Assembly (NCBI GenBank): GCA_040388985.1 | Contig: JAZKAU010000002.1 | Location: 247,642 to 311,641 of the forward strand | Source of the DNA: Patescibacteria group bacterium | GTDB lineage: Bacteria; Patescibacteriota; Minisyncoccia; Phycocordibacterales; Phycocordibacteraceae | Reading direction: 5' to 3' | Length of the DNA: 64,000 bases | Shown: positions 1 through 64,000 of the stretch, piece after piece | How positions within the stretch are numbered: the stretch's first letter is position 1 | Layout: the number at the start of each line of letters is the position of its first letter | Position numbers and translations under genes: made by a program | Notes under the pieces: generated by a model | Database searches by the model: none | Told to the model about the DNA's origin: nothing | The model's input: the letters and a program-made list of their open reading frames with translations, nothing else

Positions 1-135
1 TTGGCTTCAGCACCGGACAGCTCGATACCTGCTTGCAACGAGCTAAGTACGGTAAACCGGAGACCGGCCTTCTTGTATTCGATAAGCGCCATAAAATTTC
101 AGAAAATACCTATGTATTGTATAGTGGGGAGACGT

Positions 136-2094
136 ATGGCACCAACGACTCCACAAGCTCCGAAGAAAGGAGGAAAGAAAACGACGAAGAAGCAGAATAC
201 AGGGAAGGGGATGCGATCGGTGATGCCGGGCGGGCCTGGTTTCCTCGGCAATCTTATCTCGACAATACTCGTCTTCCTCTTACTCATGAGCGCGTACTCG
301 CTCATCAGCTCGCATGTGGGCAAGACGGAAACGATATCGCTGACTCAGGTGGCAAACGACGTACGTGCAGGGAAGGTAGAGGATATCTCTATCGCAGGGA
401 ACGATGTCACGCTTGCCTACGCCGATGGCGCGCATAAGAAGGCGATGAAGGACCCGGATCAGGGACTTCCCGAGACACTCTCTGCATACGGCACGACGCC
501 CGATGAGCTTTCGAAGGTGAATATCAGCATCGCGAATGAATCGGGCTTCCGGTTCTGGTTTTCGACGCTCGCTCCTATTCTGCTCCCGGTATTGCTTCTA
601 GGCATCCTCTTCCTCTTCCTGCTGCGCCAAGTGAAGGGCGCAGGTATGCAGGCCTTCACCTTCGGACAGTCGAAGGCGCGCCTTACGGACCCTGCCGACA
701 GTTCCCAGCGCGTGACGTTCGCGGATGTTGCGGGCGCAAAGGAAGCGAAGGAAGAGCTGATGGAGATAGTGGACTTCCTCAAGAATCCGAAGAAATTCCT
801 CGATATCGGCGCGCGCATCCCGAAGGGCATCATGCTCATGGGAGCACCCGGCACCGGAAAGACGCTGCTTGCGCGCGCGGTCGCGGGAGAGGCTGGCGTG
901 CCGTTCTTCTCCATCTCGGGCTCTGAGTTCGTCGAGATGTTCGTGGGCGTGGGAGCGAGTCGCGTACGCGATCTTTTCCAGCTCGCTAAGCGCTCAAGTC
1001 CTGCCATCATTTTCGTAGATGAGATAGACGCGGTGGGACGTGTGCGCGGAAGCGGGGTAGGCGGCGGCAACGACGAGCGTGAGCAGACGCTCAACCAGAT
1101 ACTGGTCGAGATGGACGGCTTCGAACCTACCGAGAAAGTCATCGTGATGGCAGCGACCAACCGTCCGGACGTGCTCGATCCGGCACTTTTGCGTCCCGGA
1201 CGCTTCGACCGGCGCGTAACTATCGACCTGCCTGACCGCAAGGACCGTCTTGAGATTCTCAAGGTACACTCGCGCAAGAAGCCGTTTGGGCCTGACGTGA
1301 ACTTGGAAGTCGTTGCCGAGCGCACGCCTGGTTTCTCAGGCGCAGAGCTCTATAGCCTCATGAATGAAGGCGCCATACTCGCCGCACGCGAGAGCCGCAC
1401 GCAGATAACGCAGTACGACCTCATCCGCTCCATCGAGAAAGTGATGCTCGGTCCCGAGCGCAAGAGTCATCTCATGAGCAAAAAGCAGAAGCGCCTTACG
1501 GCGTATCACGAAGTTGGCCACGCGCTCGTCTCATCCGTGCTCCCGAACGCGGACCCTGTGCATAAGATCTCTATCATCAGTCGCGGACGAGCTGCTGGCT
1601 ACACGCTGAAACTTCCGTTCGAGGACACGAAGCTCCAATCGAAGAAGGAATTCCTCGACGATATCGCAGGAACGCTCGGCGGCTACGTAGCAGAAGAACT
1701 GGTCTTCGGGGACGTGACCACGGGACCTTCGAACGATCTGGCGGTCATAACCGCGCTCGCGCGCGACATGGTCTCTCGCTACGGCATGAGCGACCGCGTC
1801 GGTCCCGTCGCCTTCGCCACCGATCAGAACTATCGCAACGAGACGTATTCGCAGGACATTGCCGCAAAGATCGACGGAGAGGTGACGCGCATTATCGAGG
1901 AAGCGAAAGAGCGCGCTCGCGAAGTCCTCACGACTCATCGTACGGCCCTTGATTCCATCGCTGAAGCTCTCGTCATTTCCGAGACGATGGAGCGCGAAGA
2001 ATTCGAGAAGCATTTGATAGCCAATGGCATCATGCCGAAGAAACGGGATGAGGAGGATTTGCCGGCGATAGCTCCGGACGCGACGGCGGCGTAG
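136..2094 (+). CDS. ftsH: ATP-dependent zinc metalloprotease FtsH
   Basis: The ORF frame is open from window position 1. First ATG at 136, preceded by GGGGAG. N-terminal TM helices. AAA+ Walker A GAPGTGKT and Walker B IIFVDEID. Zn-binding HEVGHAL motif. Confidence 0.9.
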
Positions 2095-2111
2095 CGAAGC
2101 GAAACAAATGA

Positions 2112-2146
2112 GGCAGAAAGCGCCAGCGAAACTGGCGCTTTCTGCC
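2112..2146 (+). terminator. 15-bp perfect stem-loop downstream of ftsH; putative terminator with weak U-tract
   Basis: GGCAGAAAGCGCCAG cgaaa CTGGCGCTTTCTGCC, 18 nt after the ftsH stop codon. Confidence 0.5.
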
Positions 2147-2235
2147 TGATGCATCTAAGGAAAAACTAAAGTCATTCTGTAGTTGTGCCTAGTAATTCTC
2201 TCGAATCAACCAGACTATCTCGATACGATTTTAGT

Positions 2236-2913
2236 ATGGCAAGACGAGAGCTACATAGCCGAGCGATAGAAATGCGGAAGGAAGGCATGAGCTATAGCCA
2301 GATAAAGGCTGAGCTAGGTATCAGCAAGAGCACGCTTAGTGTCTGGCTTCGTGATATGCCATTACCGCCTGAACGAATGTACGATCTGCGCGATTACAGC
2401 GAAGTGCGAATAGAGCGCTATCGAGAGACTCGAGCAAATACCAGAAAGATGCGACTTGAGGAAGTATATAAGAAAGTCGGTCAAGATATAGGGACTCTCT
2501 CTGAAAGGGAACTGTTTCTGTGTGGTCTCTTCTTATATTGGGGAGAAGGGAGCAAGACTAAGGGGTATACCGTATCCATGTCCAATACCGATCCCTCAGT
2601 AATAGTCTTCTTTAGAAAGTGGCTTAACTCAATGGGTGTTCCAGACGAAAGAATAAGAATACGCTTACAACTGTATGCTGACATGGAAGCAAAGAAAGAA
2701 GTAGAATACTGGTCTTCAATCTTAGGTTTACCATTACACTCTTTTCGGAAGCCATATATAAAATCTTCTAACAGACTCGGACTAACCTATAAACAGAGAT
2801 TTATTCACGGCACCTGTAATCTCATATACGATAACCGAGATATCGCAGAATACGTCCATATGGCCATGGAATGGATACAGTCGTCCTTTGTTGCTACTGA
2901 CGTCCAAATATGA
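2236..2913 (+). CDS. HTH-domain protein with possible degenerate LAGLIDADG-like motif; candidate free-standing homing-endonuclease-like gene
   Basis: Low-GC ORF. N-terminal HTH MSYSQIKAELGISKSTLSVWL. Central LCGLFLYWGEGSK resembles LAGLIDADG (LxGLxDGDGS). ATG at 2236; the longer GTG-initiated frame starts at 2185. Sits directly 5' of a tRNA. Confidence 0.55.
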   Translation: MARRELHSRAIEMRKEGMSYSQIKAELGISKSTLSVWLRDMPLPPERMYDLRDYSEVRIERYRETRANTRKMRLEEVYKKVGQDIGTLSERELFLCGLFLYWGEGSKTKGYTVSMSNTDPSVIVFFRKWLNSMGVPDERIRIRLQLYADMEAKKEVEYWSSILGLPLHSFRKPYIKSSNRLGLTYKQRFIHGTCNLIYDNRDIAEYVHMAMEWIQSSFVATDVQI

Positions 2914-2925
2914 TTCGATAACAAA

Positions 2926-3002
2926 GCGCCCTTAGCTCAGTTGGTTAGAGCCCCTAGCTTATACCTAGGTGGTCCTTGGTTCGAGTCCAAGAGGGCGCAC
3001 CA
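2926..3002 (+). tRNA. tRNA-Ile, anticodon UAU (reads AUA); CCA encoded
   Basis: 77-nt cloverleaf. Acceptor GCGCCCT/AGGGCGC, D-arm GCTC-AGTTGGTTA-GAGC, anticodon stem CCTAG/CTAGG, loop CTTATAC, T-arm CTTGG-TTCGAGT-CCAAG, discriminator A, then CCA. Confidence 0.8.
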
Positions 3003-3037
3003 CGATATGTCCTTAAAAGCGATGCTATAGTGCGGAC

Positions 3038-3787
3038 ATGATCGCCACGAGACAAAAGGTGCTGGTCCTGATAGGAATCCTAGTCTTAGTAATCTTAGGC
3101 ATATCTCTCGGTATGCGAGGAGGCGTATCTCATGAGACTGATGAGGCGACGGCGATTAGCACGACCACGAGTGTCGTGGCGGATGTGGCCGGCATGTCAG
3201 ATAAGCCCAAAGAGTTAAAGACGTATGCTCAACTCATGGCACGTTGGTTCGAAGGCGACGGATGTACTATCGCGACAAAGACGCTTGTTCTCCCGCATAC
3301 TGACGGCAAGACACCCAAGCTTAGCTTTGACTATGTGAGTTGCGGTCCCGCCTGGGGGAATTACCGAGTCACAAGTGACGAGATCCGGTCAGTGCAAGAG
3401 CCGCGGCCGGGTAACCCAAGCAATGTGCAGGAAGACCGTGCGATCGCCAGATATGAGATAGTGGATTCTGCTCTCAGCACGGAAGAAGTCCTGCGGCAGA
3501 GTGTATTCTCTACGTTCAATGAAGAGCAGAAGCAGCACTGCTCGCTCGTGACGTCATCCTTCAGGAACATTTTCCTTGGATATGGTGCAAAGCCGACCCA
3601 AGACCTGCAAACGTATACGTATGAGCCTGATGCATTCTTGACTGACAAATATCAGGAGACCGTGAGTACGGCGTGCGGGCTCGGCGGCGTACGATTCTAC
3701 GTGCGCCTGCAGGACGTCCTCCTTGATATCTACTTCGGACAAGACATGCCGCTCTTCGATCCTTCGAGTTTCAGGATACGCGCTTAA
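3038..3787 (+). CDS. hypothetical membrane-anchored protein
   Basis: 249-aa ORF with an N-terminal TM helix (VLVLIGILVLVILGI) and coding-like composition. No recognisable domain. Confidence 0.55.
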   Translation: MIATRQKVLVLIGILVLVILGISLGMRGGVSHETDEATAISTTTSVVADVAGMSDKPKELKTYAQLMARWFEGDGCTIATKTLVLPHTDGKTPKLSFDYVSCGPAWGNYRVTSDEIRSVQEPRPGNPSNVQEDRAIARYEIVDSALSTEEVLRQSVFSTFNEEQKQHCSLVTSSFRNIFLGYGAKPTQDLQTYTYEPDAFLTDKYQETVSTACGLGGVRFYVRLQDVLLDIYFGQDMPLFDPSSFRIRA

Positions 3788-4626
3788 CGGGGAAGGATAT
3801 CACCCAGTAGAGCTGAATCGTAGAATTCCTTTGCAAGCGCGCCGAAGGACCGAGTGCCGTCAGATAAGGTGATCGCAGCGCCCCCGATCTGCGGGTTCGC
3901 GTTCGGGACGGAATGGCTGAAGCCGATATTATAAAGCGTCGAGATGACAGCGACATTCCCGTCGATAGGGAAGCCAGCTTTTGCCCACTGTGCCTCTACT
4001 TCCTTTATATAGAGACCTGCGTAGAGATAGCTCCAGTAGTGGTCATGCTGATCGGTCATGCGAGTGAAGCGCGCTCCCGCGATGTCAGTTGTTCCTGCGG
4101 GGAAATCCAGCAGATGCTCATACGAGGTACCCAGATAATACGGAGAGGTCGGGTCCTTGAGATTGTTCTCGACCTGTACTGCCGTCGCTTCCTTCATGCC
4201 CATCACGCCCCATGAGAACTGCGACTGCGGTCCGAGGATCTTGAGCGGATAGAACCACTTCTTATACGCTTCACGTTCGGTGAAAAAAAGCCGGAGTTGC
4301 TCGGCTACGAGGTTCGCGGTTATAAGGCGGGCAGGGACTCCTGACGCGCCAGCTGCGCGCTCGATGACCGCCTGGTCGCGGCGAATAGCGCCATCCATGA
4401 TCCCCCATTCCTCTGATTGCTGCCATGGACCGGTATACGCAGGGATATTCGGTGACGCCTCAGGTGTCGATGTGCCGAAGAATGCTTCGCGCTGTACGTC
4501 GATGATGCCTTTCTCATTCGTAAGCCCAAAGCGTACCGCGAAGTACCCTGCGACCAAGAAGAGGCCGACAGCCGCGAAGATGTAGATAAAGATATGGAGA
4601 ATCCGATTAAGGTGCTTCTTCGTCAT
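3784..4626 (-). CDS. hypothetical membrane-anchored protein
   Basis: ORF 3784..4788. The likely start is the internal ATG at 4626 (MTKKHLNRILHIFIYIFAAVGLFLVAGYF, a TM helix). 4-nt overlap with the upstream gene. Confidence 0.55.
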   Translation of the reverse strand: MTKKHLNRILHIFIYIFAAVGLFLVAGYFAVRFGLTNEKGIIDVQREAFFGTSTPEASPNIPAYTGPWQQSEEWGIMDGAIRRDQAVIERAAGASGVPARLITANLVAEQLRLFFTEREAYKKWFYPLKILGPQSQFSWGVMGMKEATAVQVENNLKDPTSPYYLGTSYEHLLDFPAGTTDIAGARFTRMTDQHDHYWSYLYAGLYIKEVEAQWAKAGFPIDGNVAVISTLYNIGFSHSVPNANPQIGGAAITLSDGTRSFGALAKEFYDSALLGDILPR

Positions 4627-4732
4627 GGTTTCCTCGAGTGTACCTTGAAGCAGGGAGGGGTCAAAGCCCCGCAGCCTTGGCTGGGGCGGGACAGAGCGCT
4701 GGAACTTTTCTAGAGTGCTACACTTCTTATAC

Positions 4733-5434
4733 ATGAAGGAGTTTCTTATTAGTCCTCCATTTGGCAACTTTCTCTCCTTTTCAGGCACAACTTCGATTCG
4801 CGGAACTTTTACGTATAAGAGACGCGGATCGTGGCTCTACAAAATGTGGCGATTTGCAAAGACCGTCCGGCCCATCCCCGAAGGCTGGGTCAACAGCATC
4901 GGTTTCCAGAATCCCGGCATTCACTCAGTGCGGACATACGACCCAAATACGATCTATTCGATCGGTGCTGTAGCTGAGGGTGAATGGGAAAAATTGATTA
5001 ACGTGATTCCCGAATCAGTCAGTCTTGAAATTAATATGGGGTGTCCGAATCTTGATACCCATCCCCGCATACCGGGCCGATGTGTTCAAAGCCTCGTTGC
5101 TAGGCATTCTTTGGTTATTTTTAAACTCACGTATTCGCAAGCAGTTTTGTCAGAAATTGATTTTCTGATTGAGAATGGCGCACGATATCTGCATCTCTTT
5201 AACACCATCCCTAGCTCGCGCGGAGCTGAAAGTGGGAAGCGAGTGCAAGAAGTCGCTCTAAAAGCGATTCGGCAGGTTAAAGATACATACCCTCATGTGA
5301 CTATTGTGGGAGGCGGAGGGATTTACTCACTCGAGGATATCCAACGTTACAAAGAAGCAGGGGCAGCTCATTTTTCACTCGCAAGTATTTTCCTCAATCC
5401 TGTTAAAGCTGCAAAGATACTTAAGCATATTTAG
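4733..5434 (+). CDS. dihydroorotate dehydrogenase-family (PyrD-like) TIM-barrel protein, short form
   Basis: Lower-GC ORF. Motifs NSIGFQNPG (substrate loop, cf. NAMGLPN), NMGCPN (cf. NLSCPN with active-site Cys) and IVGGGGIYSLEDIQRYKEAGA (FMN phosphate-binding GGI). ATG at 4733; the GTG frame starts at 4715. Confidence 0.55.
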   Translation: MKEFLISPPFGNFLSFSGTTSIRGTFTYKRRGSWLYKMWRFAKTVRPIPEGWVNSIGFQNPGIHSVRTYDPNTIYSIGAVAEGEWEKLINVIPESVSLEINMGCPNLDTHPRIPGRCVQSLVARHSLVIFKLTYSQAVLSEIDFLIENGARYLHLFNTIPSSRGAESGKRVQEVALKAIRQVKDTYPHVTIVGGGGIYSLEDIQRYKEAGAAHFSLASIFLNPVKAAKILKHI

Positions 5435-5460
5435 CTGGCCGTCTGAGACGATATTCGAAC
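5432..5460 (+). repeat. 29-bp intergenic repeat, copy A (TAGCTGGCCGTCTGAGACGATATTCGAAC)
   Basis: Starts on the TAG stop of the PyrD-like gene. 27/29 identical to the reverse complement of copy C. Shares a 13-nt 5' block with copy B. Confidence 0.6.
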
Positions 5461-5506
5461 AAATATAATGTTTTAGGGCGCCGACATCTCTGCCGGCGCC
5501 CCTTGG

Positions 5507-6127
5507 TTATTGTGTGAGCCAGTGATCGAGCCACTCGCCGATTTCAGTCCAGCGCATGCGCCATTCCGAACCGTTTAGATCAGGCCGCTCATGGATCCTG
5601 TCGATATCATCAGTGAGCTGTCGTCTGAATGTGGCTTCTCCAGGCTTAAGCTTCTCGAAGGCCCGGTTCGAATGTGGATCGCCGAAGTAGCAAGCCTGCA
5701 TCCCACGAGAGGGGTCGGCGATCTTTCGAAACGGCCAGCTCATAAATTTGTCGAAATAGCGAAGAACTGGCCCGCTAAGATTTGGCGATTCTGCCGCATC
5801 ATCGAATATCACCAGGCCTTTCCCGTAGGCGATAAACCTCCCTCTGTAGCGTTCTCGACCACCATAAGGGTCTTGATGCGCCTCGTTGATGAGACGGGTA
5901 ATCAGCGGTCTCTCCGGCCGGTGAACATGTGGAAAACCGTGCTCACGGTCCAGGAAGGACGCAAAGACCCCTTCTTCGCCTCGGTATTTTTCCCACGCTT
6001 TAGCCATCGCGGTAAGCGGAACGCCGGCAATATTCTCCGGAACACTGAGGATGTAATTGCCTCCCACGTCAGCAACATTCGCTACGGGAGCTCCACAGCT
6101 TGCTTGATTTAGCACTATAAGCATCAT
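5507..6127 (-). CDS. hypothetical protein
   Basis: 206-aa ORF with Met-Met start at 6127 preceded by AAGGAG with a 4-nt spacer. No recognised motif. The overlapping plus-strand ORF 5591..6112 lacks a comparable start context. Confidence 0.55.
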   Translation of the reverse strand: MMLIVLNQASCGAPVANVADVGGNYILSVPENIAGVPLTAMAKAWEKYRGEEGVFASFLDREHGFPHVHRPERPLITRLINEAHQDPYGGRERYRGRFIAYGKGLVIFDDAAESPNLSGPVLRYFDKFMSWPFRKIADPSRGMQACYFGDPHSNRAFEKLKPGEATFRRQLTDDIDRIHERPDLNGSEWRMRWTEIGEWLDHWLTQ

Positions 6128-6236
6128 AGTCTCCTTGTGGCCTTAACCACTTTCTTTCTAGCCTAAGCTAGAGCGATGCAACATTCGGACCAGAACATGG
6201 TCCAGATGCAATATGCATTAGTTATGTAAATTTGTC

Positions 6237-6270
6237 TAGCTGGCCGTCTCGAGTTCGAATCGTATAGAAC
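6237..6270 (+). repeat. 29-bp repeat family, degenerate copy B
   Basis: TAGCTGGCCGTCTCGAGTTCGAATCGTATAGAAC; shares TAGCTGGCCGTCT and TTCGAAT with copies A and C. Confidence 0.45.
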
Positions 6271-6360
6271 CAAGCCTTGGTTAGCCCGTTTGATGAATTT
6301 TCATAATCCAAACCGACGAGTCTGGTGCGCTCCAAAAAAGTATGATTTTCTACATCGAAA

Positions 6361-6915
6361 TTACTTACTGAAAAGATACTCGAATGCTTCGGTATAGACG
6401 CCTTCAAAGTCATGCGATACATCAAAATACTTAATATCGTACTTCGAACATTCCTCCTTGAGGTATTGGCTGAACTCTATCATTTCATCAATCATTGGAA
6501 GCATTTCCTCGTCAGAAATATCTTTTGTCCAATCAGCGTCCCCTTGATGATATTCCCTTACGAGCGCGAGCTTCTCATCCTTGTTTGATTCTGCGTAACC
6601 TACGAAACAGCATTTAATTGGTTTCCCCTCAGCGATTGATTCACTAACCTGGCTCGGCAAGATTGAGTCGCCTTCAATGAGATATTCTTTTTCTTCTTTG
6701 AGGAAGTAGTTTAAAAGCGGCTTAACTAAGGGCCACATTTTGTGAGGTCGCTCTTTAAGAGTGTTTTCATACAGGACTCCGAACTCCGGTGCGCCATGAA
6801 CCAAAGAGTAAAAGAGGCCGTCAAGCGGGAAATATGGAATTTGCTTTTCAACCACAGCTCGTCTAGCAAGCAGTGTTTTCCCAGAGCGCGAGGATCCTCC
6901 TAGGACGTATAGCAT
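6361..6915 (-). CDS. P-loop NTPase / small-molecule kinase-like protein
   Basis: AT-rich ORF. Walker A GGSSRSGKT at the N-terminus; ATG at 6915. Confidence 0.6.
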   Translation of the reverse strand: MLYVLGGSSRSGKTLLARRAVVEKQIPYFPLDGLFYSLVHGAPEFGVLYENTLKERPHKMWPLVKPLLNYFLKEEKEYLIEGDSILPSQVSESIAEGKPIKCCFVGYAESNKDEKLALVREYHQGDADWTKDISDEEMLPMIDEMIEFSQYLKEECSKYDIKYFDVSHDFEGVYTEAFEYLFSK

Positions 6916-7042
6916 ATAAAGATTATATCGCTTTCTTAGACTTTGCTAAGTACGCGTCTCGTGCGCCATACCCTAGCACGAGTTGGCTGGCAGTTTAGGA
7001 TTAGAACGAGAGATTGAATTTTTCTTATACCCGAGCGACTCG

Positions 7043-9244
7043 TTATTCCATATACAACTTCTTGGTCTTCTCCGTGACGATTGCCTGCAATTCCGGGTGC
7101 TTCAGGAGTTCGGGATCGTTCGCAAGTAGCGCTGAGGACTCGGTCCGCGCGGCTTCGACGAGGCGCAGGTTCTTTATAGCTTCCATGGCGATATCAGAGA
7201 CGCCCCATTGCCGGTTACCAGCGAGTTCGCCTGCACCGCGGAGCGCGAGATCATACTCGGCAAGCTCGAAGCCGTCTTTCGCGGTCGTGAGCGCCTTGAG
7301 CCTGTCTTTGGTAGCAGGCCCATACGACTCGGGGAGCGCGAAGCAGTACGCCTGGTTATTGGAACGGATGACGCGCCCGCGAAGCTGATGGAGCTGCGCA
7401 AGTCCGAAACGCTCTGCACCTTCGATAAGGATGACGGTCGCGTTCGGGACGTTCACGCCGACTTCGACCACGGAAGTCGCCACCAGGATATCCGTCGTGC
7501 CTTTCTCGAAGGCCTGCATACTCTTCTCTTTCTCAGCAGGCGTCATCTTGCTGTGCAGGATCCCGATAGAGGCTTCGGGGAAGACCTCCTTCGAGAGACG
7601 TTCGGCTTCTGCTTTTACGGACTTCGCCTGCACCGCAAGCTCCTTTGTCGGATCCGGTTCATCAATACGCGGACAGATGACATACGCTTGGCGTCCGGCT
7701 GCCAACTCTTTACGGACACGTTCGTACGCAAGTTCCCGTTTCTCGGGCCCGAGCACTTCGGTGATGATCGGCTTGCGGCCAAGCGGCATCTGGTCGAGTA
7801 CGGAAAGGTCGAGGTCGCCATAGAGGGTGAGCGCGAGGGTGCGGGGGATGGGTGTTGCCGTCATCGAAAGGAGATGCGGAGAAATGGAGTGTTTCCTGGT
7901 GAGCTTCTGACGATGGGCTTTCCCGAAGCGGTGCTGCTCGTCGATGATGGCGTACGCGAGATTCTGGAACTCAAGCGACTTATAGACGAGCGCATGGGTG
8001 CCGATAACTATCGGTATCTCGCCATTCGCCACCCATTTGGCGAACTGCGCGCGCGATACCTTTGCAGATTCTTCGTACGGAACCTTGCTCGGGAACTTTC
8101 GGCACTCGCTTCCGGTGATGAGGCCGATGGGAATAGGATGATCCTTGAAATAGGAAACGAACGTCGAGAAGTGCTGCTTCGCGAGAATCTCAGTGGGACA
8201 CATGTAGGCGACCTGGAGCGTGCCGCTTGCGCGGCCCGGCGGGTGCGACGTTGCCACCATGTAGGCGGTCGCAGCCGCTACCGCCGTCTTCCCGCTGCCC
8301 ACATCGCCTTCAAGGAGCCTGCGCATCGGGTGCGCTTTCTCGAAGTCGGTCACGATGGTATCTATGGAGCGCTGTTGTGCCTCGGTTGCGGGGAAAGGAA
8401 AGGTATTCACGAAATCTTTCAAGGCTTTCCGGTCAACGAGCACCGGCAAGGCCTTTTCTTTCACTGCCCGCGCGCGCTCAGTCCCGAGCGCGAGTTGCAG
8501 CGTGAATATCTCCTCGAAGGCGAATCGCTTTCGTGCCGCATCCGCATCACTCTTCTTTCGCGGCGCGTGTATCCACACGAGCGCAGTCGAAAGCGCTGGT
8601 AGGTTGTATCGTTCGAGGATCTCGAGTGGTACGGGGTCCGGCAGCGTCTCGTGCACGTGAGACTCAAATACTTTCTTCACCGCATGCAGGAGCCAGAGCG
8701 ACGAGATGCCACGGCTCTCCGGGTAGATAGCATATTGAGAGTCGTCGATGATGCTCGCCTGACCTGCGGTCTTGGTAAAGAGCGAGTCATGCAAGTCCTC
8801 AGGATTCGCCGGTGTCTTATCGATATCAGGATTAGCGAGGTATATCTTGTCGCCTGTACCTGCGATCTTTCCGCTTGCCTTCACGACCATGCCGTCAGCG
8901 ACCATCTTGGCCATATACGGCTGAGAGAACCACATGAGCTTGATTCGTCCGCTCGCGTCCTCGAGCCACGCTTCGGCCATGGGGCGGCGGCTTTTCCATG
9001 CCTTGCGTGTCTCAGGCTTACGGATGGTGCCGTAAAGCGTTACTTCACTTCCGGCTTGCGCGCCCGCAATCGTGCCGGTCGGCCCTGCTGCCTCATAGCG
9101 GGCGGGGAAGTGGTAGAGGAGATCGCGAATCGTGTGGATGCCGAGACGCGTAAGCGCTGCTTTCTGATCAGCGCGTACACGCGGAAAGTGCTTGATGAGG
9201 AGATCGTCCTGATGCATGCGTTCAGTATACCCAGCACCTAACAT
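7043..9244 (-). CDS. recG: ATP-dependent DNA helicase RecG
   Basis: 733 aa. N-terminal HhH-like LTRLGIHTIRDLLYHFPARYE, wedge domain, Walker A GDVGSGKT, DEQHRFG, helicase C-terminal motifs. Alternative start at 9217. Confidence 0.88.
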   Translation of the reverse strand: MLGAGYTERMHQDDLLIKHFPRVRADQKAALTRLGIHTIRDLLYHFPARYEAAGPTGTIAGAQAGSEVTLYGTIRKPETRKAWKSRRPMAEAWLEDASGRIKLMWFSQPYMAKMVADGMVVKASGKIAGTGDKIYLANPDIDKTPANPEDLHDSLFTKTAGQASIIDDSQYAIYPESRGISSLWLLHAVKKVFESHVHETLPDPVPLEILERYNLPALSTALVWIHAPRKKSDADAARKRFAFEEIFTLQLALGTERARAVKEKALPVLVDRKALKDFVNTFPFPATEAQQRSIDTIVTDFEKAHPMRRLLEGDVGSGKTAVAAATAYMVATSHPPGRASGTLQVAYMCPTEILAKQHFSTFVSYFKDHPIPIGLITGSECRKFPSKVPYEESAKVSRAQFAKWVANGEIPIVIGTHALVYKSLEFQNLAYAIIDEQHRFGKAHRQKLTRKHSISPHLLSMTATPIPRTLALTLYGDLDLSVLDQMPLGRKPIITEVLGPEKRELAYERVRKELAAGRQAYVICPRIDEPDPTKELAVQAKSVKAEAERLSKEVFPEASIGILHSKMTPAEKEKSMQAFEKGTTDILVATSVVEVGVNVPNATVILIEGAERFGLAQLHQLRGRVIRSNNQAYCFALPESYGPATKDRLKALTTAKDGFELAEYDLALRGAGELAGNRQWGVSDIAMEAIKNLRLVEAARTESSALLANDPELLKHPELQAIVTEKTKKLYME

Positions 9245-9346
9245 TCCGGCGAAAGTCAGGTGCTGGGCAGGCTTCGTACGGATTCCTCGCGCCTCTCATG
9301 ATCACTTCATCTTCGTTAGGCTTAGATATGCGTTATACTCTTTTAT

Positions 9347-10915
9347 ATGAAACGTACTTTTCTCACTCTCCTTGTCGCCGTCTTATTCGTAAGCATTGTC
9401 ATACCGGCTTCCCTTACGTTCGCGAAGACGAGCACATCTAAGAAAACCCCACCGACAGCTTCCGTACAGGAACTGCAGGAGAAATATGCCGATGCGACCG
9501 GGAAGGATAAGATCCGTATTCTCGTGATGCCAGGCCATGAGCCTGATTTCGGCGGCGCTGTGTACCAGGGTGTCTATGAGCGCGAGATAGTGGTCGAGAC
9601 CGCTGACCAGCTCGCGAGCTACCTGGAGCAGAATCCGCGCTTCGAGGTGATCGTCGCGCGATCGAATACGGGATGGAATGAGGATCTCGCTGACTATTTC
9701 GATGGTCAGTGGAGCAAGATAGAGAAATTCGTGAACGATAAGAAGAAGGCGATGGCAAAGCTCATCAGTCGTGGTGACATCACGATGCGCAGCGAGGACG
9801 AGCAGGTCGATCACGCGACCGCGCCTACCGATTCCGCGCTCCGCCTGTATGGCATAAACAAGTGGGCGGATGAGAACGATATCGACTTGGTCGTGCATCT
9901 GCATATAAACGATACGACCGATCACGGACCCAGTGACCCGAGCGCGTATTCTGGCTACGCGGTATATGTTCCTGATTCGCAATACGGAAATAGTAAGACG
10001 AGCGAGGCGGTAGGGGAGGCGATAGCCAATCGCTTATCGACGATGAATGCGACGTCGACACTTCCTATCGAGAACCAAGGCGTCGTCGAGGACCAGCAGC
10101 TCATCGCTATTGGCGCGTACGACACGCTGTCCGTCCCGAGTATCCTTATCGAATATGCATACATAACCGAACCGAAGTTCAATCACCCGGAAGTCCGTCA
10201 GACCGTCACGAAGGACTATGCATACGAGACGTATCTGGGCATTCAGGATTTCTTCAAGGATCCAGTGATGGCAAAATATCCGACCGCATCTCTGCCGTAT
10301 ACCTTCACGGGAGCTACCGTTGGAACCTCGAGTCCACAGACGTATGCGCTCCAGGCGGCGCTTCACACGCTCGGCTTCTATCCCACCTACGCGTCTACGA
10401 CACCCGCGAATGTCCGTCTCGCGGCACCCACGCTCACGATGTGCCCAATCGACGGAGTTATGGGGTCGTGCACGACGGACGCGATAGAAGCGTTCCAGAT
10501 AGCCAAGGGAATCAAGACGACCGGTACGCTCGACCCTCAGACTCTTTACGCCCTCAACACGCTCTTCAGCGATCAGCCCGTGACACCGATACTTCCATCC
10601 GTGCCGGCAGTAACGACGACTACCGCTACGACGACATCAGTATCCGCAACTACTTCATGCTCGCTCCCGACCCACGACCTCGCCCTCAAAGCGACTGACA
10701 CCACGAGCGGCGGAGACGTATCGCGTCTTCAGAGACTTCTCTCGACAGACGCGACTCTCTACCCTGAGAAGCTCGTGACCGGCACCTTCGGTCCTGCGAC
10801 GCTCAAGGCCGTACAGAAGTTCCAGCTAACGAAAAAATTAGCGACGGAAGGTGCCGCAGGATACGGCCTCGTGGGCCCCAAGACGCGCTCAGCGCTCCAG
10901 ACGCTTTGCAAATAA
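9347..10915 (+). CDS. N-acetylmuramoyl-L-alanine amidase (Amidase_3-like) with two C-terminal PG_binding_1 domains
   Basis: Signal peptide. ILVMPGHEPDFGGAVYQG and VVHLHINDTT (cf. GHGG and SIHANA). C-terminal repeats of the peptidoglycan-binding type (GTLDPQTLYALN; TGTFGPATLKAVQKFQ). Confidence 0.75.
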   Translation: MKRTFLTLLVAVLFVSIVIPASLTFAKTSTSKKTPPTASVQELQEKYADATGKDKIRILVMPGHEPDFGGAVYQGVYEREIVVETADQLASYLEQNPRFEVIVARSNTGWNEDLADYFDGQWSKIEKFVNDKKKAMAKLISRGDITMRSEDEQVDHATAPTDSALRLYGINKWADENDIDLVVHLHINDTTDHGPSDPSAYSGYAVYVPDSQYGNSKTSEAVGEAIANRLSTMNATSTLPIENQGVVEDQQLIAIGAYDTLSVPSILIEYAYITEPKFNHPEVRQTVTKDYAYETYLGIQDFFKDPVMAKYPTASLPYTFTGATVGTSSPQTYALQAALHTLGFYPTYASTTPANVRLAAPTLTMCPIDGVMGSCTTDAIEAFQIAKGIKTTGTLDPQTLYALNTLFSDQPVTPILPSVPAVTTTTATTTSVSATTSCSLPTHDLALKATDTTSGGDVSRLQRLLSTDATLYPEKLVTGTFGPATLKAVQKFQLTKKLATEGAAGYGLVGPKTRSALQTLCK

Positions 10916-10980
10916 AAGGTTCCAAACCTACTACGCCAGCTAGAATGTTAGAATTTCAGCATGATTAACGAACCAGGCAA

Positions 10981-11613
10981 ATGAAAGTAAAACAGCACAT
11001 TTCGGGTGGAGACACCCGTTGTGTTCAAGCTGCATTTCGCATGGTAGTTGAAACACTGACAGGGAAGGACCCTGGAGCAGAAGCGGCAGACCAGATGACG
11101 GGATATATAGAAGGACGCGGCACTTGGCAGTTCAAGATGTTGTTAGCTTTCGCATCATACGGATTCGAAGTAGTTGATTATGAGAAAATGAATGTGAGGC
11201 ATTTCGTCGCTGACCCGGAAGGCGCGATCCGCGCACAAGTTGGCGATGAGGAATCAGCGCAGGGGATATTGATGGAGACAGATTTACTTTCTGAAAAAGA
11301 GGCACTGAAGGGGTGTTTGGAATTACCCCAAATTCAATTCATAGAATCTATACCGTCTTTTGAAGATCTGGAACAAGAGGTCAAGTTGGGGAAATTGGCA
11401 TTGGTTAATGTAAATCTAAGAATGCTGCAAAATACAGAAGGGCGAGAAGGGCACATGTTAATCGTCGAAGAAATAACTGATGACGAAGTTATCGTGGATG
11501 ATCCTGGGCCAGATGGTGGCCTTCGCATTGCGATAGGTCGATCGTTGTTCCGAAGGGCTTGGACTAGCCCTTCGGAAGCGATGGCTAACTTTATATCAGT
11601 GACTAAACCGTAG
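10981..11613 (+). CDS. putative papain-like cysteine peptidase (C39-like) domain protein
   Basis: Lower-GC 210-aa ORF with Cys14 (TRCVQAAF), a His (GHMLIVEEI) and a DDP triad-like arrangement. Weak call. Confidence 0.4.
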   Translation: MKVKQHISGGDTRCVQAAFRMVVETLTGKDPGAEAADQMTGYIEGRGTWQFKMLLAFASYGFEVVDYEKMNVRHFVADPEGAIRAQVGDEESAQGILMETDLLSEKEALKGCLELPQIQFIESIPSFEDLEQEVKLGKLALVNVNLRMLQNTEGREGHMLIVEEITDDEVIVDDPGPDGGLRIAIGRSLFRRAWTSPSEAMANFISVTKP

Positions 11614-11654
11614 GCTGAGCATATTAATTGAGTATGCTTCCGTTTACGAGGTAA

Positions 11655-11683
11655 GTTCGAATATCGTCCCAGACGGCCAGTAG
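11655..11683 (-). repeat. 29-bp repeat family, copy C (inverted relative to copy A)
   Basis: Reverse complement CTACTGGCCGTCTGGGACGATATTCGAAC, 27/29 identical to copy A. Confidence 0.6.
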
Positions 11684-11841
11684 AAAGCTCTTATGGGGCT
11701 TGCGCTATTAAATAGGGTATGGTAGTATCTATATAACCTCATGAGATGAGCTTTTTACGGCTTACTCATCTTTGGTGCTTCATTGTGCTAAGGATATTTT
11801 TACAACTAGGCCGTAAAAAATTCGCCTCATGAGAAAACAAG

Positions 11842-11867
11842 AAAGGCCGCCTGCAAGGGCGGCCTTT
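11842..11867. terminator. 10-bp perfect hairpin; possible bidirectional terminator
   Basis: AAAGGCCGCC tgcaag GGCGGCCTTT, followed by TTTCTT on the plus strand; the minus strand has a TTTCTTGTTTTCT tail. Confidence 0.4.
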
Positions 11868-11916
11868 CTTGTGCACAGATTACGGTTCGGGAAGAGCAGG
11901 CTATACTAAGCTTCTT

Positions 11917-13053
11917 ATGGACGCTAAATCGAAGAAGATACTGGGAGCTTTCAAGAAAGCCGGCGCACGCATCGAGACGAAGTCTCGGGTGAAGCTGAAG
12001 ACGAAAGAAGACCTCGCTCTTTTCTATACTCCGGGCGTGGGCGTCGCGAGCTCGTACCTGGCCGAACACCCGGAAGACGCTCGCGCGCTTTCCGTGAAAC
12101 GCAATTCGGTCGCCGTCGTCTCCGACGGCTCTGCCGTGCTCGGTCTCGGTAACATCGGCCCGTACGGCGCACTCCCGGTCATGGAAGGGAAGGCGCTCAT
12201 CTTCCGCGAGATGGCGGGCGTCGACGCGTGGCCTTTAGTGCTCGACACGCAGGACCCGGATGAGATCGTGCGCACCGTGCTTGCCATCGCGCCATCGTTC
12301 GGCGGCATCAATCTCGAAGACATCAAGGCGCCTGAGTGTTTCGACATCGAGAAACGGCTGAGTGACGCTCTCGATATCCCCGTCATGCATGACGATCAGC
12401 ATGGCACGGCCATCGTCGTGCTCGCGGGACTCATCAATGCAGCCAAGGTCGTAAAGAAGAATCTTAAGAAACTGAGAGTAGTCATAAGCGGTGCAGGAGC
12501 AGCCGGTACTGCCGTCGCGAAGCTCCTTGCGGCTAGCGGAGTCGAGGACATCATCGTGCTTGATCGCGGCGGCACTATCTATAACGGACGTCCGGATCTC
12601 AATCACTTTAAACAGGAACTCGCCGTGCTCACGAATCCCCGAGAACTCGCCGGGAGTCTTACGGATGCGCTCCTGGACAGCGACGTATTTATCGGCTTAT
12701 CAGGCCCCGGGCTCCTTACCCGCAAGCACATCCGCACGATGGCTCCGGGTGCTATCGTGTTCGGACTCTCGAATCCTATTCCCGAAATATTACCTAACGA
12801 GGCGCTTCTTGGCGGCGCCGCAGTGGTAGCAACCGGCCGCTCAGATTTCCCGAATCAGATAAATAATGCGCTCGTCTTTCCGGGCATCTTCCGTGGCGCG
12901 CTCGATAAGGGGGTAACGAAGATAACGCAGGAGACGAAGCTGCGTGCGGCGAGAGCGCTTGCCGCGCTTGTGCCGAAGCCGGGAGCGCAGAAGCTTCTCC
13001 CGGATATTTTTGATAAGAGGGTAGTCATCGCCGTTGCGAAGGCCGTACGCTAG
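11917..13053 (+). CDS. maeB-like: NAD(P)-dependent malic enzyme (short prokaryotic form)
   Basis: FYTPGVGV, VSDGSAVLGLGNIGPYGALPVMEGKALIF, HDDQHGTAIVVLAGLINA, SGAGAAGTAVAKLL (Rossmann). ATG at 11917; the TTG frame starts at 11869. Confidence 0.85.
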   Translation: MDAKSKKILGAFKKAGARIETKSRVKLKTKEDLALFYTPGVGVASSYLAEHPEDARALSVKRNSVAVVSDGSAVLGLGNIGPYGALPVMEGKALIFREMAGVDAWPLVLDTQDPDEIVRTVLAIAPSFGGINLEDIKAPECFDIEKRLSDALDIPVMHDDQHGTAIVVLAGLINAAKVVKKNLKKLRVVISGAGAAGTAVAKLLAASGVEDIIVLDRGGTIYNGRPDLNHFKQELAVLTNPRELAGSLTDALLDSDVFIGLSGPGLLTRKHIRTMAPGAIVFGLSNPIPEILPNEALLGGAAVVATGRSDFPNQINNALVFPGIFRGALDKGVTKITQETKLRAARALAALVPKPGAQKLLPDIFDKRVVIAVAKAVR

Positions 13054-13060
13054 GCGTATA

Positions 13061-13501
13061 TCAGTCGCGCTGCACCGCTCGGCGCACCCGTTCGAAGACG
13101 CCTGCGAACCACGCACGATCTTTCGCATTCCCGGTCTCGGCCGCGACATTCCGAAGCGACACCCACCTGGCCGCTTCTATCTCGAGCGTCGGAGAGAGTA
13201 CCGGGTCCTGCGGCGCGTTGAAGAGGAACATGTGTATCTCCTTCATCACCTCTATGTTGTCCGTGCCGTCAGGTTTCATCTGGTAGCGCTCATAGGTTCC
13301 GAGGTCGTCGAGGTATTCGAGATCATCGAGACCTGTCTCCTCATGTATCTCGCGCCTGGCGGCTTCTTCGGCGGTCTCGTCTTCTTCGAGACGACCTTTG
13401 GGGAAAAGCCATGCATTACCTCCATCGCCATGGTGCCGCACCATGGCGATGGTACCGGAGGGTCCGATGACGATACCTCCTGCACTGCGACTGCGTATCA
13501 T
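13061..13501 (-). CDS. NUDIX hydrolase
   Basis: Nudix box GRLEEDETAEEAARREIHEETGL. ATG at 13501, abutting the stop of the upstream gene. Confidence 0.8.
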   Translation of the reverse strand: MIRSRSAGGIVIGPSGTIAMVRHHGDGGNAWLFPKGRLEEDETAEEAARREIHEETGLDDLEYLDDLGTYERYQMKPDGTDNIEVMKEIHMFLFNAPQDPVLSPTLEIEAARWVSLRNVAAETGNAKDRAWFAGVFERVRRAVQRD

Positions 13502-13505
13502 GGCC

Positions 13506-13889
13506 TTAGGCCCGCTTAGAGTCTCCGGCTGGAGTTGGCAGGAAGGCAAGCGACAAGGTCGCAAACGCCAGAGCAACATCCCTGAAGAGGACAGACAGGT
13601 CGGACAGATTGAAGAGCACGATACCCAGAAGAAGGATGGTCATGACTATGGCCGGAACCCGCAGCCGCTTCCCGGAAAGGATCCAGAGGGCAAGGACGAC
13701 TTCGAGCACGCCGAAGGCGTGCAACAGTATCGTGGTATCTATCGGAAGCGCGGACACGAATCGCGGGAAGTAGCTCGCCCAGGAGACCGGGTCACTGATC
13801 GCAGCGATGGGCGGATAGATGAAGGCGAAGGCAACGCCCAGGCGCAGTAGCAGGAATCCGGTCGTGTAGGGAATGGGTGTGGGGGACAT
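13506..13889 (-). CDS. DoxX-family membrane protein
   Basis: Four predicted TM helices and an LLRLGVAFAFIY DoxX-like N-terminus; start MSPTPIPYTTGF at 13889. Confidence 0.55.
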   Translation of the reverse strand: MSPTPIPYTTGFLLLRLGVAFAFIYPPIAAISDPVSWASYFPRFVSALPIDTTILLHAFGVLEVVLALWILSGKRLRVPAIVMTILLLGIVLFNLSDLSVLFRDVALAFATLSLAFLPTPAGDSKRA

Positions 13890-13914
13890 AGGCACGAGCA
13901 ATGATCGATGCTGC

Positions 13915-14406
13915 TTAACTACCCGTCACGACCACTGTTCCTTGATCGGACGCATGGACGTGATTGTGATAGGTCCAGCTGCCGCTCTTGCCGAAGGTGA
14001 AGCTGAAGCTCCCGCCGTTTAGGGTAGCCGTACATTCGTCGAAGACCGTAGCTGAGTCAGGAGCGTTATTCGCGCAGTGGTCGCTTGCGGATGTACCGTC
14101 GTATAGCGTGTGTGAAGGATGATTGCCGCTCGCGACCCACATCTTGCCGGAGCTTTGATTCACCCACGTGACCGTTGCGCCTTCAGTAACCGTTATGGAG
14201 CTTGGCGAGAAGCCGCTGTCGGTATACGTGATGACTTGCGAAGCGCCGGTAGCGCCTACGGACGCATTTCCTAATCCAGTCTGAGTAGTGGCAGTAGTGG
14301 TAGCCGTTTCACTCGGCACCACAGCCGAATGATTGTGCGAAGAGAGAACGAAGGCCGCGATAATGATGATCACTGCCACGATTACTATCCAAAGAGTTTT
14401 CTGCAT
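13915..14406 (-). CDS. membrane-anchored cupredoxin-like protein
   Basis: TM anchor, then ITVTEGATVTWVNQSS ... HTLY ... YHNHVH...GTVVV copper-binding-like pattern. ATG at 14406. Confidence 0.6.
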   Translation of the reverse strand: MQKTLWIVIVAVIIIIAAFVLSSHNHSAVVPSETATTTATTQTGLGNASVGATGASQVITYTDSGFSPSSITVTEGATVTWVNQSSGKMWVASGNHPSHTLYDGTSASDHCANNAPDSATVFDECTATLNGGSFSFTFGKSGSWTYHNHVHASDQGTVVVTGS

Positions 14407-14455
14407 ATGCTCAGGGGGTTGGTTAGGGTATGAGAACAGTGTACCAAGAATATAG

Positions 14456-15073
14456 CTACGTCTTGTGCACAACTGCCACGCCTTCGTAATTATAGATAAG
14501 AGGTTCTCCCTTCTCGTGAGAATACGCGGCTTTGGCAAGCATGAAGCCCGATTGTTCGATCAAGGCATGAATGTCTCGATCGTAGTGGCAATTGCCTGTG
14601 AAATGCCGGGTGAGCCAGGTATAGACCTTTTGTGCCGTGTGCTTGAAACGCCGAGGAGATTTTCCATGCTCCATGAAGATGAATCTTCCGCCCGGGCGAA
14701 GTACCCGCCAGACTTCATGAAGCGCTTTCGCCGGATCCTTCACACTGCATAACACCCAGATAGATACGACGGTATCGACCGCATGATCAGGAAGAGGAAT
14801 ATCTTCAGCGCTAGCCTGGAGAAATTCGACACGGACTCCAACCTCCTGCGACTTCGCACGCGCGATCTGGAGCAGCTTCTCTGAAGGTTCAAGCGCATAA
14901 AGCTTAGCGATATCGGAATACAAGGGCAGACTGTATCCGGGCCCCACCCCGATCTCGAGTACAATGCCAGCAGCTTCTGCGATAACCTCTCGTCTGCATT
15001 CTTGCAGCTTCTCGGCACCCATATCCTTTTGCACGAGGTGCGGGATCACGTTTCGCGCGTACCACTTCTTCAT
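14456..15073 (-). CDS. class I SAM-dependent methyltransferase
   Basis: Motif I VLEIGVGPGYSL; post-I acidic residue; VLRPGGRFIFMEH motif. Confidence 0.8.
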   Translation of the reverse strand: MKKWYARNVIPHLVQKDMGAEKLQECRREVIAEAAGIVLEIGVGPGYSLPLYSDIAKLYALEPSEKLLQIARAKSQEVGVRVEFLQASAEDIPLPDHAVDTVVSIWVLCSVKDPAKALHEVWRVLRPGGRFIFMEHGKSPRRFKHTAQKVYTWLTRHFTGNCHYDRDIHALIEQSGFMLAKAAYSHEKGEPLIYNYEGVAVVHKT

Positions 15074-15251
15074 ATAGTTACTCTAGCGCCGGTTGTTCCG
15101 GCAAATGAAGAGATAGTGGCTGGATATGAAGGAACCTTGTTTAGAAAGATTTCATCCCCTCAGAATCTCAGACAAACCATCAAGAACTTCATAGCGGAAA
15201 ATCACGAGCTGCGGCCAGCTTCCAGGAAGAATATATGATATTGTTTCTGCA

Positions 15252-18200
15252 ATGACCGTAATTTCCAAGAAGGGGACTCGTGCAGCCCTTTTCGTGAGTT
15301 TCGTTCTCGCATGTTTCTTGTCCCACGCTTCCTTGTCGCAAGCTGCCACCTACTACGTAGACTCGGTCGGGGGAAGCGACGGTAATGCGGGAACATCTAC
15401 CGGCGCGCCATGGCAAACGCTCAGCAAGATCGCCAGCTCGACGTTTAGCGGCGGCGATTCCGTGCTCCTAAAGGCTGGCGACGTATGGCGCGAATCGCTC
15501 ATCTTCCCGTCGTCCGGTACGAGCGGGAATCCGATAACTATCGGCAAATACGGCAGCGGCGCGAACCCGGTCCTGAACGGCTCTGATATCCTGCCGAACG
15601 CGAACTTCACCGTGTATGACGCGCCTAATAACACGTACCAGATCCCGATGACGGTAGAAGGGAACGGCGTCGCCGCAGTCTGGGAGAATGGCGCTCGATT
15701 GACCTTGGCCGTGAGTCTTGCTGCTGCGACCTCCACTCCGGGAAGCGTGTTCTATAACACCACCACGCACATCATGTATGTGCACTCTGCGAATGCCTCG
15801 CCGAATGTCATAACGAACGGGCTCACGTATGAAGGAACGAAGCGCGGAAATGTCGCCTACGATAACGGGAATAGCTGGCTCATCTGGCAGGACCTTGAGA
15901 TAGACAAGGGCTTCACTAACCTCTCTGCTCATCTCGTCGCCGGTAACAATAATATCGTTCGTCGCGTGAACTACTACGAGAATGCGAACCATCACCTGGG
16001 CTTCTACGGGTCAAATAATCTCGGCGAGGACCTGTATGGAGAGAATGATGCCGGAGGCTCGTTCCTCTTCTATGGTCCGTCATCGCACGACAATATATTT
16101 CGCCGCATTCAGTCGGTAGCGAACATCGCCACGCTTGGTCCGGCAGTGCAGGCTCATGGAGGGTCATACAATAATATTGTTGAAGATTCATTACTTACCT
16201 CTTCGGTCACGCCATCGAGCCAGACGGCAGCGATCGGCCTTTCCGCTGACGCAGGCACGTCGATCATCGCGCGCAGGAACAAGATCATGGGCAAATGGAC
16301 GTTCGCATTCGGTATGAATTCCGGGGCAGGAATCAATTCCGAATTCTATGACAACGTGATCGACGGCAGTCAGTTCATCACCCGAGCCATAAGCCTTACC
16401 AGTACCGGGGCGACTGGGTTAAAGATATATAACAACACGTATTACACATCTGGCACTCAGGATTTCTTCGGCGTTGATGCGAGCGGCTCAGCCGAAGTGA
16501 GGAATAATATTGTGTATGTCAGCAGCTCGGGCTTCTACGTGTTCATAGGTTCAGCATCGAGTACCGTCTTCAGTAACAACGAATACTTCGGATCTTCGCG
16601 CACTAACGCATTCGGTGCGGTAAGCGGCAACAAGACATTCTTGCAATGGCAGGCTCTTGGCTACGACACGAATAGCCAGCTGGCGAATCCATTGTTCGTA
16701 AGTTCGACCAGCCCGTCTATTGATCTGAGCTTGCAGCCAGGGTCTCCCGCGATCGATGTCGGGACGAACTTCGGTTCTCCGTATAACCTGGCGCTCTCAG
16801 CATCTACGACATGGCCGTCGAATATCGTAACGTTGAATCAGAACAGTTATGGCGCGGGCTGGGAACGCGGCGCGTATGTCTATGGCGGCGCGAGCGCGCT
16901 CTCGGTCGCCATGGCGTCGCCTTCGAGCGGCGCTACGGTCGCTTCCACGACGACCATCTCTGCGACCGCGACCGCAAGCAGTCCGGCGACCATCTCCTCC
17001 GTGCAGTTCTATCTCGACGGCAGCACGCTCGGCGCGCCGGTGACGAGTACCACGTCCCCGAATACCTACTCATATGCGTGGAACACCACGGCTGCCACCG
17101 ATGGCGCACACACGCTCTATGCCGTCGCCACGAATGATAGTGCGAATGCCACTACTTCTCCGTCCATAAGCGTGACGGTCGATAATACGGCCCCGGTCAT
17201 CTCCGCGATCGCTTCTTCCACCACGCAGACCGGCGCCACGATCACGTGGACCACCAACGAGTCTTCCGATTCCCGCGTCGATTTCGGACTGACCTCGTCG
17301 TATGGGACAGCCTCCAGCTCAGTTGCTACGAGCACCAGTCATTCCATAACGCTTTCGGGTCTCACCGCCTCGACCCTCTATCACTTCCGCGTACAGAGTA
17401 CGGACGCGACGAGTCATGCCGCTACGTCTTCGGACCTCACGTTCACCACTGCCGCAGTACCCGATACCACGCCCCCGATCATCTCTTCTATCGCGTCCTC
17501 GACCACGCAGACTGGCGCGACCGTAACGTGGACTACGAACGAAGGCTCCGACTCCCGCGTCGACTACGGCACCAGCAGTTCCTACGGCACCGCTTCGACT
17601 TCCGCAGCTCTCCTTACGTCACATTCGATCACGTTGAGCGGTCTCACCGCCTCCACGCTGTATCACTTCCGCGTACAGAGTACGGACGCTTCAAGCAATG
17701 TCGCGACCTCGTCAGATCTGACCTTTACCACCACTGCCGTGCCGGATACCACGCCGCCGGTCATATCCTCTATAGCGTCTTCTACGAGCCAGACAAGCGC
17801 GACGATAAGCTGGACGACTAATGAAGCCGCGAACTCCCAGGTTGATTACGGCACTACCGCTTCCTACGGCACGGCATCGACCTCAGCAGCCTTCAGTACG
17901 AGTCATTCGCTGACCCTCACCGGTCTCACCGCGTCGACCCTCTATCATTTCCGTGTGCAAAGCGTCGATGCATCGAGTAATGTGGCGACTTCTTCGGACC
18001 TGACGTTCACGACAACGGCGGTTCCGGACACTACCGCGCCTCTCATATCCGGTATCAGCTCTTCCACCGGTCAGACATCTGCCGTAATCACGTGGACTAC
18101 CGACGAGTCTTCTGATTCCCGCGTCGATTTCGGCGGCAGTTCGTCATACGGCACAGCTTCCACTTCAGCAGCGCTTACGACCTCGCACTCCCTCACCCTC

Positions 18201-19520
18201 ACCGGACTCACCGCATCCACCACCTACCATTTCCGCGTACAGAGTGCCGATGTTGCGAATAATATAGCCACGTCCTCAGACAAGACATTTACCACTGCCG
18301 CAGTACCCGACACCACGCCCCCAGTCATCTCCGCTATAGCGTCCTCAACAACTCAGACCGGCGCTACCATCTCGTGGACCACGAACGAAGCCTCCGACTC
18401 TCGTGTCGACTACGGTCTTACTTCGTCCTATGGAACCGCCTCTACGTCAGCAGCGCTCGGGACCTCTCATTCGATATCGCTATCGGGCCTCACTCCTTCG
18501 ACTACCTATCACTTCCGTATACGAAGTACCGATGCGTCGAGCAACACGGCAACGTCGTCAGCCGCAACCTTCACGACTGCCACGACTCCTGACACTACGG
18601 CTCCCGTAATCTCGGCCATTGCCGCGTCTGCAGACAGTTCTACCGCTACGATCACCTGGAGCACCGACGAGGCAGCTACCTCTCAAGTCGAGTACGGGAC
18701 GAGCACTTCGTATTCCGCGAGCTCTACGCTCGACGCGTCGCTGGTCACGAGCCACTCGGTGACCCTCACCGATTTGGCTTCAGGCATTACATATCACTAT
18801 CGCGTCCTCTCGTCCGACGCATCCGCTAATCTCGCGACTTCGAGCGACCAGACGTTCGACACCGAATCAGCTTCGAGCGGCTCGTCACACCACTCATCCC
18901 ACTCGAATCACGAGAGTTCTGATACGCCTAGCTCACCTGGGGATTCTACGACTACGACCACTACTACTACGAGTACCTCGACTACGACCGCTCCTACCGT
19001 ATCGTTCATCCGTGACCTGACGCTTGGCGCGACGGGAGACGATGTACGCGCGCTGCAGGAGTTCCTCTTAGCGCACGGCTTCTCGATTCCTGCGGGAGCT
19101 ACCGGATACTTCGGACTGCAGACTAAGGCTGCGCTCGCCGCATTCCAGGCAGCGAGTGGCATCGTACCTTCAGTAGGGTACTTCGGACCGCTTACCCGGG
19201 CCTTCATAGCCGCTGGAACGGTATCTCTTCCTGTAACGAATCCTACTGGCACTGCGGTGACCCCTGCAACACCACTTCCAACATCCGTTTCCGGATTCGT
19301 CTTTACACGCCCGCTGTTCCTTGGGGACACCGGTGCCGACGTCATCGCGCTCCAGACCATACTTCAGGCAAAAGGGTTCTATACCTATCCGGTCATTACG
19401 GGATACTACGGACAAGTCACGCTCCAAGCTGTTGCCGACTTCCAGCGCTCCGTCGGACTCGATCATCTGGGATATGTGGGGCCTGCGACGAGGGGAGTAT
19501 TGAATACACTCACGCACTAA
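15252..19520 (+). CDS. giant secreted surface protein: right-handed beta-helix, Ig-like domain, 6 tandem Fn3-like repeats, Thr/Ser linker, 2 C-terminal PG_binding_1 domains
   Basis: 1422 aa with a signal peptide and a beta-helix/pectate-lyase-like N-terminal region. Six ~95-aa repeats (DTTPPVISAIASSTTQTGATITWTT...LYHFRVQS). C-terminal GATGYFGLQTKAALAAFQ and TGYYGQVTLQAVADFQ peptidoglycan-binding repeats. Confidence 0.85.
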   Translation: MTVISKKGTRAALFVSFVLACFLSHASLSQAATYYVDSVGGSDGNAGTSTGAPWQTLSKIASSTFSGGDSVLLKAGDVWRESLIFPSSGTSGNPITIGKYGSGANPVLNGSDILPNANFTVYDAPNNTYQIPMTVEGNGVAAVWENGARLTLAVSLAAATSTPGSVFYNTTTHIMYVHSANASPNVITNGLTYEGTKRGNVAYDNGNSWLIWQDLEIDKGFTNLSAHLVAGNNNIVRRVNYYENANHHLGFYGSNNLGEDLYGENDAGGSFLFYGPSSHDNIFRRIQSVANIATLGPAVQAHGGSYNNIVEDSLLTSSVTPSSQTAAIGLSADAGTSIIARRNKIMGKWTFAFGMNSGAGINSEFYDNVIDGSQFITRAISLTSTGATGLKIYNNTYYTSGTQDFFGVDASGSAEVRNNIVYVSSSGFYVFIGSASSTVFSNNEYFGSSRTNAFGAVSGNKTFLQWQALGYDTNSQLANPLFVSSTSPSIDLSLQPGSPAIDVGTNFGSPYNLALSASTTWPSNIVTLNQNSYGAGWERGAYVYGGASALSVAMASPSSGATVASTTTISATATASSPATISSVQFYLDGSTLGAPVTSTTSPNTYSYAWNTTAATDGAHTLYAVATNDSANATTSPSISVTVDNTAPVISAIASSTTQTGATITWTTNESSDSRVDFGLTSSYGTASSSVATSTSHSITLSGLTASTLYHFRVQSTDATSHAATSSDLTFTTAAVPDTTPPIISSIASSTTQTGATVTWTTNEGSDSRVDYGTSSSYGTASTSAALLTSHSITLSGLTASTLYHFRVQSTDASSNVATSSDLTFTTTAVPDTTPPVISSIASSTSQTSATISWTTNEAANSQVDYGTTASYGTASTSAAFSTSHSLTLTGLTASTLYHFRVQSVDASSNVATSSDLTFTTTAVPDTTAPLISGISSSTGQTSAVITWTTDESSDSRVDFGGSSSYGTASTSAALTTSHSLTLTGLTASTTYHFRVQSADVANNIATSSDKTFTTAAVPDTTPPVISAIASSTTQTGATISWTTNEASDSRVDYGLTSSYGTASTSAALGTSHSISLSGLTPSTTYHFRIRSTDASSNTATSSAATFTTATTPDTTAPVISAIAASADSSTATITWSTDEAATSQVEYGTSTSYSASSTLDASLVTSHSVTLTDLASGITYHYRVLSSDASANLATSSDQTFDTESASSGSSHHSSHSNHESSDTPSSPGDSTTTTTTTTSTSTTTAPTVSFIRDLTLGATGDDVRALQEFLLAHGFSIPAGATGYFGLQTKAALAAFQAASGIVPSVGYFGPLTRAFIAAGTVSLPVTNPTGTAVTPATPLPTSVSGFVFTRPLFLGDTGADVIALQTILQAKGFYTYPVITGYYGQVTLQAVADFQRSVGLDHLGYVGPATRGVLNTLTH
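17181..18870 (+). repeat. ~285-bp tandem repeat x6 inside the giant surface-protein gene (Fn3-like module array)
   Basis: Near-identical amino-acid blocks, with near-identical DNA between adjacent copies. Confidence 0.8.
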
Positions 19521-19523
19521 GAT

Positions 19524-19946
19524 ATGGATAAAGAGGACCTCAAGGACCAGTATGATCGGTTCCTGGAACAGGTACGTACCGAAGCGAAGGACCTGTATTG
19601 GCTCTTCAACTTCTTCTTCGTCATAGAGAGCGCTCTCCTGATAGCTGCCTTCACCGACAAGCTCAGTCTGGGGTACATGCATCTGGCAGAGGTCACCGGC
19701 TTCCTGCTCTCGCTCTACTGGTTCCTCATCGTGCGGAAGCAGCGACTCTGGAGGAACCACTGGGTGGAGAGGATCCAGACGGTGGAAGAAGAGCTCGGCA
19801 TATCGAGCACGTTCCAGATGTGGCCCGCAAGAAGCCGCACTACTATGAAGGACTTCGTTGCCGGGAGAAGGGGAGTGTGGCGGCTGCTGTTCGTGTTGCC
19901 GGTGGGGTTCGCGGTGTTGTGGGCGGTATTGTTTGTGGGCGGATAG
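19524..19946 (+). CDS. hypothetical membrane protein
   Basis: 140-aa ORF with two or three hydrophobic helices; the start abuts the stop of the giant gene. Confidence 0.5.
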   Translation: MDKEDLKDQYDRFLEQVRTEAKDLYWLFNFFFVIESALLIAAFTDKLSLGYMHLAEVTGFLLSLYWFLIVRKQRLWRNHWVERIQTVEEELGISSTFQMWPARSRTTMKDFVAGRRGVWRLLFVLPVGFAVLWAVLFVGG

Positions 19947-20003
19947 AGATTTTTATACTCAAAGCTGTAAGAACGACTGCCTATTAGATTAAAGAGGTTT
20001 CTC

Positions 20004-21416
20004 TTAAGAATGCGAACGGATGAATGCTCGGAGCTGCTCCGCATCAGCATCTATCCTTATGAATGCATCTTCGGGTAATGAATTCTCAAGACCCATAAAA
20101 CGTTCAGATCGTTCCGTAACGAAGCCAAGCGCTTCTTTAATGGAATCCTCGAACTTTACCGGGAGCGCAGTACTCATGCATATCAGAGGAACACTATCTT
20201 TCTTAGCCCGAATGCCGACTGTTACAGCATCGGCCGTGTGAGTATCGATGACGATGTTCGCCTTCTCGTACACGGAACGAATACTGCCGAGCCTGTCCGT
20301 ATGGGTTGAGACGCCGCTCTCGAATCCTTGACCACACAGGTCGCTCACCGATACGCCGAATTCCTTCAGGTCAACCGACCCGGTAGTTTCGAAGATATGC
20401 ATATACTCGCGAAGCTTTGCGGCGTCCCGTCCTAAAAGATCGAATGCAAATCGCTCATAATTCGACGCCTTCGATATATCCATCGAAGGGCTGGACGTAG
20501 TGCGCGTGGGCGTCTGAGCATAGATTCCGGTATTGAAGAGAGTGTCCAGTACGTTGTTCTCGTTCGTGGCGATGATGAGACGGCGTATCGGCAGGCCCAT
20601 TTGTTTGGCGATATAGCCGGAGAGCGCATTTCCGAAATTACCGCTCGGTATGCAGAAGTCGACCTCGTCACCGATGGCCTGTACTGCCTGCACGTATCCG
20701 GAGAAATAGTAAGGAACCTGCGAGGAGATCCTCCCCCAGTTTATCGAATTGACCGCGCCAAGCTTCTCGAATTCTTTCTCGTTCTTCAGTTTCTTTACCA
20801 GGTCCTGACAATCGTCGAACACGCCCCGCACGGAGATATTGAGGACGTTGCCTCCGGACAACGCCCCCATCTGCGCTTTCTGGAACGGACTCATACCGCG
20901 TTCCGGGGAGAGCATGAATATCGTGACGTGTTCGAGTCCTTTGAATGCCGCTTCGGCGGCGGAACCGGTATCGCCCGATGTGGCGCCGAGGATAATCAGG
21001 TGCTCGTTTCTCTTACTGAGTTCGTAATTCATCTCCTGCCCGAGCATCTGCATCGCCACATCCTTGAACGCTGCCGTCGGACCGAGCGAGAGCTGCTCTA
21101 TGAAGACTCCGTTTCCGATAGTTTGCAAAGGTGCTACGTTCCCGTCTTTGGTGGGTAGAAAAGAAGTATCGCTGTACGCAGCATCGACTAGCGAATGTAG
21201 GACATCGTCAGGAATATCGCCGCCGATTATCTTTTTCTTGATCGTAAACGCGATATCCCGGTACGGTGCACCCCTAAAGCTCGCGATCTCTTCAAGCGAT
21301 ACGTGCGGATAGGATAAGGGGGTAAAAAGCCCTCCATCAGGTGCCAGGCCCGCGAGCAGCACGTCGGTATAGGAATATTCTTTCTGAGATTCGTCGCGCG
21401 TGCTGATGAGTTTCAT
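20004..21416 (-). CDS. thrC: threonine synthase (long/yeast-type)
   Basis: 470 aa. N-terminal LLAGLAPDGGLFTP. PLP-lysine motif GPTAAFKDVAMQ. Gly-rich loop GATSGDTGSAA. Confidence 0.9.
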   Translation of the reverse strand: MKLISTRDESQKEYSYTDVLLAGLAPDGGLFTPLSYPHVSLEEIASFRGAPYRDIAFTIKKKIIGGDIPDDVLHSLVDAAYSDTSFLPTKDGNVAPLQTIGNGVFIEQLSLGPTAAFKDVAMQMLGQEMNYELSKRNEHLIILGATSGDTGSAAEAAFKGLEHVTIFMLSPERGMSPFQKAQMGALSGGNVLNISVRGVFDDCQDLVKKLKNEKEFEKLGAVNSINWGRISSQVPYYFSGYVQAVQAIGDEVDFCIPSGNFGNALSGYIAKQMGLPIRRLIIATNENNVLDTLFNTGIYAQTPTRTTSSPSMDISKASNYERFAFDLLGRDAAKLREYMHIFETTGSVDLKEFGVSVSDLCGQGFESGVSTHTDRLGSIRSVYEKANIVIDTHTADAVTVGIRAKKDSVPLICMSTALPVKFEDSIKEALGFVTERSERFMGLENSLPEDAFIRIDADAEQLRAFIRSHS

Positions 21417-22069
21417 TGCGGAAGATATGACTTGATAATCCTAAGCGTTCCCGTACCGTCTCTATCATAGAGCGCTTCTGCCGGGATGGTTATATGCGCG
21501 AGCGAACGATATCGAGCGAGTCTGTCTGCCAGAAGCTTCGGATAACAGCGCCGAATAGTCTCTATATTCGTCTCACCCTCTTCTGCTACGAAGAAACCGT
21601 TCCATATGACGGGCTTAGGTTCCTTGATGAATCTCTGGAGCATGTTCTCTATCGCATCATCTCCTACATCTAGGTTTACGACGAGGCAGGCATTGATAAG
21701 CCAGTTGCGTGTCTCGCTATCCAGATAAATGACACTTCCCGTTGTATCGAAGACCAGATTCTCTCCATTCGTCTCAAGAAAGTCAATCTTGGTGTTCTTG
21801 GCTTCTGTCGCTAAATACGACGCTTCGCGTTCGGGATACGTTTCCGTATTCGGATATCCGAGCCATGATGATATATCACTCATTTCTTCGAAGCCGAGAT
21901 CCTTCTGTATTTCGCCGTCAACGTCATACCAAAAGAAGTTCTGCTCGTCTCGAAGAATGCGAGACCGATAGCTCTTACCGGCATTCGACATTCCTACAAA
22001 TGCGATTCGGAGTGTTCCGCTCTTTGCGTGTGCTTCAAATTCTTCTTGGTTGAGATTTTCGGTAGTCAT
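21413..22069 (-). CDS. P-loop kinase-like protein translationally coupled to thrC
   Basis: Lower-GC ORF. Walker A FVGMSNAGKS. ATG at 22069 with AAGGA 8-11 nt upstream; the alternative ATG at 22081 has the same AAGGA only 1 nt upstream, so it is less likely. The stop overlaps the thrC start by 4 nt. Confidence 0.6.
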   Translation of the reverse strand: MTTENLNQEEFEAHAKSGTLRIAFVGMSNAGKSYRSRILRDEQNFFWYDVDGEIQKDLGFEEMSDISSWLGYPNTETYPEREASYLATEAKNTKIDFLETNGENLVFDTTGSVIYLDSETRNWLINACLVVNLDVGDDAIENMLQRFIKEPKPVIWNGFFVAEEGETNIETIRRCYPKLLADRLARYRSLAHITIPAEALYDRDGTGTLRIIKSYLPQ

Positions 22070-22297
22070 CGGCAATTCCATCCTTATATGATCATTATAC
22101 CTCGTGTCTTGGAGGGTTCGGCGACGAGTTATCAAGTGTAAATTTGCGGCGTCGTGATTACACAACATCCTGCCAAAATATAGTCGTCTAACGGAGGGAC
22201 TCGGTCACGAGTTACTAAGCTCGAGGACTCGCTAAGTACTCTCGACCCCGCCTCGGCAATAGTCCTCGAAGACTCGAACTTGCTTCGCGCCTCCGGC

Positions 22298-22323
22298 TTT
22301 CGAATCCCTCCGTCTCTCGCAAC
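22298..22323 (+). repeat. partial copy of the tRNA-Ser 3' end (T-arm plus acceptor), opposite in orientation to the full gene
   Basis: TTTCGAATCCCTCCGTCTCTCGCAAC versus the tRNA 3' end GGTTCGAATCCCTCCGTCTCCGCAAC: 18 nt identical, then CGCAAC. Confidence 0.6.
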
Positions 22324-22330
22324 ATGCAAC

Positions 22331-22355
22331 AAAACCGAAGCAGTGCTTCGGTTTT
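22331..22355. terminator. perfect 12-bp palindromic hairpin between the tRNA fragment and tRNA-Ser
   Basis: AAAACCGAAGCA g TGCTTCGGTTTT. Confidence 0.5.
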
Positions 22356-22363
22356 GGCAGTTG

Positions 22364-22450
22364 CGGAGACGGAGGGATTCGAACCCTCGGAGCCTTTTAC
22401 AGCTCGCCTCGTTAGCAGTGAGGTACTTTCGACCACTCAGCCACGTCTCC
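22364..22450 (-). tRNA. tRNA-Ser, anticodon GCU; type II with long variable arm; CCA not encoded
   Basis: The reverse complement reads GGAGACG-TG-GCT-GAGTGGTCGAA-AGT-A-CCTCA-CTGCTAA-CGAGG-[CGAGCTGTAAAAGGCTCC]-GAGGG-TTCGAAT-CCCTC-CGTCTCC-G. The anticodon stem has an A-C mismatch at 31-39. Confidence 0.75.
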
Positions 22451-22513
22451 ATATATATCCAGGCATATCGGGCCGCAGCCCACCTTGATATAGGTAAATT
22501 ATCATTTCAGGAG

Positions 22514-23152
22514 CTAATGCGCGAGTGCGAGGGCCTGCACGTCGGTAGCGCCTGCATTCTTGAGGGCCCGGACGGCCTGCGAGAGGGTAGCGCCGGTGGT
22601 GATGACGTCGTCGAATACTATATAGGTATGTGCTCTGTTGCAGGGTCCTTTCGCTACGAAGGCGCCTTCGACATTGCGAAGCCGGGCGTGGCCGCCGAGA
22701 CTCGTCTGAGGGAGGGTGTCTCGGGTACGTAGCAATGTGTCGGTTGCAAGGTGCAGATGCGCCTCAAGACCTTGAAGTGCTTCGCGCGCGATGCGCTCAG
22801 TCTGATTGTAGCCGCGCTCGCGCAGGCGTGAACTGGAGAGGGGAACAGGAACGAGGACGAAGGAACCGGAAGAGAGATCTCGAAGATCGGCTATAAGATC
22901 GAGAAGATATTCATGAAGAGTACACGCAAGATGAGTCGTTGCCTGCGCATTGCCGTGATATTTGGTCTCGATGATGCAGCTCTGTACCTCACTGTTGCTG
23001 TAGGGAAGAAGTCCGACCGCCGAAAGGTCGCCTAGAGATATGACGCTCGGCGAGAGAAGTTGCGGCAGGGAATCGTCATGCATGGCGCGCACGACGAGTT
23101 CGCTCGGACGGGGCGGAAAGACGATGTCGATAAGCATCTCCACGAGGCGCAT
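22514..23152 (-). CDS. comFC-like: ComF-family phosphoribosyltransferase-domain protein
   Basis: C-terminal PRTase motif YIVFDDVITTGATLSQAVRALKNAGA. ATG at 23152. Confidence 0.7.
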   Translation of the reverse strand: MRLVEMLIDIVFPPRPSELVVRAMHDDSLPQLLSPSVISLGDLSAVGLLPYSNSEVQSCIIETKYHGNAQATTHLACTLHEYLLDLIADLRDLSSGSFVLVPVPLSSSRLRERGYNQTERIAREALQGLEAHLHLATDTLLRTRDTLPQTSLGGHARLRNVEGAFVAKGPCNRAHTYIVFDDVITTGATLSQAVRALKNAGATDVQALALAH

Positions 23153-23177
23153 ATGCTCTACATGATACAATCAATAT

Positions 23178-24263
23178 ATGAGTTTTTTGTCGGGTATCTT
23201 CGGGCATAAGAAATCGAAGAGCGTCATCGGCGTCGATATCGGCTCGTCCTCGCTCAAAGTCGTGCAACTGCGGCGCGATGGCGAGACGGCAGTGCTCGAG
23301 ACCTATGGCGAGCTCTCGCTCGGCCCCTACGCAGGCGGGGAAGTAGGGCAGGCTACGAACCTTCCGGCCGATAAGATCGCGGCTACGCTCGTTGATCTGC
23401 TACGCGAAGCGAGCGTGACGACGAACGATGCCGGCGTCTCCATTCCTTTCTCGCGTTCACTTCTGCGCCTCATCACGCTCCCGCGTCGAGACGATCCGAA
23501 CGAGCAACGTACGATGGTGGAACTCGAAGCGCGCAAGTATATCCCGGTGCCGGTGAGCGAGGTGCAGCTCGACTGGTTCGTAGTGCCCGAGCCTATAGCA
23601 GAAGGGGAAGCGCCATCGGACAAGATGCGCGTACTGCTGGTCGCCGTTCACAACGACGAGCTCAGCCTGCTCCAGGGCGTGGTGGAAGGAGCGAAGCTCG
23701 CCACATCCTTCTACGAGATAGAGATATTCAGCACGATACGCTCGGTAGTGGACGAACCGGTGCGGCCCGTCCTCGTGCTCGACATCGGAGCCTCCGCGAC
23801 CAAGGTCTACGTCGTCGAGCACGGCGTCGTCGCCTTCTCTCATAACATCCCGCAAGGCGGCCAGGACGTGACGCGCAGCATCGCGACTGCCAATGGTCTC
23901 TCCATCAAGCAGGCGGAGATATCGAAGAAGGAACACGGATTCGAGGGCGGTACGATGCCGTATGCCCGCGCGACCATCGAGCTCATATTCTCCCGTATCT
24001 TCGAGGAGACGAAGCGTGTGCTCGCCCAGTTCGAGCTCGGCAGCCAGAAGAGCGTCGCCGCCATCGTGCTTACCGGCGGCGGGGGAGTGACGAAGGAGCT
24101 CGCAACGTATGCGAAGAATTTCTTCTCCATGGAAGTGAAGATAGCCGATCCGTTCGGGAAGGTCGAAGCTCCGGCCTTCATGCGCCCTGTTCTCGCGGAC
24201 ATCGGCCCTGAATTTGCGGTTGCGGTCGGGCTTGCGCTGCGCAAGCTCGAGGAGATCCAGTAG
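23178..24263 (+). CDS. pilM: type IV pilus assembly protein PilM (actin-like ATPase)
   Basis: VIGVDIGSSSLKVVQL N-terminus, ASKHA fold motifs, VLVLDIGASATKVYVV. Confidence 0.85.
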   Translation: MSFLSGIFGHKKSKSVIGVDIGSSSLKVVQLRRDGETAVLETYGELSLGPYAGGEVGQATNLPADKIAATLVDLLREASVTTNDAGVSIPFSRSLLRLITLPRRDDPNEQRTMVELEARKYIPVPVSEVQLDWFVVPEPIAEGEAPSDKMRVLLVAVHNDELSLLQGVVEGAKLATSFYEIEIFSTIRSVVDEPVRPVLVLDIGASATKVYVVEHGVVAFSHNIPQGGQDVTRSIATANGLSIKQAEISKKEHGFEGGTMPYARATIELIFSRIFEETKRVLAQFELGSQKSVAAIVLTGGGGVTKELATYAKNFFSMEVKIADPFGKVEAPAFMRPVLADIGPEFAVAVGLALRKLEEIQ

Positions 24264-24278
24264 GGGTGCCATCTGTGC

Positions 24279-24410
24279 CCGGTGAGCCTACTTTGGCATA
24301 GGAGGCGTATGCACAGCCTCCAATCTCATACGCTTTACATGCACATGGTGAGAGCCTTAGATTCTAGAACCTGCTAACGAATATTGAGCTGTGCGATGCC
24401 AAAGTAGGCT
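24279..24410. repeat. ~130-bp intergenic element bounded by 22-bp inverted repeats, with an internal 6-bp-stem hairpin
   Basis: CCCGGTGAGCCTACTTTGGCAT ... ATGCCAAAGTAGGCTACCGGG (21/22). Internal hairpin GGAGGC gtatgcaca GCCTCC. Lies between pilM and pilN. Confidence 0.55.
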
Positions 24411-24465
24411 ACCGGGTGTGCATAAATAGGAAAAGGATTGTTTCTAGATAGCGTATACTCTATCC

Positions 24466-25212
24466 GTGGCACTCTCTCCCGGCATCCCGACCTCGTTCGT
24501 ACCGAAGCAGCCGGTACAGCCTTCAGCTGGCCGTGCCTTTCGCGGCGGCAATAACCTGTTCTTTCTCGCCTCTCTCGGCGTGCTCGGCATCGTCGCGCTT
24601 ATGTGTGCTGGCGTCTTCATCTATCAGCGCTACCTGGCTGGCACGCTTGCCGCTAAGGAACAGCAGCTCACTGCGGCGCAATCCCACGTGGATCAGAACA
24701 CTATCGAGGATTTCGTCCGTCTGCGCGATCGGCTGAGCAGCGGCAAGGACCTGCTCACCAATCACGTCATGCTCTCGCAATTCTTCGACACGCTCGAGAC
24801 CCTCACGCTCGCCAATGTTCGCTTCAACGACATGAAGCTTATCGTCGCGGGCGATCATACGGCGCAGATAGAGGTCGATGGCACCGCTAAGAATTTCAAT
24901 ACGCTTGCTGCGCAGTCGAACGCCTTCGCTACCGAGAAGCGCATCAAGCGCGCCATCTTCTCGGGTATCACGCTTACGGAAGCGAAGCTCGTGAAATTCA
25001 AGCTCACGGCGGATATCGATCCGCGGCTCGTTATCGCGGGCGCCGCAACCGCAGCGCCTTCGGGAAGCGGCGCAACTACGCTCCCCGCACCTGCAGGCGC
25101 GCTGCCGCAGGCAAGTTCGTCGCCGCTCCTCAAGCCGCAAGCGGTAGCGACTACGACGGCACCGAGGACGGCTGCCACAAGCACGCGCGCAACCACCACC
25201 ACTTCGCTATGA
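24466..25212 (+). CDS. pilN: PilN-like type IV pilus inner-membrane assembly protein
   Basis: Short cytoplasmic N-terminus, a single TM helix, and a periplasmic coiled-coil. Position between pilM and pilO. Confidence 0.55.
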   Translation: MALSPGIPTSFVPKQPVQPSAGRAFRGGNNLFFLASLGVLGIVALMCAGVFIYQRYLAGTLAAKEQQLTAAQSHVDQNTIEDFVRLRDRLSSGKDLLTNHVMLSQFFDTLETLTLANVRFNDMKLIVAGDHTAQIEVDGTAKNFNTLAAQSNAFATEKRIKRAIFSGITLTEAKLVKFKLTADIDPRLVIAGAATAAPSGSGATTLPAPAGALPQASSSPLLKPQAVATTTAPRTAATSTRATTTTSL

Positions 25213-25766
25213 CGTCCCGCCTTCTTCCCATCGGTGCGCTCGTGATCGCTATCGCGCTCTTCTTTCTGTACGTGAAGCCTACCTATACTGGTCCGATACA
25301 GGAGACAAAGACCAAGATCGATAGCTATACCGCGGCTCTCGCTGCAGCCGACAGGTTTTCAGAGAAGGAAGCGCAGCTCACGCAGCAGCGAGCCGCCATA
25401 GCGCCTGACAGCCTCCAGCGTCTGAACGAGTTCCTTCCTGACGGCGTCGATAACGTCCAGCTCATCCTTGACCTCGATGCGCTTGCGGCGCGATCAGGCA
25501 TGACGCTCTCGAACTTCGACATCAAGAATCAGGATCAGACCACCGCCGCGAATCCCGCGACCGGCCTCGCCCTTCAATCGAATACGCCGGTCGACTCCAT
25601 CGACCTCACGTTCTCCGGAGTCGGAACATACAGCGCCTTCCGCGCCCTCCTCGCGGGCATGGAGAACAGCCTGCGTCCGCTCGATGTCGTGAATCTGGGC
25701 GTCGTAGAATCCCAGACCGGCGTCTACACCTACAACATGACCGTACGCATCTATTGGCTTCATTAA
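25209..25766 (+). CDS. pilO: PilO-like type IV pilus assembly protein
   Basis: N-terminal TM helix and coiled-coil. ATGA overlap with pilN. Confidence 0.5.
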   Translation: MTSRLLPIGALVIAIALFFLYVKPTYTGPIQETKTKIDSYTAALAAADRFSEKEAQLTQQRAAIAPDSLQRLNEFLPDGVDNVQLILDLDALAARSGMTLSNFDIKNQDQTTAANPATGLALQSNTPVDSIDLTFSGVGTYSAFRALLAGMENSLRPLDVVNLGVVESQTGVYTYNMTVRIYWLH

Positions 25767-25773
25767 TACCGCC

Positions 25774-26067
25774 ATGAACCTTTCCCGTAACACCATCGTC
25801 CTCATCATCTGCCTCGTCATCGTGCTTGGCGGCGCCTTCTACTATTTCTTCTTCTACAATAGCGGCACTGAACCTGCGCTCACGAGCGACAATACGCCGG
25901 CGAGCGACGCAGAGCTTTCATTCATCGCGCTCGTGAGCAAGCTCGACCCCATCGTCTTCGACACCTCGCTCCTTGCAGACCCCCGCTTCACCACAAGACA
26001 GGATATCCGCACGACGGTGGTTCCTGAGACCAAGGGCAGAACCGATCCCTTCGCTCCTATCCGCTGA
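25774..26067 (+). CDS. small membrane protein (pilus-operon associated)
   Basis: 97-aa ORF with an N-terminal TM helix. Confidence 0.4.
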   Translation: MNLSRNTIVLIICLVIVLGGAFYYFFFYNSGTEPALTSDNTPASDAELSFIALVSKLDPIVFDTSLLADPRFTTRQDIRTTVVPETKGRTDPFAPIR

Positions 26068-26139
26068 GCTTCCTGAAATTCCCCAACCTGCTTTGCCCGC
26101 GCTATCGCTCGAATCCTCACCGTACACCTGAGTACGCCT

Positions 26140-26241
26140 CGGATTCTCACCACAAGGGTACTTCTTATTTCCACTCCCTTCGGTCGTGGAAATAATGTTT
26201 CGCTCTGCTCCGCCTCGCATCTCGGGTTTTTCAGAAACCTC
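26140..26241 (+). repeat. structured intergenic element R1 (candidate ncRNA or MITE); paralogue at 36296-36450
   Basis: Shares blocks CACCACAAGG, GTACTTC, TTCGCT, CTGCTCCGCCTC and ATCTCGGGTTTTTCAGAAACCTC with R2. Hairpin TTATTTCCAC...GTGGAAATAATG covaries with the R2 hairpin. Confidence 0.4.
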
Positions 26242-26310
26242 AGAAAGAAATGGGGGGTAAGTGTCGTTTTCGAATCCTAAAAACATAGTCAGAGTGGTAG
26301 ACTGGAGAGC

Positions 26311-27006
26311 ATGAGTGAAGGAGGCCCCACAGTACTCAGTGCAACCTCAAAACGAATGCTAGGTATCCGTGACTTTGAGCCAATCCCCTTAGACACAAAG
26401 GCAAAACTACTAGGCAGTAACGAACGCATAATGGCGCTTCAGGCTGTAGATACGACAACCATGCCTCGTGGCCCCGTACGTGAGATGAAACGTTCAATTG
26501 TTCTGGAAATTCTGAAGCAAGGACTTCTCTCAACTGAGGTCCTGAGAAATAATCCGATGGTCTATATAGGCTCAGGAACAGATGTCGAATATCCGTTAGC
26601 TCTTGGCGGAAGACATATCATTATGGTTGATCCTGTCTTTGAGCAGCAGCAAGCGATACAAGAAGTCATCGATAGAATCGAGCATCTAATCGCGAAAGGT
26701 ATGGAGAAGGATCGAAATCGGCTAACATTTGATTTTGACTTCGGAGAGGGTAGCGAACAAGTAGTCGTTGAGCTGGTACCTAGTGCCTATGATGCTGACC
26801 TTGGCAGCGAAGGGTACGCCCTGCCTGATGCGATAGGGCACCTAGTCCTATATGCCAGCCAGGGGCCAACCGGTGCTGTATCAATAAGCCAAGAGATGAA
26901 ATCAAAGATAGTAGAGAATGGTGCAATCATTCAGGAAGCCGATATCACAAAAATTGCAAGGAATCGTCAAGAGGAACGTATCAGTCTCGGGAAGAGTCAC
27001 CTATAA
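26311..27006 (+). CDS. hypothetical protein (possible Rossmann/methyltransferase-like fold)
   Basis: Lower-GC 231-aa ORF. VYIGSGTDVEYPLALGGRHIIMVDP resembles SAM-MTase motif I. Confidence 0.5.
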   Translation: MSEGGPTVLSATSKRMLGIRDFEPIPLDTKAKLLGSNERIMALQAVDTTTMPRGPVREMKRSIVLEILKQGLLSTEVLRNNPMVYIGSGTDVEYPLALGGRHIIMVDPVFEQQQAIQEVIDRIEHLIAKGMEKDRNRLTFDFDFGEGSEQVVVELVPSAYDADLGSEGYALPDAIGHLVLYASQGPTGAVSISQEMKSKIVENGAIIQEADITKIARNRQEERISLGKSHL

Positions 27007-27130
27007 GACTTACTTAAGGTGAGGTATACCCACTGCTTGCTCGCATGTGATGTATAAAAGGACGCGCTCTAGTATATGATTACGAGAGCTGGAACTCATT
27101 CGTGCTCAACGATTCCGGCATACTCTTTAC

Positions 27131-28906
27131 ATGAACATCCTCACGCTTCTGACCGACATAGGGACGCTGAAGCCCGAAGACGCGACCGCGATAGCTGACG
27201 AGTCGCGCACGTCGCAGACGCCGGTTGAGACTCTGCTTGAGAAGCGCGGCATAACTACTGAGACCATCCTCGCGGAAGCCGGGAAGCGCTACAGCATGCC
27301 GTACAAGATCCTTGCGCCCGGTCCCATCGGCAAGAAGGCGCTCGAGTACATTCCGGAAGAGTCCGCGAAGCACTATGGCTTCGCGCCCATCGGCCTTGAG
27401 GGCGGCGCACTCCAGGTGGGTATTACGGACCCTGACAACATCGAAGCGCTCGACGCGCTGCAATTCATCGCAGGGCGCGTGGGTCTGCCGTACAAGCTCT
27501 TTCTCATAAGCCAGGTCGACTTTAATAAGGTGATGGACGAATACGGGAGTTTCTCGGGCGAGGTGAGCGAAGCGCTTTCCGAGCTTGAACCGACCGAGAT
27601 TCCTGAGGAAACTAAAGGCAAGAAGAAGGATGAACCCGAAGAGCACACCATCAAGGAGGACGCACCGGTTACGAAGATCGTCCAGACCATCCTGCGTTAC
27701 GCGGTAGAAGGCGGTGCCTCCGACATCCACATCGAACCGACTCCTGAGAAGACGCAGGTGCGTTTCCGCATGGACGGCAAGCTCCACATGTCGCTCGAAC
27801 TTCCGGGGAAAGTGCATCCGGCGGTCGTTGCGCGCATAAAGATACTCTCGCAGATGCGCCTCGATGAGCGGCGCAAGCCGCAGGACGGCCGTTTCTCCGC
27901 TACGGTCGAAGGCAGGCGTATCGACTTCCGCGTCTCGACCTTCCCGACGCAGTTCGGCGAGAAGGTCGTGATGCGTATCCTCGACCGCTCGAAGTCGGTC
28001 GCGACCCTCGAGAGCCTCGGCTTCACCGAACGAGACTTCCAGACTATCCAAGAGATCATCGCAAAGCCCTACGGCATCATCCTCATATCCGGACCTACCG
28101 GTTCGGGTAAGTCGACGACGCTCTTCGCGATGCTCTCGGCACTCGACCGGGAAGCGCTGAATGTGGTATCGGTCGAAGACCCGGTCGAGTATGAGATACC
28201 GGGCGTCGCGCAATCGCAGGTCCATCCGGAAATCGGGTACACCTTCGCCTCAGGTCTGCGCTCCATCCTGCGTCAGGATCCGAACGTCATCATGGTGGGA
28301 GAGATTCGTGATAAGGAGACCGCGCAGCTGGCCATTCAGGCGGCGCTCACGGGCCACCTGGTCTTCTCGACCATCCACACGAATACGGCTGCAGGCGTCA
28401 TTCCGCGTCTGGTAGACATGGGCGTTGACCCGTATCTCATCGCGCCCACGCTCATAGCGGCCATCGGCCAGCGTCTTGTCCGCAAGCTCTGTCCGGGAGC
28501 GGGAGTCGGTACGCCCGTCTCAGACAGCGTGAAGCTCAGGCTTGAGAAGGATTTCTCGGATCTTCCGGAAGAGTTCCGGAAGACGGTCCCGCCATTCACT
28601 ACCCTCTATGAAGCCTCGACGACGCCTGACTGTCCGAATGGCACCCGCGGGCGTCTCGCGGTGTTCGAGATCCTCAAGATGGATAAGGATCTGGAGAAAG
28701 TCGTGCTCGAGCATCCGATAGAAGAGAAGGTATACGCTGCCGCCCGCGAAAAGGGCATGTTTACGATGCGCGAGGATGCTATCATGAAAGCGTTAGTCGG
28801 CCAGATACCGTTCCAGGAAGTTGATACGCTGGGCGGCGCGCTCCTGGCTGACGAAGAGAGCGAAGAGAATGTCGAGAGTGAAGAGCCGGCGCAGGCGCCC
28901 TTATAA
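27131..28906 (+). CDS. pilB: type IV pilus assembly ATPase PilB (GspE family)
   Basis: N-terminal GSPII domain, Walker A GPTGSGKSTT, Asp box, Walker B, His box, tetracysteine-like CPGAG...CPNGTRG. Confidence 0.9.
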   Translation: MNILTLLTDIGTLKPEDATAIADESRTSQTPVETLLEKRGITTETILAEAGKRYSMPYKILAPGPIGKKALEYIPEESAKHYGFAPIGLEGGALQVGITDPDNIEALDALQFIAGRVGLPYKLFLISQVDFNKVMDEYGSFSGEVSEALSELEPTEIPEETKGKKKDEPEEHTIKEDAPVTKIVQTILRYAVEGGASDIHIEPTPEKTQVRFRMDGKLHMSLELPGKVHPAVVARIKILSQMRLDERRKPQDGRFSATVEGRRIDFRVSTFPTQFGEKVVMRILDRSKSVATLESLGFTERDFQTIQEIIAKPYGIILISGPTGSGKSTTLFAMLSALDREALNVVSVEDPVEYEIPGVAQSQVHPEIGYTFASGLRSILRQDPNVIMVGEIRDKETAQLAIQAALTGHLVFSTIHTNTAAGVIPRLVDMGVDPYLIAPTLIAAIGQRLVRKLCPGAGVGTPVSDSVKLRLEKDFSDLPEEFRKTVPPFTTLYEASTTPDCPNGTRGRLAVFEILKMDKDLEKVVLEHPIEEKVYAAAREKGMFTMREDAIMKALVGQIPFQEVDTLGGALLADEESEENVESEEPAQAPL

Positions 28907-28917
28907 CTGACTACCGC

Positions 28918-29322
28918 ATGGCACCAACGAAACCTTACAAAATATATCTGGTCGACGATGATCGTTTCCTGCTCGACATGTATGCGGTGAAATTCAAGGC
29001 CGCAGGTCACGAAGTGGCGGCCTTCCCGGGCGGTATGGCAGTGCTTGAAGCCCTGCGCAAAGGACCTGCGCCTGACGCCTTGTTGCTCGATATCATGATG
29101 CCCGAGATAGACGGCTTCGGCGTGCTCGAAGCCGTACGCAAGGAACATCTCGGAGAACCCGCCATGAAGGTCATCGTACTTTCCAATCAAGGACAGCCTG
29201 CAGATATCGAACGCGCCACTGCCTTCAAGGTGGACGGATACATCATCAAGGCTTCTGCCATACCATCGGAAGTATTCTCCGAGACCATTCGCATCATCGA
29301 GGCTTCCCAGGCAGCCATCTAA
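28918..29322 (+). CDS. single-domain response regulator (CheY-like receiver)
   Basis: KIYLVDDD, phospho-acceptor D in LLLDIMMPEIDG, conserved K in IKAS. Confidence 0.8.
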   Translation: MAPTKPYKIYLVDDDRFLLDMYAVKFKAAGHEVAAFPGGMAVLEALRKGPAPDALLLDIMMPEIDGFGVLEAVRKEHLGEPAMKVIVLSNQGQPADIERATAFKVDGYIIKASAIPSEVFSETIRIIEASQAAI

Positions 29323-29354
29323 CCTGGCGCCGATAAAGCGTTACGAACATTCAT

Positions 29355-30431
29355 TTGATACCCATGACTCCTGAAATAAAACAACGCATAGCTACGCTGC
29401 TCGACACCGTCGTTTCCGAAGGGGGGTCGGACTTGCACTTATCGGTAGGGAGCCATCCCATCGTACGCGTCTCGGGGTCCCTCGTATCCCTGCTCCAGCA
29501 GCCGGTACTTACTCCTGAGGACACGAGCGCGATACTGAATGCTATGGCGCCTGCAGCGCGCCTCGAGAAGTTCGCGGCTGATCAGACCATCGATTTCTCA
29601 TACGCGCATACGGCCGTCGCCCGCTTCCGCGTCAACGGCTTCGTCGTGCAAGGCTCAGTCGCGCTCGCCATGCGCCTCATCCCGCACGAGACGCACACCT
29701 TCGAGAAGCTCAATCTCCCGCCTATCCTCGAGGTCTTCACTCAGCGCCAGCAGGGCTTCTTCCTCATCGTAGGCCCGGTCGGTCAGGGAAAGTCGACGAC
29801 GATGGCCGCCATCATCGACCGCATCAATGAGACGCGCGCCGAGCACATCGTCACCATCGAGGACCCGGTCGAATACATCTTCGACGCGAAAAAGTCTCTC
29901 ATCCATCAGCGCGAAGTGCATATTGATGCGCCGGACTTCCACAGCGCGCTTCAATCGGCCTTCCGCGAGGACGTGAACGTCATCATGGTGGGCGAGATGC
30001 GCGATCAGGAGACGATCTCCTCCGCCGTTACCGCAGCTGAGACCGGCCACCTCGTCCTCTCGACACTTCACACCAATAACGCCGCGCAGACCATCGACCG
30101 TATCATCGATATGTTCCCGCCTAACCAGCAGGATCAGGTGCGTGTGCAGCTGGCAGGCTCTCTCGCCGGCATCTTCTCGCAGCGCCTGGTGCCGCGCATC
30201 GCCGGCGGCCTCATCCCGGCCTACGAGCTTCTCATCAATAACAGCGCCATCGCCAACCTCATCCGCGAGGGCCGCACGCACGAGATATCGACGGTTATTC
30301 AGACCAGCTCCCAGGAAGGCATGATCGATATGGATCGTTCGCTTGCAGAGCTCGTTCGCCGCGGCGAAGTTACGATCGAGCACGCCTATGAACGGGCGTC
30401 TGATCCTAAGACCTTCGAACGCTATCTCTAA
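29355..30431 (+). CDS. pilT: twitching motility / pilus retraction ATPase PilT
   Basis: Walker A GPVGQGKSTT, VTIEDPVEY, AIRNLIREGRTHE-like motif. Confidence 0.88.
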   Translation: MIPMTPEIKQRIATLLDTVVSEGGSDLHLSVGSHPIVRVSGSLVSLLQQPVLTPEDTSAILNAMAPAARLEKFAADQTIDFSYAHTAVARFRVNGFVVQGSVALAMRLIPHETHTFEKLNLPPILEVFTQRQQGFFLIVGPVGQGKSTTMAAIIDRINETRAEHIVTIEDPVEYIFDAKKSLIHQREVHIDAPDFHSALQSAFREDVNVIMVGEMRDQETISSAVTAAETGHLVLSTLHTNNAAQTIDRIIDMFPPNQQDQVRVQLAGSLAGIFSQRLVPRIAGGLIPAYELLINNSAIANLIREGRTHEISTVIQTSSQEGMIDMDRSLAELVRRGEVTIEHAYERASDPKTFERYL

Positions 30432-30606
30432 GGACAAACTAAAACGTTCATCTGCGTCGTTGCTCGCTCCGATTCGCATTCACCGTATAGCTCATACGGC
30501 TCATTGCGATTCTCGCTCGTGCCTAGCATCTGAAGCCTTTTAGACTTGCCCTTAATCCCCGCAGGGCGCTATCTGTAGGCCTCGCTTTGCTATAAGCTAT
30601 AGGTAC

Positions 30607-31815
30607 ATGCTGTTCAGCTACCACGCACTCGACCAAGACGGACATGAGCGGCAGGGCACCGTAGAGGCGCTCTCCATGGATGTCGCCGTCTCGACGCTCC
30701 AGCGCCGCAGCCTCATCGTCTCTTCCATCGAGCCTGCGATAAAGAAGTCGCTGTTGCAGATAGATATCTCGCTCTTCAAGCGCGTCTCGAATAAGGACGT
30801 GGTTATCCTCTCGCGCCAGATAGCGACTCTGTTCGAGGCACAGGTGTCGGCGCTGCGCATCTTCCGCCTCCTTGCCGCTGAAGTCGACAACAAGACCCTT
30901 GCCGAAGTCATGACGCAAGTCGCTGACGACCTGCAAGGCGGCAGCCCGATATCCAAGGCGATGGCCCGGCATCCGAAAGTCTTCAGCAACTTTTACGTGA
31001 ATATGGTTCGTTCAGGAGAGGAGTCCGGAAAGCTCTCGGATACCTTCGGCTACCTTGCCGACTATCTCGACCGTACCTACGAAGTCATGAGCAAGGCGCA
31101 GAACGCCCTCATCTATCCGGCCTTCGTCATCGGCGTCTTCGTCATCGTCATGGCGCTCATGCTCACGATGGTCATCCCGCGTATCAGCGCCATCCTCACT
31201 GAATCTGGCTCTGCCATTCCGGTCTATACGCAGGTCGTCATCGCCCTCTCGAATTTCCTCGTGCACTACGGCTTCTTCATCCTTATCGCCATCGCCATCG
31301 GTATCGTCTTCATCTACCGCTCCTTGCAGACGCCGGCAGGCAAGCTTTTCTTTGACAGCTTCAAGCTCGACGTGCCGTATATCGGCGATCTGTATCAGAA
31401 GCTCTATCTCTCGCGCATCGCGGATAACTTCTCGACCATGCTCGTCTCGGGCGTACCTGTGGTGGAAGCGGTCGAAATCACTGCATCCGTGGTCGGAAGT
31501 GCGACCTACGAGCGCATCCTTGCTGAGACGGGCGAAGCAGTTAAGGGAGGATCATCCATATCGGATGCGCTCGGCAGGCACCCGGAGATTCCCGGCATCA
31601 TGACGGCCATGATAAAGGTGGGGGAGGAGACGGGAGAGTTGGGCACGATTCTCTCGACGCTGGCCAAGTTCTATCGCCGCGAAGTGTCGACCGCGGTCGA
31701 TACCCTCGTCGACCTCATCGAGCCGCTCATGATAGTGCTGCTCGGTCTTGGCGTCGGAACGCTCCTTGCCTCGGTGCTCATACCTATCTATAACCTCGCC
31801 GGATCCATCAATTAG
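30607..31815 (+). CDS. pilC: type IV pilus platform protein PilC (GspF family)
   Basis: Two GspF repeats, three TM segments, 402 aa. Confidence 0.88.
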   Translation: MLFSYHALDQDGHERQGTVEALSMDVAVSTLQRRSLIVSSIEPAIKKSLLQIDISLFKRVSNKDVVILSRQIATLFEAQVSALRIFRLLAAEVDNKTLAEVMTQVADDLQGGSPISKAMARHPKVFSNFYVNMVRSGEESGKLSDTFGYLADYLDRTYEVMSKAQNALIYPAFVIGVFVIVMALMLTMVIPRISAILTESGSAIPVYTQVVIALSNFLVHYGFFILIAIAIGIVFIYRSLQTPAGKLFFDSFKLDVPYIGDLYQKLYLSRIADNFSTMLVSGVPVVEAVEITASVVGSATYERILAETGEAVKGGSSISDALGRHPEIPGIMTAMIKVGEETGELGTILSTLAKFYRREVSTAVDTLVDLIEPLMIVLLGLGVGTLLASVLIPIYNLAGSIN

Positions 31816-31910
31816 CGGGATTATCCACAGGGAGCGTATACATTCCTTCATCTTCACGTACAATACGGGAAGCGGACCACTTATTTATCAACCCGCATCA
31901 CCAATCTTTT

Positions 31911-32357
31911 ATGACACTAGTATCCTCTAAAGCACGACGCGGTCTTTCCGAGGACGCGCGCTCAGGCTTCACCCTCATCGAGCTCCTCGTCGTTATAGCC
32001 ATCATCGGCATCCTCTCGTCGGTCGTGCTGGCTTCGCTCAACACCGCTCGCAATAAGGGTGCAGATGCGGCTATCAAGTCGAACATCAATAACGCGCGCG
32101 CTGCAGCGGAGCTCTACTACGACTCTCAGTCGCCTAACAGCTATACGGGCGTCTGTGCCTCAGCCAGCGGTATCGCCCCTATGGTTACGGGAACGAACAG
32201 TGCCGGAGGTACGGCATCATGTCTTGATACGGGCGGCGCTGCATGGAGACTCTCTTCTGTGCTGAAGGCAGTCTCTCCGACGAGTTATTACTGCGTCGAT
32301 AGCACTGGCGTCTCCAAGATCACTACTACGGCTCCTACCACGACTGCGTGTCCGTAA
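31911..32357 (+). CDS. type IV major pilin (prepilin), paralogue 1
   Basis: Class III signal: leader ...ARSG / FTLIELLVVIAIIGILSSV with E5. Confidence 0.8.
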   Translation: MTLVSSKARRGLSEDARSGFTLIELLVVIAIIGILSSVVLASLNTARNKGADAAIKSNINNARAAAELYYDSQSPNSYTGVCASASGIAPMVTGTNSAGGTASCLDTGGAAWRLSSVLKAVSPTSYYCVDSTGVSKITTTAPTTTACP

Positions 32358-32376
32358 GGATCAGAAGGATACTGTG

Positions 32377-32431
32377 CCGGTGTGCATAGCAAAGGGCGAC
32401 CCGAAGGGTCGCCCTTTGCTATGCACACCGG
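32377..32431. terminator. 25-bp perfect-stem hairpin between the paralogous pilin genes
   Basis: CCGGTGTGCATAGCAAAGGGCGACC cgaag GGTCGCCCTTTGCTATGCACACCGG; no U-tract. Confidence 0.5.
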
Positions 32432-32499
32432 CTACGCCGTCAGTAGGTCGCGTGGCGTATAGTAAAGATATCAGCCGTTAACGGAACGAATGCATTTCT

Positions 32500-32997
32500 A
32501 TGTCCCTATCTAGCCGAAGTAATCAAGCCGGCTTCACCCTCATCGAGCTCCTCGTCGTTATAGCCATCATCGGCATCCTCTCGTCGGTCGTGCTGGCTTC
32601 GCTCAACACCGCTCGCAATAAGGGTGCAGATGCGGCTATCAAGTCGAATCTCGCTAACGCGCGAGCGCAGGCAGAATCGTATTACGACAGCAACACTCTG
32701 AGCTATCTGAATGCCTGCACGTCGGGCGCTACCGCTGCCGGCGTGAAGGGTATCTATGACTTCGCCCTCTCTGCCTCGAACTCCGCGGGCATTGCTCTGG
32801 CGAATCTGAACACTACGCTTGGAAACGCTGGCGCGGTCGGTCTCAAGGTGACCTGCCACGCTTCTGCAACGGGATACGCTCTCGAGTCGCCGCTCAAGAC
32901 GGACGCTACGAAGATGTATTGTGTCGACAATCTGGGCTTCAACGGCGTTCAGAATACCGGTCAGTTCCTCGCCGGTAGCGATGTACAGTGTAATTAG
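32500..32997 (+). CDS. type IV major pilin (prepilin), paralogue 2
   Basis: Leader MSLSSRSNQAG / FTLIELLVV. The first ~45 mature residues are identical to paralogue 1. Confidence 0.8.
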   Translation: MSLSSRSNQAGFTLIELLVVIAIIGILSSVVLASLNTARNKGADAAIKSNLANARAQAESYYDSNTLSYLNACTSGATAAGVKGIYDFALSASNSAGIALANLNTTLGNAGAVGLKVTCHASATGYALESPLKTDATKMYCVDNLGFNGVQNTGQFLAGSDVQCN

Positions 32998-33033
32998 CAT
33001 GCAGGACGCCAGACTCTCGCAGGTGACGCGCGC

Positions 33034-33783
33034 ATGACCGCTCTTATTCTCAGCTCCCTCGCCATACTCGGCGCGATATGCGCGAGTTTTGTGGGTGTCG
33101 TCGCTGAGCGCGCGTATACCGGTCAGTCATGGAAGCGCGGGCGTTCGCGCTGCAATTCGTGCCGGCAGTCGCTCGGTGCCCGTGACCTGCTGCCGGCAGT
33201 ATCCTGGTTCGCATATCGTGGACGATGCCGCATGTGCCGCTCGAAAGTACCAGTGCGCTACGCAGTGTCTGAAATCGCCCTCGCGGCTCTCTTTGTGCTC
33301 AGCTACCTACATCTGGGTCTGGGTCTTCCGCTCGTGCTCTTTCTCAGCTTCCTTTGCGTATTAAGCTTCGTCGTTATCTACGATCTGCACCACCACATCG
33401 TTCCGCTACCCGCCTCGGCACTTCTGATACTCATCGCTCTGGCGTATATGCTCACGACTGCCAGTACTATCGCTCATCTTGAATTCACGCTACTCGTAGC
33501 CGCTCTCGTCGCGCTCTTCTTCTTCAGCCTCTATTTCTTCTCTCGCGGACGAGCCATGGGACTCGGCGATACGCCGGTAGCCTTCGCGCTCTCGCTCCTT
33601 AGCGGTTCTACGGCCATAGCTGGGCTCTTCTTCTCTTTCTGGGTGGGGGCGGTTATCGGCATTGCCATATTGGTTTCTCGCCCCGGTGGGCCTAGAATGG
33701 GTATAGAGGTGCCGTTCGTGCCGTTTCTCGCGATCGGCTTTCTCCTGGCATTCTTTACCCAATGGAACCCGCTCCCTTTCTAA
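33034..33783 (+). CDS. pilD: prepilin peptidase PilD (A24 family)
   Basis: N-terminal Zn-binding CNSC...CRMC, catalytic Asp motifs, polytopic membrane protein. Confidence 0.82.
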   Translation: MTALILSSLAILGAICASFVGVVAERAYTGQSWKRGRSRCNSCRQSLGARDLLPAVSWFAYRGRCRMCRSKVPVRYAVSEIALAALFVLSYLHLGLGLPLVLFLSFLCVLSFVVIYDLHHHIVPLPASALLILIALAYMLTTASTIAHLEFTLLVAALVALFFFSLYFFSRGRAMGLGDTPVAFALSLLSGSTAIAGLFFSFWVGAVIGIAILVSRPGGPRMGIEVPFVPFLAIGFLLAFFTQWNPLPF

Positions 33784-33827
33784 GACTTGCAGACAGAAGA
33801 CGTGCATCGCGAAGCGATGCACGTGAT

Positions 33828-34505
33828 GTGGCGGCCTGCGCTCCGGCAGGGTTCACGCTGGTAGAGATGGTAGTCGTGCTCGCTATCATAGGGATACTCA
33901 CGACGATAACCCTGCTCGGCCAGTCGACGTTCAATCAATCCCTCCTGCTTACCGACACTGCCTATACGATGGCCTTCTCAGCGCGCGAAGCGCAATCCTT
34001 CGGCCTCTCGAGCCGGCAATTCGGCGGGATACAGAACGCGGGCGCGGGCTATGGCCTGCATTTCGACCGCTCTTTGCCGGGTTCCTATATCCTCTTTGCC
34101 GACATATCCCATTTCTTAACCCCCGTGTCTTCTACGATATGCCCGCCGAATGTCCCGGGTACGCCTGAGCAGCGCCCGGGTAATTGTCGCTATGATGCTT
34201 CAGGTCCCGCCGACGGTACGGTCGAGACATTCACCTTTTCACGCGGCTTCACTATACTGAGGTTCTGCGGAAAGACATCAGGATCCTCGAAAGAATGTTC
34301 AGACGACTCCTCCTTGCCGCTTACATCGCTTGATATCGTATTTACGAGGCCCAATACGTCCGCAACCATATCGGGCATGCGCGCGAGCTCGCTCGACCTG
34401 TTCTCCTGTGCCGAAGTGACGGTCACCGACCAGACCAAGACGGCGTCGAAGATCATACGCTTATCCCAGTTGGGCGAGATATCCGTAGGCCAGACATGTC
34501 CATGA
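33828..34505 (+). CDS. minor pilin / pseudopilin
   Basis: Prepilin N-terminus AG / FTLVEMVVVLAIIGIL. The likely start is the in-frame GTG at 33828, giving an 8-aa leader; the ATG-initiated frame starts at 33762 and overlaps pilD. Confidence 0.6.
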   Translation: MAACAPAGFTLVEMVVVLAIIGILTTITLLGQSTFNQSLLLTDTAYTMAFSAREAQSFGLSSRQFGGIQNAGAGYGLHFDRSLPGSYILFADISHFLTPVSSTICPPNVPGTPEQRPGNCRYDASGPADGTVETFTFSRGFTILRFCGKTSGSSKECSDDSSLPLTSLDIVFTRPNTSATISGMRASSLDLFSCAEVTVTDQTKTASKIIRLSQLGEISVGQTCP

Positions 34506-34585
34506 TGAAAACAGCAGATAGCACAGAGAGGATAGGAGATAATGGCAATGCGACGCGCCGCGTCGCACGGGCTACTATTCCCCAT

Positions 34586-35155
34586 ATGCTCACCCCTAAG
34601 CACTCGCCGCGTGGCTTCACCCTGCTCGAGCTCATCGTCTCCATCGGCCTTTTCACCGTGGTCATGACCATTGCCATGAGCGCCTATCTTTCGCTCATCA
34701 GTCTCAACCGGAAAGCGCGCGCTACTAACGACGTCGTCTCGAATCTCTCCTATGTCGTCGAGTCCATGGGTCGTTCTATCCGAACCGGCACGAATTACGA
34801 CTGCGGAGGGCTCGGAGGAGCCCAGAATTGCTGGGATTCGACCGGCAGCACGCAGTTCAATTTTACCAACAGCAATGGTCAGACCATGACCTATCTCCTG
34901 CAGTCGGGGGGCGTCATAGGCATGTGCCCTGACGCTACGTCATGCGGCAATCCGCAGCCGCTCACCGATCCGCGCATAAATGTTACAGACCTGCACTTCT
35001 TCGTGCAGGGAGTCGGCACGACTGGCGGGGACCTGAGCCTCCAGCCGCGCGTCGTCTTCACTATTTCTGGCTCGATAACGCCTGAAGTCGGCGCTGCGCC
35101 CGTGAGCTTCAGCATCCAGAGCAGCGCGACCGAGCGTCTCATCGACATACCATGA
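34586..35155 (+). CDS. minor pilin / pseudopilin
   Basis: MLTPKHSPRG / FTLLELIVSIGLF; the longer frame starts at 34496. Confidence 0.6.
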   Translation: MLTPKHSPRGFTLLELIVSIGLFTVVMTIAMSAYLSLISLNRKARATNDVVSNLSYVVESMGRSIRTGTNYDCGGLGGAQNCWDSTGSTQFNFTNSNGQTMTYLLQSGGVIGMCPDATSCGNPQPLTDPRINVTDLHFFVQGVGTTGGDLSLQPRVVFTISGSITPEVGAAPVSFSIQSSATERLIDIP

Positions 35156-35220
35156 TGAAAAGAGCGCATACCATGCAGTTGATAGGGAAGACACGAACCG
35201 CATCAGGCAGTGATACAGGC

Positions 35221-35748
35221 ATGACCGCGCTGCCTCCCGCAGGCTTCACCTTAGTCGAGACCTTGGTCGCCATAACGATACTCATGATAGCTATCGTAGG
35301 TCCGTTCTACTCCGTGCAGCAGGCGATCAGCGCTTCATACGCTGCGCGCGACCAGCTCATCGCCTCATCGCTCGCGCAGGAAGGTGCCGAATACATCTAT
35401 TTCCTTCGCGATAATAACTATCTGTCGGGTACCGGTAACTCATGGCTTCAGAATATGGATGCCTGCAAGGTGAATACTCTCTCGGACCCGGGCTGTACGG
35501 TCGATCCGACACAGGGTAATGCGCTTGCTGCCTGCTCGTCGAGCGGGTGCCTGCCGCTACGACTGAGCTCTACCGGCCTTTACACGCAGAATACTCTCGG
35601 CGGATATCCGGTGACGCGCTTCACGCGCACGGTCAAGATCCTGCAAGTCTCGGCGAGCGAAGCGAAGGTCGTCGTGCAGGTTACATGGTCTACGAGCCAC
35701 CGGCCGTATACTATTACGGTGACTGACGACCTCTATAACTGGCTATGA
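35221..35748 (+). CDS. minor pilin / pseudopilin
   Basis: MTALPPAG / FTLVETLVAITILMIAI; the longer frame starts at 35152. Confidence 0.65.
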   Translation: MTALPPAGFTLVETLVAITILMIAIVGPFYSVQQAISASYAARDQLIASSLAQEGAEYIYFLRDNNYLSGTGNSWLQNMDACKVNTLSDPGCTVDPTQGNALAACSSSGCLPLRLSSTGLYTQNTLGGYPVTRFTRTVKILQVSASEAKVVVQVTWSTSHRPYTITVTDDLYNWL

Positions 35749-36257
35749 TGACTCCCACTATCTTTCCTCGGGAGCTTGTCCAGGACGCACGTTCCGGGTT
35801 CGCGCTCCTCATAGCTATCATCTTCACTTCGGTGGTGCTCGCGCTCGGCGCATCTCTGCTTGATGTCGCCTATAAGCAGGTGTTGCTCTCCTCAAGCGCG
35901 AAGCAGTCGCAGTACGCCTTCTATAACGCCGATTCGGCCCTTGAGTGCGCGCTGTACTGGGATCAGACATCCAACGCATTCAGCTATAGCGCGCCTGCGC
36001 CCGGTGGATCGATCGTCTGCGACAGCCAGGCGGTAAAGGCCTATTCAAGCACTCAAGATGCGTTCGCCGGACTGCGCACTACAGTCTTCGGCACCTCCGA
36101 TACGTCAGACCCTACCTGCACAGGAAGCAATATCTCGGCCACCGTGACCGTGCTCAAGCAAACCGACGGGAGCACCAGGATATACGCTGATGGATATAAT
36201 ACGTGCAACGCATCAAGCAATACTAGGATTGAGCGCGGCCTGAAAGTTCACTATTAA
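35745..36257 (+). CDS. minor pilin-like protein
   Basis: ARSG / FALLIAIIFTSVVLAL N-terminal hydrophobic segment. 4-nt overlap with the upstream gene. Confidence 0.55.
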   Translation: MMTPTIFPRELVQDARSGFALLIAIIFTSVVLALGASLLDVAYKQVLLSSSAKQSQYAFYNADSALECALYWDQTSNAFSYSAPAPGGSIVCDSQAVKAYSSTQDAFAGLRTTVFGTSDTSDPTCTGSNISATVTVLKQTDGSTRIYADGYNTCNASSNTRIERGLKVHY

Positions 36258-36295
36258 AGGGTCTCCTGGTTTCCCGACCTGCGGCGTTCATGCTT

Positions 36296-36450
36296 CTGCT
36301 CCGCCTCACCACAAGGCCTACCTCGGAAGGCAGGCACTCCTTATTTGCTAACTCCAGCCCGTCGTAAGCAAATAATGTCGGGTACTTCCAATCTCTAATC
36401 GCTTCGCTCAAGAGATTTAGGTCGTGCATATCGGGTTTTTTAGAAACCTC
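36296..36450 (+). repeat. structured intergenic element R2 (paralogue of R1)
   Basis: CTGCTCCGCCTCACCACAAGG; hairpin TTATTTGCT...AGCAAATAATG; GTACTTCC; TTCGCT; ATATCGGGTTTTTTAGAAACCTC. Confidence 0.4.
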
Positions 36451-36476
36451 TTACGGTGGTTGCCTGCGCGCGGTAG

Positions 36477-38504
<2,028 letters not shown>

Positions 38505-38516
38505 TACAGTCCTTCT

Positions 38517-38813
38517 ATGAAAGAGAATGACGGTACGGTAGAACGCCTGGCGGCGCTTGCGCGCATATCGGTCGCGCCTGAACGCGCCTCGGCATTTGGA
38601 AAAGAATTTTCGAGCATACTCACGTATATCGGCCAGCTTGACGAACTAACGCTTCCGAACCAGGGAGCGCCGGAGGCGCCTCTGCATCACAACGCCTTCC
38701 GGGACGATGGCGAGGCGTACATTCCGGGAACATGGACGGAGACGCTCGTGCGCGCCTTCCCGTTCAAGCGAGGGAGTACGCTTCAGGTAAAGAAGATTAT
38801 CACGCATGACTAA
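38517..38813 (+). CDS. gatC: Asp-tRNA(Asn)/Glu-tRNA(Gln) amidotransferase subunit C
   Basis: 98 aa with a GatC-like ERLAALARISVAPE...ILTYIGQLDEL motif, immediately upstream of gatA. Confidence 0.82.
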   Translation: MKENDGTVERLAALARISVAPERASAFGKEFSSILTYIGQLDELTLPNQGAPEAPLHHNAFRDDGEAYIPGTWTETLVRAFPFKRGSTLQVKKIITHD

Positions 38814-40242
38814 GCCTTTGAATGAATTGTCCATACAGGAGGCAGCGAGCGCGCTTCGCGCGCGCGAGTGCACCGTCCGCGAACTGTGGGATGCCTGCAG
38901 CACTGCAGCCCATGCACGTAATGCTGAGCTGAATGCGTATCTCGAACTTTTTGACGCTGATGAAGAAGCGATAGCTGCGGCGCAGGCGCGCATCGACTCG
39001 GAAGGGGAGACCGCTCCGAAGCTCTGCGGCATGCCGCTTGCCATCAAGGACAACATACTTATCAGAGGACACGTCGCGAGCGCGGCGAGCAAGATGCTCG
39101 AGAATTACGAAGCCGCGTACGACGCTACCGTAATAGAAAAGCTCAAAGCCGCAGGCGCGCTCTTCCTCGGTCGCACGAACATGGACGAGTTTGCCATGGG
39201 GAGTTCCACCGAAAATTCTGCCTATGGTCCCGTACGTAATCCGCTTGATGTCGCGCGTGTCCCGGGCGGCTCTTCTGGAGGTTCTGCAAGCGCGGTTGCG
39301 GCGCACATCGCGCTTGCGTCGCTCGGCACCGACACGGGCGGTTCTATCCGTCAGCCCGCAGCGCATTGCGGGTTGGTCGGGCTCAAGCCAACCTACGGCG
39401 CCGTGTCTCGCTATGGCGCAATAGCGCTCGGTAGCAGTCTCGATCAGATAGGACCGCTCGGGAAGACCGTGGCGGACGTACAGGCCGTATACGAAGCCAT
39501 CGCAGGGACCGATCCGATGGATCTGACTACTATCCCTTCCGGCACCTATCTGTCTACGCCGCCTCCCGCGAGCATGCGCATCGGCGTTCCGCGCCATCTG
39601 CTTGAGACCGGAATCGACGAGGATTTTGCGCAGGCATTTGAGGAAAGCTTGAAGCGCCTCACTGCCGCAGGACACACGCTTGTCGATGTGAGTCTCCCGA
39701 CCAGTTCCTACGCGCTTCCGATGTACTACGTCATCATGCCTGCCGAAGCTTCGACGAATCTCGCGCGCTATGATGGTATGCGCTACGGGCTCGCTTCCCG
39801 CGGAGAGACGCTTCTAGACGATTATACGCAGAGTAAGACCGAAGGGTTCGGAGAAGAGACGAAGCGCCGCATACTGCTCGGTACCTTCGTGCTCTCGAGC
39901 GGCTACATTGACGCTTACTACCGCAAGGCCGAAGCCGCACGTGACGTCCTGCGCGAGGAATACCGTGTTGCCTTCGAGTCCTGCGACGTCATCGCCTTCC
40001 CGACGACGCCATCGCCTGCCTTCAAGTTCGGCGAGAAGAGTGATCCCGTATCCATGTATCTTGAGGATATCTTTACCGTAACCGCGAATATGACCGGCAT
40101 GCCTGCCATTTCCGTACCTATGGGCGCCGTGGACCGCGATGGCAGCACCCTTCCTATAGGCATTCACTTCACCGCTCCCCACGGCGCCGAAGACCATCTG
40201 TTCAAAATAGGCACTGAAGTGGAGAAGAGCCAGGTATACTAA
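38806..40242 (+). CDS. gatA: Glu-tRNA(Gln) amidotransferase subunit A
   Basis: Amidase signature GGSSGGSASAVAA; Ser-cisSer-Lys triad context; 478 aa. Confidence 0.92.
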   Translation: MTKPLNELSIQEAASALRARECTVRELWDACSTAAHARNAELNAYLELFDADEEAIAAAQARIDSEGETAPKLCGMPLAIKDNILIRGHVASAASKMLENYEAAYDATVIEKLKAAGALFLGRTNMDEFAMGSSTENSAYGPVRNPLDVARVPGGSSGGSASAVAAHIALASLGTDTGGSIRQPAAHCGLVGLKPTYGAVSRYGAIALGSSLDQIGPLGKTVADVQAVYEAIAGTDPMDLTTIPSGTYLSTPPPASMRIGVPRHLLETGIDEDFAQAFEESLKRLTAAGHTLVDVSLPTSSYALPMYYVIMPAEASTNLARYDGMRYGLASRGETLLDDYTQSKTEGFGEETKRRILLGTFVLSSGYIDAYYRKAEAARDVLREEYRVAFESCDVIAFPTTPSPAFKFGEKSDPVSMYLEDIFTVTANMTGMPAISVPMGAVDRDGSTLPIGIHFTAPHGAEDHLFKIGTEVEKSQVY

Positions 40243-40246
40243 AGAG

Positions 40247-40840
40247 ATGCAACCGACCGAGACTCCGGTACATTTCATCAATCTCGAATACTTCTTCCGG
40301 ATCCTGTACAACCTCCTGCACGGAGGCGGCGTCAGCACCTTCAGCGTAACCGGCCTTCTAGCAACGGCGGCCCACATCTGGCTTGTCTTTACGGTCATCG
40401 CCTATATCTTCTCTCTCGCTGCCATCGGCCTCCTCGTGTATAGCACCATGCGGCTCTATCAGATACGCAAGGAAGAGGAGCCGCGCTACGAGACTATCGA
40501 ACCGGAGGCCGCACGCCAGCACGTCGAGCACTCCCGTTGGTCGTACATCCAAAGCCTTATCGAGAGCGGTCAGGAAAGCGACTGGCGCCAGGCCATCATC
40601 GAAGCGGACATCATGCTCGAGGATACCCTCAGACACGCAGGCTATGCAGGTGAAGGAGTGGGCGATAAGCTCCGCAGTGCGAATCCTGCTCACTTCCGCA
40701 CGCTCCAGGACGCAGGTGAGGCCCACGGCGTGCGCAACCGCATCGCCCACGACGGCTCGGCCTACCAGCTCACGAACCACACCGCCTATCAGGCCATACA
40801 GAAATACCAGAATGTATTTGAGGAGTTCGGCGAGATTTAG
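40247..40840 (+). CDS. hypothetical membrane protein
   Basis: 197-aa ORF with two TM helices and no recognised motif. Confidence 0.5.
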   Translation: MQPTETPVHFINLEYFFRILYNLLHGGGVSTFSVTGLLATAAHIWLVFTVIAYIFSLAAIGLLVYSTMRLYQIRKEEEPRYETIEPEAARQHVEHSRWSYIQSLIESGQESDWRQAIIEADIMLEDTLRHAGYAGEGVGDKLRSANPAHFRTLQDAGEAHGVRNRIAHDGSAYQLTNHTAYQAIQKYQNVFEEFGEI

Positions 40841-40952
40841 GCTTGCAGTATCCATAAAAGACCGTATACTATGGATATAGCGAGCGAAGCATCGGGGATT
40901 TTCCCAAAGCGAGAGGCTAAGATGCAGAGCTTCGTTAGATAAAAATAAAAAT

Positions 40953-41290
40953 AGCGGGGTAGAGGAGTGGTACCTCGGGAGGCTCATCAAAAGGTGACCC
41001 TATCCGGTAACGGGTAGCGGAAAAACTCTCTAAATTGCTGGAATACCGTTAGAGCTTTCTGTGCTACAACGTGATTCGAAAGGGTGAGCGTGAATGCTTG
41101 AAAAACGGAAAGATTCGGCAATCAGCAGCCAAGCCGAGCCCATTCTAACGAATAGGCTCGGAAGGTTCAGAGACTATAATGGGAGGATCCCGCATCTATT
41201 AAGATTTGGGATCATGGTATAGTCCATTCCTGTTGGAAACATCAGGTGTAAAAGAACCTCCAGGCGCCGGTTCAATTCCGGCCCCCGCAA
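40953..41290 (+). tRNA. initiator tRNA-fMet (anticodon CAU) interrupted by a group I intron
   Basis: 5' exon 40953-40987: AGCGGGG-TA-GAGG-AGTGGTA-CCTC-G-GGAGG-CTCAT. 3' exon 41255-41290: AA-CCTCC-AGGC-GCCGG-TTCAATT-CCGGC-CCCCGCA-A. Very close to the E. coli tRNA-fMet 3' end. 1:72 mismatch (A1xA72). Confidence 0.8.
40988..41254 (+). ncRNA. group I intron (267 nt) in the tRNA-fMet anticodon loop
   Basis: 5' splice site after U36 with an internal guide GGUGA pairing the exon CUCAU. Omega-G at 41254. Core motifs P (AATTGCTGGAA, 41033), Q (AATCAGCAGCC, 41119), R (GTTCAGAGACTA, 41165), S (GGTATAGTCC, 41216). Confidence 0.8.
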
Positions 41291-41358
41291 CACGGTTGTG
41301 ATAGTGGAACCAAGACCGGTTCCCCTCAGAGATTAGTTCAGTACCGGTCCGAGTCAAT

Positions 41359-41392
41359 GCAGAGAAAGGCGCCGAGAGGCGCCTTTCTCTGC
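41359..41392 (+). terminator. 15-bp stem hairpin with GAGA tetraloop downstream of tRNA-fMet
   Basis: GCAGAGAAAGGCGCC gaga GGCGCCTTTCTCTGC. Confidence 0.5.
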
Positions 41393-41429
41393 TCCGAATA
41401 AAACGTCAAATGCGCTATACTTTCAGAAC

Positions 41430-43988
41430 ATGCCCAATCTTCTTGTTCTTTCAGGGCTACAAAAGAAAACTTCCGCGTTCGTAGTGGTATGTATATTCGT
41501 TTGTGCTTTTCCCGTCTCCTTGGTGCACGCGGCTTCGGTGCCAGTGGTCGGATTCAATAACCAGCCGAGCCAGACATCCGATACAGCCGTTACTATAGAT
41601 GTTCATATCAATGATACTGAAAGCGATCCGTCCTCTATTTCCATTCGCTATTCGCTTGACGGGGGAAATATCTGGCACGATGCCATGCACCTTTCCGGCG
41701 CTTCTTTTCCCATATCAGGCAATAGCGTTACTGGAATAACGACTTATGGCGATGGTCCGAATAACCGTTCGAACGTAGCATTCCATTGGGATTTCAGCGC
41801 AGAGCCCGGAATCGCGAGCTCTACCGAGACGGAAATAGAAGTGACTCCCCATGATGCTTCTGGCGACGGCGAACCGATCGTGTCAGATCCGTTCATGCTT
41901 ACGGCGCCGACGCCACCAGCCTCACCACCCGTGTTCGCGGAAGACTCAGGAGCGGTGACGGACATCACGCAGACGTCCGTCATCGTGCACTACGACATGA
42001 GCAGTGAAGGTTCTGCTCCGCTCTCGCATTTCGAACTCGATTACGCGAGCGATGCGTATTATCTCGCGCACGCCTCTTACGCGGAACACACGCCCATTAC
42101 GTTCTCGGGAGCATTTGCCGACTCAGGTGCCACTAATGTTACCGGCCTTTCCTGCGGTGCGATGTACCACTTCGCGCAGACGTTCACGAATGGTGACGGA
42201 CAATCCGCGACTTCCACCGATGCGACTTTCACGACAAGCCCATGCGACGGGGGAGGCGATGGCGGAGGAACGCCGTTCACCGAAGGCGATGGTTCGAGCA
42301 ATACACCGTTCATCGTGGATGACTGTACGCAGATTCCGACGATAAACGACGATTTGAGCGCGGCATACCTCCTTGATGCGAACCTCGACTGTCGCGAGAT
42401 GGGTACCGATGTCATGATAGGCGGTTTTGGCATGAATCCCTTCACGGGAACGTTCGATGGTGGCGGGCATTCTATTGCCATTGACATAGAGAACGCGGGC
42501 CAGCCAGGCATGGGTCTTTTCCGCTCGCTGTATGGAGCAACCGTGCACGACCTCGCCATAGCGCCTGACAGCATAGTTCTTGGTCAAGATGTAGACGGGA
42601 GCATTGCCGGTTTTGCATATAACTCGACCCTGACGCGCGTGGGATCAGCAGCCTTCGTCGTATCCGCAGCTACGACGCCTCAGTTTCCGCTTGCCGGAAC
42701 GGGCGGACTCGTCGGCGCGCTCTTTAGCTCGCAGATATACGGATCGGAATTCACGGGCATCGCCGCCTCGCCTTTTATCGTCGGTGGCATCGCAGGCCTT
42801 GTCATGAATGATCTTTCTGACGGACCACCGTCATTGATCTCGCGTTCGGATTCGGTCGGAGGTATATATAGCGGACTTTCTGCGGGCGGCGTCGCAGGCT
42901 ATCTCGATGGCGGGTCACAAATCCGTAATAGCTACTCAAGCAGCACGGTGCAGTTCAATGACGAGTTTGCGGGTTCTGATCCGCAGACGGGCGGCTTCGG
43001 CGGCCTTGTAGGCGTCATGGCCAGCGGCATCATATCCCGTAGTTATGCCGCAGGCTCTGTTGCCGCTGGCCCAGACTCAGTATTCTTCCCGTCAGGCGGC
43101 CTTGTCGGTTTCATGGAGTCGCCGGACGCACGTATCGTGCATTCGTTCGCCGCGCCGAACATTACGACTGATGGGGCTCCCGTCGGAGGATTCGTTGGTG
43201 GCGTGAATGAATCGGAAACACCGTTAACAGGGTTATATGATGACTATTTCGACACGCTAAGGACTGAAGAGACCGTGTGTGTTTCCGGCGATACTAGTGC
43301 ACGAGCCGATTGTACGGGCGTAGACGGTAGCGCGAGCGGATACTGGCTCAACACGCATGATACGCCGATAGCGGCATGGAACATTTCTGAAGTGTGGGAT
43401 GTTTCTGGTGAGCATGATGGATTTCCACTCCTTCTCGGATATGCGGGTCCAGAAACAGAAGAATCAGATGCACGCGATTCTGGCGAAGACAGCGTTAGCG
43501 AGGATATTCCTCTTCCTTCGCATCATTCGGGCAGCGCGCCGTCTAAGCGCAGCGTGCTGAGTCGCCTCGACACGTATCTCAAGAATGGAGACAGCAAAGG
43601 CCTGGCGGAGTACGTGCAGCGTAACCAAGGACGTCTCGATCAATATGTCGAACAAGGTCAAGCGCTTCCTCCCGAAGTCGCGTCGCTTCTCAGTATCGGG
43701 CCTGCGGCCGCGCCTGTCGTCGTCGTGACGTATCCGCTTCGGAACCTTCAGAAAGGGATGGCGGGTGGCGATGTGAGCGCGCTCCAGACGCTCCTCATAA
43801 AGGAGGCGGCAGGGTCGGCCGCCTCAGTGCTTGCGCAGACCGGTGCAACGGGTTATTTCGGTCCGCTGACTCAAGCAGCGCTCGCTGAATATCAGAAAGC
43901 GCACGGTATCGTCCCGTCTGCCGGTTACTTCGGTCCGCTCACGCAAGCGTTGATGAAAGCTGCGGGATTGACGGGACTGTGGTGGTAG
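41430..43988 (+). CDS. secreted GLUG-motif repeat surface protein with Fn3-like N-terminal region and C-terminal PG_binding_1 domain
   Basis: 852 aa. Signal peptide. Repeated Gly-rich GGLVG / GGIAGL / GGVAGY / GGFGGLVG blocks (GLUG-like). C-terminal GATGYFGPLTQAALAEYQ. Confidence 0.75.
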   Translation: MPNLLVLSGLQKKTSAFVVVCIFVCAFPVSLVHAASVPVVGFNNQPSQTSDTAVTIDVHINDTESDPSSISIRYSLDGGNIWHDAMHLSGASFPISGNSVTGITTYGDGPNNRSNVAFHWDFSAEPGIASSTETEIEVTPHDASGDGEPIVSDPFMLTAPTPPASPPVFAEDSGAVTDITQTSVIVHYDMSSEGSAPLSHFELDYASDAYYLAHASYAEHTPITFSGAFADSGATNVTGLSCGAMYHFAQTFTNGDGQSATSTDATFTTSPCDGGGDGGGTPFTEGDGSSNTPFIVDDCTQIPTINDDLSAAYLLDANLDCREMGTDVMIGGFGMNPFTGTFDGGGHSIAIDIENAGQPGMGLFRSLYGATVHDLAIAPDSIVLGQDVDGSIAGFAYNSTLTRVGSAAFVVSAATTPQFPLAGTGGLVGALFSSQIYGSEFTGIAASPFIVGGIAGLVMNDLSDGPPSLISRSDSVGGIYSGLSAGGVAGYLDGGSQIRNSYSSSTVQFNDEFAGSDPQTGGFGGLVGVMASGIISRSYAAGSVAAGPDSVFFPSGGLVGFMESPDARIVHSFAAPNITTDGAPVGGFVGGVNESETPLTGLYDDYFDTLRTEETVCVSGDTSARADCTGVDGSASGYWLNTHDTPIAAWNISEVWDVSGEHDGFPLLLGYAGPETEESDARDSGEDSVSEDIPLPSHHSGSAPSKRSVLSRLDTYLKNGDSKGLAEYVQRNQGRLDQYVEQGQALPPEVASLLSIGPAAAPVVVVTYPLRNLQKGMAGGDVSALQTLLIKEAAGSAASVLAQTGATGYFGPLTQAALAEYQKAHGIVPSAGYFGPLTQALMKAAGLTGLWW

Positions 43989-44013
43989 GCCGGTTCAATT
44001 CTGGCCCTCGCTA
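43988..44013 (+). repeat. partial direct copy of the tRNA-fMet 3' end (T-arm plus acceptor); candidate attR-like scar
   Basis: GGCCGGTTCAATTCTGGCCCTCGCTA versus the tRNA GCGCCGGTTCAATTCCGGCCCCCGCAA (24/27). Confidence 0.55.
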
Positions 44014-44050
44014 AGGACGTTCCATTTTTGATGCGATGCCCATCCTGGCG

Positions 44051-44078
44051 GTGAATGAACGCAAAAGCCGCCCAAGGG
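44051..44078 (+). terminator. rho-independent terminator
   Basis: GCAAAAGCCGCCC aa GGGCGGCTTTTGC followed by GTTTGT. Confidence 0.6.
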
Positions 44079-44113
44079 CGGCTTTTGCGTTTGTACGTAC
44101 CGAATCTTCGTAT

Positions 44114-44326
44114 TTAGGACGCGCGCATATAGCACTTGCAGCCCCCGCCCATCCACTTCACGAGGCCGGCGAGAATCACCAGGATCGGCCACGCGACGCT
44201 CGTAAAGCTGACCGTAACGACGTTCAGCGCCTCAAGCAAGAAGAGGAGGCCGAGCAGGATGATGAGAACGGGCATGGTCTTGTGGTGTCCGCAGGAGCAC
44301 GCCGGGGCGTTATTCATGTGATTCAT
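44114..44326 (-). CDS. small hypothetical membrane protein with Cys/His-rich termini
   Basis: 70-aa ORF with CSCGHH at the N-terminus, a TM helix, and GGGCKC at the C-terminus. No RBS. Weak call. Confidence 0.3.
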   Translation of the reverse strand: MNHMNNAPACSCGHHKTMPVLIILLGLLFLLEALNVVTVSFTSVAWPILVILAGLVKWMGGGCKCYMRAS

Positions 44327-44435
44327 ACTTGAATACAGGCAGGTTACGGCTTATAGGATTACTCTATAATCATACCCCGAATATCAGGGCCGCCCGAAGT
44401 CAGGGTGCATAACGCCTGTTAGAATAAAGTTATCT

Positions 44436-45023
44436 ATGGAAGCTAACCCGCTCTTACGGAAAGGACTTTTTCTCGAATATCTAACGCTGGGCTGGAATGT
44501 CGTCGGGTCCGTAATCGCGGTATGGGCAGGTATTCAGGCATCTTCCCTCGCGATCTTCGGTTTCGGCATCGACTCAGTCATAGAGATATTCGCTTCCGTC
44601 GTGGTGGTCTGGCAGTTGAAAGCTATCAATACGGACAATGAGCGCTTCGCGCTCAAGCTCATCGGCGCGGCATTCATGGCGCTATCCCTCTATCTGCTCG
44701 TGCGCGCAGTCAGTACGCTCGTACACCACGTTCATCCGCAGGCTTCCACGCTCGGCGCGCTCTGGCTTCTTATAACCGCGATAGCCATGTTCCTGCTCGC
44801 GCACGGCAAGAGACGGGTAGGGAAGCAGTTAGGAAATACGGTGCTTCAGGAGGAGGCCATCGTCACGGCTGTTGATGGACTGCTCGCGGCAGCGCTTCTT
44901 CTCGGGGTCCTGCTTGATATGTACCTGGGGTGGTGGTGGGCCGACCCGCTCGCGAGTCTCGTCCTCGTCTATATCGGCGGACGCGAGGCTATCCACATTT
45001 TCGTGGGCAGCCATTCTCATTAA
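44436..45023 (+). CDS. cation diffusion facilitator-like membrane protein (TM domain only)
   Basis: Six TM helices; GFGIDSVIEIF and WADPLASLVLV motifs resemble CDF TM2 and TM5; no cytoplasmic C-terminal domain. Confidence 0.5.
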   Translation: MEANPLLRKGLFLEYLTLGWNVVGSVIAVWAGIQASSLAIFGFGIDSVIEIFASVVVVWQLKAINTDNERFALKLIGAAFMALSLYLLVRAVSTLVHHVHPQASTLGALWLLITAIAMFLLAHGKRRVGKQLGNTVLQEEAIVTAVDGLLAAALLLGVLLDMYLGWWWADPLASLVLVYIGGREAIHIFVGSHSH

Positions 45024-45069
45024 GACTATACTGTGCGTATGTCCGTCCTGAAGCTTTCCTCGCTCTGCT

Positions 45070-46446
45070 ATGTTTGATCCGCGACGCGCAGCATACAAAT
45101 TCTTCAAGGCGCCTGCCGAGGCGCTTGAGAAGACCATAGAATACGCAGAAGCCGGCGAACACGCGCTTGCGAGCAAGAAGCCGCTGCGGCTCGCCGGAGA
45201 ATATTTCAATACGCTCGGGCCCGGCCTCACGACAGGCGCCGCTGATGACGACCCTTCGGGCATCGGCACCTACTCTCAGACCGGCGCGCAGTTCGGCTTC
45301 CAGCTGCTCTGGCTCTCGCTCCTCACTTTCCCGTTCATGGCGATGGTTCAGGAGATGTGCGCGCGCATCGGACTCGTTACGGGGCAGGGACTTGCGGCCA
45401 ATATCCGCAAGTACTATTCACGGCAGACGCTTCATTTCATTACGATCCTTCTCTTCGCCGCAAATGCGCTCAACATCGCCGCGGACCTCGGCGCCATGGC
45501 GGCAAGCACGAAACTTCTTTTTCCGCACATAAGCGTGGCCTTAGTCCTCATATTATTCGCGCTTGTGAGCCTATTGCTCCAGATATTCACTACGTACGCG
45601 CGGTATGCCAGGTTCCTGAAATACACGGCGCTCGCGCTCCTCGCCTACGTCTTCACCGCCTTTGCCGTTCATGTCGACTGGGCGGCGGCGCTTCGCGGCA
45701 CCGTCATCCCTACCTTGCAGCTGTCCAAGGATCAGCTTTTCCTCCTCTGCGCCATTCTCGGTACCACCATATCGCCCTATCTCTTCTTCTGGCAGACCTC
45801 CCAGGAAGTCGAAGAAGATATCCTCAAAGGGGAGAAGACAGTAGCGCAGCGCAAGGCCGCGGTCGAGCCGCAGGACATCGCGCGCATGCGTGTTGATGTA
45901 TGGACCGGCATGTTCGTCTCGAATCTCATCATGTTCTTCATCATCGCCGCCTGCGCGGCGACGCTCCATGCAAACGGCATCACGAATATCGCCACCGCTG
46001 ACCAGGCCGCCTCAGCCATCCGGCCGTTCGGCGGCGCGCTGACCTACTTCTTCTTCGCGCTCGGCATCATCGGCACGGGACTGCTCGCCGTCCCGGTACT
46101 GGCAGGCTCGAGCGCCTACGCTATCGCTGAGAGTTTCGGCTGGAAGCAGGGTCTCTACCGCAAGCTCAAGCAGGCCTATGCCTTCTACGGCGTCATCATC
46201 GTCTCGATGCTTATCGGCCTGGTCGCGAACTTCATGCACCTGGACCCGATCAAGGGCCTCATCTACTCTGCAGTCGCTAACGGTCTCGTCGCCCCTATCG
46301 TGCTCTTCTACATCGTGCGCATGAGCAGCAACAAGAAGATCATGCATACGAGAAAGAATCATCCGTTCATCACTGTCTGCGGGTGGATCATTACGGTCAT
46401 CATGGTAGTCGCCGGCGCTGCCGCCATCGGCTCGCTTTTCTTCTAG
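45070..46446 (+). CDS. mntH: Nramp-family divalent metal transporter
   Basis: GPGLTTGAADDDPSGIGTYS Nramp signature, 11-12 TM helices, 458 aa. Confidence 0.85.
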   Translation: MFDPRRAAYKFFKAPAEALEKTIEYAEAGEHALASKKPLRLAGEYFNTLGPGLTTGAADDDPSGIGTYSQTGAQFGFQLLWLSLLTFPFMAMVQEMCARIGLVTGQGLAANIRKYYSRQTLHFITILLFAANALNIAADLGAMAASTKLLFPHISVALVLILFALVSLLLQIFTTYARYARFLKYTALALLAYVFTAFAVHVDWAAALRGTVIPTLQLSKDQLFLLCAILGTTISPYLFFWQTSQEVEEDILKGEKTVAQRKAAVEPQDIARMRVDVWTGMFVSNLIMFFIIAACAATLHANGITNIATADQAASAIRPFGGALTYFFFALGIIGTGLLAVPVLAGSSAYAIAESFGWKQGLYRKLKQAYAFYGVIIVSMLIGLVANFMHLDPIKGLIYSAVANGLVAPIVLFYIVRMSSNKKIMHTRKNHPFITVCGWIITVIMVVAGAAAIGSLFF

Positions 46447-46565
46447 ATTAGACCGAAGCTTTTCATCGCCGCGGCAATAACAGAGCTCAAAGCAAGGTTC
46501 TGAGCCGTCGGCGACAGGGATCAGTACCTAATCGGAAAAGCTGCAAGGTCGTATATACTACTTTC

Positions 46566-47576
46566 ATGTCAATGGAGCGCGCCGCAAAGCGGAATCTCGA
46601 TAGTACTCAGCAACTCTTGGAAAGAGGCCGCATCGCCTCTCCAAACGAATTACAACGGCAACTGACCGAGACCTGGATACTTCCGTATCAAGAGCTAATC
46701 ATAGAGGACGTCGGAGTCCTTCGGAAAGAAGCTGATAAGTCCCTTGAAAAAGATAGCGAGATTCGCCAACAACTCCGAAGCTGGGATAAGAAATACCCAG
46801 AAGGCTTTTGCCGGGAAATCAATGCGGCAGTATACGACCGCATGATGGGAGCGATGTTGGACCGCAGCTTGCCGGGCCTTCAGGCGGTCAAGAACTTCAT
46901 ACGGGAAGGCGGTATCGTACAGAAATTCTGGGGAATCGACAAAGGCCGCTATTTCCAGAATGCGATACAGATAGGAAATTCGATCCTAGACGTTGCGAAC
47001 GACACGGTTGACCCGAGCAAGCCTCCGGTCGTCTTCTACCCGAACATGGGCGAAGCTCCTCTAAAGAACATCGAGACAATAGCAGAGTTCGCAGATGTCG
47101 TGGAAAGCTACTGGGATCGCGAGGTCTATCCGAATATCTATTTCCCGCATCTCGCTCCCGTGTTTCCGGTACTGTCCATAATGGCACCCAGAGGTCCGGT
47201 AAAGGACGAAATTCTTGGATTCGAGACCGATAACCTGATTCTGGCCTTCAACAATATCGGGACCGTGCGTGACGGCCATCTGTTCGGGCTCTCCTCAGAT
47301 TTCATATTTCATAGCACGTATAGCGATAAGCGCATTCCTGACGCCATGCTGGCTAACTTATTCGAGAGTGAGAATGTAAGGAAACTGCAAAGACGCCGCC
47401 CGGGCGGCTTATTCGAAGTTACTGATGATCCGGAGAAGGCCAGGGAAGTATTTGCATCCTATCATTACTATCCAGGCATGACGGAGATCCCTAAGTCGTG
47501 CACGGATGATTTTGTGGAGCAAGCCCGATTCGCAAGGGGGCTTGAGCGCGCTATCCTAGCGAAAGTACGAAAATAG
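46566..47576 (+). CDS. hypothetical protein
   Basis: Lower-GC 336-aa ORF with no recognised motif. Confidence 0.55.
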   Translation: MSMERAAKRNLDSTQQLLERGRIASPNELQRQLTETWILPYQELIIEDVGVLRKEADKSLEKDSEIRQQLRSWDKKYPEGFCREINAAVYDRMMGAMLDRSLPGLQAVKNFIREGGIVQKFWGIDKGRYFQNAIQIGNSILDVANDTVDPSKPPVVFYPNMGEAPLKNIETIAEFADVVESYWDREVYPNIYFPHLAPVFPVLSIMAPRGPVKDEILGFETDNLILAFNNIGTVRDGHLFGLSSDFIFHSTYSDKRIPDAMLANLFESENVRKLQRRRPGGLFEVTDDPEKAREVFASYHYYPGMTEIPKSCTDDFVEQARFARGLERAILAKVRK

Positions 47577-47639
47577 CTGCCCCGACTTCTCGGCACGCGT
47601 TCATCATAGGTACATACGAAGCCGGTATATACTTGGAGC

Positions 47640-48365
47640 ATGAAAAAAGACATCACCATAGGCGGCGCAGCCGTATACCATACGTATCCTGACGACGGGC
47701 AGAAGCACCCGGGGCTTATCGTTATCGAGGAGATCTGGGGCGTAAACGACCACATCCGCTCGGTGGCTGATCGATTCGCGTCTGAAAGGTACAGCGTGCT
47801 CTCGCCTGAACTACTGCCGCCCGGCTTGCTGGAGGCGCTCACGCCACAGGTACAGAAGGATCTCTTCGATCCTGAGAAACGACACGAGGTGCAGCCGAAG
47901 CTGCGTGAAGCCATGGGTCCTATCAACCAGCCCGAGTATGCGGCTGCGACCATTGCGACCCTCAAGGCCTGTGTCGACTATCTGCTTGCGGACGAAGGAG
48001 TCAGCGGCAACGTTGCCGTCGTCGGTTTCTGCTTCGGCGGCAGCTACAGCTTCCATCTGGCTGGGCACGACTCACGTATACGGGCTGCGGTCCCGTTCTA
48101 CGGTCACCCGCCGAAAGATGATGAATTGCCGAACATCAGCTGCCCGATACTGGCCTTTTATGGTGACCAAGACGCCGCTCTGATGGAGTCGCTCCCGAAG
48201 CTCAAAGAAGACATGGAAAAGTCCGGGAAGAACTTCGAGCCTGTCGTATATCCTGGTGTCGGCCATGCCTTCTTCAATGACACGAATGCACGCGCCTATG
48301 ATGCCGGAACCGCGCAGGACGCGTGGGAGAAGGCGCTTGCGTTCTTGCGAACGAATCTGACGTAG
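47640..48365 (+). CDS. dienelactone hydrolase-family alpha/beta hydrolase
   Basis: Nucleophile elbow VVGFCFGGSYS; C-terminal GVGHAF His motif. Confidence 0.8.
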   Translation: MKKDITIGGAAVYHTYPDDGQKHPGLIVIEEIWGVNDHIRSVADRFASERYSVLSPELLPPGLLEALTPQVQKDLFDPEKRHEVQPKLREAMGPINQPEYAAATIATLKACVDYLLADEGVSGNVAVVGFCFGGSYSFHLAGHDSRIRAAVPFYGHPPKDDELPNISCPILAFYGDQDAALMESLPKLKEDMEKSGKNFEPVVYPGVGHAFFNDTNARAYDAGTAQDAWEKALAFLRTNLT

Positions 48366-48497
48366 AGCAGTCAGGGGGGAGGGCAGGTCGAATTCGACTT
48401 ATGCCATAGGCCAGGCTAGCTGCATATATAAAGCGCGTAGAGAGCTAGATACATAGCCTAATCGTCTTCATACATAGCTAATCAGATTAGTAGTACC

Positions 48498-49370
48498 ATG
48501 CTCTCACCTATGACTATTCACGCTCGGATGCTCTCGTATCTAGCTCTTCCGTTCTTTGCGGCGGGAATGTTCATGACGGCGGCACCCGCAGCCCACGCGG
48601 CAGAGACCATACATGTTTCAAAGAACTGGTCCGGATACACGGCCTCGGGCGGCTCCTATTCGGCAGTATCCGCTACGTGGATAGTGCCTGCAGTGAGCGA
48701 GAACCCGAATCCTCTGTCCGCAAGCGCCGCATGGGTCGGTATCGGCGGCCTGTCGGATCCGAATCTTATCCAGGCCGGTACTCAGGCGGTACTTGAGAAC
48801 GGTCAGGTGAGCTATCAGGCCTGGTACGAGACGCTACCGGACTCAGAACATGCACTCCCGCTTGCGCTTCATCCGGGAGATACCGTCTCAGTATCTATCA
48901 GGGAAGTCCTCGCAGGCCTCTGGCAGATACACGTTACCGATCAGACGACGGGGCAGGGTACGCAGACCAGCTTGTTCTACGATTCGTCGAACTCTTCTGC
49001 AGAATGGATAGTCGAGCGTCCGCTCGCCATTATGGACGACGGGACAGGATATCTGCCCCTGAACGATTTCGGTACGGTTTCCTTCCAGAACGTATCAGCT
49101 GGCGTGAACGGCGACATCGTTCCGCTTAGAGCGATCGATAGCCAGCAAGTGGTCATGAGCAGTAGCGGTTCTTCGCTGCTCGCGGCACCATCTGCTATAA
49201 CCTCAGACGGCAGCGGATTCTCCGTGTCCTATCTTACGCGCAAGCAGAGCGCGCAATACCTCAGCTCAGTGCATCGCGTATTCCGGCCTACCACCCCGGA
49301 ATCTTCGAACATCCCGGCTTCGTCGATCGGTGAGATAGGACGTGGAGCACTCATCCACATCGTATTCTAG
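48498..49370 (+). CDS. secreted peptidase G1 (eqolisin/A4)-like beta-sandwich protein
   Basis: Signal peptide; NWSGY...SATWIVP...AAWVGIGG...LIQAGT pattern typical of glutamic peptidases. Confidence 0.5.
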   Translation: MLSPMTIHARMLSYLALPFFAAGMFMTAAPAAHAAETIHVSKNWSGYTASGGSYSAVSATWIVPAVSENPNPLSASAAWVGIGGLSDPNLIQAGTQAVLENGQVSYQAWYETLPDSEHALPLALHPGDTVSVSIREVLAGLWQIHVTDQTTGQGTQTSLFYDSSNSSAEWIVERPLAIMDDGTGYLPLNDFGTVSFQNVSAGVNGDIVPLRAIDSQQVVMSSSGSSLLAAPSAITSDGSGFSVSYLTRKQSAQYLSSVHRVFRPTTPESSNIPASSIGEIGRGALIHIVF

Positions 49371-49400
49371 GAGCGACGATTACGTCGCTCCTGCTCGAGA

Positions 49401-49829
49401 CTACTTGGAAGCTTTTGCGCTCACGACGCTCTCGTGGATCTCCTGAGTAAGGGTATTATTTATCTCGACTAGGCGGTGGACTTCGTCCTGAATCCTCAGA
49501 AGCGCTTCAGCGTCGCGATACGTCTGGAGCGCTTGCTTGTCGGAGGCGGCTGCAGCGACTTTCTGTCCGACCATGATGACGGACAGAAGCACCAATTGGA
49601 GGAAAGTCTGCGCTATCCAAGAAATGAGCGTCGCTGTTCCGCCGTGGATGGCGGCAGGGAGGCTCACGAGCGCGAGAAGCGCGAATAGATAGGCGCACCA
49701 CATCGTGCCTACGGCGTTCGTAATGATAAGTGCCACACGGCCATTGAATCCGAGCCGCTCATGCTGGGTCAAGTGCGGACCGCTCTGCGCGCGCTCAGTG
49801 ATGCGAGGATTAGGTATATGATTTTCCAT
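49401..49829 (-). CDS. DUF1003-like membrane protein
   Basis: Two TM helices plus a C-terminal coiled-coil; ATG at 49829. Confidence 0.5.
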   Translation of the reverse strand: MENHIPNPRITERAQSGPHLTQHERLGFNGRVALIITNAVGTMWCAYLFALLALVSLPAAIHGGTATLISWIAQTFLQLVLLSVIMVGQKVAAAASDKQALQTYRDAEALLRIQDEVHRLVEINNTLTQEIHESVVSAKASK

Positions 49830-49895
49830 ACCTATAACTATTAGGGATTCCGGTCCTAAATACAACGTCGGGCACAGGATAAATAATCCATATGG

Positions 49896-50318
49896 CTAGT
49901 ACTCTCGGGATGTGGCGATGCCATGCTGCCCGACGACCTTGAAATTTATATATAGGTTGAAGAGATAATTCCCGAATCCGACGATACCGGCGACGAGTAT
50001 GCGCGCGATAAGGAAGTTCAGATTAAGAAGTGAGACGAGGCTGGCCACCAGGAGAGTCGTGACGACCGCCCCGACCAGGGCGACCAGGGCGAAGTAGACA
50101 TAGCCATGCTTCCAGCCGCGCTTCGTCCGCGTAAATACGATACGCCTGCTCACGGCGTAATTGACGCTTATGGCAATGAGGAAGGAAACAGGGGTCGCGA
50201 TGTAGAGCGAGACCCCAGCCAGACGTACTGCTGCGTAGAGTAGGCAGAGATCAAAGGCGAGCGTTCCGACGCCTATCCCGGCGTATCTGAGGAAACGCCG
50301 GAGCGCCTGACGGTTCAT
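49896..50318 (-). CDS. GtrA-family membrane protein
   Basis: Four TM helices; RYAGIGVGTLAFDLCLLYA GtrA-like N-terminus. Confidence 0.6.
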   Translation of the reverse strand: MNRQALRRFLRYAGIGVGTLAFDLCLLYAAVRLAGVSLYIATPVSFLIAISVNYAVSRRIVFTRTKRGWKHGYVYFALVALVGAVVTTLLVASLVSLLNLNFLIARILVAGIVGFGNYLFNLYINFKVVGQHGIATSREY

Positions 50319-51565
50319 GAGCGCGAAGGACCCGACGCGGATTCGGAGCCAATCGCCTGCGCGAGCCGCTCAAGGGCGATGACGTATGCGCTGCGGCGCA
50401 GATCGGTGGATAGGGCGGTGGAGCGCCCAAAGACTTCGCGCGCCTGATCGGCAAGGACGGTCTCAAGTTTCTGGTCAACATCTGCTTCGCTCCAATGCTC
50501 TCCCTTAAGGTTCTGCTCCCATTCCAAATATGAGACGACTACGCCACCGGAATTGGCGAGTATGTCCGGAATGACCGTTACTCCTTTCTTGAGCAAGATG
50601 TCATCGGCTGCGGGCGTGGTGGGGCCGTTGGCAAGTTCGAGTATGACCTTTGCCTTGATGTCGTGCGCGTTATCTTCGGTGATCTGATTCTCAAGGGCAG
50701 CCGGTACCAGGACGTCGGTATCGAGCGTAAGAAGCGCCTCGTTAGTGATCGGTTGCGCTCCAGGGAATCCTTGTAGGGAACCTGTCTCCTTCTTATAAGC
50801 TTCGACGCGCGCGACATCGAGTCCGGCAGGATCATAGATGCCGCTTCGCGAGTCTGACATCGCGATGACGCGGTGTCCGCCTCGAGCGAAGACGTGGGCG
50901 GCTTCGCCGCCCACGTTCCCCATGCCTTGTATAACGATGCGCGCTGACGCAGGCACGCCGAGCGCTTCCCGCAACGTGTCGAAGACGATATAGCCGCCCA
51001 GTCCTGTAGCCTTGCCGCGACCTTCTGAGCCGCCGTCTGACACAGGCTTTCCGGTGAAGGAGGCGTGCGTGGTGTCGTCCGTGAGCTTTTCATATTCATC
51101 GACCATCCAGGACATTATCTGCGGCGTGGTGTTCACATCAGGCGCCGGAATATCAATGGACGGTCCGATATCACGATACAGGGCCCGTACCCACGCGCGC
51201 GATAGTCGTTCCAACTCGGCCGCACTCAGTATCTTCGGGTCAACCGTTATGCCGCCTTTGCCGCCGCCGAGCGGTAGATCTGTAAGCGCGGTCTTAAGCG
51301 TCATCCAGAGCGCCAGCGCCTTCACTTCGTCCATGTCGGCCTTCGGATGGAAGCGGATACCGCCCTTATAGGGTCCACGCAGATTCGAGTGCTGGACACG
51401 GTAGCCGGTGAAGCTTCTCATCTCACCGTCATCCGTACGGATCCGCAGCGTAGCAGTCAGCTCCCGGTCGGGACGCGAAAGACGATCGATAATGAGCGGG
51501 TCCAGAGCGCCCGCGACGCGGGCGCGTTCCAACTGACTCAGAGCGTTCGTGAAGGGAGTGTCCAT
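50315..51565 (-). CDS. gdhA: Glu/Leu/Phe/Val-family glutamate dehydrogenase
   Basis: KGGIRFHP, GGGKGG, catalytic Lys context, NAD Rossmann GMGNVGG. ATG at 51565; the GTG frame extends to 51595. Confidence 0.88.
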   Translation of the reverse strand: MDTPFTNALSQLERARVAGALDPLIIDRLSRPDRELTATLRIRTDDGEMRSFTGYRVQHSNLRGPYKGGIRFHPKADMDEVKALALWMTLKTALTDLPLGGGKGGITVDPKILSAAELERLSRAWVRALYRDIGPSIDIPAPDVNTTPQIMSWMVDEYEKLTDDTTHASFTGKPVSDGGSEGRGKATGLGGYIVFDTLREALGVPASARIVIQGMGNVGGEAAHVFARGGHRVIAMSDSRSGIYDPAGLDVARVEAYKKETGSLQGFPGAQPITNEALLTLDTDVLVPAALENQITEDNAHDIKAKVILELANGPTTPAADDILLKKGVTVIPDILANSGGVVVSYLEWEQNLKGEHWSEADVDQKLETVLADQAREVFGRSTALSTDLRRSAYVIALERLAQAIGSESASGPSRS

Positions 51566-51648
51566 AGGGAAGGGAGTACGACTATAGTACGCCACTCACG
51601 TAAAATTATTTCGTCAGAACCTACCTGCTATAGTGAGATATCGTACCT

Positions 51649-52236
51649 ATGGCTCCTGAATTCCTCCTTAAAGACGCGAGTGACGAGGATATTGCCGCGC
51701 GCGTACAGAAGGGAGAGGAGACAGCGCTCGGAGAGCTTATCAGTCGCTACGAAGAGAAGTTGACGCGCTACGGAAGGCGGTTCCTGGTAGGACACGGAGA
51801 CGACGCGGTGAGGCAGGCAGTCCAGGACGTGTTCATCTCCGTCTATCAGAATATCGAGGGCTTCAATACTAGACAGCGCTTCTCACCGTGGATATACCGC
51901 ATCGCCCACAACGCCTTCATCGACATCTTGCGGCAGACGATGAAGCAGCCTATCTACGGCATCGATCTCGATACCCTCGTCTCGCATACGGCCTATGAGG
52001 ACGGATACGCGGACGAGAAAGAAAAAGAGCAGATCCGCGTACTAGTAGAGAACGGGCTCAAATCCCTGCGGGCTGCCGAGCGCGAAATACTGGTCCTATA
52101 CTACTTTGAGGAGCTCAGCTATAAGGAGATCGCCGACGTCCTGCATATTCCAGTAAGCACCGCAGGCGTCCGCCTTGCCCGAGCTCGCGCGAGACTCAAA
52201 GGAGCCTTACCTGACTCTTCCCATCTAACACTATGA
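51649..52236 (+). CDS. ECF-subfamily RNA polymerase sigma factor
   Basis: Region 2 WIYRIAHNAFIDILR; region 4 HTH LSYKEIADVLHIPVSTAGVRLARAR. Confidence 0.85.
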   Translation: MAPEFLLKDASDEDIAARVQKGEETALGELISRYEEKLTRYGRRFLVGHGDDAVRQAVQDVFISVYQNIEGFNTRQRFSPWIYRIAHNAFIDILRQTMKQPIYGIDLDTLVSHTAYEDGYADEKEKEQIRVLVENGLKSLRAAEREILVLYYFEELSYKEIADVLHIPVSTAGVRLARARARLKGALPDSSHLTL

Positions 52237-52964
52237 ACGACACGAATTCCGGACATTCCATACAAGAGGCCGTTCTCGCAAAGGTGCGAGCTGGGGAGGT
52301 GCGCCGCCATTCGCGCGCTTACTTCCTCGCGCGTCTTGCGGGTACCATTGCCGTGAGCATACTGCTCCTCGTCGTCTGCGTACTCATCATAAGCTTCATA
52401 CTCTTCAGCCTGCACGAGAGCGATGAGCAGATATTGCTCGGCTTCGGCCTCCACGGCGTGGAAGTATTTCTCGGCCTCTTTCCCTGGCTGCTCGGCCTTA
52501 TCGCAGCTAGCCTCATCCTCGTACTCGAGTGGATGCTCCGAAGGTTCAGATTCGGCTACCGCATACCGCTTCTCAATGTCTTTATCGGTATCTTCGTAGT
52601 AAGCGTCGCGCTGAGCGCGCTCATAAATTTCACTCCGCTTCACGCGACGCTCCTACACGTCTCGGACCAAGGGGAACTGCCGGTATTAGGCGGCGTGTAC
52701 CAACACGTTCTTGATCATCACGATGACCGCGGTTTCGCACGCGGGAGGGTAGTCGCGATACAGCCTGACTCCTTCCTCATACAGCACGACGATCATGACC
52801 GCGACCGGGATGACGGTACGTTTGTCGTACGCGTGCAGGACCATGCCAGCCTCCCGGAACTACATGTGGGAGACGAGGTAGTGGTGCTCGGGAATCCTGG
52901 ACCGGGATACATCACGGCAACGCGTATAGAGGTCGTCGGGGCACGATCCGCTTCCGTGAAATAA
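52233..52964 (+). CDS. putative membrane anti-sigma factor
   Basis: ATGA-overlapped with the sigma gene; N-terminal cytoplasmic segment, two or three TM helices, extracytoplasmic C-terminus. Confidence 0.45.
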   Translation: MNDTNSGHSIQEAVLAKVRAGEVRRHSRAYFLARLAGTIAVSILLLVVCVLIISFILFSLHESDEQILLGFGLHGVEVFLGLFPWLLGLIAASLILVLEWMLRRFRFGYRIPLLNVFIGIFVVSVALSALINFTPLHATLLHVSDQGELPVLGGVYQHVLDHHDDRGFARGRVVAIQPDSFLIQHDDHDRDRDDGTFVVRVQDHASLPELHVGDEVVVLGNPGPGYITATRIEVVGARSASVK

Positions 52965-53007
52965 AGTCCTGATGGCTGCGTAGTATAGATGTAAGAACAT
53001 CCTCGCT

Positions 53008-53532
53008 ATGAAAAGATTCCTTATTTCCATCGTGTTCATAGGCGGCTTCGCCGCCTATGTATTCAATGAGCGCGGCGAAGCCGAGACGACTCCCATCGTA
53101 GCCAATCCAGTCTCAAGTATTTCTCCGACCCCGTTCACGCCCACGGCAAGCACGCCTCCAGCTGCGGGACCTGCTCCTGTACCGACTATCCCAAAGACCA
53201 CTCCCGCAGCACCAACCCCAGTCGTTACTCCTACGAAGCCTGTCGGCCAATACAAGGACGATACCTATACCGGGACCGCGGCGAATGCCTACTATGGCTA
53301 TATCCAGGTCGCCGCAGTCATCTCGGGCGGAAAGCTCACCGACGTGACCTTCCTTCAGTATCCCAATGATCGCCGCGAATCTATCTTCATCAATCAGCAA
53401 GCGATGCCTATCCTGAAGTCGGAAGCAATAGAAGCGCAGAGCGCGAGCGTGAGCGGCGTATCGGGGGCCTCCGATACGAGCGCCGCCTTCAAGCAATCGC
53501 TCGGTTCGGCACTCAGCCAAGCTCGCACCTAA
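53008..53532 (+). CDS. secreted FMN-binding domain protein (ApbE flavinylation substrate candidate)
   Basis: Signal peptide, Pro/Thr linker, FMN_bind-like YGYIQVAAVISGGKLTDVTF, candidate flavinylation motif SGVSGASDTS. Confidence 0.65.
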   Translation: MKRFLISIVFIGGFAAYVFNERGEAETTPIVANPVSSISPTPFTPTASTPPAAGPAPVPTIPKTTPAAPTPVVTPTKPVGQYKDDTYTGTAANAYYGYIQVAAVISGGKLTDVTFLQYPNDRRESIFINQQAMPILKSEAIEAQSASVSGVSGASDTSAAFKQSLGSALSQART

Positions 53533-53538
53533 GCCTGT

Positions 53539-54285
53539 ATGCGTCAGTCTCGTCTCATCATGGGCATGCCCACCTTCATCGAGATCGCCGAACCACATGT
53601 CTCGCAGGAATCCTATGAGCAGGTCTTCAACTACCTCACTTCTATCGATGAGCGATTCAGTACGTATAAGCCGGAGAGCGAGATCTCGCGCATCAATAGG
53701 GGAGAGATAGCCGAAGACGCCTATAGCGGCGATATGCGAGAGATATTCCGTCTTGCAGACGCAACCGCGCGCGCGACGGACGGCTACTTCGACATCCGGA
53801 AACCGGACGGTACCCTCGATCCGTCGGGAGTCGTCAAAGGATGGGCTATACAGAAAGCATCGGAACTCCTTGAACGCATGGGGCATGAGAACTTTTATAT
53901 CGAAGTCGCGGGCGACGTCCAGACAAAGGGCGTAGACGCGCATGGCAGGGATTGGACCATCGGCATACGGAGTCCCTTCACCGCAGACGAGATAGTGAAG
54001 GTAATCACGCCGCAGGGACAGGGAGTAGCGACTTCCGGAACATACATACGCGGAGAACATATCTATGACCCCCATACCGGTGTGTCGCCTGAGGCCTTCG
54101 TAAGTCTCACGGTGGTGGGGCCGGATATCTACGAAGCTGATCGGTTCGCGACCGCAGCCTTTGCCATGGGTCCCCGCGGCCTCGCCTTCCTCGAGAGCCT
54201 TCCGGGACTTGAGGCGTACGCCATCGACCCGAAGGGTGTGGCAACCATGACGAGCGGCTTCGAAGCCCTAACCCTACGCCCATGA
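53539..54285 (+). CDS. apbE: FAD:protein FMN transferase (ApbE family)
   Basis: TSIDERFSTYKPESEISRINRGEI, GWAIQKASELL, GDV...TSGTY ApbE motifs; 248 aa, shorter than typical. Confidence 0.7.
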   Translation: MRQSRLIMGMPTFIEIAEPHVSQESYEQVFNYLTSIDERFSTYKPESEISRINRGEIAEDAYSGDMREIFRLADATARATDGYFDIRKPDGTLDPSGVVKGWAIQKASELLERMGHENFYIEVAGDVQTKGVDAHGRDWTIGIRSPFTADEIVKVITPQGQGVATSGTYIRGEHIYDPHTGVSPEAFVSLTVVGPDIYEADRFATAAFAMGPRGLAFLESLPGLEAYAIDPKGVATMTSGFEALTLRP

Positions 54286-55808
54286 TCCGTCTCATCGATT
54301 CATATCTCAACCGCATCACGATGTACCGGCTCGTGCTGTACGAGCTTATCTTCCTCCTGCTCGCGAGCGCTGTCCTTAGCGCCTTCGGCGTGCTCTCCTT
54401 TACGCCGCTCATGCTCGGCTACTCCGTACTCTTCATACTCTTCGTCAGTCTCGTCATAAACGCTGTCTTCGCGTACTTCCTTGACGCGCCGAGTAATCCC
54501 GAATCGGCCTACATCACAGCCCTTATCCTGGCGCTTATTATCGCGCCGCCGCACGCGTTCACCGACACGGCATTCATAGGGCTTGCTGCGTGGGCTGCCG
54601 GCTGGGCGATGGCGTCAAAATATATCTTCGCCATAGGCAAGAAGCACGTCTTCAATCCTGCGGCCATAGGCGTCGCGATGACGGCGCTCTTCCTGTACCA
54701 AGGCGCAAGCTGGTGGGTGGGTACGCCGTGGATGCTGCCGTTCGTAGTCGTCGGCGGATTCCTCGTCGCGCGCAAAGTGCGCCGGCTCGGCATGGTAGCG
54801 ACATTCCTCGCAGCCTTCGTCCTCACAGCGCTCGCGCTTGGCGGAGGTATGTCCGACGTTCTCCACACGGCGAGTCAGGCGCTGCTCTTTGCTCCGGCAG
54901 TATTCTTCGCGACCGTAATGCTTACCGAGCCGCTCACCGCGCCTACCGACAGCTACTTCCGTATCCTGTTCGCGATCATGGTCGGATTCTGCTTCGCGCC
55001 GCAAGTACATATCGGCTCTTTCTACTTCACGCCGGAGCTTGCCCTTCTTGCAGGTAATATATTCGCGTATCTCGTGAGCCCGAAGCAGAAGCTGCTACTT
55101 ACGTTCGTCGGGCGCGTGCTGCTTGCGACGAGCACGTACGAATTCATCTTCTCACACGACCGCAGGTTCAGATTTATTCCCGGACAATATCTGGAATGGA
55201 CCTTGGCACACCCGCATCCGGACACACGCGGTATCCGTCGCTATTTCACGATAGCGTCGACGCCTACGGATACGGAGCTACGCATAGGCGTGAAATTCTA
55301 TGAGCCGATGAGCAGCTTCAAGAAGGCCCTCCTTGCGCTTGCGCCGGGCGAGACCATCGTCGCCTCCCAGCTCGCCGGCAATTTCGTCTTGCCCAAGGAC
55401 CCCAAAGAAAAGCTCATGTTCATGGCAGGCGGCATCGGTATCACGCCGTTCGTCAGCATGATCGAGTATCTGCTCGCGAAGAAGGAGCGACGCGATATCG
55501 TCATCGTATACGCCAATAGGGGAGTCGAAGATGCAGCGTATGTAGACCTCCTTGATAGGGCAGAACGGGAACTCGGCATCCAGGTACTTCCGGTATTTAG
55601 CCAACAGACGCCGCAGATGGTAGCGAAGGCAGAATTTCCGCAGGCAGTGGATTCCGCGCTCATAACGCGCGAGGTTGCGGATTATCGAGATCGTCGTACC
55701 TATATCTCGGGCCCGCACGGCATGATCATCGCCTTCGAGGACCTGCTCAAGGAGCTCGGCGTACCGCGCAGGAACATCAAGACCGACTTCTTCCCGGGCT
55801 TCGCGTAG
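54282..55808 (+). CDS. polytopic membrane domain fused to FNR-type FAD/NAD(P)-binding reductase domain
   Basis: ~300-aa TM region with conserved His residues; C-terminal RRYFTIAS (RxYS FAD motif) and MFMAGGIGITPF (NAD motif). Confidence 0.7.
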   Translation: MIRLIDSYLNRITMYRLVLYELIFLLLASAVLSAFGVLSFTPLMLGYSVLFILFVSLVINAVFAYFLDAPSNPESAYITALILALIIAPPHAFTDTAFIGLAAWAAGWAMASKYIFAIGKKHVFNPAAIGVAMTALFLYQGASWWVGTPWMLPFVVVGGFLVARKVRRLGMVATFLAAFVLTALALGGGMSDVLHTASQALLFAPAVFFATVMLTEPLTAPTDSYFRILFAIMVGFCFAPQVHIGSFYFTPELALLAGNIFAYLVSPKQKLLLTFVGRVLLATSTYEFIFSHDRRFRFIPGQYLEWTLAHPHPDTRGIRRYFTIASTPTDTELRIGVKFYEPMSSFKKALLALAPGETIVASQLAGNFVLPKDPKEKLMFMAGGIGITPFVSMIEYLLAKKERRDIVIVYANRGVEDAAYVDLLDRAERELGIQVLPVFSQQTPQMVAKAEFPQAVDSALITREVADYRDRRTYISGPHGMIIAFEDLLKELGVPRRNIKTDFFPGFA

Positions 55809-55877
55809 CGCGGGCCTGGGGGTGCGTACTCGAGAGCTAAGACGGACGGAACCTAGGATTGCCTACCTGTTTGGGCA

Positions 55878-56672
55878 ATGGACGTATCCTGGCTATACTG
55901 GTTCTATATGGAACTATTCATACCGATCATCATCGCCGTAGTCATAGTGCTCCTGGGTCTTTCGCTTCGCGTCGTGAAAGAATATGATCGCGGCGTCATA
56001 TTCTTTCTGGGCAAGTTTACCGGTGTACGTGGCCCGGGCCTCATCATCCTTATTCCGATATTCGAGCAAATGACGAAGGTCACGCTCCGGACCATCACGA
56101 TGAATATCCCGTCCCAGAAGATCATCACGAAGGATAACGTATCCATCGACATAGCGGCGGTCGCGTATTACCACATCGTTGATCCGCAGAAATCGGTTGT
56201 CGCTATAGAGAACGTTTACGACGCGGTTAATCAGATCAGCCAGACGACGGTTCGTAACGTGGTGGGACAGTTCATGCTCGACCAGCTTCTCTCCCAAACG
56301 AGCGATATCAATAAGCAGATACAGGAAGTCATTGATACGCACACCGAACCGTGGGGCGCACAGGTGACTGCAGTCGAGATAAAGGACATTACGCTTCCGG
56401 AGAATATGCAGCGTGCAATGGCGAAAGAGGCGGAAGCCGAGCGTGAACGCCGCGCAAAGATCGTTGCGGCAGAAGGAGAGATGCAGGCTTCTGCGAAACT
56501 TGCCGAAGCTGCAGACATAATGGCAGCGCATCCGGTGGCACTGCAGTTGCGTACGCTTCAGACGATGGCCGAGATTAGCGTCGAGAAGAATTCCACGATA
56601 ATCTTTCCCGCGCAGTTCATGACGAGCGTGCAGGAAGCGGTGAAGATGATGGCCGCAGACAGCGCCTCCTAG
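55878..56672 (+). CDS. SPFH/band-7 (stomatin-like) protein
   Basis: N-terminal TM helix, SPFH core, C-terminal coiled-coil. Confidence 0.85.
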
Positions 56673-56677
56673 AAGTA

Positions 56678-57439
56678 TTAGCTCGCGACCTGATTGTACG
56701 TTACGACTTCCCATCCGCGCGTCTTCGAGAAGGGATGCCAAGGGTGATAGATGCAGACGGTGATGCCGCCATTGTCGACCGGGTTGAAGAAGCCGAGTTT
56801 CACGAGGTCGGAGGCCGTTAGACCGTCCCGATAGAGGAGGTAGGAAAGCAGTATCTTCAGGAAGGCGCGATGCGTGACTACGACGATGCGACTCCCTGGT
56901 CGCTTAGACAGGTAGGTCAAGCACGCCTTCGCCCGCTTTATCAGTTCCTGGAAATTCTCCTCATCCGAGAAGCGATACGTATCTTCGTGGAATCCGGATT
57001 CCGTAAGCCCTACGATGCGCTGTACTTCCGGATCATCTACGCTCTTGCCGATGACTTCCGAAGGACTTTTGCGCTCGGCTAGAAGGGGACTCACCGTTAT
57101 CTTCTTGGTAAGCTGCTCGCTCATGATGGTCGCGGTCTCAACAGCCCGCTCGAAGGGGCTGGAGCATATTTCCTGAATGCGCAGGCTCTGCAGTGCAGTG
57201 CCGAGCGCGCGCGCCTGCAGGATGCCTGCGGGACTCAGCTTTCCGTCAGCGCCTTGCTTGATGTGCGCTTGATTGAGCAGCGTCTCGCCGTGGCGGATGA
57301 TGTAGAAGCACTTAGGCTTGAGACGATTGGCTAGAAAGAGCAGGAGTACGAGGAGTACCCCCATACATATGAAGAATTCCGCAGGAGTGAAAGAAAGCGA
57401 AGACAGGTTCGCGAGCGAGGAGGCTACCTGAAGATCCAT
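56678..57439 (-). CDS. histidine phosphatase (phosphoglycerate mutase-like) family protein with N-terminal TM anchor
   Basis: RHG motif in IIRHGET; second His in VVTHRAF. Confidence 0.7.
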   Translation of the reverse strand: MDLQVASSLANLSSLSFTPAEFFICMGVLLVLLLFLANRLKPKCFYIIRHGETLLNQAHIKQGADGKLSPAGILQARALGTALQSLRIQEICSSPFERAVETATIMSEQLTKKITVSPLLAERKSPSEVIGKSVDDPEVQRIVGLTESGFHEDTYRFSDEENFQELIKRAKACLTYLSKRPGSRIVVVTHRAFLKILLSYLLYRDGLTASDLVKLGFFNPVDNGGITVCIYHPWHPFSKTRGWEVVTYNQVAS

Positions 57440-57454
57440 CGCTCTTAAGTATAC

Positions 57455-57498
57455 GACATTGTTTTCTTATGAGTCCTCGAATTAGAAAACAAGAAGTG
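57455..57498 (+). repeat. 44-bp perfect direct repeat, copy 1; contains 9-bp inverted repeat TTGTTTTCT/AGAAAACAA
   Basis: GACATTGTTTTCTTATGAGTCCTCGAATTAGAAAACAAGAAGTG. Confidence 0.85.
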
Positions 57499-57569
57499 CC
57501 CTTTGTGGTGCGCGACCTAGAATCGGTTATGAACAAAGTGAATTAGCGATTCGGAAGTACTCCTGTGGT

Positions 57570-57613
57570 GACATTGTTTTCTTATGAGTCCTCGAATTAG
57601 AAAACAAGAAGTG
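57570..57613 (+). repeat. 44-bp perfect direct repeat, copy 2 (115-bp period)
   Basis: Identical 44-mer; upstream of the DUF3494 gene. Confidence 0.85.
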
Positions 57614-57761
57614 TCCGACAACACGCGCCTACACCCTGTAGGAATCAGTAGATACGAAGAGTATGCCTTCAGAATCTCGTATAGATGCATGCGTCGCATA
57701 CGTATGAGATTGACATGGTATCCTTATACCTATCACCATCCTTTCCTTACGAAGCCTCAAG

Positions 57762-59066
57762 ATGCTTGCCATGGTGCTCTTGGTCGGTGTCGTTGGATTC
57801 GTCTCGATCTTTGCCGCAGGGGGAATCAAGAATCTCGTAGCGCTCGGCGGACCTCAGGTGGCAGCTGCAGCTTCATCTGACCTGTCATCGGCCGCTAATT
57901 TCGGTGTCCTTGCCGGTTCAGCTATAAGTGATGCGGGCGGTAGTACCGTAGTGGGAGATCTGGGACTCTCGCCGACGACCGGTGCAGCCATTACGGGAAT
58001 ATTGGCTGCGCAAGTAACGGGCACCATATATGATGTTGACGGCACGGGTCCGCTCGGAACCGTCCAGAATCCTGGACTCTTGACTGTCGCTCAGAGCGAC
58101 CTCTCCAGCGCCTACAATGCTATTGCCAGCCAGACTCTGGATGCGAGCATCTCTGGAATCGGCGGCGGGCAGACACTGACTCCCGGCGTCTATAATTCGG
58201 CATCTTCCATCTCATTCAACGGGTCGCTCACGCTTGATGCGGGTGGCGACGCTAATGCGGTCTTCATATTCCAAGCAGGCTCGACGCTTACGACCGGTTC
58301 CGCAAGCACTGTCATCTTGGCGGGCAACGCCCAGGCTTGCAACGTATTCTGGCAGGTCGGAAGCTCCGCGACGCTTGGTACCGGCTCTACGTTCAAGGGG
58401 ACCATACTGGCGATGGATTCGATCACGGATAACGGCGGTTCCACCGTTGAAGGACGGCTCCTCGCGAGGAATGCTGCAGTTAGTTTAAATAATACACACA
58501 TTGTAGTACCTGGTTGCTCACATCCTCCGGCCTTCGCTACCTTGCACATCATAAAAGTAATCGCGAACACCAACGGTACGGGTACGTCGACTCCATCGGA
58601 TTTCATGCTTCACGTCCTTCACTCCGGTACTGATGTCGTTGGGAGCCCGCAGGTCGGTAGTACGTCACCGGGCACATCGTACTCAGTCGCCGCCGGCTCC
58701 TACACGGTAACCGAAGACCCAGGTGCCCTCTATACGCAGAGTTTCAGCGGTGATTGCGACGCGACCGGCGCGGTTACGCTTGCCGCAGGCGCTTCTAAGA
58801 ATTGTACGGTTACGAATACCGATATCGCCGCACTTTCGACGTCGACTCCTTCAACTCCCTCGACTTCTACTCCCCCGACGTCCGATGTAGGTACTTCAGG
58901 TGGGGGAGGGCACCGCCGACCTGTATCCGAGTCGATACCAACTGCTACGACGACCCCAGTCACCTCTGTCACTACAGATACGGCTCCAACTACGTCGACA
59001 CCGGTCTACTATCCCGTCACTTCGCCCAGCTTCCCGGACACGGGATTCCCGCCTCGAGGAAAGTAG
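57762..59066 (+). CDS. secreted DUF3494 (ice-binding-like) beta-helix protein with Thr/Pro/Ser-rich C-terminal linker
   Basis: Signal peptide; DUF3494 pattern TLTPGVY...LTLDAGGDANAVFIFQAGSTLTT...NVFWQVGSSATLG...FKGTILA; C-terminus ends SFPDTGFPPRGK. Confidence 0.7.
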   Translation: MLAMVLLVGVVGFVSIFAAGGIKNLVALGGPQVAAAASSDLSSAANFGVLAGSAISDAGGSTVVGDLGLSPTTGAAITGILAAQVTGTIYDVDGTGPLGTVQNPGLLTVAQSDLSSAYNAIASQTLDASISGIGGGQTLTPGVYNSASSISFNGSLTLDAGGDANAVFIFQAGSTLTTGSASTVILAGNAQACNVFWQVGSSATLGTGSTFKGTILAMDSITDNGGSTVEGRLLARNAAVSLNNTHIVVPGCSHPPAFATLHIIKVIANTNGTGTSTPSDFMLHVLHSGTDVVGSPQVGSTSPGTSYSVAAGSYTVTEDPGALYTQSFSGDCDATGAVTLAAGASKNCTVTNTDIAALSTSTPSTPSTSTPPTSDVGTSGGGGHRRPVSESIPTATTTPVTSVTTDTAPTTSTPVYYPVTSPSFPDTGFPPRGK

Positions 59067-59074
59067 CTAATGCA

Positions 59075-59677
59075 ATGCTCTTGAATGTACGGCCACTATA
59101 CGCAAGGGCTACCCTAGTAGTCGCAGGAGTACTCATTTGCTCGGCTCTTGTCTTCATCGCGCACGGATTATTTCACACCCGCGCCTCGGGAATAGGACCC
59201 CTATCGTTCGCGACCCTATTGGGTCAGCTCAGGTCACAACCACCTAGTCGTCTCATCATTCCGAAGATACAGGTCAATGCACCCGTTGAAAGTATCGGAC
59301 TAACGGCTGCAGGAGCACTGGGTGTCCCGGTGAAGCCTCGAGATGCCGCTTGGTCGAGTGCCGGGCCCCTGCCTGGAGCACCAGGTGTAGCCATTATTAC
59401 TGGACACTTCGGATGGAAGGAGGATGTCCCGGCAGTATTTGATGACCTGCACACTTTGCAGATAGGAGATAGGATATATCTCGAAAATAGTATCGGCATT
59501 ACCACGACGTTCGTCGTGCGTGCCGTACGGTCATACGGCGAACACGACAGTACGACGGGATTGTTTATATCTGACGATGGTCAAGCGCATCTCAGCCTCA
59601 TCACCTGCGATGGCGACTGGAACGCGCTTGAAAAGAGCTACTCAAGACGGCTCGTCGTCTTTGCGGATAAGGAATAA
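59075..59677 (+). CDS. sortase (class E/F-like)
   Basis: N-terminal TM helix; catalytic His in ITGHFGW and Cys in LSLITCDG; conserved Arg downstream. ATG at 59075, after the upstream stop. Confidence 0.75.
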   Translation: MLLNVRPLYARATLVVAGVLICSALVFIAHGLFHTRASGIGPLSFATLLGQLRSQPPSRLIIPKIQVNAPVESIGLTAAGALGVPVKPRDAAWSSAGPLPGAPGVAIITGHFGWKEDVPAVFDDLHTLQIGDRIYLENSIGITTTFVVRAVRSYGEHDSTTGLFISDDGQAHLSLITCDGDWNALEKSYSRRLVVFADKE

Positions 59678-59746
59678 TAGCAGCACGAGCGAGAGACTTC
59701 CGACGGGAGAGTGATAGAATATAGCCATTATTCCTCACATTTTCCT

Positions 59747-60241
59747 ATGAAAATATCGACGATACTCACCACCATCGTAGCTATTGCAATCATCGCGGGG
59801 GTTGTCTGGTATCTGGCACGGCCTGCAGGCGTGCCGACCTATACGCCGGACACCTCGTCTCCGACTTCAGCCTTGCCAACGACGCAGACAAGCGTTCAGT
59901 CGACGACCACCACTACGACCGTCACTCCGGCCGCGCAGACCGGAGCAAAGATAGTACCGGCTCCTAAGAGCTTCGCCGTGAACGGCAATGATGCGACTGC
60001 GGACGTGAAGACCATTACGGTCGCAGCCGGAACTCCCGTTACTATCACGTTCGGCGCGGACGCCGGAACTACCTATCACGGCGGTCTCGACTTCCGCAGT
60101 TCGATCGTTTCTACCGGCACCATCGCTCCGGGAAGCACAAAGAGCGTATCGTTCACTGCGACTCACTCGTTCTCCTTCACCCCGTACTGGCCGGCGACGA
60201 ATATCGCGAAGCCGTATACGATTGATGTTGTCGTTAAATAA
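59747..60241 (+). CDS. membrane-anchored hypothetical protein (possible cupredoxin-like beta-sandwich)
   Basis: TM helix, Thr-rich linker, beta-rich C-terminus with a YHGG motif. Confidence 0.5.
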   Translation: MKISTILTTIVAIAIIAGVVWYLARPAGVPTYTPDTSSPTSALPTTQTSVQSTTTTTTVTPAAQTGAKIVPAPKSFAVNGNDATADVKTITVAAGTPVTITFGADAGTTYHGGLDFRSSIVSTGTIAPGSTKSVSFTATHSFSFTPYWPATNIAKPYTIDVVVK

Positions 60242-60263
60242 GAGATAGTAGAAGAACACAAAA

Positions 60264-60296
60264 GAAACAGGGCCCGCCGAAGGCGGGCCCTGTTTC
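60264..60296. terminator. bidirectional rho-independent terminator
   Basis: GAAACAGGGCCCGCC gaa GGCGGGCCCTGTTTC with T-rich tails on both strands. Confidence 0.8.
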
Positions 60297-60318
60297 TTTT
60301 GTGTTCTTCGAAACGAGA

Positions 60319-60543
60319 TTACTTCGAGCCGCACATCCGGCACGCCTGCTTGTGGTTGACGAGGAGATAAAGCGCCGAAAGTCCGACGAGAACGTAGACG
60401 ATCCATTCGACTACCGGTGCTGATCCGAGGATCATGTGTACGACGTTCCAGTCGCCGCCTGCGAAGCCGCCGAGGCCGATGAGTCCCCAGTTGAGGCCGC
60501 CGATGATGAGTAATATGAACGAGATCATGTGGAGTGCTTTCAT
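60319..60543 (-). CDS. DUF378-like small membrane protein
   Basis: 74 aa; two TM helices with GGLNWGLIGL; C-terminal CRMCGS. Confidence 0.55.
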   Translation of the reverse strand: MKALHMISFILLIIGGLNWGLIGLGGFAGGDWNVVHMILGSAPVVEWIVYVLVGLSALYLLVNHKQACRMCGSK

Positions 60544-60718
60544 GTAGTGAAGGGCAAGCGATAGTGGTTACTAATAGTGCTGCCGCTCCCATAAGTATCG
60601 CTCCTTTGCGTCAAATGAAAAGGAGCGTACGTGCGTAAGTCCGAGCCCTCCGGACCGTCTCAATTGTAGTAGAATTACCATAGTAACTGGTTTGTTTCAC
60701 TAGCTCACCACCCATCAC

Positions 60719-61789
60719 ATGGCCAATACCTCTATTGTTCGTTTTGGCAGCGCATTCCTGCTCATACTACTATTGGCTGCGTCCGCAGGCGTGCCTGCGG
60801 CGCATGCCGCTACGCGTACTAACCGTACGAATCCGTACTTCAACTACTGGACAGGTACCTCTGAAGGCGGGGTCAGCAGTACGACGCTTGATCGCGGCAC
60901 AAGCCGCCGGGGCATGAGTTCGGCGATGATGAAAGCCATAGCCGCGCTCGACAAGGATCCTGTAGAACAGCTGCCGATACCGGTACTGCTCGGCGTCCCG
61001 CTCTCAAGCATCTCCCCTAACTTCGGTGATCCGCGTGATGGCGGCGCCCGTACGCACGAAGGTGAGGATATCCTTGCCCCACTCGACGATTACATCGTTT
61101 CCCCCACCGATGCAGTGGTCACCTCGACGGGCAATGGAGTAAGCGCCGGCAATTATGTCTATACGGCGAACCCGGGCGGCGAGACCTATGCTTACATGCA
61201 TCTCGATAAGTTCGCGAAGAATCTGAAAGTCGGTACGGTCCTTACGGAAGGCGATCTCATCGGCTATGTCGGCAACACGGGCGACGCTGCTGGAGGTCCG
61301 ACGCATCTCCACTTCGAGATTCGCGACGGTAAAACAGCCACCGACCCGTTCCCGCGCCTTGCGCGCGAGTTCACGCTCAGCGAGCGTATCGATGCGGTGA
61401 CAACAGCGCTGAAGGGTGCAGATGACGAAGATGCCGACGCGCAGACGCTCGTTGCAAATTACCGTCCTACCTTCCTCGCTGCGCGCGCCGCAGGTACCAA
61501 GCTCCCGTCATCCATAGAGGACGCGCTCGGCAAGCCCGCGGTGATCACGTCCGGAAGTTTCGCGCGCGACCTCACCATAGGCTCGCGCGGCGATGACGTT
61601 GCTGCGCTCCAGCAGATACTTATCGCAAGCGCGAGCGGGCCGCAGGCAAGCGCGCTCGCTACCGCCGGCGCCACCGGGTACTTCGGTGCGCTCACGCAGG
61701 CGGCGCTCGCCGAATATCAGGCCGCCCATGGCATCAGTCCGGCAGCCGGCTACTTCGGCCCGCTTACGCGTGCACGGATAGTCGCATAG
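60719..61789 (+). CDS. M23-family metallopeptidase with C-terminal PG_binding_1 domain
   Basis: HxxxD (HEGEDI) and HLHFE motifs; C-terminal GATGYFGALTQAALAEYQ. Confidence 0.85.
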   Translation: MANTSIVRFGSAFLLILLLAASAGVPAAHAATRTNRTNPYFNYWTGTSEGGVSSTTLDRGTSRRGMSSAMMKAIAALDKDPVEQLPIPVLLGVPLSSISPNFGDPRDGGARTHEGEDILAPLDDYIVSPTDAVVTSTGNGVSAGNYVYTANPGGETYAYMHLDKFAKNLKVGTVLTEGDLIGYVGNTGDAAGGPTHLHFEIRDGKTATDPFPRLAREFTLSERIDAVTTALKGADDEDADAQTLVANYRPTFLAARAAGTKLPSSIEDALGKPAVITSGSFARDLTIGSRGDDVAALQQILIASASGPQASALATAGATGYFGALTQAALAEYQAAHGISPAAGYFGPLTRARIVA

Positions 61790-61863
61790 CGCGACGCCTC
61801 GGCTGAATCGTGCCAGCTACCGTATCTTAAGGCACGGCTAGCTAGAAGGAGTATGATAGGGAA

Positions 61864-63162
61864 GTGTTTTCTACTCTGCGCACATTCGCTCACGGTCACG
61901 TCCGCCTGCTCGCCGTTCTGGCATGTATCGGCATACTCGCCGTCGCATTCTTCTTCTATGTCGCGCTCTTCGTCCATACCGGGACGCCGGCCCCGATCTC
62001 GCTAGATGGAGAACTCGTAGCGGGTACGCCCGGCTTCGTGAAGACCTTCTCGAACGTGACCAATAGCCCTATCGAGCAGGGAAGCCCGGTAAGCATACTT
62101 AATAACGGCGCGGCCTTCGTTCCGGACTTGATCACGGAGATACAGCACGCATCAAGCACCATCGATTTCAGTACCTATATATGGGAGGACGGCACCTTCA
62201 GCGTACGCGTGCTTGAGGCGCTTACGGCTGCGGCGCGGCGCGGCGTCGTCGTCCGACTCCTCTTGGATGGCATCTCAGGCAGTCCTCCGGAGAAAGAGCG
62301 CGCAGAGCTCGTGACCGCCGGCGGGCATGCCGCAGTCTTCCACTCCGTCTTTGATGATCCGTTCTCAGCCGATAATCGCAATCATCGCCGGGCCATCGTC
62401 ATAGATAATCGCGTCGGCTATATCGGCGGCATAGCTATTGCTGACTCGTGGCTCGGGAACGGCAAGAAGAAGGACGAATGGCGCGATACAATGTTCAAGC
62501 TCACCGGCACGATGGCGCAGAGCCTCGACCGCTCCTTCGTCGACCAATGGCTCGACACGACGGGAGAGATCATCACGGCCCCTCAACCGGTCTCGAATGT
62601 CGCACCCCCTACCAATACCTTCGTCGAAGTCGTGGGGTCAGCAGGTGATAAGAACCGGCCTATAGCAGCAAGCTTCTTACTCACTGCGTTATCTGCGCAG
62701 AAGTCCCTCTACATCACGAATCCGTATGTATTTCCGGATAATGCGCTCCGTGATGTGCTCGAAGAGAAGGCGAAGAGCGGGGTAGACGTGCGCATCCTCG
62801 TTCCGGGCCCTAACACTGACGGACCGGTCGTCCGCTGGGCCTCGCAATATTATTATCAGGATCTCCTCGACGCTGGCGTACGGATATACGAGTATCAGCC
62901 CACGCTCATGCATGAGAAGGCCATGGTTGCCGACGGCGTCTGGTCCCTTATAGGTTCCGCGAATATCGATAACCGTTCGGCAGAGCTGAACGACGAGAAC
63001 GTGATGGGCATACAAGATCCGTCGCTCGCGCATGCGCTTGTCGATACGTTCAATAGCGATCTCAAGAACTCAGCAGAGATAGGCGCGGACGCATGGCGCC
63101 ACCGGAGCATCCTTCACAGAGTCCTCTCCTGGGTCATGAGCATCCCGTTCAAGCAGTACTAA
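61864..63162 (+). CDS. cls: phospholipase D-family cardiolipin synthase
   Basis: Two HKD motifs (HRRAIVIDNRVGYIGG and HEKAMVADGVWSLIGSANIDNRS); N-terminal TM helices. Confidence 0.85.
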   Translation: MFSTLRTFAHGHVRLLAVLACIGILAVAFFFYVALFVHTGTPAPISLDGELVAGTPGFVKTFSNVTNSPIEQGSPVSILNNGAAFVPDLITEIQHASSTIDFSTYIWEDGTFSVRVLEALTAAARRGVVVRLLLDGISGSPPEKERAELVTAGGHAAVFHSVFDDPFSADNRNHRRAIVIDNRVGYIGGIAIADSWLGNGKKKDEWRDTMFKLTGTMAQSLDRSFVDQWLDTTGEIITAPQPVSNVAPPTNTFVEVVGSAGDKNRPIAASFLLTALSAQKSLYITNPYVFPDNALRDVLEEKAKSGVDVRILVPGPNTDGPVVRWASQYYYQDLLDAGVRIYEYQPTLMHEKAMVADGVWSLIGSANIDNRSAELNDENVMGIQDPSLAHALVDTFNSDLKNSAEIGADAWRHRSILHRVLSWVMSIPFKQY

Positions 63163-63176
63163 GATCGAGAAGAGGG

Positions 63177-63740
63177 CTACGGAGCCCGCGGCGAGAGCCG
63201 TCGCTTCGCGATGCGCCATTCGCGCGCGATAGAGTAGACCACGACGAGATCAAAGAGCGTGATACCGATAACGAAGATCGAATGCGCGATCGCTATCTGA
63301 TAGGCCTGATAGACGATGAAGGCACCGAGCACGATAAGCGAGACCGGATACGCCCAAAGCTTGCTCCTAAGGAGTCCCCAGACCAGCAAGCATTTGATGA
63401 GCCCGCGTGCGAGCAGATAGAGCGCCACGAACAGAGCTGCGCCGCTCCCGAAGCGGGTAAGCTCGCCGAGAATACGGATGATAAGCGGATTATCCGCATA
63501 TCCGAGCAGCCACGTGCCGGTGCCTTGCACGACACGGATGATGAGATCTTCCGGAATGGCGAGCAATACCAGGCCCGTGACGACTTCGGCAAGCGATATG
63601 ACGCCTTTGATGATGACGCTCCATTTGAAGAGCACATAGAGCGATCGCTCGTTCTCCCTGTGTTCCATCTTCACCGATTCATGCGCATCCATATATAGGT
63701 ACTGTAGCAGACCTAAGTCGATCTGAATCACTTCGGACAC
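63177..63740 (-). CDS. DUF2127-like membrane protein
   Basis: Four TM helices and no catalytic motif. Confidence 0.5.
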   Translation of the reverse strand: MSEVIQIDLGLLQYLYMDAHESVKMEHRENERSLYVLFKWSVIIKGVISLAEVVTGLVLLAIPEDLIIRVVQGTGTWLLGYADNPLIIRILGELTRFGSGAALFVALYLLARGLIKCLLVWGLLRSKLWAYPVSLIVLGAFIVYQAYQIAIAHSIFVIGITLFDLVVVYSIAREWRIAKRRLSPRAP

Positions 63741-63759
63741 GTGGTAAAATAACGCTTCT

Positions 63760-64000
63760 ATGATTCTGCAAGAGAAGAAGCCGATCCGCGCTTGGCCCGT
63801 AATCAGGGCCTACCTTAAGGCGATACGCAAATACCCAGCCCTTCTCGTAGGGGTATTCGTCTCAAGCATGATTCTGGAGGGCGCATCGATCATCGCACCG
63901 CTGTATCTGCGGGATCTTATCGATACTCTTTCTATCGGAGCGCGGACTCCGGGAGTCGTCTCGGTTCTGCTCGCTATCTTAGTGGTCTTTGCCGTGGTCA
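63760..64000 (+). CDS. ABC transporter transmembrane domain protein (5' partial; runs off window)
   Basis: MILQEKKPIRAWPVIRAYLKAIRKYPALLVGVFVSSMILEGASIIAPLYLRDLID is an MsbA-like N-terminus; no stop within the window. Confidence 0.5.
   Translation, partial: MILQEKKPIRAWPVIRAYLKAIRKYPALLVGVFVSSMILEGASIIAPLYLRDLIDTLSIGARTPGVVSVLLAILVVFAVV

Follow-up and report, generated by a model that had tools for sequence, protein, structure and literature searches.

A putative family of hairpin-rich mosaic repeats in Parcubacteria, with features of MITE and BIME elements

Three loci, designated R1, R2 and R3, within a 64-kb stretch of Parcubacteria DNA (the window, by which we mean the whole stretch analysed; G+C 55.7%) on balance appear to be copies of an undescribed, non-coding and hairpin-rich mosaic repeat family of MITE/BIME-like type. 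A complete copy of such an element would measure ~180 nt and consist of two inverted-repeat ends placed around one to three stem-loop modules with ACCAC...GYACTTC linkers. Bacteria of the candidate phyla radiation have tiny genomes and are thought to hold little repetitive or mobile DNA, and a literature search found no account of a repeat of this kind in Parcubacteria. The LigA protein encoded in the window is 100% identical to NCBI MES2225694.1, and R1 and R2 are located in the type IV pilus/ligA/gatCAB region. Table 1 lists the copies, their parts and the neighbouring features.

Table 1. Coordinates of the repeat copies, their modules and adjacent features (window positions, except in the last two rows, which refer to the sequences of two metagenomic relatives)
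Feature	Position	Strand	Remarks
R1, full-length copy, 180 nt	26064..26243	+	bounded by inverted repeats; arms 26064-26083 / 26224-26243
R1 5' inverted repeat CTGAGCTTCCTGAAATTCCC	26064..26083	+	holds TGA stop (26065-26067) of upstream 97-aa gene
R1 left hairpin GAATCC...GGATTC (H2-like)	26111..26146	+	15-nt arms, 73% complementary
R1 H1 unit: CTCACCACAAGGGTACTTC, stem TTATTTCCAC/GTGGAAATAA, then TGTTTCGC	26146..26203	+	55.6 bits, E = 5.5e-12
R1 3' part: TCTGCTCCGCCTC, then terminal block GCATCTCGGGTTTTTCAGAAACCTC (GGTTT/AAACC hairpin)	26204..26241	+	block matches
TAGACT, -10-like box	26298..26303	+	7 nt 5' of ORF231 ATG; outside R1 repeat
ORF231, rare hypothetical gene	26311..27006	+	shares R1's lineage-specific insertion; functional link to R1 not shown
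R2, second copy, ~190 nt	36259..36452	+	ends homologous to those of R1; inverted repeats degenerate
R2 extra hairpin H0 GCCTACCTCGGAAGGCAGGC	36316..36335	+	inserted between CACCACAAGG and GCACTCC; also seen in R2 fold
R2 H1 unit, stem TTATTTGCTAAC/GTAAGCAAATAA with A.A mismatch	36322..36383	+	60.6 bits
R2 H2 unit: ACTTCC, stem AATCTCT/AGAGATT, then TAGGTCGTGCAT	36384..36431	+	19 bits, E = 0.012; nhmmer E = 2.4e-6
R2 terminal block GCATATCGGGTTTTTTAGAAACCTC	36426..36450	+	block match
TAGAAT, -10-like box	36474..36479	+	6 nt 5' of ligA ATG; outside R2 repeat; kept in relatives
R3, tandem H1-H2-H1 array of internal modules	57440..57626	-	64.4, 58.4 and 35.3 bits
L079 unit	16971-17033		71 bits; 30/31 nt identical to R3b linker + 5' arm
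L087 unit	17716-17776		22.9 bits; nhmmer E = 7e-8

The first-pass annotation of this DNA had proposed that R1 and R2 have sequence blocks in common, and these blocks lie where it placed them, stand above chance and are never reproduced by shuffled sequences. The 25-nt terminal block GCATNTCGGGTTTTTYAGAAACCTC matches the window twice (26217-26241 and 36426-36450) with 0 matches expected, as does the hairpin pattern CTTATTT-N-AAATAATGT; TCTGCTCCGCCTC is exact in both copies, as is CTCACCACAAGG (0.13 expected), and RYACTYCTTRTTT and AAAYAATGT occur exactly four times each, always within R1, R2 or R3, against ~0.3 expected. The compensatory swap described for the central hairpin is also present, R1 carrying TTATTTCCAC/GTGGAAATAA where R2 carries TTATTTGCTAAC/GTAAGCAAATAA. 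The two copies are real but were delimited too short: R1 spans 26064-26243 and R2 ~36259-36452, and their 5' ends are homologous as well, with the common block TCCTG..TT.CCC.ACCTGC. Similarly, the string given for their 3' ends, ATCGGG..., is exact in R2, whereas R1 has CTCGGG instead.

Terminal inverted repeats bound R1. The 20-nt arms, formed by the 5' block and the 3' terminal block common to R1 and R2, are complementary at 16 of 20 positions (80%), a value that none of 300 dinucleotide shuffles reaches, and the ends read CTGAGC...CTCAG. The predicted fold of R1, at -53.2 kcal/mol, is far more stable than that of shuffled sequences (-35.4 +/- 3.6; z = -4.9), and the arms of its H1 stem, each of 10 nt, are 100% complementary. 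The best 20-nt inverted repeat of R2 pairs at 12 of 20 positions, which is chance level, and the stability of its whole-element fold is not unusual (z = -1.15). Neither R1 (180 nt) nor R2 (~190 nt) is coding, as both hold only spurious overlapping ORFs.

A BLAST comparison for further homologues, carried out as a small-word search of the window, brought up R3, a third locus on the minus strand that had been missed at first pass. R3 lacks the end blocks of R1 and R2 and has a period of 115 nt, with a 47-nt repeat that recurs at that spacing with 98% identity (family D11); it extends over 1.6 periods and is not reported by Tandem Repeats Finder (<2 periods). The hairpin content differs from copy to copy, R1 being composed of an H2-like hairpin plus H1, R2 of H0, H1 and H2, and R3 of H1-H2-H1. 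The rearranged block order that the first-pass annotation described for R1 and R2 is indeed seen, but it corresponds to different phases of a periodic H1/H2 hairpin alternation with an ACCAC/GYACTTC linker, and all units within an array run head to tail in the same direction.

One plan fits eight hairpin units, six from the window and two from other genomes (L079 and L087, see below): ACCAC-RRGG-GYACTTC leads into a stem that has a conserved A.A mismatch, and TGTCG follows. In an alignment of seven units the linker reads ...ACCAC(A)RRGG-GYACTTC and is followed by a 9-pair stem, the A.A mismatch, two further pairs, a loop of 10-11 nt and a tail of the form T(A)G(G)TCG. H1 stems are of the type TTRTTTYCT/AGRAAAYAA and H2 stems of the type GAATCG/CGATTC or AATCTCT/AGAGATT; H2 units thus swap the whole lower H1 stem, yet remain paired. 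With filters off, a covariance model of the unit finds these six units at the three loci of the window, the next match having E = 1.3. Among six H1 units from three genomes, 96.5% of the cells are paired and four pairs are changed on both sides, and the covariation score of 0.316 is not reached by any of 500 shuffles (0.150) and compares with 0.03-0.08 for slid controls. The stems are almost wholly Watson-Crick, with G.U pairs confined to the terminal hairpin and the weak outer helix of 4 bp, such that a strand specificity of the unit is only hinted at. Paralogy, a defined hairpin and compensatory changes, all three proposed at first pass, are backed by these eight units. Reading these changes as a sign of selection on RNA structure is not supported as argued, since the DNA hairpins of REP- and MITE-type repeats are expected to give the same pattern, and compensatory changes alone do not separate an RNA-hairpin from a DNA-hairpin reading.

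The closest relatives by LigA are two metagenomic lineages, L009 (77% identity) and L010 (76%), and the comparison of presence and absence therefore spans a long evolutionary distance. Both relatives keep the gene order pilus operon, ligA, gatCAB, and neither R1 nor R2 is found at the syntenic sites, contrary to what a conserved position would show. The spacer between the last pilin-like gene and ligA measures 29 nt in L009 and 20 nt in L010, compared with 228 nt where R2 is present. From the gene of ~100 aa to pilB there are ~90 nt in the relatives, with R1 and ORF231 both lacking, and the spacer is orthologous in its pilB-proximal part. Alignment with these syntenic relatives, 76-77% identical in LigA, indicates that R1 (together with ORF231) and R2 are insertions into intergenic spacers. 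The 97-aa protein encoded upstream of R1 ends ...DPFAPIR, and its orthologues extend eight (L009) or six (L010) residues further; as judged from this alignment, R1 is inserted into the last codons of the upstream pilus-operon gene, from which it removed 6-8 codons and to which it gave the stop. No target-site duplication is evident, in that flanking direct repeats were not found at R1, R2 or R3.

Logan k-mer contigs stop inside R1 (26206) and R3 (~57484 and ~57584), as expected because repeats break k-mer assemblies, and these breaks hint at further copies in the genome. Three loci were found in the ~70 kb of genome covered, with no further copy in the 6.5 kb adjoining one side of the window. 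The exact terminal-block pattern has five matches in a collection of species genomes, all in unrelated taxa and at chance level, and none in JGI metagenomes or viral contigs; in viral contigs the hairpin pattern has 38 matches, all of them AT-rich chance ones lacking a stem extension, and the linker pattern has none. By blastn, R2 has no match among plasmids and R3 none among phages. The six copies of GGGTACTTC in the window were considered as a signal of the family and set aside, as the four extra sites fall in coding or decayed-coding-like sequence. Other repeats and gene remnants were noted in passing. A second small repeat, CTGGCCGTCTGAGACGATATTCGAAC, occupies three intergenic spots (5435-5460, ~6241-6265 and 11655-11680), one of them inverted; coding repeats comprise five in-frame 282-nt tandem repeats (17181-18608) within an ORF of 1422 aa, a pilin gene segment present in duplicate at 31965-32688 (159 nt, 91%) and a 122-nt segment common to the 3' ends of three large ORFs (at 19092, 43839 and 61664). 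Four regions (4974-5506, 13580-13914, 14539-14739 and 54076-54281; G+C 0.46-0.65) are devoid of a long ORF and were read as decayed or frameshifted coding sequence.

The genes downstream of R1, R2 and R3 are, respectively, ORF231, ligA and a histidine phosphatase gene, which are mutually unrelated, and all three copies are co-directional with them. R1 and R2 begin 0-7 nt past a stop codon from which no terminator separates them, and no sigma-70-like promoter or terminator common to the three copies was found. DnaA boxes and roles of the repeat as promoter or terminator were considered and do not fit. Elsewhere in the window, perfect long palindromes follow genes at 32376-32432 and 60251-60309 (arms of 27 and 28 nt, 3-nt loops); from their sequence these look like bidirectional terminators. 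Most genes in the window have a TAnAnT box 5-10 nt 5' of the start codon and no Shine-Dalgarno sequence (e.g. at 26298, 36474, 27119, 41412 and 9332), a combination which suggests that the mRNAs may be leaderless; the GGTAGAAT box preceding ligA is conserved in L009 and L010. The family of ORF231 numbers 18 homologues among 5.8 billion proteins and has no Pfam domain, and a Rossmann-like IGSGTD...IIMVD motif was recognized by eye. In other Parcubacteria the homologues adjoin YcaO or radical SAM genes, and CYTH/HisKA is a further context of the family. ORF231 was rejected as a partner protein of the repeat, since the homologues examined sit in varied contexts with no repeat unit nearby. The sole exception among these contigs, L050, starts with CTCTTACG, which is the sequence at the 3' edge of R2; this match is only suggestive of a link between the ORF231 family and the repeat.

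When the LigA neighbourhoods of 80 metagenomic relatives were surveyed (~1 Mb in total), only two loci with the unit came up, in L079 and L087, whose LigA proteins are 54% and 53% identical to that of the window and 59% identical to each other. Each of these two units has tRNA-Asp on one side and tRNA-Thr(GGT) on the other, in opposite orientations relative to these tRNAs. In L087 the unit stands between 24-nt direct repeats (92% identical), one of them formed by the tRNA-Thr 3' end. The bracketed segment of ~158 nt has no integrase and also holds an inverted 11-nt copy of the T-arm. In L079, a degenerate tRNA-Asp 3' end (family D2) comes after the unit. Duplicates of the tRNA-Asp 3' end are spaced 184 nt apart in L079 and 180 nt in L073, approximately the length of R1, and these two segments are without the hairpin unit. 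Viewed together as an observation in its own right, a second copy of a tRNA 3' end (tRNA-Asp or tRNA-Thr) stands 180-184 nt downstream of the first in three Parcubacteria, at L073:8518-8880, L079:16213-16418 and L087:17685-17890; some of these three segments hold an inverted T-arm copy, the L087 segment alone holds the hairpin unit, and from their layout they resemble miniature insertions arranged in tandem at the 3' ends of tRNAs.

The window copies R1-R3 are not located at tRNA genes. The first-pass annotation had reported that a motif of the repeat, CTCTGCTCCG, recurs after a tRNA gene; this 10-mer, at 41387, is at chance level (two matches vs 0.27 expected, a count reached in 2 of 100 shuffles), R2 reads TTCTGCTCCG where the motif had been claimed, and no other module lies near 41387. 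That part of the window is noteworthy for other reasons. A tRNA-Met(CAT) gene with a group I intron occupies 40953-41291 on the plus strand (RF00028, 70 bits, 40975-41246), for which ARAGORN makes no tRNA call, and a 23-nt copy (21/23) of its 3' end (41266-41288) is found at 43989-44011, directly after an 852-aa peptidoglycan-binding ORF (41430-43988). To judge from the sequence, these att-like direct repeats around ~2.7 kb look as they would after integration into a tRNA gene.

How might the repeat have come to occupy these sites? The first-pass annotation had offered two options, a new non-coding RNA or a MITE, of which a MITE-like element is favoured here and a dedicated RNA disfavoured. 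We lean to the MITE-like reading on account of the inverted repeats of R1, the truncation of the upstream gene, the absence of copies from relatives, the mosaic and tandem build, the assembly breaks and, in L087, the position of the unit between duplicates of a tRNA-Thr 3' end. On this reading, an enzyme whose gene lies elsewhere would have mobilised or recombined the copies at the DNA level. Among window ORFs with precomputed Pfam calls and those scanned here, none was found to encode a transposase, an integrase or a reverse transcriptase. Such an enzyme may recognize the hairpin together with its conserved flanks and the A.A mismatch, and stems would then be kept paired via compensatory changes because the enzyme would require the hairpin. 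Once inserted, copies would be passively co-transcribed with neighbouring genes. REP elements of Escherichia coli protect or insulate mRNA 3' ends, and by analogy the stem-loops could protect the 3' end of the upstream mRNA or set it apart from the leaderless promoter that follows. Counter to a mobile element, R1 and R2 have no target-site duplication, the inverted repeats and fold stability of R2 are unexceptional, all three window copies share the direction of their downstream genes, with outer-helix G.U pairs as a strand-specific RNA would have, and the cores of R3b and the L079 unit are identical at 30 of 31 nt although the LigA proteins are only ~54% identical, an identity that a constrained functional RNA explains as easily as recent transfer.

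The latter observation leads to the main rival reading, which we consider possible but improbable, namely that the copies are a structured RNA family, be it of sibling small RNAs or of mRNA elements acting in cis, whose paralogues are kept by selection on RNA. The functional unit would consist of the hairpin together with the flanking ACCAC/GYACUUC and UGUCG, acting for example as a protein-binding or tRNA-3'-end-like minihelix. Compensatory changes, the A.A mismatch and the conserved single-stranded flanks agree with such a role, as does the strong conservation of the unit across lineages at ~54-59% LigA identity, and pairing of the terminal hairpin and of the G.U positions in the outer helix is possible on the given strand only. 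A search with the Rfam 15 covariance models, suggested at first pass, gives no family match for any of R1-R3, whether at gathering score or at E <= 10, however, and the number and order of hairpins differ among copies, with no promoter or terminator in common. Every window copy is co-oriented with its downstream gene, but these genes (ORF231, ligA, histidine phosphatase) are unrelated; likewise the unit lies between tRNA-Asp and tRNA-Thr(GGT) in both L079 and L087, but its orientation to the flanking tRNAs is opposite. Absence of R1 and R2 from the syntenic sites of the nearest relatives and truncation of a gene by R1 also speak against a maintained RNA and are features of the MITE/BIME-like family preferred here.

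The tRNA context of L079 and L087 raises two further readings. It is doubtful, though conceivable, that the conserved unit is the functional RNA or ssDNA module of ~180-nt miniature elements that occur Parcubacteria-wide and home to tRNA 3' ends and gene ends; if true, the unit would be either a small mobile system of a new kind, in genomes that are reduced, or an RNA that such a system carries and that mimics tRNA ends. We attach slightly less credence still to the notion that the repeats are decayed tRNA-derived DNA, i.e. scars or miniature derivatives of tRNA-3'-end integrating elements, composed partly of tRNA fragments and dispersed by recombination. The 24-nt tRNA-Thr 3'-end duplicates and inverted 11-nt T-arm copy of L087, and the degenerate tRNA-end copy after the L079 unit, would fit this origin, but the window copies lie away from tRNA genes; the tRNA-Asp 3'-end duplicates at 184 nt (L079) and 180 nt (L073) match the length of R1, but these segments do not contain the hairpin unit. 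ACCA is present in every unit and several stretches resemble the T-loop-to-3'-end portion of tRNAs (e.g. TCGAATCCTCACCGTACACC), whereas the similarity of R1-R3 to 63 Parcubacteria tRNAs does not exceed that of shuffled controls (best scores 12-14, null maximum 12.2-12.8, sd 1.4-1.5) and Rfam tRNA models give no match even with lax filters. Finally, mere duplication noise, in which short blocks were copied between spacers by chance recombination with neither selection nor mobility, is highly implausible despite the small number of loci (three) and the unexceptional stability of R2, as the units recur in unrelated genomes, stems remain paired through two-sided changes and shuffles never reach the block matches.

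If the MITE/BIME-like reading is correct, a structured repeat family in bacteria of the candidate phyla radiation would mark recent insertions and explain where metagenome assemblies of these bacteria break. It would also illustrate how gene ends can be remodelled by such insertions, the pilus-operon gene described here having lost 6-8 codons, and the repeat provides a concrete motif with which to seek the enzyme that moves it. If instead the hairpin unit acts as an RNA, it would constitute a new RNA family conserved across distant Parcubacteria.

Comparison with known systems sets several candidates aside. Integron attC sites carry the core sequences RYYYAAC ... GTTRRRY, with the gene for an integron integrase close by, whereas R1 ends CTGAGC...CTCAG and no integrase was found among the window ORFs scanned. 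The RNAs of type III toxin-antitoxin systems consist of near-identical short tandem repeats directly 5' of a ToxN/AbiQ-type toxin gene; here the copies precede ORF231, ligA and a histidine phosphatase gene, and R3 alone is tandem, over 1.6 periods. TIGR arrays, which operate with Tas proteins and are found in Parcubacteria and phages, have box C/D motifs, two spacers per loop and an adjacent Nop-domain Tas gene (PMC12045711). They resemble the present repeats as arrays of hairpin units in candidate-phyla-radiation genomes, but R1-R3 have no box C/D (no TGATGA), their 10-11-nt loops are too short for two spacers, and no Nop-domain gene is nearby, the neighbouring genes encoding other Pfam domains. 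Integrative elements that duplicate an att site at tRNA 3' ends find a parallel in the 24-nt tRNA-Thr repeats of L087 and in the tRNA-end duplications spaced ~180 nt in L073 and L079; in contrast to such elements, the L087 segment is only ~158 nt long and has no integrase, and the window copies are neither at tRNAs nor bordered by flanking repeats.

The closer counterparts are miniature and palindromic repeats. Bacterial MITEs that fold into hairpins include the Correia elements of Neisseria, the ERIC/IRU elements of enterobacteria, the pneumococcal RUP elements and the Rickettsia palindromic elements. By description, sequences not being compared, R1 and R2 belong with these in being non-coding and of the ~100-200-nt class, in the terminal inverted repeats of R1, in their dispersal through intergenic DNA and gene ends, where a copy can give a stop codon, in their presence or absence between relatives, and in a predicted transcript that folds into a stable stem-loop. 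They differ in that R1-R3 have no TA or other short target duplication, the inverted repeats of R2 are decayed, two hairpin types follow one another head to tail in variable series in the interior, and the repeats have no known parent insertion sequence. REP elements and their composite BIMEs, found in enterobacteria and pseudomonads and mobilised by RAYT transposases, carry GTAG at the 5' foot and occur as inverted unit pairs. The units described here are instead arranged head to tail and flanked by GYACTTC and TGTCG, and a RAYT (Y1 transposase) gene was not found among the window ORFs scanned. In other respects the units correspond to REP/BIME: they are extragenic imperfect palindromes of 20-40 nt with covarying stems, they are built into mosaics with short conserved motifs, and they often lie just past stop codons between co-directional genes; the role established for REP elements, the stabilization of mRNA 3' ends, is a plausible analogue for what this repeat may do.

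Follow-up and report, generated by a model that had tools for sequence, protein, structure and literature searches.

A 267-nt group I intron in the anticodon loop of an initiator-type tRNA(CAU) gene of a Kaiserbacteria-related Patescibacteria lineage

Does the segment at positions 40953-41290 of the window (the whole 64-kb stretch of DNA analysed here) encode an initiator tRNA whose gene is interrupted within the anticodon loop by a group I intron, as a sequence-only reading had proposed, and what would such a gene mean for the cell that carries it? That the segment holds an initiator-type tRNA(CAU) gene interrupted by a genuine 267-nt group I intron is confirmed by an Rfam match, by covariation, by orthologues and by intronless alleles, and the coordinates and intron length given in that reading all proved exact. 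We consider it very probable that this is a functional initiator tRNA(CAU) gene from a member of the Patescibacteria (CPR) related to Ca. Kaiserbacteria, and that its endonuclease-free intron has been inherited mainly vertically and repeatedly lost.

Exons, junction and intron fold

The 5' exon (40953-40987, + strand, as for all features below; 35 nt) carries the 5' acceptor strand with A1 unpaired, the D arm with its A11:U24 pair and the 5' anticodon-stem strand GGAGG, and ends in CUCAU at U36; it is unchanging across the 16 orthologues. The 3' exon (41255-41290; 36 nt) begins with AACCUCC and supplies A37 and A38, the CCUCC strand, a 4-nt variable loop, the T arm, the 3' acceptor strand and A73. 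Both were delimited from the sequence and with ARAGORN on the spliced form, and the 3' exon from natural intronless alleles as well. CCA is absent from the gene, the bases directly 3' of the tRNA being CAC. The intron (40988-41254; 267 nt, final base G), identified by its Rfam match and by covariation, lies between U36 and A37. A junction at 33/34, the classical fMet site, was dismissed because the 3' anticodon-stem strand is not preceded by CAUAA; only the 36/37 junction yields a 7-nt CUCAUAA loop with a U before the intron and a G at its end. ARAGORN found no tRNA at 40953-41290 in the raw window, called tRNA-Met(cat) once the 267 nt were removed, and in intron mode on the raw locus gave tRNA-Pro(tgg), a wrong call. 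The longest open reading frame in the window copy of the intron does not exceed 52 aa, so that no homing endonuclease is encoded.

A search with Rfam model RF00028 (Intron_gpI), proposed as a check in the sequence-only reading, matched 40975-41246 over the full model (1-253) with 70.4 bits, above the gathering score of 50 (E 7.9e-16), while no second match was found within the 64-kb window even at E <= 0.1; the orthologues score 59-87 bits. The P, Q, R and S elements named in that reading are present as AAUUGCUGG, AAUCAGCAGC, GUUCAGAGACUAUA and GGUAUAGUCC, and the MFE z-score is -3.7. Covariation was assessed in 16 aligned orthologous pre-tRNAs, namely the window copy and 15 full-length relatives. 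RNAalifold recovered the tRNA stems together with P1-P6, P8 and P9, with compensatory changes in 37 of 93 pairs. In the full P1-P9 model, which includes the P7 pseudoknot and answers the folding check also proposed earlier, 98.8% of cells are paired, as against 39-43% (about 41%) with slid partners, and 35 pairs are changed on both sides, as against 7-9 in the slid controls; its covariation was equalled in none of 500 shuffles. The signal, in both folding energy and covariation, is far beyond chance.

P1 (40984-40997) pairs exon UCAU (40984-40987) with guide GUGA (40994-40997), all four pairs being invariant in 16/16 sequences, and places a U36.G wobble at the 5' splice site; the U and its guide had thus been recognized correctly, though the guide was given as GGUGA and its extra G is not paired to the exon. 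P2 (40998-41020) has 9 bp, one bulge and a GUAA tetraloop, with 5/9 pairs doubly changed, and P3 (41026-41030 with 41181-41185) has 3/5 pairs doubly changed. P4 (41036-41041/41122-41127) and P5 (41046-41048/41116-41118; 2/3 pairs doubly changed), which together span 41036-41127, enclose some 60 nt of peripheral sequence that extend P5. This extension, which nhmmer alignments bypass for L076, L084 and L090, three class B introns of shorter length, consists of P5a (41055-41062/41105-41112; 7/8 pairs doubly changed), P5b (41069-41091; GAAA loop) and a helix of two pairs, labelled P5c (41063-41064/41096-41097). P6 (41128-41130/41164-41166) is followed by a variable P6a (41134-41140/41155-41161; 6/7 pairs doubly changed), and it is at this site (41128-41166) that three relatives, L015, L062 and L073, carry an insertion of about 90 nt. 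The P7 pseudoknot, presumably the guanosine-binding helix, joins GACUAUA (41172-41178) to UAUAGUC (41218-41224) and encloses the 3' strand of P3 and P8 (41186-41191/41208-41213; 3/6 pairs doubly changed). The P9 hairpin (41229-41246) has a GAAA tetraloop and 4/6 pairs doubly changed. The U.G wobble, GUGA, both strands of P4 and of P7, and the omega-G that ends the intron at 41254, as the sequence-only reading had it, are invariant in all 16; since P4 and P7 do not vary, what supports these two helices is conservation and not covariation. No convincing P10 helix could be drawn for the intron, and the alignment of the exons that P10 would provide probably falls to the anticodon stem, whose strands lie on either side of the intron.

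By analogy with the established group I pathway, the pre-tRNA would be transcribed as a single RNA whose intron folds into P1-P9, with UCAU pairing to GUGA so as to set the U.G wobble at the splice site. Exogenous guanosine in P7 would attack after U36; the terminal G (41254) would then take the place of that guanosine, and attack after this G by the released 3'-OH of U36 would ligate CUCAU to AACCUCC and give a 71-nt tRNA ready for CCA addition.

Orthologues, intronless alleles and inheritance

Fifteen full-length orthologous intron-containing genes were found in Kaiserbacteria/Paceibacteria genomes, all within a shared LigA-GatC-GatA-ORF-tRNA locus; the closest loci belong to Ca. Kaiserbacteria/Paceibacterota MAGs, so that the earlier assignment to a CPR-like genome was right. 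An intronless gene with the pattern of the ligated exons occurs in at least 120 metagenome contigs. Its commonest version (21 contigs) is base for base the predicted spliced product of class A relatives, which validates the junction, and agrees at 68/71 positions with the product predicted for the window itself.

When one genome of each species was scanned, an initiator gene split at 36/37 was found in at least 23 representatives and one split at 33/34 in at least 43; nearly all of these species are Patescibacteria, and in our reading the split genes are unlikely to be annotated in them. About 27 of 110 pattern matches in genome contigs (Chloroflexia, Peribacteria, Endomicrobium) were discarded as intact initiator genes with a chance TATAGTC upstream. 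Many of the 33/34 matches bear the titles 'Gammaproteobacteria' or 'Saccharibacteria' (TPA MAG labels), which were not relied on; their tRNA and intron group with named Microgenomates or Paceibacteria loci.

Loci with and without the intron are interleaved in a GatA tree (an unbootstrapped NJ tree) at 70-75% amino-acid identity. Such alternation among close relatives at one locus could also arise by recent lateral spread into empty tRNA-fMet sites, through homing or reverse splicing, rather than by old vertical inheritance with loss; group I introns are classically mobile, and related cores were found in other tRNAs as well as in contigs labelled as viral (IMG/VR). We nevertheless hold recent spread to be improbable. 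Pairwise intron identity follows pairwise GatA identity (Spearman 0.85, or 0.72 minus an outlier, the pairs being non-independent), and distant hosts (L058, L087) carry correspondingly distant introns; in addition, the window copy lacks a homing endonuclease ORF, and the longest intron of the family is 381 nt. The introns have thus diverged in step with their hosts, a pattern consistent with vertical inheritance from long ago and repeated losses. Taken with the comparisons given below, these patterns fit an intron drawn from the pool in Patescibacteria tRNA genes and then transmitted mainly vertically at this locus, with many precise losses.

As to the viral contigs, a scan for the R...S motif returned 24. 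In about nine that were readable, the post-intron sequence translates to YGAQDVYLTGNPQITFFK, in our reading the major capsid protein found in large DNA viruses. A class A-type tRNA 5' exon precedes the motif in none of the 24, and they are therefore irrelevant to the tRNA intron.

In nature the same tRNA is often encoded without an intron, and our view of this genome spans 64 kb, so the split gene might be imagined to be a decaying or redundant copy, its intron splicing poorly while an intact initiator gene elsewhere supplies the cell; the window copy does show blemishes relative to its orthologues (P9 contains one U.U mismatch, P5b has two G.U wobbles, and the P1 loop is different). This is very unlikely. 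The intronless versions occupy the same syntenic locus in other organisms, which makes them orthologues and not paralogues; no contig carries both an intact and an intron-split initiator gene; at L128, the sole locus where a group I core motif occurs together with an intact initiator arm, the intron lies in tRNA-Asp; and no second CAU tRNA was found within the 64-kb window. All of the catalytic-core positions that are invariant in the 16 orthologues are intact in the window, as are the exons, and tRNA plus intron are conserved above the flanking protein genes (81-84% identity among relatives, against 66-69% for LigA/GatA at the DNA level). We take this conservation as a sign of selection.

Relation to known tRNA introns

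The type of the core was judged by its nearest labelled neighbours among those rows of Table S5 of a 2026 survey (Nakagawa et al. 2026, mSystems, PMC13011429) that served as reference set. By sequence the core is IA/IB-like and closest to the published Patescibacteria tRNA-Asp/Asn introns. Among the labelled references, the class A intron profile gave its best match (E 3e-15) to the Patescibacteria tRNA-Asp 35/36 intron on L128, as against about 1e-5 for the best IC3 examples. These 35/36 introns of tRNA-Asn and tRNA-Asp are from the same phylum as the window intron, are likewise anticodon-loop insertions overlooked by standard tRNA finders, and have Q, R, S and P9 sequences in common with it; most lack an endonuclease, and self-splicing in vitro has been shown for the family (PMC13011429). 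The window intron differs in its host, an initiator tRNA, and in its site, 36/37; none of the 22 intron-containing tRNA genes that the survey gives for 95 complete Patescibacteria genomes is an fMet gene split at 36/37. There is also a difference in architecture. The L128 intron has about 30 extra nt between P3' and P8, which we read as the P7.1/P7.2 helices typical of IA, while in the window P3' (41181-41185) is directly followed by P8 (41186-41213); the window intron thus lacks the extra P3'-P8 helices of the IA architecture and has in their place the P5 extension of about 60 nt.

The sequence-only reading had described introns in tRNA-fMet as classically cyanobacterial, and one outside that group as notable. 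The former holds in that the classical fMet intron is known from there, but that type is inserted at 33/34 and belongs to subgroup IC3 (PMC13011429), whereas the window intron is at 36/37 with an IA/IB-type core. The latter was overstated, since fMet introns are already listed in the survey for Bacteroidota, Desulfobacterota, Nitrospirota and Omnitrophota, and group I introns are reported there from about 40% of the Patescibacteria genomes (PMC13011429). The classical fMet intron, which in some cyanobacteria carries a PD-(D/E)XK endonuclease (PMC13011429), shares with the window intron its initiator host, its location in the anticodon loop and its splicing chemistry, but is inserted three nucleotides upstream (CU|CAUAA) and has the IC3 core CCCGAGCC / GUGUAGAGACU / AGAGA(A/C)AGUCC, against AAUCAGCAGC / GUUCAGAGACUAUA / GGUAUAGUCC in the window. 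With nhmmer, the window-type intron matched the labelled fMet 33/34 examples used here at E 0.003 or worse and, on these sequences, is not detectably related to the cyanobacterial fMet lineage beyond the common core.

The tRNA-Ile(CAU) intron of Azoarcus, an IC3 intron, also sits at 36/37. A Bacteroidota tRNA-Ile2 intron is listed at that site with the label IA1 (PMC13011429, Table S5). Both resemble the window intron in insertion after CAU, in a P1 formed by exon ...CAU and guide GUG..., and in being compact and endonuclease-free with GNRA loops on P2 and P9, but their host is Ile2 and not an initiator, and the window-type intron matches the Bacteroidota example weakly (E 2e-4 to 0.016). A stronger profile match (E 4e-10) was to Actinomycetota tRNA-Lys(UUU) 34/35 introns, labelled IB2 in Table S5 (PMC13011429), whose P4/P5 region with its P5 extension (UAUGCUGGAACACCCUUAGAGCC... 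/ GGCAAUCAGCAGG) and R and S elements resemble those of the window; phylum, tRNA and site are all different, and the likeness is limited to the core and the P5 domain of the examples compared. The Microgenomates-type CPR initiator genes split at 33/34 have the phylum and host gene of the window intron and are likewise missed by annotation, a Met(CAU) 33/34 intron being given for two complete Patescibacteria genomes in PMC13011429, but their introns differ in site and lineage (nhmmer E 0.01 or worse).

Initiator identity, dependence on splicing and flanking signals

The spliced tRNA has the CAU anticodon and the mismatched 1:72 pair on which its identification as an initiator had been based, the latter as A1xA72, in the window and in all 15 orthologues, instead of the C1xA72 of E. 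coli. Across the family, position 1 is A, C or U facing a nearly constant A72, with C1xA72 or U1:A72 in some relatives. A11:U24 (purine 11:pyrimidine 24), A73, G2:C71, C3:G70 and G4:C69 are all there. The anticodon stem GGAGG/CCUCC, earlier described as G-rich, does contain two of the three canonical G-C pairs, but 29:41 is A-U; it and A1 in place of C1 are the two positions that depart from the hallmarks of a canonical initiator. Compared with E. coli sequences, the spliced tRNA is identical to tRNA-fMet at 59/71 positions (83%), as against 41/71 (58%) for elongator tRNA-Met and 45/71 (63%) for tRNA-Ile2; the near identity claimed for its 3' half applies to the last 24 nt (22/24). Natural initiators with an au/GC/GC anticodon stem of this kind are documented from alpha-proteobacteria and from mycoplasmas (PMC5389676).

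An elongator tRNA-Met, or a tRNA-Ile2 with its CAU modified to lysidine, might be argued from the incompletely satisfied 3GC rule, from A1, and from a site after CAU that coincides with that of the Azoarcus and Bacteroidota Ile2 introns, but is hardly credible given the unpaired 1:72 and the other initiator features and identities above, the C1 or U1 of the same gene in relatives, the separate intronless elongator-type CAU tRNAs (G1-C72, Y11:R24) of relatives L026 and L087, and the tRNA-Ile(UAU) encoded in the window, which removes the need for a tRNA-Ile2(CAU). The spliced product would thus be expected to act as an initiator in aminoacylation, formylation and P-site use.

That initiation depends on self-splicing, as the sequence-only reading supposed, is plausible, but holds only if the gene is the sole initiator copy in a genome of which 64 kb were covered; in that case the whole protein synthesis of these cells would hang on a ribozyme. 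A more elaborate proposal, and in our view a doubtful one, is that this Kaiserbacteria-like lineage obtains its initiator tRNA from the split gene alone and that the intron is kept in some lineages as an RNA-level checkpoint tying initiator supply to the guanosine-nucleotide or energy state: all initiation would pass through a guanosine- and Mg2+-dependent self-splicing step in a cell from which many protein regulators have been lost. If so, no initiator-tRNA intron with a non-IC3 core would have been described at 36/37 before this one.

Taken for what it is, the gene is an unannotated case of a phenomenon recently shown to be common in the CPR/Patescibacteria, solid and of little surprise, and it opens no new category of biology. 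It adds the initiator tRNA, with a second insertion site, to the published picture of abundant group I introns in Patescibacteria tRNA genes, and the series of alleles with and without the intron at a single syntenic locus should be useful for studies of intron loss. Because standard tRNA finders miss such genes (ARAGORN giving nothing, or tRNA-Pro), genomes of this CPR lineage seem to be without an initiator tRNA, and inferences of completeness or of a 'missing essential gene' drawn from that apparent absence will be wrong.

A scan of the + strand for consensus sigma-70 promoters and terminators returned nothing usable, and called neither of the two candidate signals that flank the gene. The upstream one, a possible promoter (TTGCAG-16 nt-TATACT, 40843-40870) suggested by its sequence, lies about 80 nt before the tRNA; in L040, L096, L062 and L073, a TTGCRT-N17-TATACT motif immediately precedes the orthologous tRNA. 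Downstream, a perfect 15-bp hairpin without a U tract (41359-41392) may serve in termination or in RNA processing.

The split gene and its predicted intron

The gene at 40953-41290 (+), in which a 5' exon, AGCGGGGTAGAGGAGTGGTACCTCGGGAGGCTCAT (40953-40987), and a 3' exon, AACCTCCAGGCGCCGGTTCAATTCCGGCCCCCGCAA (41255-41290), are separated by 267 nt (40988-41254), is very probably an initiator tRNA gene split by a predicted self-splicing group I intron -- a reading that draws on the family match, a covariation-supported fold, conservation higher than in the flanking genes, orthology, and exact empty-site alleles. The coordinates, the 267-nt length, the splice junction, the U at the 5' splice site and the terminal G proposed in the sequence-only reading are all exact, and the search that it suggested with the Rfam group I intron model, RF00028, gave a match above threshold (70.4 bits against a gathering score of 50; E 7.9e-16), spanning the full model length at 40975-41246 (+). 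With the same model, the window gave no further group I intron, even with the cut-off relaxed to E<=0.1. ARAGORN calls no tRNA at 40953-41290 in the raw window and, with its intron option, miscalls the locus as tRNA-Pro; after removal of the 267 nt, it calls tRNA-Met(cat). Folded by itself, the intron scores 3.7 sd better than shuffled versions. It contains no ORF longer than 52 aa and therefore carries no homing endonuclease.

Using RNAalifold on an alignment of 16 pre-tRNAs, the four tRNA stems were found, the anticodon stem enclosing the intron, together with intron helices P1, P2, P3, P4, P5, a P5 extension, P6/P6a, P8 and P9; 37 of the 93 pairs in this fold are compensatory. In an explicit structure model, with P7 entered as a pseudoknot, 98.8% of the cells are paired, versus 39-43% in controls with the partners slid by 1-3 columns, and 35 pairs show changes on both sides, versus 7-9; none of 500 shuffles equalled it. 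The covarying helices are P2, P3, P5, P5a, P6a, P8 and P9. P1 (UCAU/GUGA, with a U.G pair), P4, P6, P7 and the terminal intron guanosine (omega-G) are invariant in the 16 sequences; the loop sequences are GUAA in L2 and GAAA in L5b and L9. No convincing P10 pairing could be drawn, and the exons are probably aligned by the anticodon stem. Splicing would follow the standard two-step, guanosine-initiated transesterification pathway, with the first step at U36 (40987), in its U.G wobble with the guide, and the second after omega-G (41254); the product would be an initiator tRNA, completed by CCA addition. The anatomy is what would be expected of a functional group I ribozyme within an essential gene.

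Initiator identity, relatives and host lineage

The predicted spliced product is a 71-mer with A1 and A72 unpaired, acceptor pairs G2:C71, C3:G70 and G4:C69, discriminator A73, A11:U24 in the D stem, an anticodon loop reading CUCAUAA, and an anticodon stem, GGAGG/CCUCC, that includes A29:U41, G30:C40 and G31:C39; CCA is not gene-encoded. As read from the sequence, these are bacterial initiator marks, except that an A-U pair takes the first of the three G-C positions; this au/GC/GC variant is on record for natural initiators in alpha-proteobacteria and mycoplasmas (PMC5389676). Identity to the E. coli tRNAs is 83% for fMet, 63% for Ile2 and 58% for elongator Met. Position 1 of the orthologous gene in relatives is A, C or U, opposite a nearly constant A72; all variants have A72 but two, both with U72. 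Separate, intronless elongator-type CAU tRNAs (G1-C72, Y11:R24) are present in relatives L026 and L087. In most bacteria, AUA is read by a lysidine-modified CAU tRNA. The window has a tRNA-Ile(UAU) at 2926-3002 (+) (ARAGORN; Rfam tRNA 69 bits), which is unusual among bacteria; it makes a lysidine-type tRNA-Ile2(CAU) unnecessary and argues against a tRNA-Ile2 assignment of the split gene.

Relatives were sought in one genome per species with the pattern TATAGTC-N25-55-T arm-CCCCGCA, the exons and junction being parsed for each locus. The scan gave 110 loci (L001-L110), of which 23, like the window, are interrupted at 36/37 and 43 have an intron at 33/34; about 27 were set aside as intact genes that matched the pattern by chance. 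Class A of the 36/37 introns, to which the window belongs, has A1 and a 4-nt variable loop (15 full loci and 2 truncated), under the titles Ca. Kaiserbacteria (L026, L045, L096), Ca. Paceibacterota (L040, L080) and 'Patescibacteria group'. Its loci are 81-84% identical over tRNA and intron and, at the DNA level, 66-69% over the flanking protein genes. Class B has C1 or U1 and a 5-nt variable loop (8 loci, Ca. Yanofskybacteria among them), with introns of mostly 187-214 nt, the exception being L003 at 381 nt. When the window intron was aligned by nhmmer with class B introns L076, L084 and L090, both of its ends aligned and its positions from about 60 to 125 were skipped, which is where the P5 extension sits; a P6a insertion of about 90 nt occurs in L015, L062 and L073. 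Most of the 33/34 loci come from Microgenomates (Daviesbacteria, Woesebacteria, Shapirobacteria and others). In at least 43 species representatives, chiefly CPR of Microgenomates type, the initiator gene is split at that site by a different group I lineage; their MAG titles are often 'uncultured Gammaproteobacteria' or 'Saccharibacteria', labels that look unreliable. The chief value of these results is for annotation, since initiator tRNA genes have probably been missed in at least 66 species representatives.

The gene order at the window tRNA is LigA - GatC - GatA - 197-aa ORF - tRNA. Eight class A loci align with the window across GatA (several also across LigA), upstream of their split tRNA, and in 5 of those 8 the 197-aa ORF is aligned as well. 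This ORF (40247-40840, +), whose position is kept in several relatives with about 70% nt identity over 40576-40761, has no Pfam or NCBIfam matches; a 210-aa ORF that overlaps it (40358-40990, -), reaching as far as the tRNA 5' exon, is likely to be spurious. The G+C of the window, 55%, fits Kaiserbacteria (lineage Patescibacteria group, Parcubacteria group). Given this value and the shared locus order of the Kaiserbacteria/Paceibacterota relatives, the earlier description of a 'CPR-like genome' is therefore right.

Comparison with known tRNA introns, and intronless alleles

Nakagawa et al., 2026 found 333 intron-containing tRNA genes, from 18 phyla, in 4,934 complete genomes; the classical sites are 33/34 in tRNA-fMet, 34/35 in tRNA-Leu and 36/37 in tRNA-Arg (PMC13011429). 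Group I introns occur in about 40% of Patescibacteria genomes, and the tRNA introns of 95 complete ones are mostly IA, at 35/36 in tRNA-Asn/Asp, with two Met(CAU) introns at 33/34 and no IC introns (PMC13011429). Among the rows of its Table S5 covered here, IC3 introns at fMet 33/34 are entered for Bacteroidota, Desulfobacterota, Nitrospirota and Omnitrophota, and one at Ile2 36/37 for Bacteroidota; none of these rows has an fMet 36/37 intron (PMC13011429). A tRNA-fMet intron outside cyanobacteria had been put forward as notable; with four other phyla already among those rows, and in light of the survey as a whole, neither such introns nor tRNA introns in CPR are therefore new.

The window intron differs from the classical tRNA-fMet intron in its site, 36/37 rather than 33/34. 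The 36/37 position is also the insertion site of the Azoarcus tRNA-Ile(CAU) intron. The window intron also belongs to a different lineage; its P/Q/R/S elements, AAUUGCUGG / AAUCAGCAGC / GUUCAGAGACUAUA / GGUAUAGUCC, are of classical IA/IB type, not IC3. Its closest labelled relative, as judged with a class A intron profile, is a Patescibacteria tRNA-Asp 35/36 intron, on metagenome contig L128 (E 3e-15); Actinomycetota tRNA-Lys introns labelled IB2 score E 4e-10, and IC3 examples 1e-5 or worse. As a single query, the window intron reached fMet 33/34 IC3 examples at E 0.003 at best and Microgenomates 33/34 introns at about 0.01 at best. The L128 intron has an extra segment between P3' and P8, whereas the window intron is without it and has the P5 extension; on a formal subgroup scan we would expect the latter to be predicted IB-like. 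L128 also carries an intronless initiator tRNA (1123-1193), 1.3 kb from the split tRNA-Asp(GUC) (2529-2840; group I intron at 35/36, RF00028, 82 bits), whose spliced gene ARAGORN reads as Asp (35/36) or Ala (33/34), with Asp favoured by G3:C70 and G73.

The ligated-exon sequence, TAYCTCGGGAGGCTCATAACCTCCAG, matched at least 120 metagenome contigs. Among the matches listed, the intronless gene seen most often (21 contigs) agrees with the predicted spliced product of class A relatives at every base, and with that of the window at all but 3 of 71 positions; the junction is therefore confirmed to single-base precision by naturally occurring empty-site alleles. Many of the listed intronless genes lie in the same place downstream of GatA, and no split and intact initiator genes were found together on one contig among those retrieved. 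In an unbootstrapped neighbour-joining tree of GatA, loci with and without the intron are interspersed in the clade that shares 70-75% identity with the window; for instance, the window, L080 and L006 are paired with intronless L156, L169 and L129, respectively. Between pairs of loci, intron identity rises and falls with GatA identity (Spearman 0.85, or 0.72 minus the most distant member, the pairs being non-independent). Frequent lateral spread would be one account of this distribution; given that correlation and the lack of an endonuclease gene, vertical inheritance over a long time, with precise losses on repeated occasions, is favoured instead. The loci have a second value as a natural series of intron gain and loss.

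Flanking signals and repeats

A possible promoter, TTGCAG-16-TATACT (40843-40870, +), lies about 80 nt upstream of the split tRNA, and TTGCRT-17-TATACT is found directly before the tRNA in several relatives. A hairpin of 15 perfectly matched base pairs (41359-41392, +) lies 70 nt downstream; it has a GAGA loop and lacks a U tract. The T-arm/acceptor 3' end of the tRNA (41266-41288) recurs 2.7 kb downstream as a degenerate 23-nt direct repeat (43989-44011, +; 21/23 identical; chance expectation 0), immediately past the stop codon of an 852-aa surface-protein ORF (41430-43988) that has PG_binding_1, fn3 and Glug matches and is window-specific, without counterpart in relatives. The repeat resembles an attL/attR-type scar left when an element inserted at the 3' end of the tRNA; no integrase was seen. 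In Ca. Paceibacterota locus L040, about 60 nt of tRNA 3' end and trailer (1087-1160) are repeated almost perfectly at 2668-2725, 1.5 kb downstream, the repeats flanking a 292-aa ORF with no function assigned. The window repeat and this longer, near-perfect one of like kind suggest that the 3' end of this tRNA is a target for insertions.

The R...S core motif of the window intron, GGTTCAGAGACTATAATGG ... GGTATAGTCC, also has exact matches in 24 virus-labelled IMG/VR contigs (L231-L254). The translation downstream of it in about nine of these is YGAQDVYLTGNPQITFFK, which we take to be the major capsid protein of large DNA viruses, so that their introns appear to sit in protein-coding genes.

Follow-up and report, generated by a model that had tools for sequence, protein, structure and literature searches.

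In a 64,000-nt window (the whole stretch of DNA analysed here), a short direct copy of the 3′ end of an initiator tRNA gene (tRNA-fMet) lies immediately behind a gene encoding a large secreted GLUG-motif protein. This copy marks a site of past recombination, at a hot spot linked to the tRNA, rather than a freshly imported island. Our preferred reading, held tentatively at a probability of roughly 45%, is that the GLUG gene and the copy behind it represent an immobile relic cassette of same-clade origin that forms the tRNA-proximal layer of a 10-kb variable region linked to tRNA-fMet. Features are listed in Table 1; related loci are denoted by L numbers.

Table 1. Features of the tRNA-fMet-linked region (window positions; "." indicates no single strand)
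Feature	Position	Strand	Basis
tRNA-fMet exon 1: acceptor 5′ strand, D-arm, anticodon stem 5′ strand, loop CUCAU	40953..40987	+	sequence
Group I intron, 267 nt, between U36 and A37 of the anticodon loop	40988..41254	+	Rfam RF00028; splice sites from exons
tRNA-fMet exon 2: anticodon stem 3′ strand, variable loop, T-arm, acceptor 3′ strand, discriminator A + C	41255..41291	+	
Repeat copy 1, inside functional tRNA-fMet (attL-like)	41266..41290	+	repeat alignment
Conserved tRNA trailer (ACGGTTGTGA...GGAACC...CAGTACCGGTCCG)	41292..41358	+	alignment with L007, L004
Perfect 15-bp hairpin, terminator-like, closing the tRNA transcription unit	41359..41392	+	inverted repeat
Gene for 852-aa secreted protein	41430..43988	+	ORF, domain search, structure model
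Repeat copy 2, decayed T-arm + acceptor 3′ strand, attR-like scar	43989..44013	+	repeat alignment
Distal layer: LiaI-like(-), CDF, Nramp, hyp336, DLH, Peptidase_A4, h154(-), GtrA(-), GDH(-)	44014..51648	.	
Perfect 16-bp hairpin with A-run and T-run flanks, bidirectional terminator-like	44058..44091	.	inverted repeat

The GLUG open reading frame ends in TAG (43986-43988), and the fragment GCCGGTTCAATTCTGGCCCTCGCTA (43989-44013) starts at the very next base; its counterpart in tRNA-fMet, GCCGGTTCAATTCCGGCCCCCGCAA (41266-41290), is in direct orientation, so that both the orientation and the start right after the stop codon are as the sequence-only reading of this DNA had described them. The two copies comprise the T-arm and the 3′ acceptor strand, with ungapped identities of 21/23, 22/25 (up to the discriminator) and 22/26; the 24 of 27 matches claimed earlier reflect a real similarity, but the count is slightly generous, needing a 2-nt gap in the variable loop. 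No tRNA 5′ half is present upstream of the distal copy. The tRNA-end repeat behind the GLUG gene is confirmed as real: a second match with ≤3 mismatches was found in 0 of 100 dinucleotide-preserving shuffles, the next best matches in the window (17/26) were at the level of shuffled sequence (~1.15 hits per 20 kb), and background matches reached at most 17-19/26, as compared to the 22/26 observed. Additional copies were sought, as had been proposed as a check, but neither the window nor the 125 fetched loci nor IMG/VR yielded a third one. Among tRNAs, the fragment best matched its own tRNA-fMet (22/25), followed by the tRNA-fMet of relatives (21/25) and other tRNA types (≤19/25, with this genome's Thr, Asp, and Met2 tRNAs outside the comparison). 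Its T-loop reads TTCAATT, as in the tRNA-fMet of the window, whereas close relatives have TTCGATT; the fragment therefore arose from the tRNA of this very lineage and is younger than the clade as a whole. The copies differ at 3 of 25 positions; two of the three differences are located in the unpaired acceptor strand, and a C to T change in the T-stem of the fragment preserves pairing as G.U. Rfam searches of both repeat regions at E values up to 10 returned only terminator-like matches and miRNA noise, and placed the fragment in no known RNA family. The DNA from 44014 onwards begins AGGACGTTCC; blastn-short of this right flank against all loci found nothing beyond the T-arm.

The tRNA-fMet gene itself was not called by ARAGORN in the raw window, as it is split by the 267-nt group I intron, and was called only after the exons were joined. 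The intron matches Rfam RF00028 above the gathering score (70.4 bits, E = 7.9e-16), with a U at position -1 and a G as the last intron position; joining the exons restores a canonical 72-nt tRNA-Met(CAT) with an A1.A72 mismatch, nearly identical to the intron-free copies of relatives. Hallmarks of bacterial initiator tRNAs are the anticodon CAU, a mismatch at 1:72, and an anticodon stem with three G-C pairs in a row at its base. Here, CAU and A1.A72 are present and the anticodon stem reads G-C, G-C, A-U, G-C, G-C, with only two G-C pairs adjoining the loop; relatives carry a distinct elongator-type tRNA-Met downstream of tRNA-fMet. As judged from the model match, the U before the 5′ splice site, the terminal G, and the exons that join into a tRNA, the intron resembles known group I introns of bacterial tRNAs; it interrupts the loop after position 5 (CUCAU/AA), while the intron of the relative L120 is found at the classical position 2 (CU/CAUAA).

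A trailer of ~68 nt and a terminator, shared with the GLUG-less loci L004 and L007, directly follow the intact tRNA. The trailer profile gave nhmmer E values of ~1e-15 to 1e-16 in the window, L007, and L004, which are self-matches, as the profile was built from these same three sequences. In L027, the trailer is displaced 1.5 kb from the tRNA by a real insertion, and its leading motif was also found behind tRNA-fMet in L037 and behind tRNA-Met2 in L012 and L018. No trailer was found after the distal repeat copy. The flank behind the fragment was considered as a decayed trailer and rejected; the sole local similarity is between the two terminators (p ~0.01, mononucleotide shuffles) and was dropped as evidence because all terminators in the clade look alike. 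Neither perfect hairpin was flagged by a simple terminator scan, as the stems take in the A and T runs, and both were found as inverted repeats. The distal hairpin is common to the GLUG gene on the + strand and the LiaI-like gene on the - strand, and gave only sub-threshold Rfam matches of terminator type.

The GLUG gene is preceded by its own TATACT box, located 8 nt upstream of the ATG. The protein starts with a signal peptide, continues with two FN3-like domains, a beta-helix with GLUG motifs and a linker, and ends in a PG_binding_1 domain. The last of these is supported by a profile match at residues 779-842 (E = 6.9e-7, 29.8 bits vs. a cut-off of 23 bits), while Glug (PF07581) falls just below threshold (20.2 bits vs. 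the Pfam cut-off of 20.5 bits); six GG[LIVF][VA]G motifs are visible in the sequence, and several homologues carry a precomputed PF07581 mark. The predicted signal, read by eye, is an N-terminal hydrophobic segment ending VHA/AS. In the AF2 model, the beta-helix core is confident (pLDDT block means mostly 60-92 over residues 290-580), with an overall pLDDT of only 59.7; Foldseek matches of this model include FN3 tandems, the IgA1 protease 7uvk, and the beta-helix 2uve, suggesting a fold of this kind. The protein shares repeated GG[LIVF][VA]G motifs and a predicted right-handed beta-helix with the N-terminal region of streptococcal and Gemella IgA1 metalloproteases (PF07581, PF05342; 7uvk), consistent with the Foldseek match to 7uvk and with weak matches to the Peptidase_M26_N and Glug profiles. 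However, it contains no metalloprotease domain, and has FN3-like domains at its N-terminal end and a C-terminal PG_binding_1 anchor. Other PG_binding_1-tailed secreted proteins are common in this genome.

The composition of the GLUG gene is native. The comparison of GC content and codon usage that had been proposed as a check placed it within the normal range of the window for GC (0.562 vs. 0.556 +/- 0.043), GC3 (0.570 vs. 0.632 +/- 0.093), codon distance (0.125 vs. 0.146 +/- 0.044), and tetranucleotides (4-mer correlation of 0.825, rank 18 of 69 segments); all values are within ~1 SD of the other ORFs or segments of the window.

In related Paceibacterota, the 3′ end of tRNA-fMet represents a sharp boundary between core and variable DNA. 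The slot behind it was never empty in the relatives, containing GLUG homologues in L120 and L025 (just downstream of tRNA-fMet) and in L027 (near it), and other cargo in L003, L004, L005, L006, L007, and L037. Counting the window, four lineages spread across the subclade carry GLUG at this locus. The phylogeny of its alleles disagrees with that of the core genes. Between the closely related L025 and L027, identity is 94% for GatA, 96% for GatC, and 80% for LigA, but only 54% for the GLUG proteins, and DNA homology ends 6 nt beyond the end of tRNA-fMet. The GLUG tree groups L027 with L121 (68%), L120 with L118 (66%), and the window with L028 and L025 (56% and 53%), and these groupings cut across the core tree; as both are neighbour-joining trees with few taxa, this incongruence is indicative only. 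Comparison of related genomes for presence or absence of the segment, as had been proposed, found GLUG at this locus in L120, L025, and L027 and no empty-site allele; the nearest relatives in the collections searched share 65-70% core protein identity, and an empty site may have gone unseen because no relative there is closer than ~70%. The presence of GLUG at the same locus in three other lineages comes near to what the sequence-only reading had itself named as evidence against an islet.

Scars of tRNA ends were also identified in two relatives. In L027, the tRNA is followed by a 1.5-kb insert (a 152-aa gene and a methyltransferase gene), a decayed tRNA end (16/24), and then the trailer; in L019, a 20-nt exact repeat is located 180 nt downstream. 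No distal repeat was found after the GLUG homologues of L025, L027, L028, L118, L120, and L121. Homology ends on the right at the end of the tRNA and on the left at the GLUG stop codon; the homologue in L028 shares the C-terminus of the window's protein (...GLWW, then TAG), but unrelated DNA follows it. The usual neighbour of GLUG is a small membrane protein gene (L025, L027, L028, and L118, with a Cyt-b5 domain in L025 and L118), which is missing in the window exactly at the place of the fragment; a homologue of the L027 neighbour (87% identical) was found at 59966-60226. In most hyp197 loci with a contig that continues past the gene, tRNA-fMet is followed by a second tRNA-Met, usually by tRNA-Asp, and often by two tRNA-Thr genes; this cluster is missing from the window.

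To the left of the variable region (~10 kb, 41292-51648) lies the conserved block ligA-gatC-gatA-hyp197-tRNA-fMet, and to its right the likewise conserved sigECF-ApbE-NQR; the order tRNA-fMet, GLUG, sigECF-ApbE-NQR is common to the window and L027. Type IV pilus machinery is encoded just upstream. The 7.6-kb block from LiaI to GDH is absent between GLUG and sigECF-ApbE-NQR in L027, and no partner repeat above chance was found at its far end. A search for an empty site by Nramp returned 80 metagenome loci (59-70% identity), none of which had CDF or LiaI alongside; CDF homologues (70-84% identity) are found in unrelated contexts, and no locus joins tRNA-fMet to this flank.

As the sequence-only reading had stated, no integrase is present: a scan together with precomputed Pfam marks found no integrase, recombinase, or transposase family (Phage_integrase, Resolvase, Recombinase) in the segment or in the scanned ORFs of the window, which comprise all but three short ones (13506-13901, 25918-26286, and 44036-44332). 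No recombinase was found in the annotated related slots either. An HTH protein adjoining tRNA-Ile was considered as a recombinase and rejected; only its HTH domain matches known families and its own family is large and well conserved, so that no role in mobility can be claimed for it. In the viral collection, no relatives of the GLUG protein and no match to the fragment variant were found; the nine exact matches to the tRNA-fMet end are all full tRNA genes, with no attP fragment among them.

We propose that the initiator tRNA gene had its T-arm and 3′ acceptor strand duplicated in the manner of an att site, and that the 25-nt segment is this duplicate in decayed form; it most likely originated in this lineage when circular DNA was inserted at the tRNA 3′ end by a Campbell-type, most likely site-specific, event. 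T-loop-class att sites of tRNA-targeting integrases are expected to extend from the 5′ strand of the T-stem to the tRNA 3′ end, and this is the extent of the duplicate. The duplicate would mark the distal edge of the tRNA-proximal layer, which contains a single independently transcribed gene (FN3, GLUG beta-helix, and peptidoglycan-binding tail) representing one of at least three divergent allele classes at the same locus in related Paceibacterota. New insertions would enter at the tRNA and push older DNA outwards, and the position of the fragment between GLUG and the LiaI-to-GDH block is consistent with such layering. The source of the cassette would be found within the clade rather than in a foreign genome, and the cassette would now be fixed and immobile; we describe it as an immobile relic in view of the lack of a recombinase and of the 3 mismatches among the 25 repeat positions. 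The repeat, the boundary at the tRNA end, the conserved position of GLUG, and the incongruence of its alleles are shown directly, while a joint arrival of repeat and GLUG segment, as well as the recombination mechanism, is what we infer. The trailer argues against delivery, as standard integration should displace it, as in L027, unless the incoming DNA brought its own copy. The degraded or mobilised islet of the sequence-only reading is therefore upheld in part: the att-type extent, the boundary, the scars in L027 and L019, the incongruent GLUG alleles, and the lack of an integrase agree with it, but the native composition, the GLUG genes at the locus in L120, L025, and L027, and the trailer directly after the intact tRNA do not agree with delivery. 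Nothing in the composition, locus occupancy, or trailer position points to a foreign origin or a recent delivery of the 2.7-kb segment.

A somewhat doubtful, but serious, alternative is that GLUG is a vertically inherited, fast-evolving resident, and that the fragment is the scar of a different event, with the bracketing being incidental. GLUG homologues near tRNA-fMet in L120, L025, and L027 show no distal repeat, making vertical residence with fast divergence possible; the same locus in four lineages, the synteny shared with L027, the native trailer contiguous with the tRNA, the native composition, and the frequency of secreted proteins with PG_binding_1 tails in the genome all favour a resident. 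The scar could then stem from an element that integrated and was lost or reshuffled, or from a rearrangement that swapped the usual neighbours for the LiaI-to-GDH block. The absence of the usual membrane protein at the fragment and the presence of a homologue of the L027 neighbour at 59966-60226 also favour a resident. However, no simple series of events places a copy of the tRNA 3′ end downstream of a resident GLUG gene; integration would place the copy upstream of trailer and GLUG, tandem duplication followed by deletion needs a deletion endpoint that coincides with the end of the tRNA, and the LiaI-to-GDH block has no partner repeat at its far end. A GLUG identity of 54% where GatA is 94% identical is also hard to square with plain vertical descent.

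It is quite improbable that the fragment is the 3′ remnant of another tRNA, likeliest from the ancestral tRNA-Met2/Asp/Thr/Thr cluster, with its 5′ part deleted. This cluster follows tRNA-fMet in most relatives and is missing from the window, and some tRNA-Thr T-arms are identical to that of the window's tRNA-fMet (tRNA-Thr(CGT) of L014 matches the fragment at 19/25). However, the acceptor strand and discriminator fit tRNA-fMet better (6/8, vs. 4/8 for tRNA-Thr), the top overall match is the genome's own tRNA-fMet (22/25, its Thr, Asp, and Met2 tRNAs being outside that comparison), and the implied 5′ strand, AGCGAGG, starts with an A like the clade's unusual initiator, AGCGGGG. Slightly less probable still is a selected RNA signal, in which a hairpin resembling a T-arm would close the GLUG mRNA at its 3′ end, or border the bidirectional terminator on its 5′ side, and serve processing or stabilisation; the G.U pairing retained in the T-stem and the place in the 3′ UTR, 45 nt ahead of a strong terminator hairpin, would fit such a signal, but it is absent behind the GLUG homologues of the six relatives named above, lacks a complementary 5′ acceptor strand for a minihelix, matches no Rfam family, and departs from the tRNA mostly (two of three differences) in the unpaired acceptor strand, the pattern expected under neutral decay. 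Chance similarity is effectively refuted, since even with a T-loop motif (GGTTCAATTCC) generic to tRNAs, the shuffles gave no second match, the background stayed well short of 22/26, and a rough binomial estimate gives ~4e-6 expected matches per window.

Little is understood of gene flow in the ultra-small, host-dependent bacteria of the Candidate Phyla Radiation, from which few integrative elements are on record. Here, in one Paceibacterota clade, the 3′ end of the initiator tRNA represents a precise boundary of gene turnover, and this turnover includes genes for large surface proteins anchored to peptidoglycan, with no recombinase gene visible. If the repeat-bounded GLUG segment is a unit of exchange, it provides a handle on how these bacteria vary their surfaces; if it is no more than a scar, it is an ordinary footprint of past recombination. 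We consider it unlikely that integrase-free exchange at the initiator-tRNA 3′ end swaps GLUG and other single-gene cassettes with T-arm-acceptor copies among related Paceibacterota, diversifying the cell surface of these host-attached bacteria; the recombinase could then be host-encoded or act in trans, or DNA imported by the type IV pili encoded just upstream could circularise and recombine at the tRNA.

IMEX are integrase-less integrative elements that borrow the host XerCD at dif. The segment described here is similarly small, carries cargo only, is bounded by repeats of a chromosomal site, and lacks its own recombinase; however, its site is the T-arm and acceptor of a tRNA rather than dif, and a role of a host recombinase at this site would be conjectural. 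Chromosomal hot spots of gene flux are located between core genes, often next to tRNA or tmRNA genes (cf. Oliveira, Touchon and Rocha 2017). The interval from hyp197/tRNA-fMet to sigECF-ApbE-NQR resembles them in being fixed and in containing lineage-specific genes, mostly without recognisable mobile-element genes, but differs in that its boundary is within 6 nt of the tRNA 3′ end and that it has kept short scars of tRNA ends; this precision and the scars point to site-specific rather than purely homologous exchange.

Islands integrated in tRNA genes usually have an integrase next to the tRNA, a deviating composition, and empty sites in related genomes. The islands and integrative elements relevant here are of the tyrosine-integrase type and the T-loop sublocation class (cf. 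Williams 2002 NAR; Islander/TIGER approach). The window differs from them in having no integrase (nor do the annotated related slots), a composition that is not deviant, a trailer that stays with the intact tRNA, and a cargo consisting of one gene of a long-term locus family. It shares with them an intact tRNA at one end and a direct repeat from the T-arm to the 3′ end at the other, a tRNA end that forms the boundary between core and variable DNA, and layers stacked beside the tRNA; the tRNA-linked scar is, in this respect, a known kind of feature.

Directly behind the TAG stop codon of the GLUG gene, which encodes an 852-aa protein, lies a 25-nt repeat of GCCGGTTCAATTCCGGCCCCCGCAA, the T-arm and acceptor 3' strand of the upstream initiator tRNA gene (tRNA-fMet); on the plus strand the junction reads ...CTGTGGTGGTAG / GCCGGTTCAATTCTGGCCCTCGCTA / AGGACG.... 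Identity was 21/23, 22/25 up to the discriminator, and 22/26; the sequence-only reading was right that the tRNA 3' end is repeated in direct orientation after the GLUG stop, while its count of 24 of 27 requires a 2-nt gap.

Coordinates of features in the window and in related loci (L numbers)
Feature	Locus	Position	Remarks
tRNA-fMet exon 1	window	40953-40987	ends CUCAU; read from exon sequence
Group I intron, 267 nt	window	40988-41254	last base G; Rfam plus exon reading
tRNA-fMet exon 2	window	41255-41291	read from exon sequence
Repeat, tRNA copy	window	41266-41290	
Trailer (~68 nt, starts ACGGTTGTGAC(GCCAGGAAC))	window	41292-41358	
Trailer	L007	10950-11017	
Trailer	L004	2120-2187	
Trailer	L027	6579-6619	
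Trailer	L012	11458-11530	
Trailer	L018	from 11468	
Trailer	L037		directly 3' of its tRNA-fMet; reverse strand
GLUG gene	window	41430-43988 (+)	TAG at 43986-43988
Repeat, fragment	window	43989-44013	
LiaI-to-GDH block, 7.6 kb	window	up to 51648	LiaI-like, CDF, Nramp, hyp336, DLH, Peptidase_A4, h154, GtrA, GDH
tRNA-fMet group I intron	L006	5360-5612	Rfam match
tRNA-fMet interruption of intron size	L007	about 10683-10912	similar
tRNA-fMet intron	L120	about 7528-7745	
Type IV pilus or competence-like cluster	window	23178-36257	PilM, two T2SSE ATPases, T2SSF, several N_methyl pilins, prepilin peptidase

ARAGORN called only tRNA-Ile(TAT) and tRNA-Ser in the window, and missed all of the split tRNA-fMet genes. 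An Rfam group I intron match (RF00028, 40975-41246, 70.4 bits, E 8e-16) interrupts the window's gene; on the joined exons, a tRNA-Met(CAT) of 72 nt was called, with A1.A72 mismatched. At the same place, relatives carry a near-identical tRNA gene without the intron. Introns were absent from tRNA-fMet of L003, L004, L005, L025, and L027. The window intron follows loop position 5 (CUCAU/AA), whereas that of L120 occupies the classical position 2 (CU/CAUAA), so that a single subclade shows two insertion sites in this tRNA. In L004, two tandem partial copies of the tRNA-fMet 5' end plus the upstream 4-6 nt (CATCGCGGGGTAGAGGAGTGG) lie about 64 nt apart just 5' of the real gene (1920-2062).

A query with hyp197, the core gene just upstream of tRNA-fMet, yielded 23 loci from Paceibacterota-type MAGs; gatA adjoins hyp197 in all loci reaching far enough upstream, gatC and ligA are present in most of those, and tRNA-fMet comes next in most of the loci that extend beyond hyp197. 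A core tree from LigA, GatA, and hyp197 placed the window in a subclade with L002, L003, L005, L120, L007, L025, and L027 (identity 65-70%); no closer relative was found in any collection searched. The pilus or competence-like cluster directly upstream of ligA is kept in L025 and L120.

The tRNA end marks a sharp boundary among these relatives. L025 and L027 share 94% (GatA), 96% (GatC), and 80% (LigA) core identity, and a 5.1-kb DNA alignment of the two (77%) breaks off 6 nt beyond the end of tRNA-fMet; from there on, the only nearby alignment is a 780-nt GLUG stretch. In L027, the tRNA is followed by a terminator, genes for a 152-aa protein and a methyltransferase, and then GGTACGGTACCCGCGCGGGCAAC, identical to the tRNA end at 16 of 24 positions and placed immediately before the conserved trailer; this is a classical insertion structure, with the native flank moved to the far side. 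L019 carries an exact 20-nt repeat (CAATTCCAGCCCCCGCAACA) 180 nt 3' of its tRNA, and the contents of the post-tRNA slot differ among L003, L004, L005, L006, L007, and L037. That no integrase is present was borne out for the window ORFs scanned, which include no integrase, resolvase, or transposase family (Pfam scans and precomputed Pfam marks, covering all but three short ORFs at 13506-13901, 25918-26286, and 44036-44332); no recombinase was seen in the relatives' slot genes examined.

Comparison of homologous loci upheld the variability of the slot but turned up no empty-site allele. A GLUG homologue lies directly 3' of tRNA-fMet at a distance of 20 nt in L025 and 218 nt in L120, and four genes from it in L027, and the sigECF-ApbE-NQR block lies further downstream in both the window and L027, indicating a conserved position. 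GLUG identity between L025 and L027 is 54-55%, versus 80-96% for their core genes, and the alleles group as L027 with L121 (68%), L120 with L118 (66%), and the window with L028 (56%) and L025 (53%); GLUG is conserved in position and not in sequence. In L028 (460-1854, minus strand, and 1987-4977), a GLUG homologue belonging to the window's allele class and sharing its C-terminus lies some 6 kb downstream of a gene for a large serine recombinase; a D12-class methyltransferase, DUF7226, and GmrSD separate the two, and this context looks mobile or defence-related. The composition of the window GLUG gene is unremarkable (GC 0.562, GC3 0.570, codon distance 0.125; 4-mer correlation 0.825, 18th of 69 segments), so the proposed comparison of GC content and codon usage did not set it apart from other genes. 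The most atypical segment, 4501-7200 (4-mer correlation 0.39, mean 0.85; GC 0.48), lies downstream of tRNA-Ile(TAT), and its composition makes it a stronger candidate for foreign DNA than the GLUG segment; ORFs of that region (3038-3787, 3784-4788, 5507-6127, and 6361-6915) had no Pfam match.

The GLUG product is predicted to be secreted, adhesin-like, and anchored to peptidoglycan. It has a signal-like N-terminal segment, six GG[LIVF][VA]G motifs, and PG_binding_1 at residues 779-842 (E 7e-7), with Glug (20.2 vs. 20.5 bits), fn3, and Peptidase_M26_N below the Pfam threshold. An AF2 model built from nine homologues (mean pLDDT 59.7) has a confident beta-helix core at residues 290-580 (block means mostly 60-92), and Foldseek matched the model to tandem FN3 domains, a Gemella IgA1 protease (7uvk), and a right-handed beta-helix (2uve). 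The same peptidoglycan-binding tail occurs in several other window-encoded proteins (9347-10915, 15252-19520, and 60719-61789).

The usual GLUG neighbour, a small membrane protein (L025, L027, L028, and L118; Cyt-b5 domain in L025 and L118), is missing next to the window GLUG gene, where the LiaI-to-GDH block lies in its stead. An 87%-identical homologue of the small protein following GLUG in L027 (11058-11537) is encoded at window 59966-60226, 16 kb downstream; this identity far exceeds the 65% of core proteins, and the protein is either under very strong conservation or was exchanged recently. The shared sigECF block begins 3' of the LiaI-to-GDH block, at whose far end no partner repeat was found, and no related locus joins genes of the latter block to tRNA-fMet. 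Nramp genes on CPR (Candidate Phyla Radiation) metagenome contigs often lie 0.1-1.5 kb from tRNA-Met or tRNA-fMet (L037, L054, L056, L083, L085, L096, and L105); L037 has the order hyp197, tRNA-fMet, 5.7 kb, tRNA-Met2, tRNA-Asp, and Nramp (opposite strand).

The window's tRNA-Ile (2926-3002) carries a TAT (UAU) anticodon, where bacteria usually rely on CAU plus lysidine, and recurs in several CPR metagenome loci, L045, L054, L056, L083, L085, L096, and L105. The gene at 2185-2913 (+), 13 nt upstream of it, and that at 6742-7443 (-) of L120, adjoining the intron-bearing tRNA-fMet, encode homologous proteins (~224-242 aa, 32% identity, E 2e-27) with an HTH_23/HTH_7-type N-terminal domain and a C-terminal domain bearing a LYWGEG(S/Y)K motif, which loosely recalls LAGLIDADG; the C-terminal domain had no match in Pfam, PHROG, or PDB. 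This family has >1,200 members (55-66% identity) in Paceibacterota.

The 68 nt 3' of the window tRNA (ACGGTTGTGA...GGAACC...CAGTACCGGTCCG) and the terminator that they precede align with L007 and L004, which have other genes downstream; because the nhmmer scores (E ~1e-15 to 1e-16) are self-matches to a profile built from these three sequences, the alignment itself is the real evidence for conservation. Its leading motif recurs after tRNA-fMet in L037 and after tRNA-Met2, an elongator tRNA-Met, in L012 and L018. We therefore read the stretch as a native tRNA trailer. It has no Rfam entry, and the RNAalifold consensus, from three sequences only, was weak, with a few compensatory pairs; a role as a small RNA or in processing is conceivable. 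In the window, the trailer remains joined to the intact tRNA, and the flank 3' of the fragment resembles it only in a generic terminator. Since standard integration would displace the trailer, as in L027, its attachment is the main evidence against an islet, which survives only if the incoming DNA consisted of tRNA end, trailer, and GLUG from a related genome.

A repeat spanning T-stem to tRNA end, with sharp edges at the GLUG stop and the tRNA end, is expected from site-specific insertion at a tRNA. New DNA would enter at the tRNA and shift older DNA outwards, so that the GLUG segment would be the youngest layer and the fragment its distal att scar. We tentatively favour (probability about 45%) a relic cassette that came from within the same clade and is no longer mobile. 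This qualifies the earlier idea of an islet delivering a surface protein, which the extent and boundary of the att-type scar support and which the trailer in place, the conserved GLUG position, and native composition oppose. These latter observations favour the main rival, a resident GLUG gene with a scar from another rearrangement; it seems somewhat less likely and offers no simple route to the fragment's position. Duplication followed by deletion could also have produced the fragment, but the endpoints would have to coincide. The fragment best matches the window's own tRNA-fMet (22/25), followed by relatives' tRNA-fMet genes (21/25) and other tRNA types (at most 19/25), and it shares the window-specific T-loop TTCAATT, which is TTCGATT in close relatives; it therefore derives from the initiator tRNA of this very lineage, and descent from a different tRNA gene is improbable. 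Still less probable is a selected RNA signal. The search for further copies, proposed from the outset, returned no third in the window, 125 fetched loci, or IMG/VR. Chance can practically be dismissed: in 100 dinucleotide-preserving shuffles, a second match with three or fewer mismatches never arose, and the remaining window matches were all 17/26, a level reached about 1.15 times per 20 kb of shuffled sequence.

The locus adds one more case to a familiar class, variable regions that are linked to a tRNA and marked by an att-type scar; it gains some interest from lying in a CPR genome in which no recombinase is visible.
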